From: a virus
Lineage: Duplodnaviria > Caudoviricetes
Reading direction: 5' to 3' (one strand)
IMG/VR virus record: IMGVR_UViG_3300038315_001939
Location: 1 to 47,919 of that record
DNA: 47,919 nt
A program made the position numbers and the translations under genes. Shown here one piece after another: positions 1 through 47,919 of this stretch. Below the pieces are notes generated by a model. It did no database searches. It saw only the letters and a program-made list of their open reading frames with translations, and had not been told where the DNA came from. The number at the start of each line of letters is the position of its first letter. Positions within the stretch are counted from its first letter, which is position 1.

Positions 1-1026
1 TTACCCGCCTTGATCAATCCGATTTAATTTTTCAATGGCCAATGAGGCCGAGCGTTTTCGTTCGCTATATTTGCGGACCATCTGGGCTGTATCATGGCCC
101 GTGATCGCGCCGATTTCTTCCCAACTCAATCCGAGTTCTCGCAGTCGTGTTGCCGCTGCGTATCTGCCGCCATGACTGTTGAAGTCTTCTGGCAGTCCTG
201 CCGTGTTATATGCCTTACGCATGTATTTTGAGAATGCATCGTCAAGGTAGGCTTTGCCCATTGGGGCGGGGATAAGGTTTAGGTGGTCGTGCTGCGGTAG
301 CCATGCGTCAAGTGCCATGTTCAAACTATCAGCCAAGGGAACGTCGACGCGGGCATTTGTTTTCTGTTGCTTTACGCTGACCCACCCATTTTTGATATGC
401 CCTCGAACCATATTCCTGATATCGCCTGCGCGTTGCCCGGTATAGAGAATTAATTCGAACGCGGCTCGCTGTTTGGTGCCGATGGGCCAGGTGATCCGGA
501 ACTGATCGATCTCGTCTTCTTCCCACGCTCGATAGCCTTCGCCTTCCTTGAGGCGGCGGGGCTTGGCGGCTGGGTTGTGCTTCATCCAATCAAGGTCGAT
601 GGCATAATTCAGGATAATGCGAAGCTGCGAGACGATTGCGTTGGCTGTTCTTGGTTTGTCGTGGAAGCGGTCCTGCAGCATGGTGACGAACTTGCGTGGC
701 GTTGTTGCCACGTCCATCTTGCCTGCTATATCGCCAAGTGTATCTAAATGCCGGTTATACTCTTTTTTGGTTCGCGGCTTTAATTGTTTGAAGAGTGGGC
801 TCGCCTTGTACCTTGCAATCAGGTCGTCATAGGACCCTGTCTTGATCGCCCTGCCGTCCGTCGCGCCCGTCTGAAACTCTTCATGGATGCGCTCATATTC
901 TGCCCGCCATGCGTCGGAGCCAAGCTCGCCCTTGATTCTGATTTTCGAGCCGTTCCGCCTGTAATAGCAGTAGCTTTTGCCTTTGACTTGGTATGATTTA
1001 ACGTATGGCAGGCTGATCAGGACCAT
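1..1026 (-). CDS. int: Tyrosine recombinase / phage integrase
   Basis: LYTGQR (catalytic R), HGGR (HxxR), GH...Y catalytic motifs; N-terminal arm-binding-like YCYYRR segment. Confidence 0.95.
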   Translation of the reverse strand: MVLISLPYVKSYQVKGKSYCYYRRNGSKIRIKGELGSDAWRAEYERIHEEFQTGATDGRAIKTGSYDDLIARYKASPLFKQLKPRTKKEYNRHLDTLGDIAGKMDVATTPRKFVTMLQDRFHDKPRTANAIVSQLRIILNYAIDLDWMKHNPAAKPRRLKEGEGYRAWEEDEIDQFRITWPIGTKQRAAFELILYTGQRAGDIRNMVRGHIKNGWVSVKQQKTNARVDVPLADSLNMALDAWLPQHDHLNLIPAPMGKAYLDDAFSKYMRKAYNTAGLPEDFNSHGGRYAAATRLRELGLSWEEIGAITGHDTAQMVRKYSERKRSASLAIEKLNRIDQGG

Positions 1027-1276
1027 TTATTAGTGCTTCCCAAGTGTCGGTTTTGGTGTTCTCGTTCGTCGCGTCGTTCAATGTTAGTCCGGACCTTCTA
1101 TTGAAAAACGCTTCAATTAAGAGGCTATCCCATCCGAAGTCTGGGTCCTTTTTGGGGAATCCGTCAAGCTTCCCAATTTTTCGATGCATGGTGCTTGGGG
1201 TGCAGCCCAATCGTCTGGCGAGTTGCCAGTCTGTCCAATACCGGGGGGCAGGGATGAATTCAGGCAGATTTCTCAT
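998..1276 (-). CDS. Probable excisionase / small winged-HTH DNA-binding protein
   Basis: Overlaps the int start; LARRLGCTPSTMHR...GFPK pattern; start set at the ATGA overlap 1273-1276. Confidence 0.65.
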   Translation of the reverse strand: MRNLPEFIPAPRYWTDWQLARRLGCTPSTMHRKIGKLDGFPKKDPDFGWDSLLIEAFFNRRSGLTLNDATNENTKTDTWEALINGPDQPAIR

Positions 1277-3243
1277 GCTGATTTCTCTGTCACTGGTGAG
1301 AATAAAGCTGTTTGCGGAACATTCGCGCGCGCAAGGGCATATGACATCGGCGGCGGGACCGCATTGCCGCATTTGGCGACCATTTGGCTTTTGCTGAATT
1401 TGAAGCCATCACGTTCCGGATCGTCGCCGATCTTGTAGTCTGCCGGGAAACCGTTCGCAGCATAGAGTTCGCGCGGTGCCAGCATGCGCATGCCGATGTC
1501 AACAATCTCGTATTGCTCGCCCTTGATGGTGACCAGCCCGAACCGTTCCTTTGATGTGATGGTGCCGAGCGGGTCTTTGCAGCTCTGATCTTGTCCGCCG
1601 CTGCCATAGTATTTCATCAAAAAGGCGCGGACTTCGCCCGTATGTGTCCCGCCTGCTGTGACGGTTGGAGCGGGTTCTGTTACGGGTTGTCCGTGTTTCG
1701 ACGTCCCGCGCAGCTTGATCAGGTGTGATGTGCAAAGGGCGGTCTTGCCATCGCCGCCGGCGGTTGTCGTGCCGACGGGGTCTTTTGCGTCCGCGCCATT
1801 GCTTGCGCCAAATTGGCGGTCAAGATGAACTGCAACCACACCCAATGGGTTTGCGCCACCGGGGCGGGTCATTTTCCCGCCGCTGGTGATGGTTGCGAGT
1901 GGGGTTTCCATCTCCTGCCCGGTTGCGCCATTGCGGAACTTGGTGACGTGCGCTGCGACCACGGCCTGCTGTGATCCGGTGTTGGTGACGGTGGAAACCG
2001 GATCGGTTGCCGATCGGCTGTCGGCGGATGTGTTGTTGTGTTGTGCCATGAAGGCCGCCGTCAGGTGTTCCTCTTCGCCGCACCGTGGGCATTCTGCAGG
2101 TGCTAGGGTTGCAATGCCGGTTGAATGTGGGTCTTGGAAGGTTTCGCCGCATTCTTCGCAATGATAATGCGGTAATTCCTTCTCTGCCGGTTCCATCCGG
2201 GCGCTAACGACCGCCATGCCGCCGCCCTTTGGCGTGGCCGTCACGGTGCGCAGCGGTTCATTGGCCGGCATGGTTCCGTTTTCTTTGCTGCTGTGTTGGA
2301 TGTGCTGGATAAAGGGTTGAACCAGCCCGTGCCCATCGCGGGCGGCGGTGACCGTTTTAAAGGGCTCGTCGATACCTTGCCCCCGGAAATAATCGCCGCT
2401 GTGATTTACCGTCACGACAAATGGTTTCTTGGCGTCAAAGACGAATTTTTGCAATCCGCGGGCGATGCGTTTCATCGTGTTTTCCGCCAAGGGCCGTTTA
2501 AGTCTAAGTTTCTTGGCGTCTATCGGGTCCATAAAGATCGACGGGCAGGGCAATGACCAGTCGATAATATCGGCTGCGACCGGCCATGGTTTGAGTTGCT
2601 TTGCCTTGACCTCTGCCGATCCCGGTTTGCCGTGGGTGGGGGCGGGCCAGACAATCGGGTTGCCATCGCATCGCGCAATCACAAACAGGCGTTTGCGGAT
2701 GGTTGGTGTCCCATAGTCGCAGGCGCGCAAAACGCGGTATTCGACCTGGTACCCAAGCTGTTTAAGTTCTCCGACCCATTGGTTGAAGATTTCACCTTTA
2801 CGAGCTTTGCAAGGCTGGCCATCTTCGGTCAGCGGTCCCCAATCGGCAAATTCCTCGACATTTTCCAGCATGATCACGCGCGGGCGGACCTTTTTGGCCC
2901 AATCGACAACGACCCATGCCAGCCCCCGGATTTTCTTTGACCGGGGCTTTCCGCCTTTGGCCTTGGAATGGTGGGTGCAATCTGGGCTAAACCACGCCAG
3001 TCCGACGCGCCGACCTTTGCAAACCGCAACCGGATCAACCGCAAAGACATCCTCGCACAGGTGCTTTGTGTGCGGGTGGTTTGCTTGGTGCATGATCACC
3101 GCATTGGCGTCATGGTTAATGGCGATATTGACCGGACGCCCGAGCGCCATTTCAATACCCGTCGACGCCCCGCCGCCGCCGGCGAAGTTGTCGACGACGA
3201 TTTCGTCGTCAAGGTTCCATTGTTGGGGGTTGATAAAGCTCAT
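1273..3243 (-). CDS. DNA cytosine-5 methyltransferase (phage orphan, long variable region)
   Basis: Motif I DNFAGGGG, motif IV SPDC, motif VI ENV, motif VIII RKRLF, motif X GNAV; start at the ATGA overlap 3240-3243. Confidence 0.93.
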   Translation of the reverse strand: MSFINPQQWNLDDEIVVDNFAGGGGASTGIEMALGRPVNIAINHDANAVIMHQANHPHTKHLCEDVFAVDPVAVCKGRRVGLAWFSPDCTHHSKAKGGKPRSKKIRGLAWVVVDWAKKVRPRVIMLENVEEFADWGPLTEDGQPCKARKGEIFNQWVGELKQLGYQVEYRVLRACDYGTPTIRKRLFVIARCDGNPIVWPAPTHGKPGSAEVKAKQLKPWPVAADIIDWSLPCPSIFMDPIDAKKLRLKRPLAENTMKRIARGLQKFVFDAKKPFVVTVNHSGDYFRGQGIDEPFKTVTAARDGHGLVQPFIQHIQHSSKENGTMPANEPLRTVTATPKGGGMAVVSARMEPAEKELPHYHCEECGETFQDPHSTGIATLAPAECPRCGEEEHLTAAFMAQHNNTSADSRSATDPVSTVTNTGSQQAVVAAHVTKFRNGATGQEMETPLATITSGGKMTRPGGANPLGVVAVHLDRQFGASNGADAKDPVGTTTAGGDGKTALCTSHLIKLRGTSKHGQPVTEPAPTVTAGGTHTGEVRAFLMKYYGSGGQDQSCKDPLGTITSKERFGLVTIKGEQYEIVDIGMRMLAPRELYAANGFPADYKIGDDPERDGFKFSKSQMVAKCGNAVPPPMSYALARANVPQTALFSPVTEKSA

Positions 3244-3626
3244 TTCGCATCCCCAATCTGGCGGATCTGATCGAAATCGATATCCGGTGTGAAAAAGCCG
3301 AGCATGCCTTTGCAGGGGATCGGCGTGATCAGGCGCTTGTTGGCCATGACAAAGCCGTAAGGCCCGAAGAACCAGTCGCTGTCCATGTCCGTCACACACT
3401 CGATGATCTCGACAATGCCAACAATCGCCCCGAACGGTGCGTGCGGATTGTCGATCAGGAAACTGCGTTTTTCGGCTGCTTTGCCGTCAAATGTCGCGCT
3501 GGCATGGATAAGGACGTCGCCGCGATAGCCGGTGGCCCAATTGCGGTTCTCAACGTCTTTGCCGTCGTGAAAAATGTGCTGCGGCCAAGGCTGGCGGATC
3601 GAGAGGGCTTTGGTTGCCGTGGTCAT
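3240..3626 (-). CDS. ASCH domain protein
   Basis: ALSIRQPW...GKDVENRNW..YRG.VLIHAS signature. Confidence 0.85.
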   Translation of the reverse strand: MTTATKALSIRQPWPQHIFHDGKDVENRNWATGYRGDVLIHASATFDGKAAEKRSFLIDNPHAPFGAIVGIVEIIECVTDMDSDWFFGPYGFVMANKRLITPIPCKGMLGFFTPDIDFDQIRQIGDAK

Positions 3627-3889
3627 TGTTCTTCCGCCTCCTTGTATTTGCTGTCGATGATCCGGCTACCTGTCAGATCCGCAATGAGTTCGCTGCCAGC
3701 GAGAAAGTCTTGGGTGTCGATCGCGGTGTCCAAGTAGCTGAATGGATCGGCTAGTTCGGAGGCCTCATAGTCGGCGAGGCTAGGCAGCTCCTCAGCGTGT
3801 TCTTCACACTCCTTTGCGATCGCCGCCCGTTTGGCGTCGGGTAGGTCTTCGAAATCGACCTCAAGGGTCATGATAATGGTCCGTTTCAT
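3623..3889 (-). CDS. Hypothetical acidic phage protein
   Basis: Overlapping start/stop with both neighbours; start MKRTII at 3889. Confidence 0.65.
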   Translation of the reverse strand: MKRTIIMTLEVDFEDLPDAKRAAIAKECEEHAEELPSLADYEASELADPFSYLDTAIDTQDFLAGSELIADLTGSRIIDSKYKEAEEQ

Positions 3890-4575
3890 GCCGCCTCGCT
3901 GTTCTGGGGTTCGCCTGTGGTGATTGCCGCGACTTGTGACGGGGTGAGCTGGAGGCATCGGTTGATCGCGTTTGATAGCCGTTGCACTTCAGTCTTCGTC
4001 TGGCGCGGCACGATTAAGGGGTTGGCTATGTCAGTCCCGCCGTCGGCTTTGTGCGTCCATAGCATCGGCCATGACCCTTCGAAGGGTAGGTCGTGCGCTC
4101 TGAATGCGATTTTCGAACCGTTGGCGTCCTGCAGGCGATGGGCAAACATAAGCTCACTCGGCCATATCGCGTTTGCCATCCGTTCAAGCGGTTTGCGGTA
4201 TCGATCTGGGTTGATGCCGGTTTCGCTGCGTTCGACCCGTGCGTCGTAATAGAGGTTGCTGGCGACCGAGACGAGATAGGTCAGGTGGCGTGCGCCGTCG
4301 GTCCATTCCTGCGGCGTTGTGGTCTTAGGTAGAACGACCTTTGTCGCCAGCTTGCAGAAGGTTTCGAGGCGATCAAGAAAGTCCGGTCCGCCGTCGTGGC
4401 TGGCAATCTCTGCCGCGTCGAGCGCGTCATAGAGGGCCGCTACCGGATCGGTTTTGAGAAGGTGCTGGATCGCTTGGATTTTGAAGTCATCGGCAATCGT
4501 TGTGCCTTCAAATTCTGCAACGGTGCGTCTGGCGTCTTCATAGGCAAGCGCGTTGGTCTCAAAGATATCGGGCAT
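3886..4575 (-). CDS. Hypothetical phage protein
   Basis: AAGGAAG RBS before ATG 4575; ends EAA* coupled to the next gene. Confidence 0.7.
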   Translation of the reverse strand: MPDIFETNALAYEDARRTVAEFEGTTIADDFKIQAIQHLLKTDPVAALYDALDAAEIASHDGGPDFLDRLETFCKLATKVVLPKTTTPQEWTDGARHLTYLVSVASNLYYDARVERSETGINPDRYRKPLERMANAIWPSELMFAHRLQDANGSKIAFRAHDLPFEGSWPMLWTHKADGGTDIANPLIVPRQTKTEVQRLSNAINRCLQLTPSQVAAITTGEPQNSEAA

Positions 4576-4593
4576 GGTTCTCTTCCTTTCGTT

Positions 4594-4679
4594 CTCGTTG
4601 CGTAGGACGGCGGGCATTGGCGGTTTTGGGGTACGGGAACCGGTGGGGGACCGGTGCGCCCGCCGTCCTGCGGAACGAG
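4594..4679 (-). repeat. Long intergenic inverted repeat / structured RNA element
   Basis: CTCGTTGCGTAGGACGGCGGGC (4594-4615) vs reverse complement of 4658-4679, 20/22 match, enclosing an ACCGGT-N5-ACCGGT hairpin. Confidence 0.7.
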
Positions 4680-4685
4680 GCGGCG

Positions 4686-4877
4686 CTAGGCCGCGTCGTC
4701 TTCGTTCTGGGCGCGATCGCAAATCCGGGTGATGTAGTGGGCAAGCGGAATGGTGCTTTGAAATCGCTCTTGATGTTCCCGATGGGCTGCGATCGCCTCG
4801 CGCATCGCTGCGGCGGCTTTGATCTCGGCCATAAGCAGGATCTCGTCGCCGCGCATGTGGGTGCTGTTGTTGCTCAT
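4686..4877 (-). CDS. Small hypothetical protein
   Basis: ATGA overlap 4874-4877 with the upstream gene; 63 aa. Confidence 0.55.
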   Translation of the reverse strand: MSNNSTHMRGDEILLMAEIKAAAAMREAIAAHREHQERFQSTIPLAHYITRICDRAQNEDDAA

Positions 4878-5482
4878 GCTGCTTTGTCCTGCAGAAAGAC
4901 GGGCAGTGTGACCTGAATGCGGTTGGTAAACAGGTGTTGTGCATCCCCTGCGGTCATTGGCATGACTTTGGTGGATAGCGGTCGGATGCTCAGGTCTCCG
5001 ACTTGTTCGGGCAGGTTGTCGCGGCTTTCGGTCGCCAAGGCGATCTGATCGGCGCGTTTGACTTCCCGGGCGATATGATCGGGGGCCGGCCATTGCAATC
5101 CGGCTGCGATATGGATCGCCTCGTCGACCATGTCCTCAACGATTTCGCTGCCCATGCGGATGCTATGGAAGTTTTGAAGCTCGTTGCGGACATGGATCGG
5201 GAATTGCGCATAAAATGCCGCGCGTTCGGCGTCTTTTTCGGGGGTGCTGGTGTCGCCCGTGATGTATTCCTTGGCGTCGTGGATCAGGGCATAGGGCTCG
5301 GCCTCGGCGCTGACCAGATCGGCGACAATGACGGAATGCTGTGCGACCGGAATTTTGGTATGCCCGGTGTAGCGGTTGATGTTCGAGAGGGCAAAGCAGA
5401 CATCCGGCCAATAGATATCCGAAGCCTTGGGAGACAGCAGGTCGATTTTCCTGCCCGACATGGTCATGACGATGGTGGTCAT
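4874..5482 (-). CDS. HD-domain phosphohydrolase (phage YfbR-like 5'-deoxynucleotidase family)
   Basis: RYTGH..VAQHS...LIHDAKE..GD..TP.K...AD motifs. Confidence 0.85.
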   Translation of the reverse strand: MTTIVMTMSGRKIDLLSPKASDIYWPDVCFALSNINRYTGHTKIPVAQHSVIVADLVSAEAEPYALIHDAKEYITGDTSTPEKDAERAAFYAQFPIHVRNELQNFHSIRMGSEIVEDMVDEAIHIAAGLQWPAPDHIAREVKRADQIALATESRDNLPEQVGDLSIRPLSTKVMPMTAGDAQHLFTNRIQVTLPVFLQDKAA

Positions 5483-5544
5483 TGCGGTTCCTTTCGCGGT
5501 TTCCGGCGGCGCGGTCGCCGCCGGGTTATGCGCACCTGGCTTAT

Positions 5545-6495
5545 TTATTCGGACTGGCCGATGAAAAGCGGGAGTTCGGTTTCCGCCTTCACCTTTTCGC
5601 AGCCTTCGTTAAAGGCGTGGTTCACGATCAGTTCGGTGCGGTGAAGCAGGAATTTCCAAAGCAGTTTTGGTCCGTCCTTACGGAACCGCAGGCGCACCGG
5701 GATCAGATAATTTGCGCCGTTTTTGAAAACCGGAATGTTGATCAGGAACAGGTCAGGCACCATCAGCTTGCCGCCCTCGGTGTTCTTGTGTTCGTTGCTG
5801 AATGTCAGGGCCATTTCGCCCGTGGCGAGGCTTTGGCGTTGCTGCAGGGTTTCTTCCGTCCGGATGCTCAAGCCCCGCGACAGTTCCAGAATCCCGCTCG
5901 GCCCGGTGAATTTGCTGCCAAGGGTCGAAATAAGGTTAAGCAGGTGTTTTTCGAATTCGGTTAGGTCAGGCTTGCTGTCAAAGGCGGGCGGTGCGGCAAC
6001 GTCAATGATGTGTTCTTCCAGAAATTCGGCAAAATCGTTCTGGTTGATCCATTCATCATTCATCACCATCCATGCTTTCCATTCGTCGGAAACCGGGAAG
6101 CGATAAACGCATTTGTGCGACATGAAGCGCGGTGTGCCGTCCTTGGTGTCTGCGGGGTCGTGATAGTCAAAGACGGTGGTCAGTGATAGGTCGGCTTCTT
6201 CTGCTTTGCAGATGCCAAAAACAGCGCTGTGATCGCCTTTGAACCGGTTGGTCATGGCGACAAAACTGTCAATGTTCTGCATGGCGCTTGTGCCTTCACG
6301 GCGCTTCGGGTGTTCGCGGGCTTCGTCGATAAACCGCTTGATGCTGCTGACGTTGCGGCCATCGGGCAGGACCATGACCGGGACCTTGATCCCGTCATGA
6401 TTAAGGTCAACAACCTTATGCTCGCCGAATTTGGCGGTCAGTTTGTGCGCGGCCTCGGTTTCGGTCTGGTAAAGTGGTTTTGCTTCGGTGGTCAT
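5545..6495 (-). CDS. DUF2303 / YfdQ-like phage protein
   Basis: VFDYH, QNDFAEFLEEH and IPVF..G...RLRFR motifs; start MTTEAK. Confidence 0.8.
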   Translation of the reverse strand: MTTEAKPLYQTETEAAHKLTAKFGEHKVVDLNHDGIKVPVMVLPDGRNVSSIKRFIDEAREHPKRREGTSAMQNIDSFVAMTNRFKGDHSAVFGICKAEEADLSLTTVFDYHDPADTKDGTPRFMSHKCVYRFPVSDEWKAWMVMNDEWINQNDFAEFLEEHIIDVAAPPAFDSKPDLTEFEKHLLNLISTLGSKFTGPSGILELSRGLSIRTEETLQQRQSLATGEMALTFSNEHKNTEGGKLMVPDLFLINIPVFKNGANYLIPVRLRFRKDGPKLLWKFLLHRTELIVNHAFNEGCEKVKAETELPLFIGQSE

Positions 6496-6530
6496 TGTGA
6501 TGTTCCGTTGCTTCGGGTTGGGATTTGCGC

Positions 6531-6887
6531 CTAAACGGCGCGGGTTTCGGCTTCGGGCGCGTTCACGTCTTTGAACATGTCGCGCTGGCGTGGGTTTTGG
6601 CGGCAAAGGTTGCCGTTTTCGTCCGGCCAAAGGATTGACTGGCTGCGCGGCGATACCGGCAGGGTGGTGTCGGTATTGGCGCTGACTTCGATCACGCCGC
6701 CTTTAAGCCCGAATTTCAGTTTCAGGCTGAGGCTGGCTTTTGGTGATCCGCCGTGGTTGATGACGTGATTTTGCAGCGCCTTGGTAATCTCGGTGATCTG
6801 ATCGGTCAGATCACTGTGGAGCTGCCCTTCCTCAAGCGATTGAATGAGGGTGCCAAAACTTTTGAGTTCGCCGTTGTTGTTCGACAT
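6531..6887 (-). CDS. Conserved phage protein usually paired with DUF2303
   Basis: AGGAG RBS; C-terminal GNLCRQNPRQRDMF; synteny. Confidence 0.7.
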   Translation of the reverse strand: MSNNNGELKSFGTLIQSLEEGQLHSDLTDQITEITKALQNHVINHGGSPKASLSLKLKFGLKGGVIEVSANTDTTLPVSPRSQSILWPDENGNLCRQNPRQRDMFKDVNAPEAETRAV

Positions 6888-6916
6888 TGAACCGTCTCCT
6901 GTGGTTCGGGGTGTGG

Positions 6917-7255
6917 TTAGGCCGCAGCCGGCGGGAAGTCGTCCGGGTCTGTGTCCGTGTCTGCGGGCGGGGCGATCATTTCGCTGCGCGGGGCTTGGAA
7001 AATCGCGTGGGTGCGGACTTCGCGCTGCGATATCCAGATTTTCTTGCCTGCTTGCGGATGGTTTGATTTTTCCTCGACCTTGATCATCATCTGGCCGGAT
7101 GGCAGGGCGACAATGACTTCGCCCGCACCCATCTTGCCGTCGCGGATGAAAATCATGGCTGATCCCGGGGCGGGTAAAAGCGCCAGATTGGCGACCTGCT
7201 GGCGGATCGGGATTACGGTCGGGGATTTCGGAAATTGGGTGACAGATGCGGTCAT
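6917..7255 (-). CDS. Hypothetical protein
   Basis: ATGA overlap 7252-7255; same operon orientation. Confidence 0.6.
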   Translation of the reverse strand: MTASVTQFPKSPTVIPIRQQVANLALLPAPGSAMIFIRDGKMGAGEVIVALPSGQMMIKVEEKSNHPQAGKKIWISQREVRTHAIFQAPRSEMIAPPADTDTDPDDFPPAAA

Positions 7256-7476
7256 GCTGCGGTCCTCCGGCTGAATTTGTCCGCTATGGCGTGTTTGAGT
7301 TTTTCTCGACTTGCCTGCAGGCCGGTTTCGATTAACTCGGCGGTGTGGTCGTCGAGCTGGATCGACAGGTCCCCAAAGCGAATGGTGATGATGCCGTTAA
7401 ACCCGTTGGTGCCTTGGCTGATGGCCTCGGTGACCACCGGTGTTGCGTCGTGGTGGGTGCAAATCATCATCGACAT
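7252..7476 (-). CDS. Hypothetical protein
   Basis: AAGGA RBS before ATG 7476 (start uncertain); ends TAA* coupled to the next gene. Confidence 0.55.
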   Translation of the reverse strand: MSMMICTHHDATPVVTEAISQGTNGFNGIITIRFGDLSIQLDDHTAELIETGLQASREKLKHAIADKFSRRTAA

Positions 7477-7577
7477 ATCAGTCATCCTTTCGGGGTTCGG
7501 GGTCATCCCAAAGTGCACGCAGGAAGGCGTCGATGGCCGTTTTCCATTTTTCGAGGGTGTTGTGGAAACTGTGCATG

Positions 7578-7811
7578 TCACATGCCCCCGTCTTCGGCCC
7601 GCCGGACAAGGCGGGTGATAGAGGGGCGCGACGGACGCGGGCGGATGATCGCGGTGTTGGGCGACATCATGCTTTGCGCTGCGATGGTCAGAACCAGCAA
7701 CGTCATGATCAGCATCCAGCCCGGAAAATGCGGATGGCCGAAATCGGCAATCAGATCGCTGGAGCCCTGATCAAGCGCAAGGGCATTAATGGCGGTGTTT
7801 GAAAGAGACAT
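7578..7811 (-). CDS. Small hypothetical protein with one hydrophobic segment
   Basis: GGAGGAG RBS; WMLIMTLLVLTIAA. Confidence 0.55.
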   Translation of the reverse strand: MSLSNTAINALALDQGSSDLIADFGHPHFPGWMLIMTLLVLTIAAQSMMSPNTAIIRPRPSRPSITRLVRRAEDGGM

Positions 7812-7827
7812 GGGCGTGTTCTCCTCC

Positions 7828-8148
7828 TCAGGCTAAGACGCGCGCAAGTGCTTGCGCGAGTTCTAGGATTTCGGGTGAGGGGAGGCTGGCCTCTGGTGGC
7901 GTCTCTAACTTCTTTGGTTCTTTAGGCGGTTCTGCCCATGCGGGTTGGTTAATTTCGACGTAATGAGCATGGATGTCGCAGGCGGAAACTTGACCACCGG
8001 TAGCTTTGTTTATCAGGTGGATGAGCTTTGGCGACCCAAACATTTGCCCGCAGCAAATGCGCGAAATTTGGGAATCTGTCGAGCCGATAGAGGCGGCAAA
8101 ATCCCGTTGTCTGATTTTATTTGCTTTTAGCCAACTTTTTAGCAGCAT
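7828..8148 (-). CDS. Cro-like HTH regulator (first gene of the leftward operon)
   Basis: QRDFAASIGSTDSQISRI HTH; ATGGQVS..D motif shared with 9082-9297; AAGGAG RBS. Confidence 0.8.
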   Translation of the reverse strand: MLLKSWLKANKIRQRDFAASIGSTDSQISRICCGQMFGSPKLIHLINKATGGQVSACDIHAHYVEINQPAWAEPPKEPKKLETPPEASLPSPEILELAQALARVLA

Positions 8149-8176
8149 GAGTTTCTCCTTTCCGGAAATTCAACTC

Positions 8177-8204
8177 ACGCTATCACCAAAATGGTGGATG
8201 TCAA
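8177..8204 (-). promoter_or_regulatory. PL-like promoter with operator in the spacer
   Basis: TTGACA(8204-8199)-16 nt-TAGCGT(8182-8177); palindrome CACCA-AAA-TGGTG at 8184-8196. Confidence 0.7.
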
Positions 8205-8214
8205 TGCAAAAAAT

Positions 8215-8250
8215 CACCAAAACAGTTAAATCGGTGTAACTGTTTTGGTG
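8215..8250. repeat. 14-bp perfect inverted repeat (operator pair and/or cI terminator)
   Basis: CACCAAAACAGTTA-N8-TAACTGTTTTGGTG directly after the cI stop. Confidence 0.65.
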
Positions 8251-8985
8251 TTATAGCTTTCTGGCGTACCAGACTATTCGACCGATGATGTTGATTTCAT
8301 CGACGGTTCGTTCGTAAGTGGAGTGATGGGCATTGTCCGAAACAACCCGTACGGTTGGCGGTTCTGAATTGGGTATGACTTCGATCCGTTTCACAACGAC
8401 GCCGAAGCCGTCCCATAGGGCGAACACACCCGGAGGGCTTGGTTTTTTATCGGCTGTGTTGACGATTACACGATCTCCGCTTCTGAGCGTTGGTTCCATG
8501 CTGTCGCCCTGAACTTCAATTACCCTGGCGTTGCGCGGTGCTACGCGCAGCTCTGTGATCATGTATTCTTTGGGGATGAGCCATTCTGCCTTGATTGCAT
8601 CCGTGGAAATGTGATGCCCGTTACCGTTGGGTTTGAATGCGACAAGAGGTTCAGCTCCACCACCCATACCGGCGCGGATATCTATTTCGGGGATTTTTGG
8701 CGCATCGGTTGCTGTGTCTGCGTATTTCTCACGGTCCGGATCGGGGCCGAGCGGTTGAAGTAGTTTCTCCCGCGAGATCGTCTCCATCGTGGGGCGGTCG
8801 TAAAGTGCATTTGTTGGAATGTTCAATGCCTCTGCGATTTTCATAACCCAATCAATGGTGAGTTTGCGTTGGCCCAGTTCCAACCGGCTGATTTGCTGGT
8901 TGGTGGTTCCCAGTTTTCGGGCGAGTTCAGATTGCGACATTCCTGCCGCTTCTCTGGCCTCTTTTATGCGGTTTGCGTTTTTCAT
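8251..8985 (-). CDS. cI: CI-like repressor (XRE HTH plus S24 autopeptidase)
   Basis: SQSELARKLGTTNQQISRLE HTH; GDSMEP catalytic Ser and VKRI catalytic Lys. Confidence 0.93.
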   Translation of the reverse strand: MKNANRIKEAREAAGMSQSELARKLGTTNQQISRLELGQRKLTIDWVMKIAEALNIPTNALYDRPTMETISREKLLQPLGPDPDREKYADTATDAPKIPEIDIRAGMGGGAEPLVAFKPNGNGHHISTDAIKAEWLIPKEYMITELRVAPRNARVIEVQGDSMEPTLRSGDRVIVNTADKKPSPPGVFALWDGFGVVVKRIEVIPNSEPPTVRVVSDNAHHSTYERTVDEINIIGRIVWYARKL

Positions 8986-8991
8986 GGGCTA

Positions 8992-9079
8992 ATTGTCTCT
9001 ATTCTGGTGGGGATGTCTATCGCCATGTTGGTGATTTTTGGTGTTGACGCTACACCAAAATGGAGATAGCGTTCTGGTG
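8992..9079. promoter_or_regulatory. OR-like switch: PR (+), PRM-like (-) and CACCA-N3-TGGTG operators
   Basis: TTGACG(9044)-17-TAGCGT(9067) on +; TAGACA(9019)-16-GACAAT(8997) on -; operator-like sites at 8997-9009, 9021-9033 and 9053-9065. Confidence 0.7.
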
Positions 9080-9081
9080 TC

Positions 9082-9297
9082 ATGAAATTAACGCTCTGGA
9101 TTCAGCAGCACTGCGGCGGAAGTCGTAAAGAGTTTGCGAAGATGATCGGCTCATCGCCGCAGGCAATTTACAGATATGAGGATGGCGATCGCGTCCCGGC
9201 CCCGAAAGTGATGCACAAAATTGTCGAGGCAACCGGGGGTGATGTCACCCCTAATGATTTCTTCAGTTTGAACGATGATCAGACTGAGGCGGCGTAA
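9082..9297 (+). CDS. cro: Cro-like HTH regulator
   Basis: Divergent from cI; RKEFAKMIGSSPQAIYRYE..R.P...ATGG.V..NDF. Confidence 0.88.
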   Translation: MKLTLWIQQHCGGSRKEFAKMIGSSPQAIYRYEDGDRVPAPKVMHKIVEATGGDVTPNDFFSLNDDQTEAA

Positions 9298-9457
9298 ATT
9301 CGCCATTGTCGCCTTTTTTCCAACCCGCACGTTTCAGAACTGTTTCCGCGTGTTCAATGTCTTTGGGGTTGCTGCTTTTTTGCAGGGTTTCAAGGGCTTC
9401 GCGGAAATCGGATGTAGCACCTCTCAGGGCGTCAATTCTTTCTGATTTCGTGGTCAT
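9263..9457 (-). CDS. Small antisense hypothetical protein (64 aa)
   Basis: GGAG RBS 8 nt before ATG 9457; natural-looking helical sequence; 3' end overlaps cro. Confidence 0.5.
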   Translation of the reverse strand: MTTKSERIDALRGATSDFREALETLQKSSNPKDIEHAETVLKRAGWKKGDNGEFTPPQSDHRSN

Positions 9458-9540
9458 GTTTGTTGCTCCGTTGCTGTCCTCATCCTTATGCGGCACCCCC
9501 GCATGGGCGGCAACTCCCAAAACGTAAGGGTTTGATAGCC

Positions 9541-9924
9541 ATGCCATACGCCCGATCCGAAAACAGTTTTGCCGATGCCACCACCAAGGCCATGCATGCC
9601 GTGGGTGGTGAAGTCTTGGCAGGGGCCTGCGGGGTTTCATATTCCCGGCTGCGTCAATGCGCCAACCCGATGCGCGGCGATGTGATTAACTTGCAAGCCG
9701 CGGTTGATGCCGATATCGCCGCGGCGCGTGCCGGGGCAGGGTGCCCGCATTTTGAAAGTTATGCCGCCCAGCTTCACAAGGCCGGGGTTCTTGGCGGGTT
9801 TGACGCCGAACGTGCCGGCATGCGCGCACTGATCCGATCGATTGCGGCCTTGCTTCGCGAAGCGGCTGATCGGATGACGGCAGCGCTTGAACCGCAACCA
9901 CGTCTTTACGGGGTAGCAGCATGA
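9541..9924 (+). CDS. Probable CII-like regulator
   Basis: Position after cro; HTH-like GEVLAGACGVSYSRLRQCANP. Confidence 0.55.
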   Translation: MPYARSENSFADATTKAMHAVGGEVLAGACGVSYSRLRQCANPMRGDVINLQAAVDADIAAARAGAGCPHFESYAAQLHKAGVLGGFDAERAGMRALIRSIAALLREAADRMTAALEPQPRLYGVAA

Positions 9925-10406
9925 CCTATCTTTCTGATCGCCATCGGCGCGAGTTGGCTATCCCGGCTGTTTTAATGCAGCGGGTTGCCAGCGTGATCTT
10001 GGAGCCGGGGGTTAAAGAAGGCCATGCCGAGGTTCTGGAATGCCTTGCGCGGGCCTGCGATGAGCCGTTTTCGGGATTGCCCAAGGCCAAGGCCGATAAA
10101 CTGCGCAACCGCGTGATGGCCCTGCAGGGTGAGTTGCTTCGTGAATATGAAGATCGCCCCGTGATCACGGTTTTCCTGATGGTGGTGATCTGGCTGCGTG
10201 ACGCGCTTGACGATGGCACGCTGACCCTGATCGAAGGGTCTGACTTTGATCAGGCGGCAACCTGCCTGATCGACCAGATATCGGTATATGATGATCTGGT
10301 TGATGGTGCCTATAACTCGGGCCGCAAGAACGCAATCAAGCTCGCGCAAAAGCTCGAAATGCGCGGTTATTACCAAGGGCGCGCTGCCCGGAAGGTGGCG
10401 GCATGA
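9921..10406 (+). CDS. Hypothetical phage protein
   Basis: ATGA-coupled on both sides; ends VAA*. Confidence 0.75.
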   Translation: MTYLSDRHRRELAIPAVLMQRVASVILEPGVKEGHAEVLECLARACDEPFSGLPKAKADKLRNRVMALQGELLREYEDRPVITVFLMVVIWLRDALDDGTLTLIEGSDFDQAATCLIDQISVYDDLVDGAYNSGRKNAIKLAQKLEMRGYYQGRAARKVAA

Positions 10407-11338
10407 TTGGGTCAGCGTTTCGCCTTAAAGTACGCGCGGATGCCGTGATTGCCTCTCCGGTCAAGTCCTTCCGTAAGAAGTTTGAGGCCATCAGGAACTA
10501 CTGTTTGCCTGTCGCAAAGCAAAGTTGCGGCATAGATAATCTCTTCATTAGTAACGACTTGGTCGATGTAACTCTCGCGGAAATAGTCGAAAAGTTCATC
10601 TACAATTGCTTGGATTTCAGCAACCGTCCCCAGATGTATGAATATTTCATGGGTAGTCAGCTTCTGATCGTCACTATTAACGGTGCGCACTCTGGCTTCA
10701 TGGTACTGTACCTTTCGAGACAGGGCGATGATCAGGTCTATGATCCTTTCTTTCCCCTCTCCAGGGTGTCTGGCGACTTCCCTTATGCGACGCAAAGAGT
10801 TCTCTCTTGGGGACATGAGTCCGCTGGGTCGCAGATTAGTGTCGTACCCGAGCTTTGCGGATCGCGCCAGCGAACTGAAAATCTTCCAATGCTGCTCTGC
10901 GTAAGTGGAGATCTCGGAGAGTGCGCTAGGCAGAGCAACAATTGCTACACGTTGTGCGGCAACCCGTTCCGCCATGTTTGCGTTCTCATGAGCTCGGGTC
11001 TGTTCTCTTATTGCCCAAAAAGTTATGCTGGCGGCTGTGAGGGCGAGCATCGCGCCGATAAGGGTTTGCCAATCATGGAGGAATTGGATAACCCCGCTAT
11101 AATCTGCTGTTTGGGAAAGCTCGGGGTAAGCTCCGAAAAGCAGCATTCCCACAAGTGCCGTCAGTCCGCCAAGAAATGCGGAAATGACTGCCGTAAGGGC
11201 GACGAAAGCCAGCCGATGCTCGGTCTTGCTGTTGGTATCGCCAAGGTTCATGTTGAGCGTTCCCCCATTGTCGAAAGGTGTGATTTTGCTGCCTTTCGGG
11301 CGGACAAGCAACTGTCTGTGTGCGAGGTCGCAGCATGA
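10403..11338 (+). other. Sense-strand bridge ORF 1 over antisense cargo (translation plausible, protein function doubtful)
   Basis: Starts in ATGA 10403-10406, ends EVAA* in ATGA 11335-11338; 311 codons open. Confidence 0.5.
10412..11251 (-). CDS. Cargo membrane protein 1 (two N-terminal TM segments, W[EQ]TL family)
   Basis: GGGGGA RBS before ATG 11251; DWQTLIGAMLALTAASITFWAIREQTRA; promoter-like TTGCTT(11311)-17-CAAAAT(11288). Confidence 0.75.
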   Translation of the reverse strand: MNLGDTNSKTEHRLAFVALTAVISAFLGGLTALVGMLLFGAYPELSQTADYSGVIQFLHDWQTLIGAMLALTAASITFWAIREQTRAHENANMAERVAAQRVAIVALPSALSEISTYAEQHWKIFSSLARSAKLGYDTNLRPSGLMSPRENSLRRIREVARHPGEGKERIIDLIIALSRKVQYHEARVRTVNSDDQKLTTHEIFIHLGTVAEIQAIVDELFDYFRESYIDQVVTNEEIIYAATLLCDRQTVVPDGLKLLTEGLDRRGNHGIRAYFKAKR

Positions 11339-12492
11339 CCCATCGCACCCCCATCCCTCAATCAGCCATCGACGATGTAAACGCACGAACCGATCTGGTC
11401 GAGTTGGTCGATAATTCCGGTGTCAAGCTGGTCAAGTCCGGCCGGGAATGGATGGGGCTTTGTCCGTTTCATTCCGAACGCACGCCATCCTTCACGGTGC
11501 GCCCGGAAAAAGGCTTCGCGCACTGTTTCGGCTGTGGCGCGCATGAAAAGCCGATCGGCTATCAGATGCGCGTCTATGGCCAGACGTTTATCGAGGCGCT
11601 CAAGGATCTGGCGTGGAAGGCTGGTGTTGACCTGACCGAATATGTCGGGCGGGCCGAAAAGCCTGCGCACAAGCCAAAGCCCAAGATTGCCAGCCGCGCC
11701 GATGAAAAGGATCGCGTGTCGGAAACCGAAAAGCGCCGAAAGCGCGGCCATAAGCTTTGGCAGCGTGGCCTTCCGGTCATTGATACCGAGGCCGAGGAAT
11801 ATCTTGCGAACTATCGCGGGATTGATCGTGACTTGTTCCTGCATAGCGGGGTGCATCGGTTCGTGCCTGATTATGAATTCTGGTATCGCGCCCGTGATGC
11901 CAAGAAATCCGAGGTGATCTGGACCGGACCGGCGTTGCTCAGCGTCATGCAATATATCGATGATCGCTTTGCCGCCTGTCATGTGACCTGCATTGACCTT
12001 AATGAGGAAAAGGGGCGTCTCAAGCTTAGTGCCCCGGATAGCGGGCGGGAACTCAACACCAAGCGCGTGATGGGCGATCCGTCCAAGGCGGCGATCCGCC
12101 TTGGCAAGCCTGCGTTTAAGATGGTCGGCGGGGAGGGGTTGGAAACGACCTATTCCGGCATGATGGTTTCCGGGCTTTCCGGCTGGTGTTCCTATTCGCT
12201 TGATAACCTTGTTGGTGCCGGTCTGATGGACGCCAAGGGGGAGTATCATCCGCTTGATGGCCGAAAAAAGCTGCCGACGGTGGTGCCTGATATGGCCCGC
12301 CCAGGCATGATCTGGCCGCGCGAATGCCATGAGCGGATCTTTCTGGGGGATGGCGATACCAAAGACATCCATATGCTCAAGGCCAAGCTCGAACGGGGGT
12401 GCCGCCGTGCTGCCGTCGAGGGCCGTATCGGGCGCATCGCCATGTCGAGGCCAGGTACCGATTTCAACTCGATGATTTTGGGGGCGGCGTGA
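11335..12492 (+). CDS. CHC2 zinc-finger DNA primase-like protein (Toprim-like C-terminus)
   Basis: GLCPFHSERTPSF...HCFGCG; GEGLET and GDGD motifs. Confidence 0.88.
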   Translation: MTHRTPIPQSAIDDVNARTDLVELVDNSGVKLVKSGREWMGLCPFHSERTPSFTVRPEKGFAHCFGCGAHEKPIGYQMRVYGQTFIEALKDLAWKAGVDLTEYVGRAEKPAHKPKPKIASRADEKDRVSETEKRRKRGHKLWQRGLPVIDTEAEEYLANYRGIDRDLFLHSGVHRFVPDYEFWYRARDAKKSEVIWTGPALLSVMQYIDDRFAACHVTCIDLNEEKGRLKLSAPDSGRELNTKRVMGDPSKAAIRLGKPAFKMVGGEGLETTYSGMMVSGLSGWCSYSLDNLVGAGLMDAKGEYHPLDGRKKLPTVVPDMARPGMIWPRECHERIFLGDGDTKDIHMLKAKLERGCRRAAVEGRIGRIAMSRPGTDFNSMILGAA

Positions 12493-13160
12493 TGTTAAAG
12501 GAATACGCTGTCACCGCTGCAATAGTTCCGCAGCCTCCTCACAGCGCGGTCCAGAGACCTGATCTGGCCAAAGTAAGTGATCGGATATTTGATCAGGTAG
12601 TTTTGCGGAGTGAAATTGTTGTCGCGCTCCTTTTTCACTGCGTACCGTTTGCGGATGTCAATTGTGTTCAAGAGTGCTTTGGTGCATTCGGACAATATGG
12701 CACTCAACTCTGGCGTCACGATGTGAGGGTTAGAGAGGATTTCGGTCAGTTTGTCTTCAATTCTGCGAATGTTCATGATGTCAGTGTGCAGCAATTCTTT
12801 ACCTTCAAGGTGGAGGCTCGACAGGCTGTTGGAGATTTCACTGATTTCGGCCTGATACTTGGACTTAAACGCCAAGCTGTTGCTCTCTTCTGTGGCGCGC
12901 TGTTGGTAAGTCGCCGCTCTGTATGCGAGCCAACCGCCTCCGAGACCAAGCAGGCCAGCCAGCAGCGTTTCCCCGGTCCAATCAACAAAGCTATTTCGGG
13001 CAATAACGCCGATTGTGACACCTCCGAACAGGGTGCCGATCAAGGGGATTGCTTCATTTATTTTTGGTATGTTCATCACGGTACCCTTTCAAAGCGACTG
13101 ATCGTTTTAGTTTCGACCGCAGGTTCGGCAACGTCAAGCTATCTCAAAGGGGCGGCGTGA
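12489..13160 (+). other. Sense-strand bridge ORF 2 over antisense cargo
   Basis: Starts in GTGATG 12489-12494 overlapping the primase stop; ends KGAA* in GTGATG 13157-13162 overlapping the methylase start. Confidence 0.5.
12495..13079 (-). CDS. Cargo membrane protein 2 (W[EQ]TL family)
   Basis: DWTGETLLAGLLGLGGGWLAYRAATYQQRA; AAGGG RBS; promoter-like TTGACG(13137)-17-GAAACT(13114). Confidence 0.75.
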   Translation of the reverse strand: MMNIPKINEAIPLIGTLFGGVTIGVIARNSFVDWTGETLLAGLLGLGGGWLAYRAATYQQRATEESNSLAFKSKYQAEISEISNSLSSLHLEGKELLHTDIMNIRRIEDKLTEILSNPHIVTPELSAILSECTKALLNTIDIRKRYAVKKERDNNFTPQNYLIKYPITYFGQIRSLDRAVRRLRNYCSGDSVFL

Positions 13161-13837
13161 TGGCGACAAAACGCAAGGTCAACAAGGGCGCGATGATGCT
13201 CGGCGGGCGATCTGGCGAGGTCGATTGGGAGCGCCCGGATGAAAATCAGTTTTACCCGACGCCGCCCGAAGCGACCGAGGCGCTTATTCGCGCCATGCCG
13301 CACCTTGCGGGGCAGAAAATCTGGGAATGTGCCTGTGGTGATGGTCGATTGGCCCGGGTGCTTGAGCATCACGGGTGCGAGGTCATCGGCACGGATCTGA
13401 TTGATCGCGGCTATGGCCAAGGCGGGGTCAATTTTTTGGCCACACACCGTCGCCGCGCTTCGAAGGCCATCACCAACCCGCCTTTCACGTTGGCACAGGC
13501 ATTCATCGAACATGCCATGCGTCTGCATCTGGAAGAGGTCTGGATGCTGCTGAAAACCGACTATTACCAAGCTGCCAGTCGCACCGGTTTCAAGCAGCGC
13601 ATTCGCCCGAAATACAAGCTCGAACTGTCATGGCGCATCGACAGCCTTGGCCTTGGTAGCCCTGCGCTCAATTGCGCATGGTTCGGATTCGAGCGTGATT
13701 TCACGGGCCGCACGGTCTGGGACACACTGACCAAGCCCAAGATGGGAAATCTTGACTTGTTTGTGCCTGCGCGCGTGACGTCGACGGATCGGTCGACGCT
13801 GATTGCGTCAGTGGCCAGTCAGGGGAGTTTGCTTTGA
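13160..13837 (+). CDS. Phage amino-methyltransferase (m6A/m4C type)
   Basis: FYPTP, WECACGDG (SAM-binding) and ITNPPF catalytic motif. Confidence 0.85.
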   Translation: MATKRKVNKGAMMLGGRSGEVDWERPDENQFYPTPPEATEALIRAMPHLAGQKIWECACGDGRLARVLEHHGCEVIGTDLIDRGYGQGGVNFLATHRRRASKAITNPPFTLAQAFIEHAMRLHLEEVWMLLKTDYYQAASRTGFKQRIRPKYKLELSWRIDSLGLGSPALNCAWFGFERDFTGRTVWDTLTKPKMGNLDLFVPARVTSTDRSTLIASVASQGSLL

Positions 13838-13839
13838 TG

Positions 13840-14598
13840 TTAGTCCTCAATGCCACAGCGCAAAAGATTCTCAGAAATCTGTCGTTCGATTTCCGTTCTT
13901 GCGCCGGCGGCTCTTGTGCCTCCGTCTCTAATCAAAGTTCGGTACCGTCGGTACCGTATGTATTGGGCGCCACTCGGCTCGCCACCTGGGTCGTTGGTAT
14001 CAGCTATTCTCAGAACAATCAGGTTTTGCAGCCGGGAATATGTTTCGTAACTCAGGGCCGTCGTTTTGTGTTCGATGCATATGCTTTCAATGTGATTTAT
14101 CCGAGTTTCGAAAGCGGATCTCGCGCGGTCAAGGGCTCTGTTGAGTTTTTCTTCCTGCAAAAGCCCTGCTTTCACAGAGCTTTGCAATTCGTGGAGATGT
14201 TGAAGGGTTTGTTCCGACCATCCGCAAAAATTATCGACAGCATCCAATGCGAGTTGCAGGGGGGCATTAAGCTCGTCAGCGCGGTGCATCCTAGCTTGAC
14301 GCAAAGCGGCGGCAGCAGTTTCTCGGGTAGCGCGCACTTGATAAGCCCCAGAGAAGACCACTATAAAACCGGCCATCAGGCTCAGCAGTCCGGTTGCCAA
14401 TGTTTCCCATTCCAAGTTGTTCAATTGACGGCAAACGGGAAAATCAAGTGGGATTGGGGTGCACATGTCCTGAATTTGTATCCCCAACATAGCAAGCATG
14501 GCGATAAGTCCAAACATCAAGAATATGCATGCAAACACAAGTTTGGGAGATGCGCCAAGGCGCGTTCGGAGGGACTTTGTATTGTGCTTTTGTCTCAT
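13840..14598 (-). CDS. Cargo membrane protein 3 (W[EQ]TL family)
   Basis: LVFACIFLMFGLIAMLAMLG and LEWETLATGLLSLMAGFIVVFSGAYQVRA; start 14598 or 14628; promoter-like TTGACG(14668)-18-CAAGAT(14644). Confidence 0.75.
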   Translation of the reverse strand: MRQKHNTKSLRTRLGASPKLVFACIFLMFGLIAMLAMLGIQIQDMCTPIPLDFPVCRQLNNLEWETLATGLLSLMAGFIVVFSGAYQVRATRETAAAALRQARMHRADELNAPLQLALDAVDNFCGWSEQTLQHLHELQSSVKAGLLQEEKLNRALDRARSAFETRINHIESICIEHKTTALSYETYSRLQNLIVLRIADTNDPGGEPSGAQYIRYRRYRTLIRDGGTRAAGARTEIERQISENLLRCGIED

Positions 14599-14808
14599 CT
14601 GGCGGGCGAGCTTTTCTTCAAGTTGCAAAAAGATCTCAATCTTGCGCCGAAGGTTGCGCTTTCGTCAAAGAAAATTGCCCAATGTGCGAGAAAGTGCGAA
14701 ATTTCGTCACCAACTGACACAACGGGTTTTGAATGCCGTGCAAGTCTCCCTCCATCACAACAACGATGGAAGGGCATGGACATGCGCAAACGGAAATCCT
14801 CAACTTTA

Positions 14809-14837
14809 TTGACTGCTCGGCATCGTCGGCGTATGGT
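14809..14837 (+). promoter_or_regulatory. Sigma70-type promoter of the antisense-RNA module
   Basis: TTGACT(14809)-17-TATGGT(14832). Confidence 0.7.
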
Positions 14838-14952
14838 TTGGCCTATCAACGGGAAAAATCCGTTGTGGGGGAGTAAGGACCCTCTCAAGACGGCAAGCCG
14901 TCACGTAAGTTGCGGCTATTTTTGTGCCCGGAATCCGGGTGCATCTCGCTTA

Positions 14953-15034
14953 TGGCGGGAGGGCGGTGAATACAAGACCCGAAAGGGGAATAAACCCGCC
15001 TGCCTCTTGACAGGTTCTTACCCTCCCGCCACCA
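14953..15034 (+). ncRNA. P4 CI / P1 C4 / IsrK-like antisense RNA
   Basis: Closing stem TGGCGGGAGG/CCTCCCGCCA followed by CCA; CCC-GAAA-GGG hairpin; exposed CCTCTTGAC and TTCTTAC complementary to flanking GTAAG(G/A)A and TCAAGA sites. Confidence 0.8.
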
Positions 15035-15093
15035 GCGCGGTCGTAAGAAGCCGTTCTGGTGGTGTTGTGAAACGCCGTCAAGAGGGCTTTGAC

Positions 15094-15582
15094 ATGACCG
15101 ATGATATTGACGGGCGGATTCCGTCCGAAACATTCCTAATCACCCCAGATAATGCCCCGGTGCGCGGTCTTTCGCGTGCTGAGCGGGCCGCGATCAACCG
15201 TCGCGCAACCGATGTTGCGACGATGCTGTTTCCCTATGTCCGCGATTACATGACGCGCAGCGCGATGGACCGTTTGCGCGCATCCGACAAGCTCAAGATT
15301 TCCGCACTCCCCATGCCGCCCGACATAGGCTTGATGATTGCCCGGTATCGGACCTTTGGCGTCGATGGTTTTGATCCGCGTGATCCGACAGGACATCGGC
15401 GGGTGTGTTCGGTTGGTGCGGCGATGACATTGGTCGAGGCGGTGCCAACACTTCGCGAAATTGCCGATGGTCTGAGCCCGGAAACGGTTTTGAGCGAGGA
15501 CGGCCGTGATTGGCTGCGAGACCGGATCGCGACGATACTTTCGGGTCTCCTGTCCATCGAAATTGACGCGGGGTTGCTATGA
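15094..15582 (+). CDS. Protein controlled by the antisense RNA (kil/icd/antirepressor position; function unknown)
   Basis: GAGGG RBS overlapped by the GTCAAGAGG target; ATG 15094. Confidence 0.65.
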   Translation: MTDDIDGRIPSETFLITPDNAPVRGLSRAERAAINRRATDVATMLFPYVRDYMTRSAMDRLRASDKLKISALPMPPDIGLMIARYRTFGVDGFDPRDPTGHRRVCSVGAAMTLVEAVPTLREIADGLSPETVLSEDGRDWLRDRIATILSGLLSIEIDAGLL

Positions 15583-15794
15583 AAAACTCCATTGTCATCC
15601 CGTCTTGTGACCATCGCGGCTGCAACCGCGCAGCGACGCACATCATGGTTAATCATGGTCGTTGGTGCCGGGGCCATATCCCCCCGGAATTCTTCCGATA
15701 CAAGCGTATCGCCGCAGGTGAAGAGCGCGAAATAGACCCGATTGGCCCGTTGCCCGCCGATCAAAGAAAACCCAAACAGGAAAGGTTGTTCTGA
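15579..15794 (+). CDS. Small Cys/His-rich phage protein
   Basis: ATGA overlap; CDHRGC...WCRGH; ends QERLF. Confidence 0.65.
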   Translation: MKNSIVIPSCDHRGCNRAATHIMVNHGRWCRGHIPPEFFRYKRIAAGEEREIDPIGPLPADQRKPKQERLF

Positions 15795-15795
15795 A

Positions 15796-17283
15796 ATGTC
15801 AGGAAGTGAAGTTAGTGAAGCCGGTCTGGAAGCCGCGAAGCGGCTTATCAACGGTGCGGAGATCGTCGGTATGGATGGCGTCAAGGTCAATCCGAACGAC
15901 GTGTTCTATGATGTAAATGCGATGAATGAATATTTCGCGCTGGTTGCAATTGGTGGTCGCGCGATGATCATCGAAGAAAAGTTCAAGCGGCGGGCGAATT
16001 GCCCGATCCCGGACCGCGTGAACTTTATGAACCTTGATACTCTCCATACGATTTTGGCGAACAAACAAAGCTATATCGCGGCGGATAAAAAGGCCCCGTG
16101 GTCAAGGCTTTGGTTGCAGGACCCGAAGCGTCGGGAATATTCGGGGATCAGCTTTGTGCCGGGTGGTGCCGCACCTGACGGGTATTATAACCTTTGGCGT
16201 GGTTTCAGCATGGCGGCGGATTACGAGGGTTGCGAAAAAAAATGCTCGATCTTTCTTGATCATGTGCGGACCAATGTCGCAGGCGGGAACGAGGCGCATT
16301 TCCGTTTCATCATGGGGTGGGCGGCGCATATGTTCCAGAAGCCGACAGAACGGGCCGGGGTGGCCGTTGTTCTGCGGGGCGGGCAGGGTAGCGGCAAGAC
16401 CCTGTTCGGGCAGACGTTGGGCCGGTTGATCGAGGATCATTATGCGCTTGTCGATGATCCGCGCTATGTGGTCGGGAACTTTAACGCGCACCTGGCGTCA
16501 ACCTTGTTGTTGCAGGCCGATGAAGGTTTCTGGGCGGGGGATAAACACGCCGAGGGGCGGCTTAAGGGCCTTGTCACATCCGACTATCATATGATCGAGC
16601 GCAAGGGCGTTGATGCCTTTCGGGTCAAGAACTATGTCCATTTGCTGGTGACTTCCAACAATGATTGGGTCGTGCCCGCGGGGCATGATGAACGCCGGTT
16701 TGCGGTGTTTGATGTGGCGAATGCCAGCCAACAAAACCGGCAATATTTTGGCGAAATGATCGCGCAGCTTGAAAATGGCGGGTACGCGGCGTTGCTTGGT
16801 TATTTGCTGCTGTTTGATCTTGATAGCGTCAACATCTGGGATATCCCTAAAACGGCGGCGTTGGCCGATCAGAAACTATCCAGCCTGTCGGTCGAGGAAA
16901 GCTGGTGGCTGGTATGCCTCCGACGCGGGCATGTGACATTCCAGGGTGACGGGGTACAGCACTGGATGCCCTTTCTGCCAAAGGCGGATGTGTACGCCAA
17001 CTATCTGCAATGGGTCACGCAGCGCGGGCGCAAATTCCCGATGACCGAAGAACAGTTTGGCAGGCGACTGTTGCGCATATGCCCGGGGATTACGGCGGGA
17101 CGACGAAGGTTTGACCATGGTCAGCGCAAGTATGTCTATCAATTCCCGACCCTTGATGAAAGTCGACGGCTGTTTGCCGAGATGATCCGGACGGACATTG
17201 ATTGGGACGAAGGGGATCTTGACGATGGGGATCAGGCGCAATCTGGCTATGGGGCTTCCGAATTTTCGGCCAGTGATTTTTGA
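15796..17283 (+). CDS. SF3 / D5-like primase-associated helicase (DUF5906-like)
   Basis: YNLWRGF; Walker A GGQGSGKT; Walker B ADE; TSN motif C; ERRF arginine finger. Confidence 0.9.
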   Translation: MSGSEVSEAGLEAAKRLINGAEIVGMDGVKVNPNDVFYDVNAMNEYFALVAIGGRAMIIEEKFKRRANCPIPDRVNFMNLDTLHTILANKQSYIAADKKAPWSRLWLQDPKRREYSGISFVPGGAAPDGYYNLWRGFSMAADYEGCEKKCSIFLDHVRTNVAGGNEAHFRFIMGWAAHMFQKPTERAGVAVVLRGGQGSGKTLFGQTLGRLIEDHYALVDDPRYVVGNFNAHLASTLLLQADEGFWAGDKHAEGRLKGLVTSDYHMIERKGVDAFRVKNYVHLLVTSNNDWVVPAGHDERRFAVFDVANASQQNRQYFGEMIAQLENGGYAALLGYLLLFDLDSVNIWDIPKTAALADQKLSSLSVEESWWLVCLRRGHVTFQGDGVQHWMPFLPKADVYANYLQWVTQRGRKFPMTEEQFGRRLLRICPGITAGRRRFDHGQRKYVYQFPTLDESRRLFAEMIRTDIDWDEGDLDDGDQAQSGYGASEFSASDF

Positions 17284-17294
17284 CAGGTGAGGTG

Positions 17295-17546
17295 TGTCCG
17301 TTTTTCTGTCCCCTGCTGGCCTTGTTTTTCTTTGGTGCAGGGGACGGAAAAGACAAGGGTTTTCAAGGCTGGTCCTATTTGTCCCTTTGTACCTAGGTTG
17401 CGTATATACGTGTACGTATATGTATATACGTATTTATAGGTTATGTGGGTTATATAGGACAATAAGAAGAAGCCTTTGAAATTAAACAATAAATTAACCC
17501 GAATTTGTCCCGTTGAAATTTCAAATCATAGGACTTTGTAGGGACG
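17295..17546. promoter_or_regulatory. Putative replication origin
   Basis: About ten GTCC(C)/GGAC-like repeats in both orientations around an alternating purine-pyrimidine core (17401-17433) and an AT-rich tract, directly after the helicase. Confidence 0.6.
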
Positions 17547-17563
17547 GCAAAGGCAGGCAAGCA

Positions 17564-18193
17564 ATGGATCAGGAAAAGCTGTTAAAACCCATCGGCATCG
17601 AACGCCTTGTGGATTGGGCGTTTGGTCAGCAAAAGGTCGCGCTTATGGATGGGCGGGACCGGGGCATATTCCCGGTGTTGGCGTTGCTCAGCAAGACCAC
17701 GGTCAGTTACGGGGAACGCATCGGCGGCGGCGGGGCTTCGGGGGCGGGGTATGATGTTCATCCGGACGCGGTGATTGTTTTGGATGCGTGGCGCGAGGTT
17801 ATGACCTATAGCGCCGATGGGGCTTGTTTGGTCCGGTCTTATGGCGAAAGCGGCTTTAGCCCTGATTGGGTGGCGGATGGGGAATTGCGCTTTATCGCCG
17901 AAATTGATCCGCAAACCGGTATGCCAAAGCAGGCCCGCGATCACAACCGCCATCTTGTTCGCGAAAGCTGCCGGGTCAAGCGGGTGGGGAAATCCCCCGA
18001 TGTGGTTCGGGTCGCGCGGTCGGAATACCGGGTTTGGTGGCATGCGCTGCACTTGATGCAGGATTTTGTCGCCGATTATTCGGCACGTCAGGGCGGGTTG
18101 GTGATGTGGCGGCTGACATCGGAAATGCCACCGAAAGAGCCGTGGTTGCTTGACGGTGCCGCGACCGGTTTGTTTTTTGAAAAAGCGTCTTGA
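17564..18193 (+). CDS. Probable late-gene regulator / antiterminator (Q position)
   Basis: Last early gene, immediately followed by a promoter-terminator pair; function from position only. Confidence 0.55.
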   Translation: MDQEKLLKPIGIERLVDWAFGQQKVALMDGRDRGIFPVLALLSKTTVSYGERIGGGGASGAGYDVHPDAVIVLDAWREVMTYSADGACLVRSYGESGFSPDWVADGELRFIAEIDPQTGMPKQARDHNRHLVRESCRVKRVGKSPDVVRVARSEYRVWWHALHLMQDFVADYSARQGGLVMWRLTSEMPPKEPWLLDGAATGLFFEKAS

Positions 18194-18218
18194 CCTGCGC
18201 AGCGATATTTGACACGAT
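18190..18218 (+). promoter_or_regulatory. Late promoter (pR'-like)
   Basis: TTGACC(18190)-17-CACGAT(18213). Confidence 0.6.
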
Positions 18219-18233
18219 ACCCCCGAACCAAAG

Positions 18234-18271
18234 AACGCCTGCACGGATTTTCCCGGCAGGCGTTTTTTCTT
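18234..18271 (+). terminator. Intrinsic terminator (tR'-like)
   Basis: AACGCCTGC...GCAGGCGTT followed by a T-run. Confidence 0.8.
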
Positions 18272-18416
18272 GCCTCGATTGCTGTTGTGCGCGCCCTGCC
18301 TAGAAATAGGCGGGGTGTTTGCGTTTCAGAATCGGGCGGGAGAATGTCTTGTTTTCAGTCGAAACCGGAAGGCTCTGCCATGTGATGCAATCTTTTTCCC
18401 TCCCTGTTTGAACTCA

Positions 18417-18454
18417 TGACCCGCTTGGACATCGTCCGGCGGGTCGTTCTTTTT
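18417..18454 (+). terminator. Second intrinsic terminator-like hairpin in the late leader
   Basis: TGACCCGCTTGGAC-ATC-GTCCGGCGGGTCG followed by TTCTTTTT. Confidence 0.55.
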
Positions 18455-18561
18455 GGGTGCTGTCATGGACGGCGGGGCGCTTTGACCGGTTGGGCGTGCC
18501 GGTTGCGGGGCAACGCAGCGATCCGCCGTCCTTGTCAGCATCGAAATCGAAAGTTTGGCAG

Positions 18562-18753
18562 ATGCGCGCAGAATACCTGAAGAGCGAACCGCAAGAGCAA
18601 TGCGATGAACCTGGCGAGGCTGGTTGTATGTCATGTGGTAACACCAGCCTCGCCACCCTTTCGGCCATCCGTCTCGGCGACGACATACCGCCAATCCGGT
18701 ATCGGATGTATTGCGGCAAATGCGGCGCTATGTGGCAGCGGGTCACCATGTAA
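18562..18753 (+). CDS. Small zinc-ribbon protein
   Basis: CMSC...CGKC; start uncertain (18457 or 18562). Confidence 0.5.
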   Translation: MRAEYLKSEPQEQCDEPGEAGCMSCGNTSLATLSAIRLGDDIPPIRYRMYCGKCGAMWQRVTM

Positions 18754-18782
18754 AGATTTGGCTTCCTGCGTTTCACAGGACG

Positions 18783-19868
18783 CTATTTTTCGCAACCAAG
18801 AGATGATGGATCGATTAATGCTGTTGGCACGAGATTTGTAGTGCTATTCGGGAACCGCTTTGCTCTGGGTTGTTTCGAGCTTTTGTTGTGAATTTCTTTG
18901 TAAATTTCCTCGATTTTTCTTTTCAAGTCTTGGCTCCTGATGACGTCCCTCAAAGTCTCGACTTGCTGTTCAAATGGTCCGCTCAGTTCTACTTGCAGAT
19001 TGCGGATTTCTTTCTGTAAAGGCTGTACTTTTTGTTTGGCATCATACGATATTTTTATCTGATCGCAGACACTTGACTGTGTGTTGCCGCCTTCCACTTG
19101 GCTATTTGACTTGGTTAGCACGACAAGTTTTTGTTTGACCAGTTGTCGGATGTTTTTCTGACAAAACAGACTGTCATATGTTTCGTCATTTGGTGTGCCA
19201 TACGATTGTAAGACAAGGTTGATTGTGGAACCTAGTGAATGAAACTTCCTAGTGTCGACGTCAGGTAGAAGTTCCTTGTAACTGTTCATATCAATGTAAG
19301 AGTTGATCGTCATTTCCACATAAGCGCAAACATATGGTGGTTTTGATGATCTGCTTTGCGGGTAGTCATCAACAGTTCGCGGAAAAGCGAGACCCAGCTC
19401 CTTTTGGATATTTGGTGCCAGAATTGTTGCGGGCCATTGTACTGTCTGGGACTTGTCGGCGTCCCGATACAATGTCCCGGCTTGCGACGCAGTATAGGTT
19501 TCACGCCCACTTTCTTGATCGAGAGTTCGGTAAAAGATTTGAAACGCAGCAAGGTTTGGCTTGATCGATACGGGGACCTTGCCTGAGTTTGAAAGCTTTA
19601 GGTGCACAAAGAAAGATTCATTGGTCGTGTCATAATAAGCGTTACCGGATTGGAAGTTGGCTTTTGGTGTGAAGAAGTCGATGGCTTCAAACGCACTTCG
19701 TTCTTTGTCGATATCAGAGACGATATTCAGTCCGTAAACAGCGACACCCAACGCCAAGAAGGCGATAATATTACCAAGGTGTCGATCCCAAAAAGGTGGG
19801 TTTGCCTGTGTTACGTTAGGTTGCTCTGCCGGTGCGGGTGGCTCATCGATCGGGGTGTTTTCAGTCAT
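18783..19868 (-). CDS. AT-rich cargo (moron) membrane-anchored protein with C-terminal coiled coil
   Basis: GGAG RBS before ATG 19868; TM segment IIAFLALGVAVYGLNIV; antisense to the late operon. Confidence 0.75.
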   Translation of the reverse strand: MTENTPIDEPPAPAEQPNVTQANPPFWDRHLGNIIAFLALGVAVYGLNIVSDIDKERSAFEAIDFFTPKANFQSGNAYYDTTNESFFVHLKLSNSGKVPVSIKPNLAAFQIFYRTLDQESGRETYTASQAGTLYRDADKSQTVQWPATILAPNIQKELGLAFPRTVDDYPQSRSSKPPYVCAYVEMTINSYIDMNSYKELLPDVDTRKFHSLGSTINLVLQSYGTPNDETYDSLFCQKNIRQLVKQKLVVLTKSNSQVEGGNTQSSVCDQIKISYDAKQKVQPLQKEIRNLQVELSGPFEQQVETLRDVIRSQDLKRKIEEIYKEIHNKSSKQPRAKRFPNSTTNLVPTALIDPSSLGCEK

Positions 19869-19967
19869 TAATGCATCTCCAAGTAGATATTTCAAAAATA
19901 TACTCAATTGCTATCTAATGTGCATTAGCTGATTGATTTTTGGCGTCCCGATGACTTGAAAAGCTGT

Positions 19968-20014
19968 GGGTCCTTCCTGGGACTTTCCCCACGAGCGGGT
20001 AAAGCGAACCGCGG
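19968..20014 (+). other. Lambda-type cos site (cosQ plus cosN)
   Basis: GGGTCCT at 19968-19974, 23 nt, then GGTAAAGCGAAC and CGCGG; same layout as lambda cos, directly upstream of the small terminase. Confidence 0.75.
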
Positions 20015-20084
20015 TGTTTTAGTGTTTTTCATAGTTTTCAACCCGTTAGGTTGTTGTTTCTGATTATGTTTTCCGGTGGGTGCG

Positions 20085-20675
20085 ATGGCAAATCCGTGGC
20101 CCGAAGATTGGCCGGATGAATGGGATGGCGACGACGGCAAACTTTGGAGCCGCGAAGAAACCGCCCGAGTTCTGAACTGGTCGCTTCCCAAATTTGATCG
20201 TAGCCGACATGCCGGCCTTCCGTGCCGTCGCGAAGGCAAGAACGGTCGTTCTTACGGGTATTATTTTCCCGAGGTTTTTGCGTGGGTGACCGGGGCAGAA
20301 GCCAAGGAAGAAGCTGAACGCAAACAGCGCGAGGCCGATCAGGCGCAAGCCGAAATGGCCTTGCTTGGTGGGAATGCAAAAGACGATCGCGCCGGACTGA
20401 CCGCCGATCAACGCAAGCGACTTTACGAAACAGAGCTTGTCGAAATGAAGGTTCGCCGGGAACGCGGCGAGCTGGTTGATGCGCGAGAGCTGCTGGCGCG
20501 AGACGAAAAGCTCCTCGGGGATCTCGGGAAGTTTTTGCAGTCGTTGCCCGAGGCCGTTGGTCGTGAGCTTGAATTGGACCTTGGGGTGATTGGTGCCCTG
20601 CAGGAAAAAATCGACAAGTATCAAGAGGAGTTGGCTCGCCGACTTATGAAAAACGATGGACCAGCCCCTTCCTGA
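20085..20675 (+). CDS. Terminase small subunit (Nu1-like)
   Basis: N-terminal winged HTH (REETARVLNWS...GLP); RERGELV motif; precedes TerL. Confidence 0.85.
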   Translation: MANPWPEDWPDEWDGDDGKLWSREETARVLNWSLPKFDRSRHAGLPCRREGKNGRSYGYYFPEVFAWVTGAEAKEEAERKQREADQAQAEMALLGGNAKDDRAGLTADQRKRLYETELVEMKVRRERGELVDARELLARDEKLLGDLGKFLQSLPEAVGRELELDLGVIGALQEKIDKYQEELARRLMKNDGPAPS

Positions 20676-22803
20676 TTTTGTCGACCCTTGGGAAATACTC
20701 GCGAAAGCCGCTGCCAGTTTTCTTCCGCCAAAACGCATTTCAGTTTCAGAAGCTGCAGCTCGCTATCGCCGGGTTATCAGCCCGGTTTACAACGGTCCAT
20801 GGGATAACTCGGTCGCGCCTTACATGATCGAGCCGATGAATATGACGGCCTCGCGCGAGTATGAAGGCGTTGTTTTCTGTGGTCCGGCACAGTCGTTAAA
20901 AACCGACAGCTTGATTATCAATCGGTTGGTACATATGGCGACCTGCGATCCCGTCGATACGATGGTTTTGCAGATGGATCAGGCAACAGCGCGCCGGTTT
21001 TCGATCAAGCGTTTGCGTAAACTGATTGATCAGGAAAGCCCGGAATTCAAAGAGAGGCTGTCCAAGGCGCCGCATTCGGACAACATCACTGACAAGCGGC
21101 TGGCTTCGGGCGCTGTCGTGACAATTGCTTGGCCTACGATCACTCATTTGTCATCTGAGCCGATCCCCTTAATCCTGATGACTGATCGGGATCGAATGTC
21201 TGATGACATCGATGGGGAAGGCGAACCATTCGACTTGGGACGGCAGCGCACCAAGACATTTGGTTCGCGGGGAATGACGGTCTGTGAATCGTCTCCGGGC
21301 CGTGATTTGACTGATATTCGATACACAACAGAAGGACACGAAGCCCCGCCTGTTGGTGGCATCCTTGGTCTTTACAATCGCGGGGATCGTCGCCGTTGGT
21401 ACTGGTCATGTCGTGATTGCGGATGTGGGTTTGAACCGTCTTTCGACCTTCTTGAATGGCGCGATACCGACAATATTCAAGAGGCGTCGGCCAATGTTTC
21501 GATGCGCTGTCCTCATTGCGGCGGGCTAGTTGAAGAGCGTCATCGCAAGGAATTTAATGCCAACGGTCAGTGGTTGGCCGATGGGCTTTACATCCGCGAT
21601 GGCGAAATTCACGGTGTTGCGCGCCAGTCAGAGATTGCTTCGTACTGGCTCAAAGGACCGGCTGCGGTATTCCAATCGTGGTCAGGTCTGGTAAATCGAT
21701 ATTTGACAGCGCTTGATGAATACAGCCGGTCAGGTACTGAAACTGGTCTGCGGACTACGGTAAACACCGATCAGGCTGAGCCTTATATGCCGCGTGCGAT
21801 CGCAGAAAGAGCGGCGCAGGGGGTGCTAACACTCGAAAACCTCTATGCGCGTTGCGAAGAATACCCGTTGGGCACTGTGCCGGATGGAGTTCGCTTCCTG
21901 ATCGGGTCCGGGGACGTACAAGGCAACCGGTTTGTCATTCAGATCGAAGGATTTGGCGACCATCTTGAGCGTTGGATTGTTGATCGATTTGATATTGCAC
22001 TTCCGGATTTGAAGCCGGGTCAACAGGAACGTGCCTTAAACCCCGCTGCCTATGCCGAAGATTGGCAACTTTTGCGGACAAAGGTGCTTGAAAAAGCTTG
22101 GCCGTTGGCCGGAAACGCGACCAAAGCGATGATGTTGAAGCTGTTTGTCTATGACATCCATGGTCGAGATGGCGTGACCGGGCAGGCCTATGATTTCTAC
22201 CGTGATCTAAAGCGGCGGCGTGTCCATGATCGAGCCTTGCCGTTGCGAGGTGTTGGCGGCTTCAAGGTTCCGCGCGTTGCTCTGACCTATCCGGACAGCG
22301 AGCGCAAGGATCGGTATGCCGGTGCTCGAGGTGAAATTCCCGTCCTTCAAGTCGGGGTTGATCAGGTTAAGGATTTCGTGATGGGTGGCTTGCGGCGTGA
22401 TCAGCCGGGGCCGCAATACATTCATATTCCGAAGGCTATGGCGTTGGTTGGCCTATCAGAAAATGTCGTCGAGCCTGATCGGGACCAGCTATCCAGATCG
22501 CCTTTGGCCGAGTACCTGGCGGAAGTTCGTGGAGACAAGGGTTGGGTGCGTGAAGTAAAGCGCAACGAGGCCTTTGACTTATCAGCCTATTGCACCGCCG
22601 CGGCACTTAGGCTGCGGGCAGATGAAATGCCATGGGACCATCCGGAACGATTGCCGAATTGGCTTCGTAAGGATGGTAATCCGTTAATCATAACCGTAAG
22701 TGCCGCCAGCGCCGAAGCTGGTCCGGTGGATATTTCCAGTGGAACCGCGACATCTAACGACAAGTCGAAAAAGATTTCGGCGATGGTGTCGCGCCTCGCA
22801 TAG
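20656..22803 (+). CDS. Terminase large subunit (lambda gpA family)
   Basis: GPAQSLKT; RTKTF..ESSP; CxxC...CPHC; GDVQ and NEAFD nuclease motifs. Confidence 0.93.
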   Translation: MDQPLPDFVDPWEILAKAAASFLPPKRISVSEAAARYRRVISPVYNGPWDNSVAPYMIEPMNMTASREYEGVVFCGPAQSLKTDSLIINRLVHMATCDPVDTMVLQMDQATARRFSIKRLRKLIDQESPEFKERLSKAPHSDNITDKRLASGAVVTIAWPTITHLSSEPIPLILMTDRDRMSDDIDGEGEPFDLGRQRTKTFGSRGMTVCESSPGRDLTDIRYTTEGHEAPPVGGILGLYNRGDRRRWYWSCRDCGCGFEPSFDLLEWRDTDNIQEASANVSMRCPHCGGLVEERHRKEFNANGQWLADGLYIRDGEIHGVARQSEIASYWLKGPAAVFQSWSGLVNRYLTALDEYSRSGTETGLRTTVNTDQAEPYMPRAIAERAAQGVLTLENLYARCEEYPLGTVPDGVRFLIGSGDVQGNRFVIQIEGFGDHLERWIVDRFDIALPDLKPGQQERALNPAAYAEDWQLLRTKVLEKAWPLAGNATKAMMLKLFVYDIHGRDGVTGQAYDFYRDLKRRRVHDRALPLRGVGGFKVPRVALTYPDSERKDRYAGARGEIPVLQVGVDQVKDFVMGGLRRDQPGPQYIHIPKAMALVGLSENVVEPDRDQLSRSPLAEYLAEVRGDKGWVREVKRNEAFDLSAYCTAAALRLRADEMPWDHPERLPNWLRKDGNPLIITVSAASAEAGPVDISSGTATSNDKSKKISAMVSRLA

Positions 22804-22812
22804 GGGCTTTTA

Positions 22813-23031
22813 ATGGCTATCGATACAGTTGCCCTCAATGCCGAAAAACATAAGTTGATTGATGCGCGAACCCGTTTGCTTACGGGGGAAAGCGTCCAGT
22901 CATTGTCGTCAAATGGCCGCAGTGTTGGATATCGGGGCATTGATATTGCCTCGATTAATGCGCGCATTGCCGAGATCGATAATTTGCTCGGGCTTGGCGG
23001 GCGTCATGCGATTGGTGTGAGGGCTCATTGA
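22813..23031 (+). CDS. gpW-like head completion protein
   Basis: LLTGESVQSLSSNGRSVGY; sits between TerL and portal. Confidence 0.85.
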   Translation: MAIDTVALNAEKHKLIDARTRLLTGESVQSLSSNGRSVGYRGIDIASINARIAEIDNLLGLGGRHAIGVRAH

Positions 23032-24710
23032 TGAATAAGGCTCTTGTTCAAAGTGATGGGATTACTCCGTTGCGCGCCAGTGCAACATCCTCACATGACG
23101 CTGCCTCCCAGCGTTCGGTTGAAATGTCCGGATACTACCCCTCGCTGAAATCTGCTGATGCCGCTCTATTGCCTGAGCGTGATCTCATTCAGGGGCGGGC
23201 GTGGGATCAGTATCGAAACTCAGGTTGGGCAGTATCTGGTGTCCAGAAGCTCCGCGAGGGGGTGATTGGTTCAGGATTGCGTCTGTCGGCCAAGCCGAAC
23301 TATCGTGCGCTAAATCAGTCATTCGAATGGGGCCGCGAAACAGCACGCCTTCTTGAGCAGGGTTGGATCAATTGGGCTGGCGATCCGGATTTTCTCTGTG
23401 ATGTGGAGATGAAGACTGATTTCAACGGGATGTGTGCGATCGCATTTAATCATTATGCGATTGATGGCGAGGCTATAGCTGTCCCGTATTGGATGCCAGA
23501 ACGGGGTGGGCGCTACGCGCTGGCTTTGCGGGTGGTTGATCCTGATCGGCTTTGTAATCCGGACGCCCAGCCAGATACACCGAGCCTGCGGGGTGGGGTT
23601 GAAAAGAACAAGGATGGCGCACCTGTTGCGTATCATTTCCGAAACAGCCATCCGTCCGATCTTTCTACAGCGAATTTCAATGATGCATTCAAGTGGACGC
23701 GGGTTCCTGCCTTTGTCGGGAGCACGCGTCGGCGTGGAGTAATTCATGCCTTCATGCGTGACAAGGCAGGTGCGACACGAGGCCGCGGCCTGTTCACGCC
23801 GATCCTTGAGCGCATGCAAATGGAGCGTCGCTGGTCGAAAACCGAGCTGCAATCTGCCCTAATTCACGCGGTATTTGCAGCGTTTGTGAAATCGCCCTTC
23901 GATCAGCAGATGGCAAACTCCATGCTCGACCCGAATGCGACTGGAGAATCGCTTTCGTCGTATCAGGATGCCCGATCTGCCTATCACGACAGCAAAGATT
24001 TGTCTTTGGACGGGGCGCGAATTCCGAAGCTGTTTCCGGGTGAAGAGTTGCAGTTGCTGCGTTCTGAACGCCCAAACAGTGGGTTCTCGGCGTTTCAGGA
24101 AACCTGCTTGAGATACTTCGCTGCATCGCTGGGTATTTCCTATGAACAGATTTCTATGGACTGGTCGAAGGTCAATTACAGCTCGGCCCGTGCAGCGTTG
24201 CTTGAAGTCTGGCGGCATTTCTCAATTTGCCGAGCCGAGTTTGTGAGGGACTTCGTCCAGCAGGTCTACGTTCTATTGGTCGAGGAGATGATCGATCGTG
24301 GTGAGATCGAAGTTCCTAACAATGCACCTGGCTTTAGGGAGGCAGTTGCTGCTTGGACCCGGGCACGCTGGATCGGTCCGCCGCGTGGATACATTGATCC
24401 AGTCAAAGAGGCGACGGCAGCGGATATGCGCATGCAGTCGGCACTTTCGACCCTTGAGGATGAAGCTGCCGAACAGGGTAAGGATTGGGAAGAGATCATC
24501 GAACAGCGTCGTTATGAGCGCCAGACGATGGCCGAGAATGGCGTTCCACCTCCTGAATGGTCGGTATCCACGACTGAATCTGGGGAAGATGGTCAGGTCA
24601 CGACAACGACAGTGACATCAAGTGTCGATCGATACGAGCGGCAAATGGCAAAACTCCAAGCAAAGGCTAGGGCGAATGGATTACCAACGTCTTCTGACGC
24701 GGCTGCTTAA
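23028..24710 (+). CDS. Portal protein (lambda family)
   Basis: GISYEQISMDWSKVNYSSARAALLE; IDPVKE. Confidence 0.95.
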   Translation: MMNKALVQSDGITPLRASATSSHDAASQRSVEMSGYYPSLKSADAALLPERDLIQGRAWDQYRNSGWAVSGVQKLREGVIGSGLRLSAKPNYRALNQSFEWGRETARLLEQGWINWAGDPDFLCDVEMKTDFNGMCAIAFNHYAIDGEAIAVPYWMPERGGRYALALRVVDPDRLCNPDAQPDTPSLRGGVEKNKDGAPVAYHFRNSHPSDLSTANFNDAFKWTRVPAFVGSTRRRGVIHAFMRDKAGATRGRGLFTPILERMQMERRWSKTELQSALIHAVFAAFVKSPFDQQMANSMLDPNATGESLSSYQDARSAYHDSKDLSLDGARIPKLFPGEELQLLRSERPNSGFSAFQETCLRYFAASLGISYEQISMDWSKVNYSSARAALLEVWRHFSICRAEFVRDFVQQVYVLLVEEMIDRGEIEVPNNAPGFREAVAAWTRARWIGPPRGYIDPVKEATAADMRMQSALSTLEDEAAEQGKDWEEIIEQRRYERQTMAENGVPPPEWSVSTTESGEDGQVTTTTVTSSVDRYERQMAKLQAKARANGLPTSSDAAA

Positions 24711-26064
24711 CAAGCCGCATCTGGTGACGCCCGAACGAGCACGATTGTTGCTTGGCGCCTTGGCGCCGCGGGCGGGTTTAAACGGTTGGCTGTTCGATTC
24801 AGATGTGTCTTCGGTCGAACCAGTCAGCCTCGAAGCGCTGGCATCCGAATGGGACGGACAGCGTCCGGATCGCAAGATTTACCATGTCGACAATGGTATC
24901 GCAGTGTTGCCGGTTACCGGCACGCTGGTCAGCAAGTTGGGGGTACTCAACCCTTATTCGGGTATGACAGGCTATGACGGCCTGATCATCAAGCTGTCAG
25001 AAGCCTTGTCCGATGACGATGTCAAAGGGATAGCGCTCGATATCGAAAGCCCCGGTGGTGAAGTGCATTCGGAGCTGTTCGAGTTGGCGGATATGATCGC
25101 GTCTGCCGAAAAGCCGATTTGGGCGATTTGCTCAGACTATGCCTATTCTGCGGCGTATTGGCTTGCAAGTCAGTGTGATCACGTCTGTCTGCCATCCTGT
25201 GGCGGAGTAGGCAGCGTCGGTGCCGTTGTTCTGCACGCGGATCTGACCAAGGCTTACGAGGATATGGGTATCAAGGTCACCGTGCTGCGTGCCGGTAGCC
25301 GTAAAATGGAAATGAACCCATACGAGGCACTTCCAGAAGAGGCCGCAAAGGAAATCAAGGCAGATTTAGAGGCTTTGCGAACCGATTTCGCGACGGCGGT
25401 TGCGTCTGGTCGCGGACTTGATGTTGGCGCTGTTCTCGCGACTGAAGCGCGAACTGTTTCCGCCAAAGAGGCAGTTGAAATCGGCTTTGCGGATGAACTC
25501 CTTTCACCATCGCAGGCTTTTGCGAAGTTTGTTGACCACATTAATTCCGCCAGCGGCCCCGCCGCAGGCATCACTGCGCACAATGGAGGAACCATGAACC
25601 AGCGCATTACAGGAAAGCGGGGCAGTCAGGCCTCGCTGGCAAAAAATCAGGCCGAGGAAGATAACGAGGTCGAAGATAAAGAAGATGAGGAAGCAGAAAC
25701 CTCATCGAAAAAAGGTGCAGGCGCAAAAGACGCCGTTCCTGATGAGGAGGATTCTGCTGACGATTACGACAAAAAGTCGTCGAAATCGGCTGAAGATGAA
25801 CGCAAGCGCATTGCCGCGATCATTGGCGATGAAGAAGCTAAAGGCCGGGAACAGCTTGCGCAGCATCTTGCCTTCAACACCTCAATGGGTGTTGCGGACG
25901 CCCGCGCGGCGCTTGCTGCAGCACCGAAATCTTCTGGTGGTCTGTCTGCCTTGATGGCCGGGGCAGGTAACCCCGATATCGGTGCGGATGGTGGTGTCGA
26001 AACAGACGAAACCAAGGTCGCAAGCGCGTGGGGCGCATCCCTGCAGCGCGTTACCGGCTCTTAA
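24676..26064 (+). CDS. S49 head maturation protease (gpC-like) with C-terminal scaffold
   Basis: LDIESPGGEV, AYSAAYWLAS, VGSVG; acidic linker; AKGREQLA scaffold motif. Confidence 0.93.
   Translation: MDYQRLLTRLLNKPHLVTPERARLLLGALAPRAGLNGWLFDSDVSSVEPVSLEALASEWDGQRPDRKIYHVDNGIAVLPVTGTLVSKLGVLNPYSGMTGYDGLIIKLSEALSDDDVKGIALDIESPGGEVHSELFELADMIASAEKPIWAICSDYAYSAAYWLASQCDHVCLPSCGGVGSVGAVVLHADLTKAYEDMGIKVTVLRAGSRKMEMNPYEALPEEAAKEIKADLEALRTDFATAVASGRGLDVGAVLATEARTVSAKEAVEIGFADELLSPSQAFAKFVDHINSASGPAAGITAHNGGTMNQRITGKRGSQASLAKNQAEEDNEVEDKEDEEAETSSKKGAGAKDAVPDEEDSADDYDKKSSKSAEDERKRIAAIIGDEEAKGREQLAQHLAFNTSMGVADARAALAAAPKSSGGLSALMAGAGNPDIGADGGVETDETKVASAWGASLQRVTGS
25594..26064 (+). CDS. Nested scaffolding protein (Nu3-like internal start)
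   Basis: In-frame ATG 25594 preceded by GGAGGA. Confidence 0.65.
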   Translation: MNQRITGKRGSQASLAKNQAEEDNEVEDKEDEEAETSSKKGAGAKDAVPDEEDSADDYDKKSSKSAEDERKRIAAIIGDEEAKGREQLAQHLAFNTSMGVADARAALAAAPKSSGGLSALMAGAGNPDIGADGGVETDETKVASAWGASLQRVTGS

Positions 26065-26082
26065 ATCAAAGGGTGAAAACCA

Positions 26083-26721
26083 ATGACGTTGCATGTTGCA
26101 GGGCCGCGAGTAGCGGCCTTTATTAATTTCGAGGTCAGCCAGCAGTTTCGCGAGACGGGAATGCTGAAGGCCGGTGATGTCTATCTCCCGGGGACTGTTC
26201 TTGGGCGTCAGGCTGTGTCGGACACGATTTCTGCGGTTGCCGGTGCCAATACCGGGGATGGAACGCTTGACGGCGCGACAATAGTGGCCGGCAAGGATGT
26301 CGAGCTTGGCGGTTATGTTCTTACCGCAAAGACGGCAACAAAGTTCTCGGTCGTTACGCCCGGCGGTGATGCACTGAAGGATGCGACAGTGGGCACGGCC
26401 TACAATTCGTCTCATATCGGCGAATTTACGATTGCGGCTGGTGGTACTGCATTTGTCGAAGGTGACAGTTTTACTGTGACCGTATCGCAGGGAAACGGCG
26501 AATTCACGCCGCTTGATCCGGATGCCGACGACGGGGCACAGGTGGCGGCTGCCATCCTTTTCAACGATGTCGATGCCAAGTCTGCCGCGAAGAAAGGCGT
26601 CCTAATCACGCGCCTTGCGACGGTCAGCCAATCCCGCCTGATCTGGCCGGAAGGTATCACCGATGGTCAAAAGGCCGCGGCGATTGCTGATCTGGCTTCC
26701 AACCATCTTCTGGTGAAGTAA
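26083..26721 (+). CDS. Head decoration protein (gpD-like, with inserted domain)
   Basis: GTVLG...DG.QVAAAIL...LIWP motifs; between protease and capsid. Confidence 0.85.
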   Translation: MTLHVAGPRVAAFINFEVSQQFRETGMLKAGDVYLPGTVLGRQAVSDTISAVAGANTGDGTLDGATIVAGKDVELGGYVLTAKTATKFSVVTPGGDALKDATVGTAYNSSHIGEFTIAAGGTAFVEGDSFTVTVSQGNGEFTPLDPDADDGAQVAAAILFNDVDAKSAAKKGVLITRLATVSQSRLIWPEGITDGQKAAAIADLASNHLLVK

Positions 26722-26734
26722 GGAACCCATCACA

Positions 26735-27784
26735 ATGCCAGCTCTTGATATTTTCAGTAACAACCCGGCGTTTTCGATGATGGGCATGATGTCCCTTGTT
26801 GAAAAAGCGCCGTATGTCCCTTCTTTCTTGGGCAGTATCCCGGGTTTGTGGACACCTCGTCCCGTTCGCACGGTAACTATTCCGATTGAAGTCATCGGCA
26901 ATAAAATCAGCATCATTCAGACTTCGGAACGTGGCACTGCGGCACCGCGTGGCAACAATAATCAGAAGCGTGAAGTGATCGATGTACGAACTGTTCGCCT
27001 AGCGGATAGTGATCGCATCTACGCCGATGAAATTGCAGGCATTCGTGCTTACGGTTCGACAACCGAACTGATGCAGGTGCAGGATGAAGTAAGCCGTCGT
27101 TATGCTGGCCCAGGTGGGATGCTTTCGCGTCTTGAATTGACCCGTGAATTCCATCGCATGGGCGCGATTGATGGTCTGATTAAAGATGCCGATGGTGAAA
27201 CCATCATTGATTGGTATCAGGCATTGGGTTTGACCCGTCCCGATGTGGTCGAGTTTGACTTCTCGGCGGCTTCTGCTGATGGCGAAGGTGTTATTCGGCA
27301 GCAGGCGCGGGCACTCAAACGGCAAATTCTTGACAGTCTTGGTGATGTCGTTCTTCCGAATGTCCGGATTGTTGTTCTTTGCGGCGACCAGTTCTTCGAT
27401 AAACTCGTTGATAACCCTGAAACTCGGGACATATACAAGGCTCGTCCGGCGGCTGGTAAGCTGCTTGATGAAAATCTGGCTTATGATGCCTTTGACTATG
27501 CAGAAATTCGCTGGGTTAACTATCGCGGTTCAGAAGAAAGTGGTGTGGGTGTTCCAACGGATGAATTCCGTGCGTTCCCGGTGGCGCCAGGTATTTTCGA
27601 GGAAGGCCTGTCTCCGGGGGAATTCCTTGATACCATCAATATGCCGGGCAAGCGCCAGTATCCTCTCGTGATCCCGGACAAAAAGCGCAATATGTTTGTG
27701 GATTTGGAAATCTATTCCTATCCGCTTTACATCTGCAAACGACCGGAGGCACTCCGTCGCGGTCGGATCAAGCCTGCCGGTTAA
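26735..27784 (+). CDS. Major capsid protein (lambda gpE family)
   Basis: TREFHRMGAIDG; C-terminal SYPLYICKRPEAL. Confidence 0.92.
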   Translation: MPALDIFSNNPAFSMMGMMSLVEKAPYVPSFLGSIPGLWTPRPVRTVTIPIEVIGNKISIIQTSERGTAAPRGNNNQKREVIDVRTVRLADSDRIYADEIAGIRAYGSTTELMQVQDEVSRRYAGPGGMLSRLELTREFHRMGAIDGLIKDADGETIIDWYQALGLTRPDVVEFDFSAASADGEGVIRQQARALKRQILDSLGDVVLPNVRIVVLCGDQFFDKLVDNPETRDIYKARPAAGKLLDENLAYDAFDYAEIRWVNYRGSEESGVGVPTDEFRAFPVAPGIFEEGLSPGEFLDTINMPGKRQYPLVIPDKKRNMFVDLEIYSYPLYICKRPEALRRGRIKPAG

Positions 27785-27809
27785 TTTCCTTCCGGTTATC
27801 GGACTATTG

Positions 27810-27844
27810 AACGCTCGCCCTTTTTGGGCGGGCGTTTTTCTTTT
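27810..27844 (+). terminator. Intrinsic terminator after the capsid gene
   Basis: AACGCTCGCCC-TTTTT-GGGCGGGCGTT plus T-run. Confidence 0.8.
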
Positions 27845-27855
27845 GGTGATTTCTC

Positions 27856-28179
27856 ATGATTGATTTTGATGCGCTTTTAAATGTGCCAGTGGCTGGCGCT
27901 TTCGGTCAGAAAGTAACCATCCGGCATAAAGCCGGGGCAATCTCTACAGTCGAAAAATTCGATTTCCGGCAGGGTGCGGCGCCAGAAGATGGGGGCGGCG
28001 AGGCCGAGTTTCAGGCTTTCGAGTTTACTGGTGGGTTTCGCAAGGAAGAGGCGCCCCAGACAAAGCATGGCGATTTTGTTGACGTCGCCGGGGCGACCTA
28101 CACGGTTGCGGCGATTGATCCCGATGATACGGGGTGGATCACGGTTGGCCTGATGGCGGGCGAGGTGCGCAATGTCTGA
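27856..28179 (+). CDS. Head-tail joining protein (gpFII-like)
   Basis: Size, synteny and C-terminal YTV..IDPDDTGW. Confidence 0.7.
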   Translation: MIDFDALLNVPVAGAFGQKVTIRHKAGAISTVEKFDFRQGAAPEDGGGEAEFQAFEFTGGFRKEEAPQTKHGDFVDVAGATYTVAAIDPDDTGWITVGLMAGEVRNV

Positions 28180-28663
28180 ATACTTATCGCGATGGGCATT
28201 GATGCAGGCCGTCAAGGATCGGTTGGAAGTCAAGCCGGATCGGCCTGAGATCGTTATTGGTCGGATCAGCGAAATTTCTGCTGAAGGCTTGCCCGCAATT
28301 TCGATCTATGCGCCGGTCGACAGCATGGAACCGACGGGGTCGTTCTGGAACTTCAATGCATCGGTCAATCTGAACATTGAATTGCATTGTCAGGTTGCCG
28401 AGGACTGGTGTGCTGCAGCCGAACAAGAGACCCAATCCATCATTACCACCCTGTTTGCCGACGGTTCGTTCCGCAAGCTTTGGAAGAGGCCGCCGTCAAT
28501 ATCCATCAAACAATTCATGAGTGAAAAAGGCGGGCCGCTGGTCGGCGAAATTATCACCATGTCGGGCGAATTACTGCGCCCGCGTGTGATTTCAATCGAT
28601 GCTGGTGAATTGCAGGGCATCGATATCGAGCAAGGAGCGATCGATAATGAAAGTGCAGGTTAA
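28172..28663 (+). CDS. Tail terminator / completion protein
   Basis: LPAISIY motif; synteny before the sheath. Confidence 0.6.
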   Translation: MSEYLSRWALMQAVKDRLEVKPDRPEIVIGRISEISAEGLPAISIYAPVDSMEPTGSFWNFNASVNLNIELHCQVAEDWCAAAEQETQSIITTLFADGSFRKLWKRPPSISIKQFMSEKGGPLVGEIITMSGELLRPRVISIDAGELQGIDIEQGAIDNESAG

Positions 28664-28874
28664 TCCGGCCAGCGAGGTCAATGGCCAGCCGTTGCGGGTG
28701 ATGAACCCGGAAACCGGGAAGTATTTCCCTAACGGTCCGTTCGAATTGACCGATCGGCAACTTCGCAATCCCAAAATCCTCCGTTTGCTGCCGCCTCTTT
28801 CTTTGGGTGGTATTGCGGGTGGGCTTTTCGGTGATCTGGTCCCTGTTGCCGCCAAGGCCGAGAAAAAAGGGTAA
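28647..28874 (+). CDS. Small tail-associated protein (DUF2635-like)
   Basis: AAGGAG RBS; LRVMNPETGKYFP...GDLV; directly before a Mu-like sheath. Confidence 0.6.
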   Translation: MKVQVNPASEVNGQPLRVMNPETGKYFPNGPFELTDRQLRNPKILRLLPPLSLGGIAGGLFGDLVPVAAKAEKKG

Positions 28875-28877
28875 GCT

Positions 28878-30386
28878 ATGACTATTCCAAATGAAGCCTT
28901 TGACGAAATCGCCATTAACGCGCGGGTCGCAGGTAAATACATTGAAACCAGCGGTTCGCGAGTGAATGGGTTGGTTTCAAGCCATGTTGCCTTGTTGATC
29001 GGTCAGAGTTTGGTTGGTGGTACCGCAAATGACGCCGAGCTGTTGCTCGTGCCAGGCACTGGCGCCGCTGCTGGCGAGATGTTCGGCAAGGGGTCGAACC
29101 TGGCATTGATGGTCGAGGCGTATCGCCAGAACAATACGACCATGACGCTTTATGCCATTGCACTTCCTGATCTGGTTGCGGGTGTGAAAGCGTCTGTTGC
29201 GATGACATTCACCGGCGCCGCAACCGAAAGCCGTGCTTTGGCTGTCTATGTTGCGGGTGTGCGGGTGTTTGTGCCGGTGGTTATCGATGATACGCCCGCT
29301 GATGTAGCAGCGTCCGTGGCTGCTGCGATTACTGCTTTGCCGAATCTGCCGGTTACGGCGACGGCGGCGGCTGGTGTTGTAACTTTCGAAGCAAAAAATG
29401 CGGGTGAAATAGGAAACGATATTCGCATTCAGGTGGCATTGCGCGGCGTCATGTCCGGTGAAAAGGTTCCTGCAGGTATTTCCATTGCGGTGCCAAACTC
29501 CGGGTTTTTGCAAAACGGTTCGGGAAATCCGGATATTGCTGGCGCACTCGCGGCGATCGGTTCTCAGAAAGTTAACTATGTTGGCTTCCCTTGGACCGAT
29601 GGCGGCACTCTAGATGCCATTTCAGAGTGGCTTGAGGGGCAGCAAAAAGCAGGCGTCGAAAATGATGTTAAAGGCTTCACGGCGCGTCGCGGCACGGTTA
29701 GTGAGCTGTTGACTTTTGGAACGTCGCGCAATGACCGCTTTGTCTCCACCATCGGCACCTATGATGCACCGGGGCCTGCGTGGATGCGCGCCGCCCGTTA
29801 TGCTGGCCAGATGTCCGGTAAACTGTTCAATCACTCAGCTCGTCCGCTTGCCGGTGTCGAACTGGTCGGCGAAATGGCGCCGCCGGAAAAAAGCCGGTTG
29901 GAATACACCGACAAAAACACCCTGATGTTTGCAGGGATCACGGTCACTGATGAAGGTCGCGATGGCAAGGTACGTTTGAATATGCCGATCACGATGTATC
30001 AGACCAATGAGTTTGGTGACCTTTCCGAAGCGTATTTGCTGGTCAACACGGTTGCGCAGCTTGGGCGGATTCGGGATGAGCTTGCTAGCGTTCTTGATGG
30101 TATTCGGATGCTGCGCCCGATTCTTGTCGATGACGGTACGCCAGTGGATGACGGCATTCCTTATGTGACGCCGCGCTCCGTTCGGGCCTCTCTGATTGCC
30201 CATTACGATTATATGGTTGGTCTGGGGCTGGTCGAGGATGTTGATGGATTTGCCGAGCGGTTGGAAGTGTCCAAATCGCCGACCAACTCCTATCGGCTCA
30301 ACATGATCTATCGCCCGGACCTTTCGAACCCGCTTTACCTTTTGGCTGCCAAGATCGAGTTCGAACTCGATTTTCGCGATTTCTGA
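28878..30386 (+). CDS. Tail sheath protein (Mu gpL-like)
   Basis: FGKGSNLALM, AKNAGEIGNDI, ITMYQTN; 502 aa. Confidence 0.92.
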   Translation: MTIPNEAFDEIAINARVAGKYIETSGSRVNGLVSSHVALLIGQSLVGGTANDAELLLVPGTGAAAGEMFGKGSNLALMVEAYRQNNTTMTLYAIALPDLVAGVKASVAMTFTGAATESRALAVYVAGVRVFVPVVIDDTPADVAASVAAAITALPNLPVTATAAAGVVTFEAKNAGEIGNDIRIQVALRGVMSGEKVPAGISIAVPNSGFLQNGSGNPDIAGALAAIGSQKVNYVGFPWTDGGTLDAISEWLEGQQKAGVENDVKGFTARRGTVSELLTFGTSRNDRFVSTIGTYDAPGPAWMRAARYAGQMSGKLFNHSARPLAGVELVGEMAPPEKSRLEYTDKNTLMFAGITVTDEGRDGKVRLNMPITMYQTNEFGDLSEAYLLVNTVAQLGRIRDELASVLDGIRMLRPILVDDGTPVDDGIPYVTPRSVRASLIAHYDYMVGLGLVEDVDGFAERLEVSKSPTNSYRLNMIYRPDLSNPLYLLAAKIEFELDFRDF

Positions 30387-30401
30387 TCGGGGGATTGATC
30401 A

Positions 30402-30761
30402 ATGACGACAGTTGCAGGGGTCCAGTCCCTTGACGTTGGCGGTGTTTCATATAACACCGCCGATACTGCCACCTATAATCTGGGCGGCAAGCAACGCGAA
30501 AATATCGAAGGCGGCGGCTCCGGCTCGGTCGGCTGGACCGAAAAGGGACGTGCCGCCTTTATCGAGGTGAAGGTTTTCCTTGGTAAAGGTCAATCTGACA
30601 AGGACCTTACATCGGTCGAGAAAAGTGAAATCAAGCTGAATTGCGCCGACCGCACAGTTGTTATGAAGTTCGGTACCGAAATGGGGTCCGGTGACAATGA
30701 TGCGTCGGACAACAGTCTAACGGTTCGTTTTGTCGGCCCAAGTGCAAGGGTGGTTTCGTGA
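30402..30761 (+). CDS. Tail tube protein (Mu gpM-like)
   Basis: 119 aa after the sheath; AG...V.G and GWTE motifs. Confidence 0.82.
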   Translation: MTTVAGVQSLDVGGVSYNTADTATYNLGGKQRENIEGGGSGSVGWTEKGRAAFIEVKVFLGKGQSDKDLTSVEKSEIKLNCADRTVVMKFGTEMGSGDNDASDNSLTVRFVGPSARVVS

Positions 30762-31138
30762 TGTTTGATGGTGATTTCAAACCAGAAGATATCGACCTTG
30801 ATGGTTATGTCGAAGATGGGAAATTCGGTCGCAAAATCCTGCGGCTTGAGTACCCGGTCGCTGTTAAAGTCGAGGATAGTAGCGGAAAGCGCGAGGAAAC
30901 CATCGAGCATATCGAGTTCCGTCGTCCCGTGGGACGTGACCTTGATTTTCTTGAAAAGCTTGATGGTGATAAATCCGTGATGGCTGGTTCTCGCAAATTC
31001 ATTGCCAGGTTGGTCTTTGGTGATGAACGGGTCACCGAAAAAGCCTTCGAGCAAATGGATGCCGATGACTATTTCCGTTCGATGGCGGTATGTTTCGGTT
31101 TTTTCCTAAAGCCTTCCCGGACGACTTCCGATCAGTGA
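30758..31138 (+). CDS. Tail assembly chaperone
   Basis: LEYPV...IEFRRPVGRD...MDADDY; slippery site near the 3' end. Confidence 0.85.
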   Translation: MMFDGDFKPEDIDLDGYVEDGKFGRKILRLEYPVAVKVEDSSGKREETIEHIEFRRPVGRDLDFLEKLDGDKSVMAGSRKFIARLVFGDERVTEKAFEQMDADDYFRSMAVCFGFFLKPSRTTSDQ

Positions 31139-31281
31139 TCAAGCTGTTTGTCGCGCGTTTCGGCTGGAAGCCAGCCGAAATTCGCGACATGCCGCTTGAT
31201 GACATTCTCCTTTGTATCGATGCCTATAACGAGGACGCACAGCGACAGCTTGACGCGTTAAACGGTGTGACTGATGGCTAA
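31099..31281 (+). CDS. -1 frameshift extension of the tail chaperone (gpE'/gpT-like)
   Basis: T TTT TTC heptamer at 31099-31105; the -1 frame encodes FGWKPAEIRDMPLDD. Confidence 0.8.
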   Translation, partial: FFPKAFPDDFRSVIKLFVARFGWKPAEIRDMPLDDILLCIDAYNEDAQRQLDALNGVTDG

Positions 31282-32986
31282 GAATTTCGTCGTTAGCATG
31301 ATCCTGAATGCGCGCGAAACGGTCTCAGGACCGATGCGCCGGGTTCAATCCATGCTGACCGGCATTCGTGCCCGGGCTTCTGCGGTGACGCGAAGCCTTG
31401 GCTTCCACAAGATCACCGATGGTTTCCGACGCCTTGGTAGTTCGTTCGCTGGTCTGGGGCGTCATATCTCGGGCGTGGGTGTCGGGCTTCTGGGGTTGGC
31501 CGGGATAGGGTTTGGCGGCGGGGTTTTGGCGTGGTTGCATAGTGGGGCGGGCGAGGCCGATGTGCTTGCCAAGTTTGGCCGTACCGTAGGTCTATCTGCG
31601 GAGCGGCTTCAACAGTGGCAGCATGCGGCAAACCAAGCTGCTGGAATGACAAATGAAGAGCTTCGCAAGAGTTTTCGCGATCTGAGTAAAAACGTCGGTG
31701 ATGCAGCCAACGGTATTGGTCGTGCAAGGCCGATATTTGAGGCGCTGGGTATTCCTCTGCGAGACAGTAGTGGAGAGATGCGGACGCTGAACGAGATTCT
31801 GCCGGAGTTGCAAGCCGCATTTCAAAAGATTGAAGACCCGTCATTAAAAACATCCGCAGCAATGAAGCTGTTCGGTGAAAGCGGGTCCAAAATGTCGCTG
31901 CTTTTACAGCAGCCGCAAGAGGAAATGGACCGGCTGTTTGGCGATATGGAACGCCTCGGTATGATCAGCAATGAAGCCGCTGGCGATACCGAGGCCTATA
32001 ACGATGCGCTGGACAGTTGGGGTAAGTCATTTACCGGTATTCGTAACGGTTTGATGGCCTACTTCATGCCGATGATGACGCCGCTGATCAAGAAAATGAC
32101 CGAGTTCATGGTGTCTATGCGACCCGAAGTGGTGGAGCGCCTTGGTTCCGCGATTTCGGGCGCTGCGAATACCATGATGGGGTTGTTCACGGTTGCGCAG
32201 GATGGCACAACCCCAGCCGGGCAGGCCCTTAAATCGTTTATGTCGACGATCGAAAACCTTATTTCCTATGGCGGCAAGATCATTGATTTCCTCGGCGGTT
32301 GGCAAAACGCTGCGTTGGCGCTGGGGGGCATTCTTGCGGGGCCGTTTATTGCGTCGCTGTTGTCTGTCGGTACGGCGTTTGCTCAGTTGGGTTGGGTGCT
32401 GGCGTCAAACCCGATCGTTCTGGCGGCGGGGCTTATCGCCGGGGCAGTCTATACGATCTATGACAATTGGGATGGGATCGTCGGTTATTTCACGGGCAAG
32501 ATTGATGCTGTCAGGTCGGCATTCAAAACCGGGTTCATCGACGGTGTGATGGCCTATATGGCTGAATTTAACCCGTTCGCGATCCTGTATGACGGCTTTA
32601 CCGGGCTGGTCAAGTATCTGACCGACTTCGACCTTGCGGCCATCATCTCGGAAAAGGTGCAGGCAATGATGTCTGTACTGCCTGATTGGGTGGTTGAAAA
32701 GCTTGGGGTGGGCAAGGCCGAACCGCTGCAATCTGCACCAACGCCAGTGCAGTCCGCCGATCCGCCCGCCGTATCCATGGAACAGTCGGCGCGACAGGTG
32801 GAGCAAGCCAAGGCGCAGGCCTATCAGGGAGCGAGGGCGCCCGATCCGGTCGAGGGCAAGATCGTCGTCGAAATCGTGGGCGATGGTGCTGCCAATGCCC
32901 GCGTTCGGCAGTCAAAGTCGACTGGTATTGGCCTTGAAACCAGCCTGCGGACGGGGCCAAGTCTTGCGGGCATGGGGGCAGGTTAG
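31274..32986 (+). CDS. Tape measure protein
   Basis: Ala/Gly-rich helical, hydrophobic segment, IYDNWDGI; follows the chaperones. Confidence 0.9.
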   Translation: MAKNFVVSMILNARETVSGPMRRVQSMLTGIRARASAVTRSLGFHKITDGFRRLGSSFAGLGRHISGVGVGLLGLAGIGFGGGVLAWLHSGAGEADVLAKFGRTVGLSAERLQQWQHAANQAAGMTNEELRKSFRDLSKNVGDAANGIGRARPIFEALGIPLRDSSGEMRTLNEILPELQAAFQKIEDPSLKTSAAMKLFGESGSKMSLLLQQPQEEMDRLFGDMERLGMISNEAAGDTEAYNDALDSWGKSFTGIRNGLMAYFMPMMTPLIKKMTEFMVSMRPEVVERLGSAISGAANTMMGLFTVAQDGTTPAGQALKSFMSTIENLISYGGKIIDFLGGWQNAALALGGILAGPFIASLLSVGTAFAQLGWVLASNPIVLAAGLIAGAVYTIYDNWDGIVGYFTGKIDAVRSAFKTGFIDGVMAYMAEFNPFAILYDGFTGLVKYLTDFDLAAIISEKVQAMMSVLPDWVVEKLGVGKAEPLQSAPTPVQSADPPAVSMEQSARQVEQAKAQAYQGARAPDPVEGKIVVEIVGDGAANARVRQSKSTGIGLETSLRTGPSLAGMGAG

Positions 32987-32997
32987 GGTGGTGTGGT

Positions 32998-33849
32998 ATG
33001 TTGTCAATGACGTATGGCGACAATATCGACGATGTTGTCGCCAATTTGACCCAGCTTGAAAAGGTTCAAGTTCCGTTCGCGCTGTCGAAGGCTGTTAACC
33101 GGGTGACGTTTGAGGCGCGCGATGTTGTGCTGTCGCAAATGGACCGCCGGTTCACGATCCGCGAAAAGTCGTTAAAGGCGTCGGGTGGTGGTCGCCGTGC
33201 ATTGTTCGTGAATGCCAGCAACAAAAAGCAGGCTGTTATACAGGCTGAAATTGGGACACCGTTCTGGTTTATGGAAGATCAGGAATTTGGCGGGTCCCGT
33301 CGTGGGAAGTCTGGCGATGGTGCGTGGATGCCCGGGCTGGGTGCCCGTGCGCGCAAATCCAAAGAGGGCAAGGTTACATCCCGATACAGAAAAGCGAAGG
33401 TTCGCAAGATTCTGGCGTCGACTGGTGCCTACCCGAAAGGTCGTCGTTCAAAGAAAAACTCGAAAGCGTTCGCAAAGCAGCAGCCGTTCATAGCAACCAT
33501 GAAAAGCGGCAAGCGTGGGGTGTTTATCCGCCAGAAACGTAACAGCCGCCAACCGCTTTCCCTGCTTTGGACGATATCCGATTCCGTTCGGATCGCCCCG
33601 CGATGGCATTTTCGGGACATGATCGAGGGTATGAGTGAAAAGCGCCTGCGGGCGTACTTCATTGCGGACCTGCAGGAAGCATTGCGTACGTCCCGAAAGG
33701 GGCCAAAGCAAAGCCAGTATCTTGAGCATCTGATCCGAAGCGAAAAGACGCCGCCAATGCCAAGTTTCGCGGGGCTTGGTGCGGGGTCGCTTTCGGGAAA
33801 TACGCTTGATCAGTTAAGCCAGGTATCGCGCGGTTTACCGGGGATTTGA
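32998..33849 (+). CDS. Basic virion morphogenesis protein (gpZ-like)
   Basis: QVPFALSKAVNR N-terminus; very Lys/Arg-rich. Confidence 0.6.
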   Translation: MLSMTYGDNIDDVVANLTQLEKVQVPFALSKAVNRVTFEARDVVLSQMDRRFTIREKSLKASGGGRRALFVNASNKKQAVIQAEIGTPFWFMEDQEFGGSRRGKSGDGAWMPGLGARARKSKEGKVTSRYRKAKVRKILASTGAYPKGRRSKKNSKAFAKQQPFIATMKSGKRGVFIRQKRNSRQPLSLLWTISDSVRIAPRWHFRDMIEGMSEKRLRAYFIADLQEALRTSRKGPKQSQYLEHLIRSEKTPPMPSFAGLGAGSLSGNTLDQLSQVSRGLPGI

Positions 33850-33853
33850 AGTT

Positions 33854-35080
33854 ATGCCTTTTGAAGATGAAGTGCGTGATGGGCTCTGGCGCGGTGTGTC
33901 CATGATGGTCCGTTCGGTCCGTCTTTCTTCGGGGCGGCGTGGGCCGACGGTGGAGCGCCCGAACCGGGATGATGCAGATACGCAGGACCTTGGGCGTAAA
34001 GTTCGGAGATTTAATGTCGACTGCTTTGTTCTGACCATCGATGGTTTTGACGCGCGCGACCAATTGGTTGCTGCGCTCGGAAAAGAAGGTCCGGGAACTT
34101 TCGTGGATCCGTTTGGCGGTCTGACTTCCGAGCGATGGGTAAGGGTCGCTGATTTTGACGTATCCAACAGTTTCGAGGCTGAAGGTATTGCTAATTTCTC
34201 TATCGTCTTTGAGGAAGTTGGCGAGAATGCGGAGCCGGGATTTACACCGGGCCGCGTTTCCAATGTCTATCAGCTTGGTGTGCAATCCTCTGCGCTGTCA
34301 TTTGCAGCGAGTGCCGCCTTCGTCAACCGCTATATCACGGATGGCATGCCGGGATTTGTTCGCGAAGCCGGGGCGGAGGTTATCGGATCGCTGGCCGATC
34401 AGGTTGGTGGTCAGCTTTTTACCGCTATCGGTGTCGATGCGTCGATGCAGGATGCAATCGACGGGATCGGTGCGGTTGGCCTTACGGCGATGACCGGTGG
34501 GGGTGTTGATATTGCAAGCGGGATATCGTCCGGCTTTGCGTTGTTGTCATCCTCGTTCCCTGATGTTGCGGACGGGGTGAATGGCTTTCTTTCGCTATCG
34601 GCATTCGAGGCCGCAGGCGTGGATGTTCCGGTATTGACTGCAACCCGGCAGGTGGAGGCGGTAAACCGGACGGCCCTTGGTGCGCTGATACGGCGAACAG
34701 CAATTTCGGCAGCGGCGGAACTGCTGCCGCAATACACGTTCGTTTCATATGATCAGGCGGCTGAAATAACCGGCCAGTTTCTTGATGTCATCGACCGTGA
34801 AATGGATCGCGCAGGCGGGAATGTCGCCGGTGAGAGTGACGCCGGTGTGTTTTCCGCGTTGGCATCGGTTCGAACGTCGGTCGTCGATTACACGCGCGAG
34901 GCTGGTGCGGGCAAAGCAAAGACAATAAGCGATATGCCTTGGCTGACCGAGGCATCGGTCGTCACGGCGCATCGCCTTTATGGTGACGCGCGCCGTGCGT
35001 CTGAAATCGTTACGCGCAACGGTATTGCGCATCCGAACATGGTCCCGTCGTGGTCACCGATCGAGGTTCTTGATGGCTGA
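33854..35080 (+). CDS. DNA circularization protein (Mu gpN-like)
   Basis: WRGV...GRR....E.P.RD...DLG; GPGTFVDPFG; AHRLYGDARRA..I..RN.I.HP. Confidence 0.9.
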   Translation: MPFEDEVRDGLWRGVSMMVRSVRLSSGRRGPTVERPNRDDADTQDLGRKVRRFNVDCFVLTIDGFDARDQLVAALGKEGPGTFVDPFGGLTSERWVRVADFDVSNSFEAEGIANFSIVFEEVGENAEPGFTPGRVSNVYQLGVQSSALSFAASAAFVNRYITDGMPGFVREAGAEVIGSLADQVGGQLFTAIGVDASMQDAIDGIGAVGLTAMTGGGVDIASGISSGFALLSSSFPDVADGVNGFLSLSAFEAAGVDVPVLTATRQVEAVNRTALGALIRRTAISAAAELLPQYTFVSYDQAAEITGQFLDVIDREMDRAGGNVAGESDAGVFSALASVRTSVVDYTREAGAGKAKTISDMPWLTEASVVTAHRLYGDARRASEIVTRNGIAHPNMVPSWSPIEVLDG

Positions 35081-36167
35081 TTCACCTGAAATCGAGCTGG
35101 ATGGCAAGATTTACGACGACTGGCAGAAATGCTCGTTCAATTTTTCGATCAGCGATATTGCCAATTCCTTTGCATTGACTACGCCGGATTTCACGCCGGA
35201 TCACGGCGAAGATATGGCTGTAAAAGCCCGGTTTGGTGATCACGAATTGCTGACTGGCTGGCTTGAGGAAGTCGACAATTCGACCGTGCCTGATCAGGAA
35301 GGAACCCGCCTGAGTGGGCGGTCAAAGGCGGGTGATCTGGTCGATTGTTCGGCGATCGTGCCGGGTGGGGAATATCATAATCTGTCACTGCTTGAAGCCT
35401 GCGCCGGTCTTTGTAAGCCGTTTGGTATCGGGGTGTCGGCGCTTGTTGATGTTGGCGATCGGTTTGATCGGATCAAGATCGAACAAGGCGAGGAAGTCGG
35501 TCAGGTGATTGACCGGATTTGCCGCGAGCGTGGCCTGATGGCTTGGTCGGTGGGTTCCGGCGATATCGTTCTTGGTCGTCCGGGTTTCGCGCGGGCTCAA
35601 ACGGATCTTCGGTACCGATATACGGGGTCCGGTCAGCTTCGAAGCGATAATAACATTATCGAGTTGTCGGCCAAACTGACCAAAGCCAACCGGCATTCGA
35701 AGCTGATCATGCGGTCGCAGGGGCAAACAAGTGATGATGATTTTGGTATTGCCGCCGCCCAGTCCGAGGCCGCGGCGGTCGATGACGCAGTTCGTCGGTA
35801 TCGACCCAAAGTATTGACGTCGGATGGGGCAGGGTCGTCTGATCAGCTTCGCCAGCGTGTTAATTGGGAAATGGCACGTCGTATCGGTAAATCAACCGCC
35901 ATCACATATCAATGCGAAGGCTGGCAACAGGTTCCGGGCGGGGACATCTGGCGCCCCGGGTTGCTGGTTGCTGTCGAAGATCAGAAAAACAAGATCGCCG
36001 AGGAAATGCTGATCGTTTCGGTGGGGCTGACGCTTGATGAAGACAAGGGCGGTTATCGCACATCCCTGTCGGTTGAGCCGCCCGCTGCTTGGGTGCCAAA
36101 GCCGAACTTTGAAAAGGCTGACGGGGATGCGCAATATGCGGCACTTCGCCGCGCGGTAAGGGGTTAA
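35073..36167 (+). CDS. Baseplate hub (Mu gpP-like)
   Basis: GRSKAGDLVDCS; RYRP; GW...WRPG. Confidence 0.9.
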   Translation: MADSPEIELDGKIYDDWQKCSFNFSISDIANSFALTTPDFTPDHGEDMAVKARFGDHELLTGWLEEVDNSTVPDQEGTRLSGRSKAGDLVDCSAIVPGGEYHNLSLLEACAGLCKPFGIGVSALVDVGDRFDRIKIEQGEEVGQVIDRICRERGLMAWSVGSGDIVLGRPGFARAQTDLRYRYTGSGQLRSDNNIIELSAKLTKANRHSKLIMRSQGQTSDDDFGIAAAQSEAAAVDDAVRRYRPKVLTSDGAGSSDQLRQRVNWEMARRIGKSTAITYQCEGWQQVPGGDIWRPGLLVAVEDQKNKIAEEMLIVSVGLTLDEDKGGYRTSLSVEPPAAWVPKPNFEKADGDAQYAALRRAVRG

Positions 36168-36171
36168 TTGC

Positions 36172-36804
36172 ATGTCTGATGGCCTGTTTCAGCGGCTTTC
36201 GCGTCGCGTGGAAAACATGCTCTTTCGGGCGGTTATCCGGTATGCCAAGCAGACCAGCCGGGGCGGGGCGATCATTGCACAGGTCGCGGGGCGATCCGGT
36301 GACACGCTTGATGATGTGGTTGTTTTCGAGGGTTATGGGTTTAGCCATCGGCCCCTGCCTGCTGACGCGAATGGGCAGGGTGCGGAAACGATCGTATTGC
36401 AGCTAGAGCGCAATATGGCTGTCGCCCTGCCGCCAATGGATCGTCGTCACCGGTCGAAGTCTGGTGTCGTCGAGCCGGGTGAGGTCGGTCTTTATGATGA
36501 TCAGGGGCAGCGCATAACCCTTAAAAGAGGTCGTAAAATCATAATTGATGGGGCTGATTTCCTTGATGTGTTGATCGCGACAAAGGTGCTGGTTAATTGC
36601 CCGGATGTTGAATTCACCGGAAATGTGAAAATTGGTGGCAACCTAGAAGTTGCCGGATCAACCGTCGTTGGTGGCGATATCACCGATCAGGCCGCATCCG
36701 GTAATGCGCGAACCGTCGCGGGTATGCGCGAGGTTTATAACGATCACAACCATCCTGAAAACGACAATAACGGTCCAACCGGCCCGCCTAATCAGGGGAT
36801 GTAA
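36172..36804 (+). CDS. Baseplate spike (Mu gp45-like)
   Basis: YGFSHRP, GEVGLYDDQG, C-terminal HNH.E metal-binding tip. Confidence 0.9.
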   Translation: MSDGLFQRLSRRVENMLFRAVIRYAKQTSRGGAIIAQVAGRSGDTLDDVVVFEGYGFSHRPLPADANGQGAETIVLQLERNMAVALPPMDRRHRSKSGVVEPGEVGLYDDQGQRITLKRGRKIIIDGADFLDVLIATKVLVNCPDVEFTGNVKIGGNLEVAGSTVVGGDITDQAASGNARTVAGMREVYNDHNHPENDNNGPTGPPNQGM

Positions 36805-36806
36805 CT

Positions 36807-37298
36807 ATGTCCAATCTGCATACCGACATGGCGATCCGTTATGACACGGATCGGCGCCGGTTCGACCTGGCTTTGTTAACAGGTGAAACGCCGACCATTC
36901 AAACCGATCACGGTTTGGAAACCGCCGTCAACGCGGCCCTCTTTACCGATGGTCGCGCCCGCGAAGATGATGTTTTGCCAGACGGGACAGATCGTCGTGG
37001 TTTCTGGGGCGAGGCTTGGCCGTCCGTCGGTGGCTTCAAATTGGGGTCGCGCCTGTGGCTTCTGGATCGCGAAATCATCACCAGTCAGACGGTTGCGCGT
37101 GTTCGGGAATATGGCACTGAGGCATTGCAGTTTTTAACGAAAATCGGTGTCGCGCAGTCCGCCGTGTTTGATGCCGTTCGGGATCGTAATGCGGGCCGGT
37201 GGGTGATCTCTGGCCATGCGGTAATCAAGCGGCCCACGGGGCAGATTTTTGAGCGGCGCTATGCTGATATTTGGCAGTGGATGGATCGCAATTCATGA
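36807..37298 (+). CDS. Baseplate protein (Mu gp46-like)
   Basis: LFTD.RA, RGFWG, GSRLWLL. Confidence 0.9.
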   Translation: MSNLHTDMAIRYDTDRRRFDLALLTGETPTIQTDHGLETAVNAALFTDGRAREDDVLPDGTDRRGFWGEAWPSVGGFKLGSRLWLLDREIITSQTVARVREYGTEALQFLTKIGVAQSAVFDAVRDRNAGRWVISGHAVIKRPTGQIFERRYADIWQWMDRNS

Positions 37299-38389
37299 AC
37301 AAGTTGACCGGTTTCACAGTCCCGACCTTTGAGGCCCTTCGCGGGCAATCCGGGTCGCATTACGAGGCGCGTCTGGGGCAGGGCGTCACGCTCGGACAGG
37401 GGCCGGTTGCCGTCATGCCATACATCGATGGCATGCTGGCGAACGGCGCTTATGGCTACCTTGATCATATTGCATCTCAGACGATGGTTCTCTGGGCGAC
37501 GGGTGAAAATCTGGATGGTCACGGTTTTACATTTGACGTGAAACGTATTCAGGCATCTCGCGCGACGGGCAATGTCATCTTTAGTGGAGTTGCCGGGGCG
37601 GGTATTGATGCCAATCAGGTGCTTCGGGATTCGGCTGGTGTCGAGTTCAAGGTGATTGATGGTGTGGTTCTGGATGAAGCCGGTCAGGCTGTTGCGAATG
37701 TGAAAGCTTCCGTTCCGGGTGCTAACGGAAACCTTCTTGAAGGGGCTTCCCTTACCCTCGTTAACCCGGTTGATGGTGTTGATCCGGTTGCGACCGTTGC
37801 TGCTGGTGGTTTTGCGGGAGGGGCGGATAAGGAAAAGGACGGGCGCCCGGGTGTTATCGAGCACTATCGGGAAAGAATTCTAAAAGAAATTTCCATGCCG
37901 CCGCATGGCGGTGCCGGTGGCGATTATGAAAAATGGGCCAAGGAAGTTCCCGGCGTTACCCGTGTTTGGGTTGCGCGCCGCGAAATGGGCATGGGGACGG
38001 TCACTGTTCGCTTCATGATGGATGTTCTGCGGGCGTCCGATGGTGGTATTCCAACGGCGGCTGATGTTGCGCTGGTTCAATCCTATATTGATGCGCGCCG
38101 TCCAACCACTGCCGATGTTTATGTTGTGGCGCCAATTCCGAAGTCGCTGGCGATTACTATCATGGGGCTTGATCCGGATACGCCTGCGGTTCGCAGTTCA
38201 ATAACCGCCGAGCTTCTTGACATGATCTTCCGTCGTGGTCAGCCCGGGGTGACTTTAAGTCGAAGCTGGATCACTGAAGCAATTGCGATTTCTGCAGGTG
38301 AGGGGCGGCACAAGGTTACTGCTCCTGCCGACGATGTGGCACATGCGATCGGCGAAATCCCGGTCCTTGGGGTGGTCAGTTATGATTGA
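37295..38389 (+). CDS. Baseplate J protein (Mu gp47-like)
   Basis: GGAD.E, PHGG...DYEKWAKEVPGVTR. Confidence 0.92.
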   Translation: MNKLTGFTVPTFEALRGQSGSHYEARLGQGVTLGQGPVAVMPYIDGMLANGAYGYLDHIASQTMVLWATGENLDGHGFTFDVKRIQASRATGNVIFSGVAGAGIDANQVLRDSAGVEFKVIDGVVLDEAGQAVANVKASVPGANGNLLEGASLTLVNPVDGVDPVATVAAGGFAGGADKEKDGRPGVIEHYRERILKEISMPPHGGAGGDYEKWAKEVPGVTRVWVARREMGMGTVTVRFMMDVLRASDGGIPTAADVALVQSYIDARRPTTADVYVVAPIPKSLAITIMGLDPDTPAVRSSITAELLDMIFRRGQPGVTLSRSWITEAIAISAGEGRHKVTAPADDVAHAIGEIPVLGVVSYD

Positions 38390-39035
38390 TGACAGGCTTG
38401 AGGCTTATGCCGATATTGTCGCATCGGCCATGCCCCCGGGTGCAGCTTGGCAGGGGTTTCGCGATTACGATGGGGTTGGCCGGGATTTCCTGCGTGCCAA
38501 GTGTTCGACATGGGTTGAAGTTGATCTGGCTGCTGACCGCTTGGTCATTGAAAGCCAGCCTGCGCGCGCCATCGAAATGCTGGCCGATCACGAAACTCAG
38601 GTCGGCCTGCCCGATTGTTGCTTCCAAACATCTGGCCTGCCGATCGAGGATCGCCGTGCTGCGGTTCTGACACGCTATCGGGCGCGTGGTGGTCAAAGCC
38701 CGGGCTACTTCATCGGGCTTGCCGAAACTCTCGGATATCAGACGGCAATTGTCGAATATCGTCCGTTCATGGTTGGCATAAGCCAGGTGGGCGGTGCCAA
38801 TACATCGGGAAACAAAGACAGCGTGCGCTATGACATGCTGGGCGCGACTGCTGATATGCGGGCGTGGTGGCGTATGCGCGTGCTGGGGCCGCGGGTGACG
38901 TGGTTCCGGGTCGGTGTCTCGACATTGGGTCAGGACCCGCTTGCGCGAATATCGCGCGCAGAAGATTTGGAATGTCTCTTGGGTCGGTACATGCCGGCCC
39001 ATTCTTTTTTGACCATGTCTTATGAAGGTGAGTGA
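38382..39035 (+). CDS. Baseplate wedge protein (Mu gp48 / YmfQ-like)
   Basis: PPGAAW, GLPD.C, GGQSPGYFI.LA..LGY, LEC....PAH. Confidence 0.9.
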   Translation: MIDDRLEAYADIVASAMPPGAAWQGFRDYDGVGRDFLRAKCSTWVEVDLAADRLVIESQPARAIEMLADHETQVGLPDCCFQTSGLPIEDRRAAVLTRYRARGGQSPGYFIGLAETLGYQTAIVEYRPFMVGISQVGGANTSGNKDSVRYDMLGATADMRAWWRMRVLGPRVTWFRVGVSTLGQDPLARISRAEDLECLLGRYMPAHSFLTMSYEGE

Positions 39036-39634
39036 TGCAGTATCAGCCGCCAGTTAATGGCAATCTTGCCGATCCCAATCGTCCTTACGTCAACCCGGAC
39101 CCGTCAAACAGTATAGAGGGTTCTGTTCCGCCTGCGGAGGCGATTGAGCATCCGATGCGCGAGATTGTTGAGGTGATTACCTATTTCCTCGGCACCGAGG
39201 CAAACCCGCTACCGGCGACCGAGGCTGATCTTCAGCAATTGCGCAAGGCGATCCAGCAGGCGGTTACGGATGGCACAAGCGATGCCTTGCGTCGCACTGT
39301 CTCAGCGACCCTTGGTGCTGGCTTCTGGACTACCCGCGTTCCGGCAACTCTTGCTGCAGGTGAAGTGTCGTTCAATCCGGCCCTTGGTAACCGCTTCACC
39401 CTGACCGCGACCGAGGCCCTGACCATCACGGCACCCGACCCGATGCCTGCCGGTGGTTCGGCGCGGTTGGAACTGACGATGGATGCTGTTGGAAATCACG
39501 GGATTGCTTGGGGGCCGGAATTCCGCATCAACAACGGTGCGATCAACAGCGAGCCGAACGCGGTCAACCTGATCCATATGGAATTCAGTGGTGCCGTGAT
39601 TGACGTGCATATCACCCAGCGGGCGGAGGCGTAA
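39032..39634 (+). CDS. Short proximal tail fibre / adaptor
   Basis: GS.PPAEAIEHPMREI and DLQQLRKAI baseplate-anchor motifs. Confidence 0.7.
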   Translation: MMQYQPPVNGNLADPNRPYVNPDPSNSIEGSVPPAEAIEHPMREIVEVITYFLGTEANPLPATEADLQQLRKAIQQAVTDGTSDALRRTVSATLGAGFWTTRVPATLAAGEVSFNPALGNRFTLTATEALTITAPDPMPAGGSARLELTMDAVGNHGIAWGPEFRINNGAINSEPNAVNLIHMEFSGAVIDVHITQRAEA

Positions 39635-39637
39635 TCA

Positions 39638-41950
39638 ATGTCGATCCTTTTTGATAACCCGCCCCCTGCCATCGGCTGTGGCGACCCCGGTGATCCGATT
39701 GATTTTGCATGTCTGTTTAATGGTTCATCGGCGACACCTGCCTATTTGCGTCGCGCGCCCGGCACCGCATCGCCGATCTATAAAATCGCAATTTCGGTGT
39801 GGGCCAAAACTGTTTTTTTCGGCGGTTCTGTCGGGCCGTTTCTCACCGCAGGGCTTTCCCCTGCTGCTTCACAATGGGTCATGTCAAACAACATCGGTCG
39901 GGGTGATGGCGGCGGCACCAATACAGCATCAATTGCACCATCGCATCGTGACCCGGCAGGTTGGGGCCACTACCTGATCAAGGCGAACGTAACGCCTGGA
40001 ACCGCACTTGCTGACCGTGCAGCTTTCACGGCGAACGGGGTCACATTCACTCTCGCGTCGAACCTGATGGATGATGGCGTAGCATTGCGGCTTCTTGACC
40101 CGCAGTACTGGCAGGCTATCGGCGCAAATTTGAATTCAAGCGGTTCCCTGATTGATGGGAACCAAAGCGTCTATGTTTCAGAGTTTATCGCGATTACGGG
40201 TGATGCTGTCGATGCCGTATCCGCTTACGATTTCGGCTACTTCAATTCTGATGGGGATTGGGTGCCTAAAGCCTTTTACGGCAAGGGGCTTGGTGCGGCT
40301 GTTTATGGAGCCAACGGTTGCCACCTCGATTTCGGTGATGCACTGGACCTTGGCAAAGATGTGTCCGGCAATGGCAACCATTTCACAGCCGTTGGCCTGA
40401 CGGTCGATAATCAGTTCACGGATACCCCGACGAACAATTTCGCCGTTGGCAACCCGCTGGATGCGCCCACGCCAGCCGGGAGGATTTTGTCGGAAGGTAA
40501 CACAGCGTGGCAGCCCGCGCATAATCCGGGTGAAGGGCATATTGCCGCATCCATGCTAATCCCGGCTGGAAAATATTACTGGGAGGTTCTGGTCGAGACT
40601 GGCGCACCATTCTCACCCAGCACCATTGTTCCAGCTATCGGTTTCGCACATCGTTCTGTGGCTGTTAACGAAGCTAATGGGGCTGCCAATGGGCTTTTCC
40701 ACTATCATTCTAATGGCAATCTTGTTGCCAATCCATGGGGCACCGACAGTGGGTATCCGTCGTGGACTGTTGATGATGTTGTCTCGGTTGCGATTGACCG
40801 GGAAACCGGGGATTGCTGGTTTGCCAAAAACGGGGTCTGGATTTCCGGTGATCCGGTGGCTGGTACCGATCCGGCCTTTACCATCCCGGCAGACTGGCTT
40901 GACGGATTGCGGGCGTCTGTGCAGGACAGTGCGGCAAGCGGTGCAATCAAGGCAAAGGTCAATTTCGGTCAGTTCGCCTTTGACTATCCGGTGCCGGATG
41001 GCTTTCGGACGTTATCCACATCGGGTATGCCGTGCCCGGATATTATGAACCCGGATGATTATGTCACGACCCGCGAACGGGCTGGCGGTGCAGATATCAC
41101 AGACCTGCCTTGGAACCCGACCATCGGCAAAACCTTCCATATGGCAAAGCGCCTTGATGGTGTTTCGAACTTCCGGGTTTCCTGCACTGTCTTGGGCGAC
41201 AATCTTGCGATCAATTGCAATGTTGGCGGTGCCGAGGTCGCAAGCAGCCTTTCCTTCACGGCGGGCGGCATTTCGGTTGGTGCGGATGCGGAATATCAGG
41301 GGCAGGTTTTGCACCAATTCTGGCGGGCCAGCCCCAAGGCCGGTGCGGATTTTGTGGTAGTCGAACACGTCAACGGGACACCCACCGTCTTTGCGCAGGC
41401 CACTGGCGGGCTTTTCGACTATGCCGAGGTTTATCCGCTATCGGGTGGCAACATCCGGGTATTCCACAAGGATATGGCCGCAGGTGCGTATCTGATCCTC
41501 AATGACAAGGGGACCACCACCGATGCGGGCTGGCTCACCCGCACGGCCAACACGGGTACGCTTGGCGCGCAAATGGCATCCGGTCGATACCTGATCCGCA
41601 TGCATCGCATAGTGCCGCAATTCTGTGCTGTGACCAGCGGCAAGGGCACTGGTGTTGTCGATGGCATGTTCGTTCCAATGGATTTCGAACCGCGCATCTT
41701 CGTCGGCAAGGACGCATCGGACGGACTTTATAACTGGGCGATGTATTGCTCCGATATTTCATCGGGCAACCCGGTTTCCGATGCCTTGCGGTTCAACCTT
41801 GATACCGCCGTCGTTTCCGCTGTTCCCGTCGATATGAACAGCAGCGGCGTGAAGGCGCGAAACGCCGACAATTTCATCAACAAGCTGAACGCCACATACC
41901 GGTGCATTGCGTGGGCCAAAACGCCCGGCAAGTTCGCACGTGCGCGATAA
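39638..41950 (+). CDS. Putative receptor-binding protein with concanavalin-like / SPRY domains
   Basis: RDPAGW.H, NGCHLDF..LGKDVSGNGNHF, DTPTNNFA, GKYYWEV, NFGQ..F.YPVP.GF. Confidence 0.7.
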   Translation: MSILFDNPPPAIGCGDPGDPIDFACLFNGSSATPAYLRRAPGTASPIYKIAISVWAKTVFFGGSVGPFLTAGLSPAASQWVMSNNIGRGDGGGTNTASIAPSHRDPAGWGHYLIKANVTPGTALADRAAFTANGVTFTLASNLMDDGVALRLLDPQYWQAIGANLNSSGSLIDGNQSVYVSEFIAITGDAVDAVSAYDFGYFNSDGDWVPKAFYGKGLGAAVYGANGCHLDFGDALDLGKDVSGNGNHFTAVGLTVDNQFTDTPTNNFAVGNPLDAPTPAGRILSEGNTAWQPAHNPGEGHIAASMLIPAGKYYWEVLVETGAPFSPSTIVPAIGFAHRSVAVNEANGAANGLFHYHSNGNLVANPWGTDSGYPSWTVDDVVSVAIDRETGDCWFAKNGVWISGDPVAGTDPAFTIPADWLDGLRASVQDSAASGAIKAKVNFGQFAFDYPVPDGFRTLSTSGMPCPDIMNPDDYVTTRERAGGADITDLPWNPTIGKTFHMAKRLDGVSNFRVSCTVLGDNLAINCNVGGAEVASSLSFTAGGISVGADAEYQGQVLHQFWRASPKAGADFVVVEHVNGTPTVFAQATGGLFDYAEVYPLSGGNIRVFHKDMAAGAYLILNDKGTTTDAGWLTRTANTGTLGAQMASGRYLIRMHRIVPQFCAVTSGKGTGVVDGMFVPMDFEPRIFVGKDASDGLYNWAMYCSDISSGNPVSDALRFNLDTAVVSAVPVDMNSSGVKARNADNFINKLNATYRCIAWAKTPGKFARAR

Positions 41951-41964
41951 TCAGGAGACAGACC

Positions 41965-42633
41965 ATGACTGCGCTTTATGCGATTTGTGACGATCAGTGG
42001 GCTTTGGTCCGCACGGCCAGCAGCCCTATGGGGCTTAAGGCTAGCACTGGCTATTCATACAGCAATGCCGCCTTGGCATCGGTCGAGGATTTGCGGGAGA
42101 ACTTCGTGCTGGTGATCGATCAGGGCGACATCCCAGATCAGGAATGGCAGACGACTATCGGCAATCCGACCGTCGTGATCGATGGCGATCCGGAAGCCCC
42201 GGAAACCATGACGGCGACGCTGCAATACGCTACGCAGCCGATCAGCCTTGAGGCGGCAAAGGCGAAGCTCGAAAGCAAGGTCAAGGATTACAAATTCCAG
42301 CGGATGTCTGGCGGCATCACGTTTGATGTTGGTGGCACGGCCTATGTTGTGCAGACCGACGAACGTAGCCTTGCGCTTCTGGATCGCATCGCCAAGCGGG
42401 CCAACGCGAACCAGCTTGAAAGCGGCCAGGTCGTGCGCATGGCCGATAATTCAAGCCCGCTTCTAACCCAACAGCAGATCATTGATCTGGACCTTGCCGT
42501 TAGCGCGATGCTGTGTGACTGCACCGATGCGCAGACCGAACGCGAATACGCGATTGATGCCCTGCCTGACGATCTGCAGGCGCATATCGATTTTGACGTA
42601 ACTGCCGGGTTCCCGGCGTTTCCTGAGGCCTGA
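41965..42633 (+). CDS. Tail fibre-associated protein (DUF4376-like C-terminus)
   Basis: AGGAG RBS; GGI...QTDERS, MADN motifs. Confidence 0.65.
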   Translation: MTALYAICDDQWALVRTASSPMGLKASTGYSYSNAALASVEDLRENFVLVIDQGDIPDQEWQTTIGNPTVVIDGDPEAPETMTATLQYATQPISLEAAKAKLESKVKDYKFQRMSGGITFDVGGTAYVVQTDERSLALLDRIAKRANANQLESGQVVRMADNSSPLLTQQQIIDLDLAVSAMLCDCTDAQTEREYAIDALPDDLQAHIDFDVTAGFPAFPEA

Positions 42634-42649
42634 AAAGGAGTAATAGCCA

Positions 42650-43096
42650 ATGATTTTGATTATGCTGGCGGTGCTAATGTCCGCCGTCCTCTATCGGATG
42701 CCACGCGGCGGCGGGTTGGGGGTAGGGAAATCCACCGAGGGGGCTTTGATCTGGGCTGGGATGTCCGCTGGTATTTTCTGCGTGGTGCTTTCTGTTCCTT
42801 GGTGGTTTGCGCCTTTTGTCGCGGTGCTGTTAATGCTTGGCGAGGCGCTCGGTTGGTCGCAATGGTGGCCGGGGTCGAAAACGGCCAGCATTTGGCGGCT
42901 TTCGATGCGCGGTTTGTTGCTGCTCAATCCCCTGATGGGTCCGATTTATTTCGGGTGTCATCGGTATCGATCCCGGTTGCCCGTTTGGGGAAAATTCCTT
43001 GATGGCTGGACGTCCTATGCCGAGCTGCTATCTGGATTTGTTACGGCCTGCAGCTATGTGTTCATGACCTGGCTTATTGCCCGCTGGTTTATGTAA
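42650..43096 (+). CDS. Multi-pass membrane protein
   Basis: AAGGAG RBS; several hydrophobic segments. Confidence 0.7.
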   Translation: MILIMLAVLMSAVLYRMPRGGGLGVGKSTEGALIWAGMSAGIFCVVLSVPWWFAPFVAVLLMLGEALGWSQWWPGSKTASIWRLSMRGLLLLNPLMGPIYFGCHRYRSRLPVWGKFLDGWTSYAELLSGFVTACSYVFMTWLIARWFM

Positions 43097-43124
43097 GCCA
43101 GCCAAATACACGCCCGTTTCAGTA

Positions 43125-43148
43125 GGTCGCCAATCGGCGGCTTTTTTT
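43125..43148 (+). terminator. Intrinsic terminator
   Basis: GTCGCC-AATC-GGCGGC plus T7. Confidence 0.7.
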
Positions 43149-43174
43149 ATGCCTGAATGGTAGGGGGTGCCGGC

Positions 43175-43504
43175 ATGGACAAGCCGCCGCACGAGTTTGA
43201 GCCGCAATGGCTCGTAACGCTCAAATATTGGTGGCCGATCGCCGTGGTGGCGGTCGTGACGCGACTGGTTCGATATCGCGAGCATGTCGCAAAAAATCGG
43301 CAGAAATTCTGGCGTATGGACCTGATCTGGGAGTTGGTCATGGCGGGCCTTTGCGCCGTCGTGGCGGATGGTATTGCAACCCGCTTTGATCTTGATCGGT
43401 CGCAGGCTATTGCGGCTACGACAATTATTAGCTGGATAGGGCTTAAAGGGCTGCAAGCCATGTTGTTCGGCGGGTTTAAATCAGGAAATTCGAAAGGGGT
43501 CTGA
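43175..43504 (+). CDS. Putative holin
   Basis: About three hydrophobic segments; first gene of the lysis cluster. Confidence 0.6.
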   Translation: MDKPPHEFEPQWLVTLKYWWPIAVVAVVTRLVRYREHVAKNRQKFWRMDLIWELVMAGLCAVVADGIATRFDLDRSQAIAATTIISWIGLKGLQAMLFGGFKSGNSKGV

Positions 43505-43505
43505 C

Positions 43506-43745
43506 ATGGATCAGATTGCATATGTGGCACCGTCCATCGCGGCGGCGTCGGTCGTTCAACTCGTTCTGGCGCTGATCGCTTTTGTCATCGTGCGCTGGGT
43601 TCTCAAATGGCTCGACCGGATCATTGATTTTGATTTCAAGGGGTGGATTTCCAATGCGGAAGACGATGCTGTGTCTCGTTATCTTGGTAACCGGATTCTG
43701 GCCGTCTGCATCTTGGTCGGGCTTATTGTTTCCGGATCGCTTTGA
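43506..43745 (+). CDS. Small two-TM lysis-cluster protein (holin/antiholin candidate)
   Basis: Two TM segments; AAGGGG RBS; overlaps the endolysin start. Confidence 0.6.
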   Translation: MDQIAYVAPSIAAASVVQLVLALIAFVIVRWVLKWLDRIIDFDFKGWISNAEDDAVSRYLGNRILAVCILVGLIVSGSL

Positions 43746-44226
43746 TCATGAATTCCGCCAACATGCCGGTCGCTATTTGCCCGGTGTCGATTGGCGGTTG
43801 CTGAAAGCGCAATGCTATCAGGAAAGTCTATTGCGCCCGGATGCGGTGTCGCCGGTCGGTGCGCAGGGGCTTTGCCAATTTATGCCCGGGACGTGGCGAC
43901 AGGTTTCCGGGCAGCTCGATCTGCCGCCCAATGCGTCGGCCTTCATGCCGCAGCTCTCGATCAGGGCTGCGGCTTTTTATATGGCGGGGCTTCGCGGGCA
44001 ATGGTCGGCGAAGCGGCCTGAATGGGATCGGCATAGTCTGGCGCTGGCCAGTTACAATGCCGGTCTGGGGCATCTTCTTTCGGCCCAGCGTGCCTGTGGT
44101 GGTCCGCCGCTTTATCTGGAAGTCATCGCGTGCCTGCCCGATATCACCGGGCGGCATTCGCGTGAAACCATCACCTATGTTGACCGCATTTGGGGCTGGT
44201 ATCGGCAAATGATCGGGGGTGGATGA
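43654..44226 (+). CDS. Endolysin, SLT lytic transglycosylase with signal peptide
   Basis: QES, GAQGLCQFMP.T, ALASYNAG, ETITYV motifs; N-terminus MRKTMLCLVILVTGFWPSASWS. Confidence 0.9.
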   Translation: MRKTMLCLVILVTGFWPSASWSGLLFPDRFDHEFRQHAGRYLPGVDWRLLKAQCYQESLLRPDAVSPVGAQGLCQFMPGTWRQVSGQLDLPPNASAFMPQLSIRAAAFYMAGLRGQWSAKRPEWDRHSLALASYNAGLGHLLSAQRACGGPPLYLEVIACLPDITGRHSRETITYVDRIWGWYRQMIGGG

Positions 44227-44687
44227 TGCGAAATATCTTCAAGCTCGTCACTGGCGCTATCACCGGCGGCGGCATGATCTGGTGGATTGCTGGTGGGGTG
44301 GCATTTCTGATTGCTGCGGTCGGTGTGCAGACCATTCGCCTTGATGGCGCGCAGGCACGGATTGAGGCGGAGCAAATGCGGTCGGTGCGATGGCGCGATG
44401 CCAGTATCGAAAACATGGAAACGATCAATCGGCTGCGGTTGGCCGGAGCCCGGATCGAGCGGGCATTGGCCGACGAGCGCGACCGGCGATCCGGGTTGGA
44501 AGCCAGGTATCGCACTTTGATGGAGGGGGTGAATGATGCGCCGAATGATGGTTGTGTCGGGCCTGCTGTACGCGGCCTTTTTGACCGGTTGCGGGACGAC
44601 GCCGGAACCGATCTGGACAACGGAATATATCGAGGCGACCGTGCCGAGGGCCTTAACCGACTGCAAGCCCGTTCCGGCGATTCCTGA
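44223..44687 (+). CDS. Inner-membrane spanin (Rz-like)
   Basis: N-terminal TM plus coiled coil; ATGA overlap with the endolysin. Confidence 0.75.
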   Translation: MMRNIFKLVTGAITGGGMIWWIAGGVAFLIAAVGVQTIRLDGAQARIEAEQMRSVRWRDASIENMETINRLRLAGARIERALADERDRRSGLEARYRTLMEGVNDAPNDGCVGPAVRGLFDRLRDDAGTDLDNGIYRGDRAEGLNRLQARSGDS

Positions 44688-44814
44688 TCCGCCCGTTACC
44701 GATAAAAAGGTTGGCCGGTATATCGTCGATCTGATTGATGCGCATGATGATTGCTATGGCAAAAACCGCAAGATCGGTGCGTTGTTCGGCCCGGATATGT
44801 ATCTCGGGCCGTAA
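44533..44814 (+). CDS. Outer-membrane spanin lipoprotein (Rz1-like)
   Basis: Lipobox LTGC, Pro-rich, overlaps Rz in another frame. Confidence 0.82.
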   Translation: MMRRMMVVSGLLYAAFLTGCGTTPEPIWTTEYIEATVPRALTDCKPVPAIPDPPVTDKKVGRYIVDLIDAHDDCYGKNRKIGALFGPDMYLGP

Positions 44815-45140
44815 TCCGTGAATATGTTCCTATATAAAGAACGTATATTGAAGGTCTGGCGTAATCACTTGTATCCTGTGCATCCCGAATGGAGGTAAAG
44901 GATATGAGTGATTGCAGGTTCCTGGCATGGTTTGATATTTTTAGGTGTTGCAGTCGGTTTCAACGTGTGTCTGCGGAGTTTTCTGGTGAAAACTGGTAGT
45001 CTAGGCTGCGGTGATATTATATTTCAGAGGCAAACAATGCCGCCATAATTCTAGTTATATTTGGCATAGATGACAGGGAATTATTGAGAGGATATAGTAA
45101 GAGGGGAAGTGTATTCTTTCTCTGTTTGATTGGTGTGTTT

Positions 45141-45974
45141 ATGGCAAAATTTCCCAACATAATTGTAGCCTCACCTTCTCGACGCTATCCTGCAGTTGGT
45201 GCCTGCATTTATTGTGGAACTCGTGCCGGAAAACTGAACGACGAACACATTATCCCTTTTGCAATTGGCGGCAACGCCCTTGTTTTACCGGCAGCTAGCT
45301 GCCGCAAGTGCGAAATTGATAATAACAAGATTGAGGGCCCAATGCACCGTCGGCAACTTCAACCACTAAGGGTTGTTCTGAACTTGCCGACTAGACGGCC
45401 CAGTAGTAGATCGGGTCAGCTACCTGTGGGGTTATCTAAATTCACGACATTTAATCCTGGTGAGACCGCTGTTTCACTTGGTGAGGCTTCAATCCTATCT
45501 GAAAATTTTCCGCTGTTGTTCTGTGGTCTCCTTCTCGACAAACCCGGCATTCTGTTAAACTTACCACTGGGAACCCCACTTAAATGGGATTCCATCATCA
45601 GACTCTGTTACGACCCTTCGCGGAGTCCATTTGTTGGTGAAGCTAATGCGGTTAGGTTAGGAGAATTTAATCCATATTTGTCTGCGCAATATCTAGCGCG
45701 AATAGCTTATGCATACGCTGTAGCAGAAAAAGGGTTAACTATGTTCCAACCCTTGGTTCTTGACCTAATCAAGGGAAAAACAAAATATTTCCGTCATTGG
45801 GTTGGGGGGGATTTGGAAATCCCGGATGCAGCCCCGGATAGGCTACATTCCATCTCACATGGATGGGAAATTATTAATGGTGTTCGCTATTTGGTAGTTA
45901 AACTTAGACTGTTCAGCTTCTTAGCTACGCCAGTTTACTATGTTGTTGTTGGTCAAGATCTTGGAGAAGAGTAA
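45141..45974 (+). CDS. AT-rich cargo protein with N-terminal HNH nuclease domain
   Basis: CIYCG...DEHIIPFAIGG...SCRKCE.DNN. Confidence 0.8.
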   Translation: MAKFPNIIVASPSRRYPAVGACIYCGTRAGKLNDEHIIPFAIGGNALVLPAASCRKCEIDNNKIEGPMHRRQLQPLRVVLNLPTRRPSSRSGQLPVGLSKFTTFNPGETAVSLGEASILSENFPLLFCGLLLDKPGILLNLPLGTPLKWDSIIRLCYDPSRSPFVGEANAVRLGEFNPYLSAQYLARIAYAYAVAEKGLTMFQPLVLDLIKGKTKYFRHWVGGDLEIPDAAPDRLHSISHGWEIINGVRYLVVKLRLFSFLATPVYYVVVGQDLGEE

Positions 45975-46327
45975 AAGACACCACCTCATTCAGTATTGAG
46001 ACAATATCGTTCCAACTTACATTATATTCAAGAGATGCCATTCGTTAATGGTGCGGGCTAACTGCGTCAGTGAAATTTTGATATCCAGTATTGATCGGCC
46101 TCTTTTTCGGAGGGGGGGGGCTTGATTTAATCTGCATCCTCGTCGGTTCGCAAACTGCCGAGGCCTTTTGTTTAAAAGGTCGCTTTTCAATGCGAGTTTT
46201 GGTCGATTTTGTGTTTGTGGTCGGGCAAGATTGTTAGACACCGGGTGTGTAACTCTTTGAAATCAAATACCGTGAACAAATCGGGAAAACTGTCTAACGG
46301 CCTATAATTTCAAAGTAAATCACACAC

Positions 46328-46373
46328 ACTTCTAATCTGTAGGTTGCAGGTTCGAGTCCTGCAGGGATCGCCA
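46328..46373 (+). repeat. att core: 3' half of tRNA-Arg(TCT)
   Basis: Anticodon loop CTTCTAA, T-arm GCAGG-TTCGAGT-CCTGC, acceptor strand AGGGATC-G-CCA; the 5' half is absent. Confidence 0.88.
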
Positions 46374-46649
46374 TTTTTCTTTATGTTTTTCAGTATGTTG
46401 CGAGTTTCCTCGTCTTTGTGGATTGGGGTCGCTAGTCACTTTGGCTGCTGCGCCGGCCTCATGGCCGGTGATCGCGCCGATTTCGATCCATTCATGGTTC
46501 CATTTCGCGCAGGCGCGTTATCGCGGGATGCTCCCGTCATGGGGGAATCTTTGATGAGGTTGGTGGTGCGATGGCGGCCCGCATGAATTTGCACAAAGGC
46601 CGCTGCGTCAAACGGCTAGCCCTTGGGGGCTGTGGGCAATGCGGTGTCT

Positions 46650-47321
46650 TTATCTGTTCAACAGTATACTGGCATATGCCTGACGTTCGCTACGCAGCTC
46701 TTCATTCGCAGCAATCAAGCTGTTTGCAATATTCTCAATTGCTTCCAGGGTTTCGGCGGGGGAAGTAGTAGTGGTGTATTTTTGTTCACCAAGCGGCTTT
46801 GTTTTCTCGACGATTTCCTTTGCGGCATCTCGCAGCGATCTAGGAAAATCGGTATTGGCCGCGATGGTCTGTGCTTGATTGCTGTGAGAGACAGCCCCTT
46901 TGACGTCAACTCTGATGTTGTTCCAGTTGTTCTCGACTTTGCCGCTTTCGGCGTAAGGAGTTGCTAAGAGTGTCTTGCGGGCTTTTCCAATATGTTCCTG
47001 TGCGTCTTTGATGGTTCTGTCAGTAACGCGCAAAAGCCTGTCCACAGGGTCGAGTTCGCGATTAACGGCGTCCTCGCGATTTGCCTGAATATGTTCGCGG
47101 GTCGACAAAATAACAAATATACCGCCCATGAGCCCCAATCCGCCCGCCAAAACCGTCTCCCATTGAAATTTGACCCACATGGAGCAGAACATATTGCCAA
47201 TTGGTCTACATGATTGATCGATAATCAGTCCAGCGGCGGAGAAAGCGGCGCTCGCAATGAAGGCGGCGGGTAAAGGCCACCACTTTTTGAGTTTTTGAGT
47301 GTACAATTTCACTATGGTCAA
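46650..47321 (-). CDS. Membrane protein 4 (W[EQ]TL family), outside the att
   Basis: FQWETVLAGGLGLMGGIFVILSTREHIQA; TTGA overlap with the higA stop. Confidence 0.75.
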   Translation of the reverse strand: MTIVKLYTQKLKKWWPLPAAFIASAAFSAAGLIIDQSCRPIGNMFCSMWVKFQWETVLAGGLGLMGGIFVILSTREHIQANREDAVNRELDPVDRLLRVTDRTIKDAQEHIGKARKTLLATPYAESGKVENNWNNIRVDVKGAVSHSNQAQTIAANTDFPRSLRDAAKEIVEKTKPLGEQKYTTTTSPAETLEAIENIANSLIAANEELRSERQAYASILLNR

Positions 47322-47641
47322 CTCGCCGCCCGCTCCGGCGGATACACAGTTTGCGGTTGCCAGTCGGCTTCGGCCTGTTCGCCGTCCCAGGCATCAACCG
47401 ATGCCTGAAGGTTCACCCAGAACAGTGTGGTGGTGCCAAGCGTTTTGGCGATGCGCGCGGCCAGCGGGGCGTCAATACGGGCATGGCCGTTGATGATGCG
47501 GCTCAGGTGTTTTTCGCTGATTTCGACATCGTCGGCGAAATGCTTTTGCAGGATTTTGCGCGGGACAAGGTAATGTTCGCGCAGGATCACGCCCGGATGG
47601 GTCGGGCGGCGATTGCGGCGAAGCGGTCGGGGTGCGTTCAT
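47318..47641 (-). CDS. higA: HigA family antitoxin
   Basis: PTHPGVILREHYL, XRE HTH, FWVNLQ. Confidence 0.92.
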   Translation of the reverse strand: MNAPRPLRRNRRPTHPGVILREHYLVPRKILQKHFADDVEISEKHLSRIINGHARIDAPLAARIAKTLGTTTLFWVNLQASVDAWDGEQAEADWQPQTVYPPERAAS

Positions 47642-47919
47642 CAGTGATAATCCTCCAGATCAAGGATCACGATATCCTTGCCGTCCCATGTAAAGGTGAT
47701 GCGCCAGTTTCCCGAAACACTCATGGCATATTGCCCGGCACGATTGCCGATCAGCGGATGAAATTTCCGAACCCCCATGCAGTCGGCGAGATCGGCGATG
47801 CCATCAAGATGATCAAGGATCAGCAGGGCGTTTTTCTGGAAACGTTTGTCAACATAGCGCGACTGTCCGTTTTCAAACAGTTCGCGCATGCCCCTGTGCT
47901 TGATATCCCTGATCGGCAA
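47641..47919 (-). CDS. higB: HigB (RelE-like) toxin
   Basis: IKHRGMRELFE; HPLIGNRAGQYAMSVSGNWRITF...DYH; toxin-first order. Confidence 0.92.
   Translation of the reverse strand: MPIRDIKHRGMRELFENGQSRYVDKRFQKNALLILDHLDGIADLADCMGVRKFHPLIGNRAGQYAMSVSGNWRITFTWDGKDIVILDLEDYH

Follow-up and report, generated by a model that had tools for sequence, protein, structure and literature searches.

Read-through of the reverse morons of lambda and P22 depends on the N and Q antiterminators. In P4, which carries the nested genes eta and kil, translation of eta prevents termination (Forti et al. 1999, as summarised in the available text of PMC10111431). In the tha/ith operon of the S. aureus phage 80alpha, silencing is reciprocal and occurs by antisense transcription (PMC11087260, available part). 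The available part of a review of translational coupling (PMC12548453) gives overlaps of -4 and -1 as the spacing with the best coupling, and ribosomes are described as shielding rut sites (PMC12360218, in part).

The DNA analysed here, the window, is a stretch of 47,919 nucleotides from a marine, Thalassospira-type prophage. Its rightward early operon runs from cro through primase to helicase, and three reverse cargo genes are nested between the co-oriented operon genes, the layout of a noncontiguous operon. Each cargo gene is covered entirely by a forward open reading frame, here called a bridge. The features are as follows.

9047..9075, plus strand: candidate rightward early promoter just ahead of cro, with TTGACG hexamer, 17 nt and weak -10, read from the sequence
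9082..9297, plus strand: Cro-like repressor that opens the rightward operon (PHROG HTH matches)
9263..9457, minus strand: small reverse gene of 64 aa, shared with 5 of 11 relatives
9306..9527, plus strand: bridge 0, an out-of-register forward ORF across the small reverse gene
9921..10406, plus strand: core early gene upstream of slot 1, without family match; its Shine-Dalgarno (SD)/ATGA overlap starts bridge 1
10403..11338, plus strand: bridge 1, 311 aa, -4 coupled at both ends, without family match
10412..11251, minus strand: cargo 1, 279-aa membrane protein with two N-terminal hydrophobic segments, distant member of a polymorphic family
11335..12492, plus strand: DNA primase, CHC2 zinc finger, DUF7146
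12489..13160, plus strand: bridge 2, 223 aa
12495..13076, minus strand: cargo 2 (minus ORF 12495-13079), 193-aa membrane protein of the polymorphic family
13128..13146, minus strand: conserved -35-like hexamers TTGAGA/TTGAC of the putative cargo-2 promoter, in the fixed right-hand socket
13160..13837, plus strand: DNA methyltransferase (phrog_799)
13834..15582, plus strand: bridge 3, 582 aa, crossing cargo 3, then 166 spacer codons with an RNA module, then the gene at 15094-15582
13840..14598, minus strand: cargo 3, 252-aa membrane protein of the polymorphic family, with homologues in Thalassospira
14809..14837, plus strand: internal sigma-70-like promoter, TTGACT-17-TATGGT, conserved in L001, L008 and L015
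14954..15038, plus strand: sRNA-Xcc1 family RNA (Rfam match RF02221, 70.5 bits against a cut-off of 53)
15094..15582, plus strand: conserved gene of 162 aa in a kil-like position, which has an SD and an ATG of its own and shares the frame of bridge 3
15579..15794, plus strand: small conserved core gene
15796..17283, plus strand: primase-associated helicase, DUF5906, D5-like
18783..19868, minus strand: control, a reverse moron beyond the operon end, unbridged, 15 in-register stops
46650..47321, minus strand: control, a polymorphic-family paralog at the prophage end, unbridged, 3 in-register stops

The three double-coded cassettes are laid out as the earlier note had described. Bridges 1–3 begin at the upstream stop (ATGA, GTGATG and TTGATG), each with a -4 overlap, and they share their codon register with the minus ORFs beneath them; bridge 3 ends, as proposed, as the gene behind it. 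Bridge 0 is a fourth, looser bridge, lying upstream of the coordinates first reported; in the window it starts +8 after the cro stop, and in L003, L007, L008 and L015 it is -4 coupled. Cassette 2 is flanked by a 14-nt direct repeat containing SD, stop and start (12479-12494 and 13147-13162 regions), and its bridge has one other homologue only among 266 candidates. The stretch around the sRNA-Xcc1 match is strongly folded (z -6.6).

A sigma-70 consensus scan picked up neither the candidate early promoter nor a minus-strand promoter ahead of any of the three window cargo genes. For the promoter-like sequence claimed for each cargo gene there is no consensus match, but there are candidate -35-like elements: 50–60 nt upstream of the cargo starts, TTGAC is invariant in 9 of 9 slot-2 cassettes and TTGC in 7 of 7 slot-1 cassettes. 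The bridges' common SSYLKG ending arises because the fixed right-hand socket carries the -35-like hexamers of the putative cargo-2 promoter.

A frame in register with a reverse gene is closed by TTA, CTA or TCA in that gene, and the three window cargo genes, said to avoid these triplets over some 730 codons, contain none in 728 (722 internal). Each of the two remaining plus frames across each cargo has 7–20 stops. The probability of zero is about 1e-5 at the phage-wide rate (210 in 13,548 codons) and about 4e-10 from each cargo's own third-position A use, a model calibrated on 27 window genes which predicts 21.6 such triplets; at the most conservative rate, that of the early core genes (12 in 1,844 codons), it is 0.009. 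As had also been claimed, the frame opposite the moron is interrupted; that opposite the paralog is too, with three in-register stops (46965, 47211 and 47271) in place of the two reported.

The exact junctions had been held to be the stronger evidence, and here the earlier note has to be revised. Comparison of empty with filled sites shows that the empty sites already carry the SD/stop/start overlap of the upstream gene, so an insert at such a site begins with a start codon; likewise, the xAA* ending is simply what the SD-spacer-ATGA motif encodes. The signal lies in the openness of the frames, which is the main evidence, and in the match of frame at the 3' end. At that end almost every junction is a -4 or -1 overlap.

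Related phages show the same chain over different cargo, the comparison that had been proposed. In 11 of 12 related phages nothing interrupts the forward chain between the second early gene and the helicase; junction gaps are -8 to +5, and the bridges reach 850 codons and cover up to four genes. The cassettes (0.4–3 kb) are unrelated in sequence except for a short socket, and the cargo varies: HicB, ParE, DUF4145, SWIM and the polymorphic membrane family. In 40 of 41 cargo genes there are no TTA, CTA or TCA triplets in 7,533 codons, against 173 expected; zero is also found with one gene for each of 22 cargo families (93 expected) and in the 7 cargo genes with GC of 0.48 or less (32 expected). 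Spacer codons within 30 bridges contain no stops, against 114 expected. The exception, L024, has an AT-rich cargo with 8 in-register stops, over which 238 nt lie uncovered; its bridge resumes behind a new SD and again meets the following gene at -4. This gap counts against the model given below. L024 also carries a C4 RNA (RF01695, 46 bits, cut-off 45) at the position matching the sRNA-Xcc1 of the window. Late-region reverse genes in four relatives lack bridges and leave gaps of about 300–750 nt, and prophage L157 has two unbridged polymorphic-family genes beside a bridged one; these late-region and L157 genes, which likewise count against the model, may rely on their own promoters or on antitermination.

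The design recurs in distant phages. All 15 HicB matches in 69 distant primase loci lie antisense under an open frame, of which 14 are coupled upstream and 13 downstream. HicB is found under bridges of 282, 523, 789 and 1,054 codons, the last in a satellite-like element where the frame is open over up to 3.2 kb; the inducible Paracoccus phage Pben1, available in a deposited strain, has a bridge of 418 codons, and bridges overall range from 144 to 1,054 codons. By comparison, lambda sieB and bor and P22 sieB, sieA and mnt, a control of five AT-rich genes from two phages, are unbridged, with 9–32 stops in every forward frame across the gap.

What is maintained in these frames is openness and not the encoded protein. 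Median pN/pS is 1.11 in the bridge frame and 0.41 in the cargo frame (21 pairs); the same frame in unbridged pairs of the family gives 1.10 (4 pairs), so purifying selection on the bridge protein is not found, and distant bridged HicB gives 1.36 (26 pairs). No Pfam match was obtained for 19 scanned bridge ORFs of relatives or for the 3 window bridges. Outside operons, stop codons in the polymorphic family occur at an observed/expected ratio of 1.59 (9 genes), and the frame is closed in 26 of 33 ORFs of the family elsewhere (215 stops in 5,923 codons). Cargo islands lacking lytic genes give 0.34 (12 genes), a partial decay of the bridges. In L019, whose primase is truncated, codon 35 in the counterpart of the L001 slot-2 bridge is a stop. 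All comparative tests run (varied cargo, unconstrained protein, frames closed or decayed elsewhere) agree with the earlier proposal that the frame would be kept for its translation and not for its product.

A stop-free forward frame, joined to both neighbours, selected to be open and coding for an unconstrained protein, is likely a ribosome track which shields the lytic transcript from Rho-dependent termination and passes ribosomes on to the replication gene that follows. In this model, a cassette landing at a stop/start overlap would inherit an SD and a start codon through which ribosomes enter, while its right end would bring the -35 of the cargo promoter, another SD and a stop codon that overlaps the start of the gene behind. 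The cargo would avoid TTA, CTA and TCA by synonymous choice, and because these triplets can be so avoided it is the in-register frame that is used. With the rightward promoter repressed in the lysogen, cargo would be expressed from its own putative promoter; on induction, the ribosome-covered rightward transcript would read through 0.6–3 kb of otherwise untranslated antisense RNA and may simultaneously damp the cargo. Bridge 3 would additionally override an internal RNA-controlled module in the fashion of P4 eta. Of the earlier note's points, Rho as the cause, translation of the bridges and silencing of cargo by collision stand as inferences. Rho is encoded in 3 of 3 host genomes. Compared with core genes, the lytic strand over cargo has more C relative to G (P 2e-7) and is richer in YC (P 1e-4), a modest shift, with C exceeding G in 12 of 41 cargo stretches. 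The uncovered gap of L024 is C-poor (14% C), which fits Rho as an after-the-fact reading. No antiterminator family matched among the window ORFs scanned, and for a candidate late regulator (17564-18193) the model obtained was of low confidence; as N proteins are poorly conserved, the missing family match does not make the phage one without antitermination.

Bridges might instead serve translational coupling only, with poor de novo initiation downstream made good by ribosome hand-over or unfolding of the start and no role for Rho. The -4 and -1 junctions and the restart of the L024 bridge behind its own SD would suit this, but a short ORF beside the downstream gene would then suffice, yet frames are open over kilobases. 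Moreover, SD motifs of -6 to -7 kcal/mol precede the primase, the methyltransferase and further downstream genes, a point in favour of something beyond re-initiation, and we consider coupling alone unlikely. Less probable again is that ribosome cover counters mRNA decay or R-loops, or lets the lytic polymerase beat the cargo promoter, so that the bridge mainly turns cargo (toxin-antitoxin, exclusion) off in lytic growth. Cargo does include toxin-antitoxin pairs and the defence-like DUF4145 (weak PD-T7-4 match, E 4e-5), and antisense silencing in tha/ith is a precedent (PMC11087260, in part); silencing alone, however, needs no stop positioned on the next start codon, and bridges are equally strict over 22 unrelated cargo types.

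That the forward ORFs make working proteins, such as Ith-like inhibitors of cargo in lytic growth, seems very improbable. Ith-1, from an overlapping antisense gene, inhibits Tha-1 (available text of PMC11087260), strong SD sequences suggest that the bridge products are probably made, and fast-evolving short active segments could exist; but the frame is unconstrained and lacks Pfam matches, the same cargo lies under bridges differing in length and fusion (HicB), and bridge 1 is 5.8% cysteine. At the extreme, codon usage could by itself account for the open frames, and insertion at stop/start overlaps for the junctions. Early core genes are low in TTA, CTA and TCA (0.65%) and often have long in-register antisense ORFs, the 5' junction is inherited, and distant phages are GC-rich, with 0.6–2.7 such triplets expected per HicB gene. 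The pooled zeros in cargo and spacers, and the closed frames of the same family elsewhere, nonetheless refute this explanation, unless the loci are far less independent than 22 cargo types suggest, and we give it a negligible probability. The ribosome track is the preferred reading.

Under this reading, what selection would preserve in a frame is that it can be translated, along the full length of genes on the other strand. Annotation misses such a constraint, or mistakes it, taking the bridge for a gene and leaving out the cargo. The reading offers a possible answer to how reverse morons fit essential phage operons in Rho-bearing hosts, and an explanation for some long antisense ORFs which avoid stops without protein constraint. 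The hypervariable slots hold an uncharacterised polymorphic membrane family, and bridges may act as a clock, eroding after loss of lytic genes. We also think it somewhat more probable than its contrary that temperate phages and satellites without N-type antitermination use a general, unannotated class of bridges: kilobase frames for functionless protein, antisense to cargo, which make stop/start overlaps of essential operons into sockets where defence and toxin-antitoxin genes can be plugged in, these being active in the lysogen and overridden once it is induced. Such a class, if true, would account for a class of long antisense ORFs, and a stop-free antisense frame would then be a sequence marker for lysogen-expressed cargo and still-active prophages.

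The same bridge design was not found in the published literature searched. Like the bridges, published frame -1 ORFs avoid TTA, CTA and TCA opposite real genes and encode protein without selection, but the words operon, phage, polarity and Rho are absent from that work, which gives no explanation in those terms and leaves coupling undescribed. MIRU elements insert at start codons with an ORF -4 coupled to the gene behind, minimising harm, and ORFs solely delivering ribosomes are described in the same review (PMC12548453, available part). Insertion at the start codon and -4 coupling are present here too; MIRUs, however, are short, genome-dispersed repeats without a reverse gene, whereas the cassettes are mostly unrelated in sequence and the bridges double-coded with real reverse genes. 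The tha/ith operon likewise has an accessory gene lying antisense in a phage operon, there with its own promoter and with switching between lysogeny and lysis, as the window cargo would have from its putative promoters, but its effector is the protein of the overlapping gene, in contrast to an unconstrained frame coupled at both ends across the whole insert; translation, polarity and Rho do not occur in the available text of PMC11087260. Lambda and P22 reverse morons are lysogen-expressed genes within lytic operons, as the window cargo would be, and are crossed by N/Q antitermination without a bridge, whereas the window cargo is bridged. P4 eta is a closer precedent than the earlier note claimed. 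In both eta and bridge 3, as far as the available text of PMC10111431 describes the former, an ORF coupled to the upstream gene runs across an internal promoter and a regulatory RNA, and its in-frame end is a shorter gene nested within it. The RNA is CI in P4; under bridge 3 it matches sRNA-Xcc1 and not C4, in a module that may be of sRNA-Xcc1/C4 type. Eta crosses a fixed immunity region, whereas the bridges cross interchangeable reverse protein-coding genes at several slots.

The window is a 47.9-kb virus record carrying integrase, a CI/Cro switch, primase, methyltransferases, helicase, terminase, contractile-tail and lysis genes; its close relatives are Thalassospira-titled records and IMG/VR proviruses. 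Identical copies of the sequence are present in two marine metagenome contigs, so the arrangement is not an assembly artefact. The reverse genes of its early region, with the forward ORFs (bridges) that cover the membrane-protein genes (cargos) of the cro–primase–helicase operon, are:

10412-11251, reverse: cargo 1, covered by bridge 1 (forward, 10403-11338)
12495-13076, reverse: cargo 2, covered by bridge 2 (forward, 12489-13160)
13840-14598, reverse: cargo 3, covered by bridge 3 (forward, 13834-15582)
9263-9457, reverse: gene of 64 aa adjoining cro, in 6 of 12 phages, without a family match

The three forward ORFs, their −4 stop/start overlaps and their shared register with the three reverse ORFs all match the earlier note. 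Any TTA, CTA or TCA codon in a cargo is a stop in the bridge frame; none occurs among 722 internal codons, while the remaining two forward frames contain 7–20 stops per cargo. The expected number, calibrated on 27 window genes, is 21.6 (P ~4e-10); the most cautious rate, that of early core genes, gives P 0.009 for the window alone. A caveat that such frames are often open by chance in GC-rich genes is inapplicable because the cargos are not GC-rich (GC 0.50–0.51; third-position A in four-fold boxes 22–30%). A fourth bridge, out of register, spans the small conserved reverse gene 3' of cro. The cI gene is flanked by two Cro-like genes (7828-8148, reverse; 9082-9297, forward); cI/cro types are exchanged wholesale among relatives and the downstream operon is retained.

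The reverse ORFs are real genes, with N-terminal hydrophobic segments, homologues, membership of one polymorphic family and purifying selection. Cargos 1–3, of which cargo 1 is the most distant, align with the paralog at 46650-47321; the family has a conserved, hydrophobic N-terminal motif and a hypervariable C-terminus, and its profile has hits in 24 of 37 host-genus genomes. No family from Pfam, PHROGs or PADLOC was found for the three window cargos, and atlas look-ups for cargo 2 and a candidate late regulator (17564-18193; mean pLDDT of the structure predicted from 8 sequences, 43) returned unnamed clusters only. The family members are candidate exclusion or defence proteins. A HigBA-like toxin–antitoxin pair (47318-47919, reverse) lies at the record's right end in the same orientation as the paralog, and an AT-rich HNH-domain gene (45084-45974, forward) lies 3' of the lysis cassette.

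Comparison with related prophages, which the earlier note had proposed, revealed an open, coupled sense frame over varied cargo. In 11 of 12 distinct phages, coupled forward ORFs follow one another without a break between the second early gene and the helicase, and the gaps at their junctions are −8 to +5; this chain leaves no room, and thus no unbridged cargo was missed in these 11 phages. No reverse cargo was present in the left operons of the relatives examined. Cargo occupies slots upstream (slot 1) and downstream (slot 2) of the primase. Some slots are empty, primase being directly joined to methyltransferase in four relatives (L003, L007, L008 and L009); others hold DUF4145, SWIM zinc finger, HicB, ParE with an HTH partner, a Gp49/HI1420 addiction pair or numerous membrane-family variants. 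Single bridges reach 752 codons over three genes, 789 over four and 850 over two, and phage L015 has two complete tandem cassettes, each with its own junction. The 850-codon bridge begins with a partial second copy (L001 8285-8434) of a small core gene (window 15579-15794), suggesting that cassettes grow by duplication of junction DNA.

Across 12 loci, TTA, CTA and TCA are absent from 40 of 41 reverse genes (7,533 codons; 173 expected). With one gene taken from each of 22 groups, a grouping of our own, there are none against 93 expected (P 2e-12 at the core-gene rate). This count omitted same-record copies (L006, L013, L014, L022, L023, L026, L027, L029, L030-L036 and L106), the L009 HicB cassette, which is like that of L008, the degraded L019, small hicA genes and an out-of-register reverse ORF (L015 12059-12439). 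The 2,537 non-cargo codons of 30 bridges, a few uncounted small genes included, contain no stop where 114 are expected. There is next to no prospect that frames of this kind are open by chance. The exception is phage L024, with 8 in-register stops in an AT-rich cargo and 238 nt uncovered; the bridge restarts at an ATG 3' of a new Shine-Dalgarno (SD) sequence. What looks like another gap in L024 is a relay in two steps (8217-8327, then 8324-9172). An in-frame insert of ~310 aa in the zinc-finger region of the L009 primase (6915-9011) was rejected as cargo; it bears a LAGLIDADG domain and is most likely an intein.

The earlier note had regarded the exact junctions as the stronger evidence. Comparison of empty and filled sites weakens this argument: the left sequence is identical up to the start codon and the right from the start codon on, which forces 5' exactness, and the SD-spacer-ATGA sequence itself encodes the shared xAA* ending. 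A cassette inserted at a stop/start overlap would find its SD and start codon already in place; what selection maintains is the open frame and the second overlap. The slot-2 junction is a 14-nt direct repeat. Its socket is conserved, with TTGAC invariant on the strand of the cargo and the SD of the next gene, which accounts for the shared slot-2 bridge ending; at slot 1, TTGC is invariant. These motifs may be cargo promoter elements. The earlier note had given each cargo its own promoter-like sequence; a sigma-70 consensus scan found no promoter ahead of cargo at either socket.

Selection acts on the frame and not on the bridge protein. Median pN/pS in 21 homologous cargo pairs is 0.41 for the cargo frame and 1.11 for the bridge frame; the antisense frame gives 1.10 in unbridged family pairs (4 pairs), distant bridged HicB pairs give 1.36 (26 pairs, not independent), and core genes read antisense give 0.99–2.41. 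No bridge scanned matched a Pfam family. That the bridges encode functional proteins is therefore highly improbable.

Constraint on the frame depends on an intact lytic operon, as the frame is closed outside operons and eroding in remnants. Of 33 membrane-family ORFs recovered from 30 loci, the antisense frame is closed in 26, with 215 stops in 5,923 codons. It is open in 7, among them a truncated repeat, and these 7 are located in operon slots of phages or satellites or in a fresh remnant. The ratio of observed to expected stops is 1.59 for family members outside operons (90 vs 56.7; 9 genes) and 0.34 for cargo islands lacking lytic genes (14 vs 41.6; 12 genes). One of 13 remnant rows had wrong bounds and was dropped. 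Some of these islands keep the cargo order of phage L002 or L015, and L019, with a truncated primase, has a stop at codon 35 of an L001-type slot-2 bridge. Small chromosomal islands at recurring sites (L156, L159-L163) have lost the lytic genes and contain nothing but HicB and membrane-family genes that were once phage cargo; they look like domesticated prophage cargo.

Further afield, a HicB profile screen of 69 distant primase loci, the source of the counts for such loci, found 15 genes, all 15 antisense to primase and without TTA, CTA or TCA. Coupling is present upstream at 14 and downstream at 13, and the frames stay open for 288–585 nt beyond the HicB 5' end, hicA frequently being in another frame than HicB. 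Evidential weight rests on coupling and on the run across hicA, because only 0.6–2.7 codons are expected per gene, several loci are closely related and the training set included 6 of the 15. A heuristic cargo screen, which missed two of the three window cargos at its score cut-off, served for leads only. A satellite-like integrated element (L158 5517-15883) with a P4-type primase, an integrase and a small zinc-finger gene has a 1,054-codon bridge that crosses four reverse genes, hicAB among them, and a second bridge of 219 codons; together the two cross five reverse genes. In the Paracoccus phage Pben1, mitomycin-inducible in Paracoccus bengalensis DSM 17099, a 418-codon frame runs from the p24 stop to the methyltransferase start over three reverse genes including hicAB; the only remark in the consulted part of the phage's description is that toxin–antitoxin genes are in opposite orientation (PMC6536676).

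Bridging is not universal among reverse genes. Four relatives have unbridged reverse HTH genes in their late regions, prophage L157 has two unbridged membrane-family genes, and no bridge covers sieB or bor of lambda or sieB, sieA or mnt of P22. The cultured phages Pthi1 and AmM-1, with related primases but no reverse cargo in the primase operon, and Pseudomonas phi3, with hicAB at the genome end, are uninformative. A module in which a reverse HTH gene accompanies a forward antirepressor-like pair occurs in relatives at:

L110 14317-15275
L113 15023-16366
L124 845-1084
L111 13206-15105

In some relatives this module is inserted 3' of the gene for the tape measure or close to lysis genes; the window lacks it (32986-32998). 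Two cases have a small reverse zinc-ribbon-like gene that is covered in register by a short forward ORF.

The frame is very likely kept open for the sake of translation, whether the benefit is anti-polarity, pure coupling, or RNA protection or silencing. Nascent RNA is shielded from Rho by ribosomes, and where it is untranslated downstream genes are silenced, as described in the section consulted of PMC12360218. Ribosomes on a bridge would shield the lytic transcript from Rho and then pass to the next gene, and the bridges probably serve this combination of anti-polarity and ribosome hand-over. It is favoured because Rho is present in 3 of 3 hosts, the lytic strand has less G and more YC over cargo than over core genes, downstream genes carry their own SD, frames extend for kilobases and the five reverse genes considered from N/Q phages are unbridged. 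Pure translational coupling would need only a short ORF, yet the frames are open for kilobases, and it is an unlikely sole explanation. That protection of the RNA or silencing of the cargo is the main purpose, a reading under which the frame would equally be translated, is less likely still.

The ingredients of this arrangement are known, as far as the sections consulted describe them: noncontiguous operons (PMC11087260; PMC11364771), coupling and MIRUs (PMC12548453), the P4 gene eta, and antisense ORFs that avoid stops, left unexplained (bioRxiv 10.1101/724807). The bridge design is not described in the parts examined of bioRxiv 10.1101/787010 and 10.1101/2020.02.20.958058. Their combination, in which a product-free frame lies over reverse genes that can be exchanged, did not appear in the literature searched, mostly open-access with few subscription papers.

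Bridge 3 offers a parallel to a described phage system. Past cargo 3 it includes:

14809-14837: sigma-70-like promoter from a consensus scan, conserved in the related phages L001, L008 and L015

This is followed by a strongly folded region (z −6.6) with a match to the Xanthomonas sRNA sRNA-Xcc1, and the final part of the bridge is a conserved gene of 162 aa that has an SD of its own. At the corresponding position L024 has a C4 antisense RNA. The literature on sRNA-Xcc1, in the part consulted, deals with virulence (PMC12189769); the promoter–RNA–gene module at 14809-15093 hints, by analogy, that it may be a phage immunity-type RNA. In P4, eta is translated in coupling with the gene upstream, and this translation averts termination, according to the consulted part of PMC10111431. 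The earlier note had drawn on this precedent, and bridge 3 indeed has the layout of eta/kil: a promoter, an RNA and an in-frame terminal gene.
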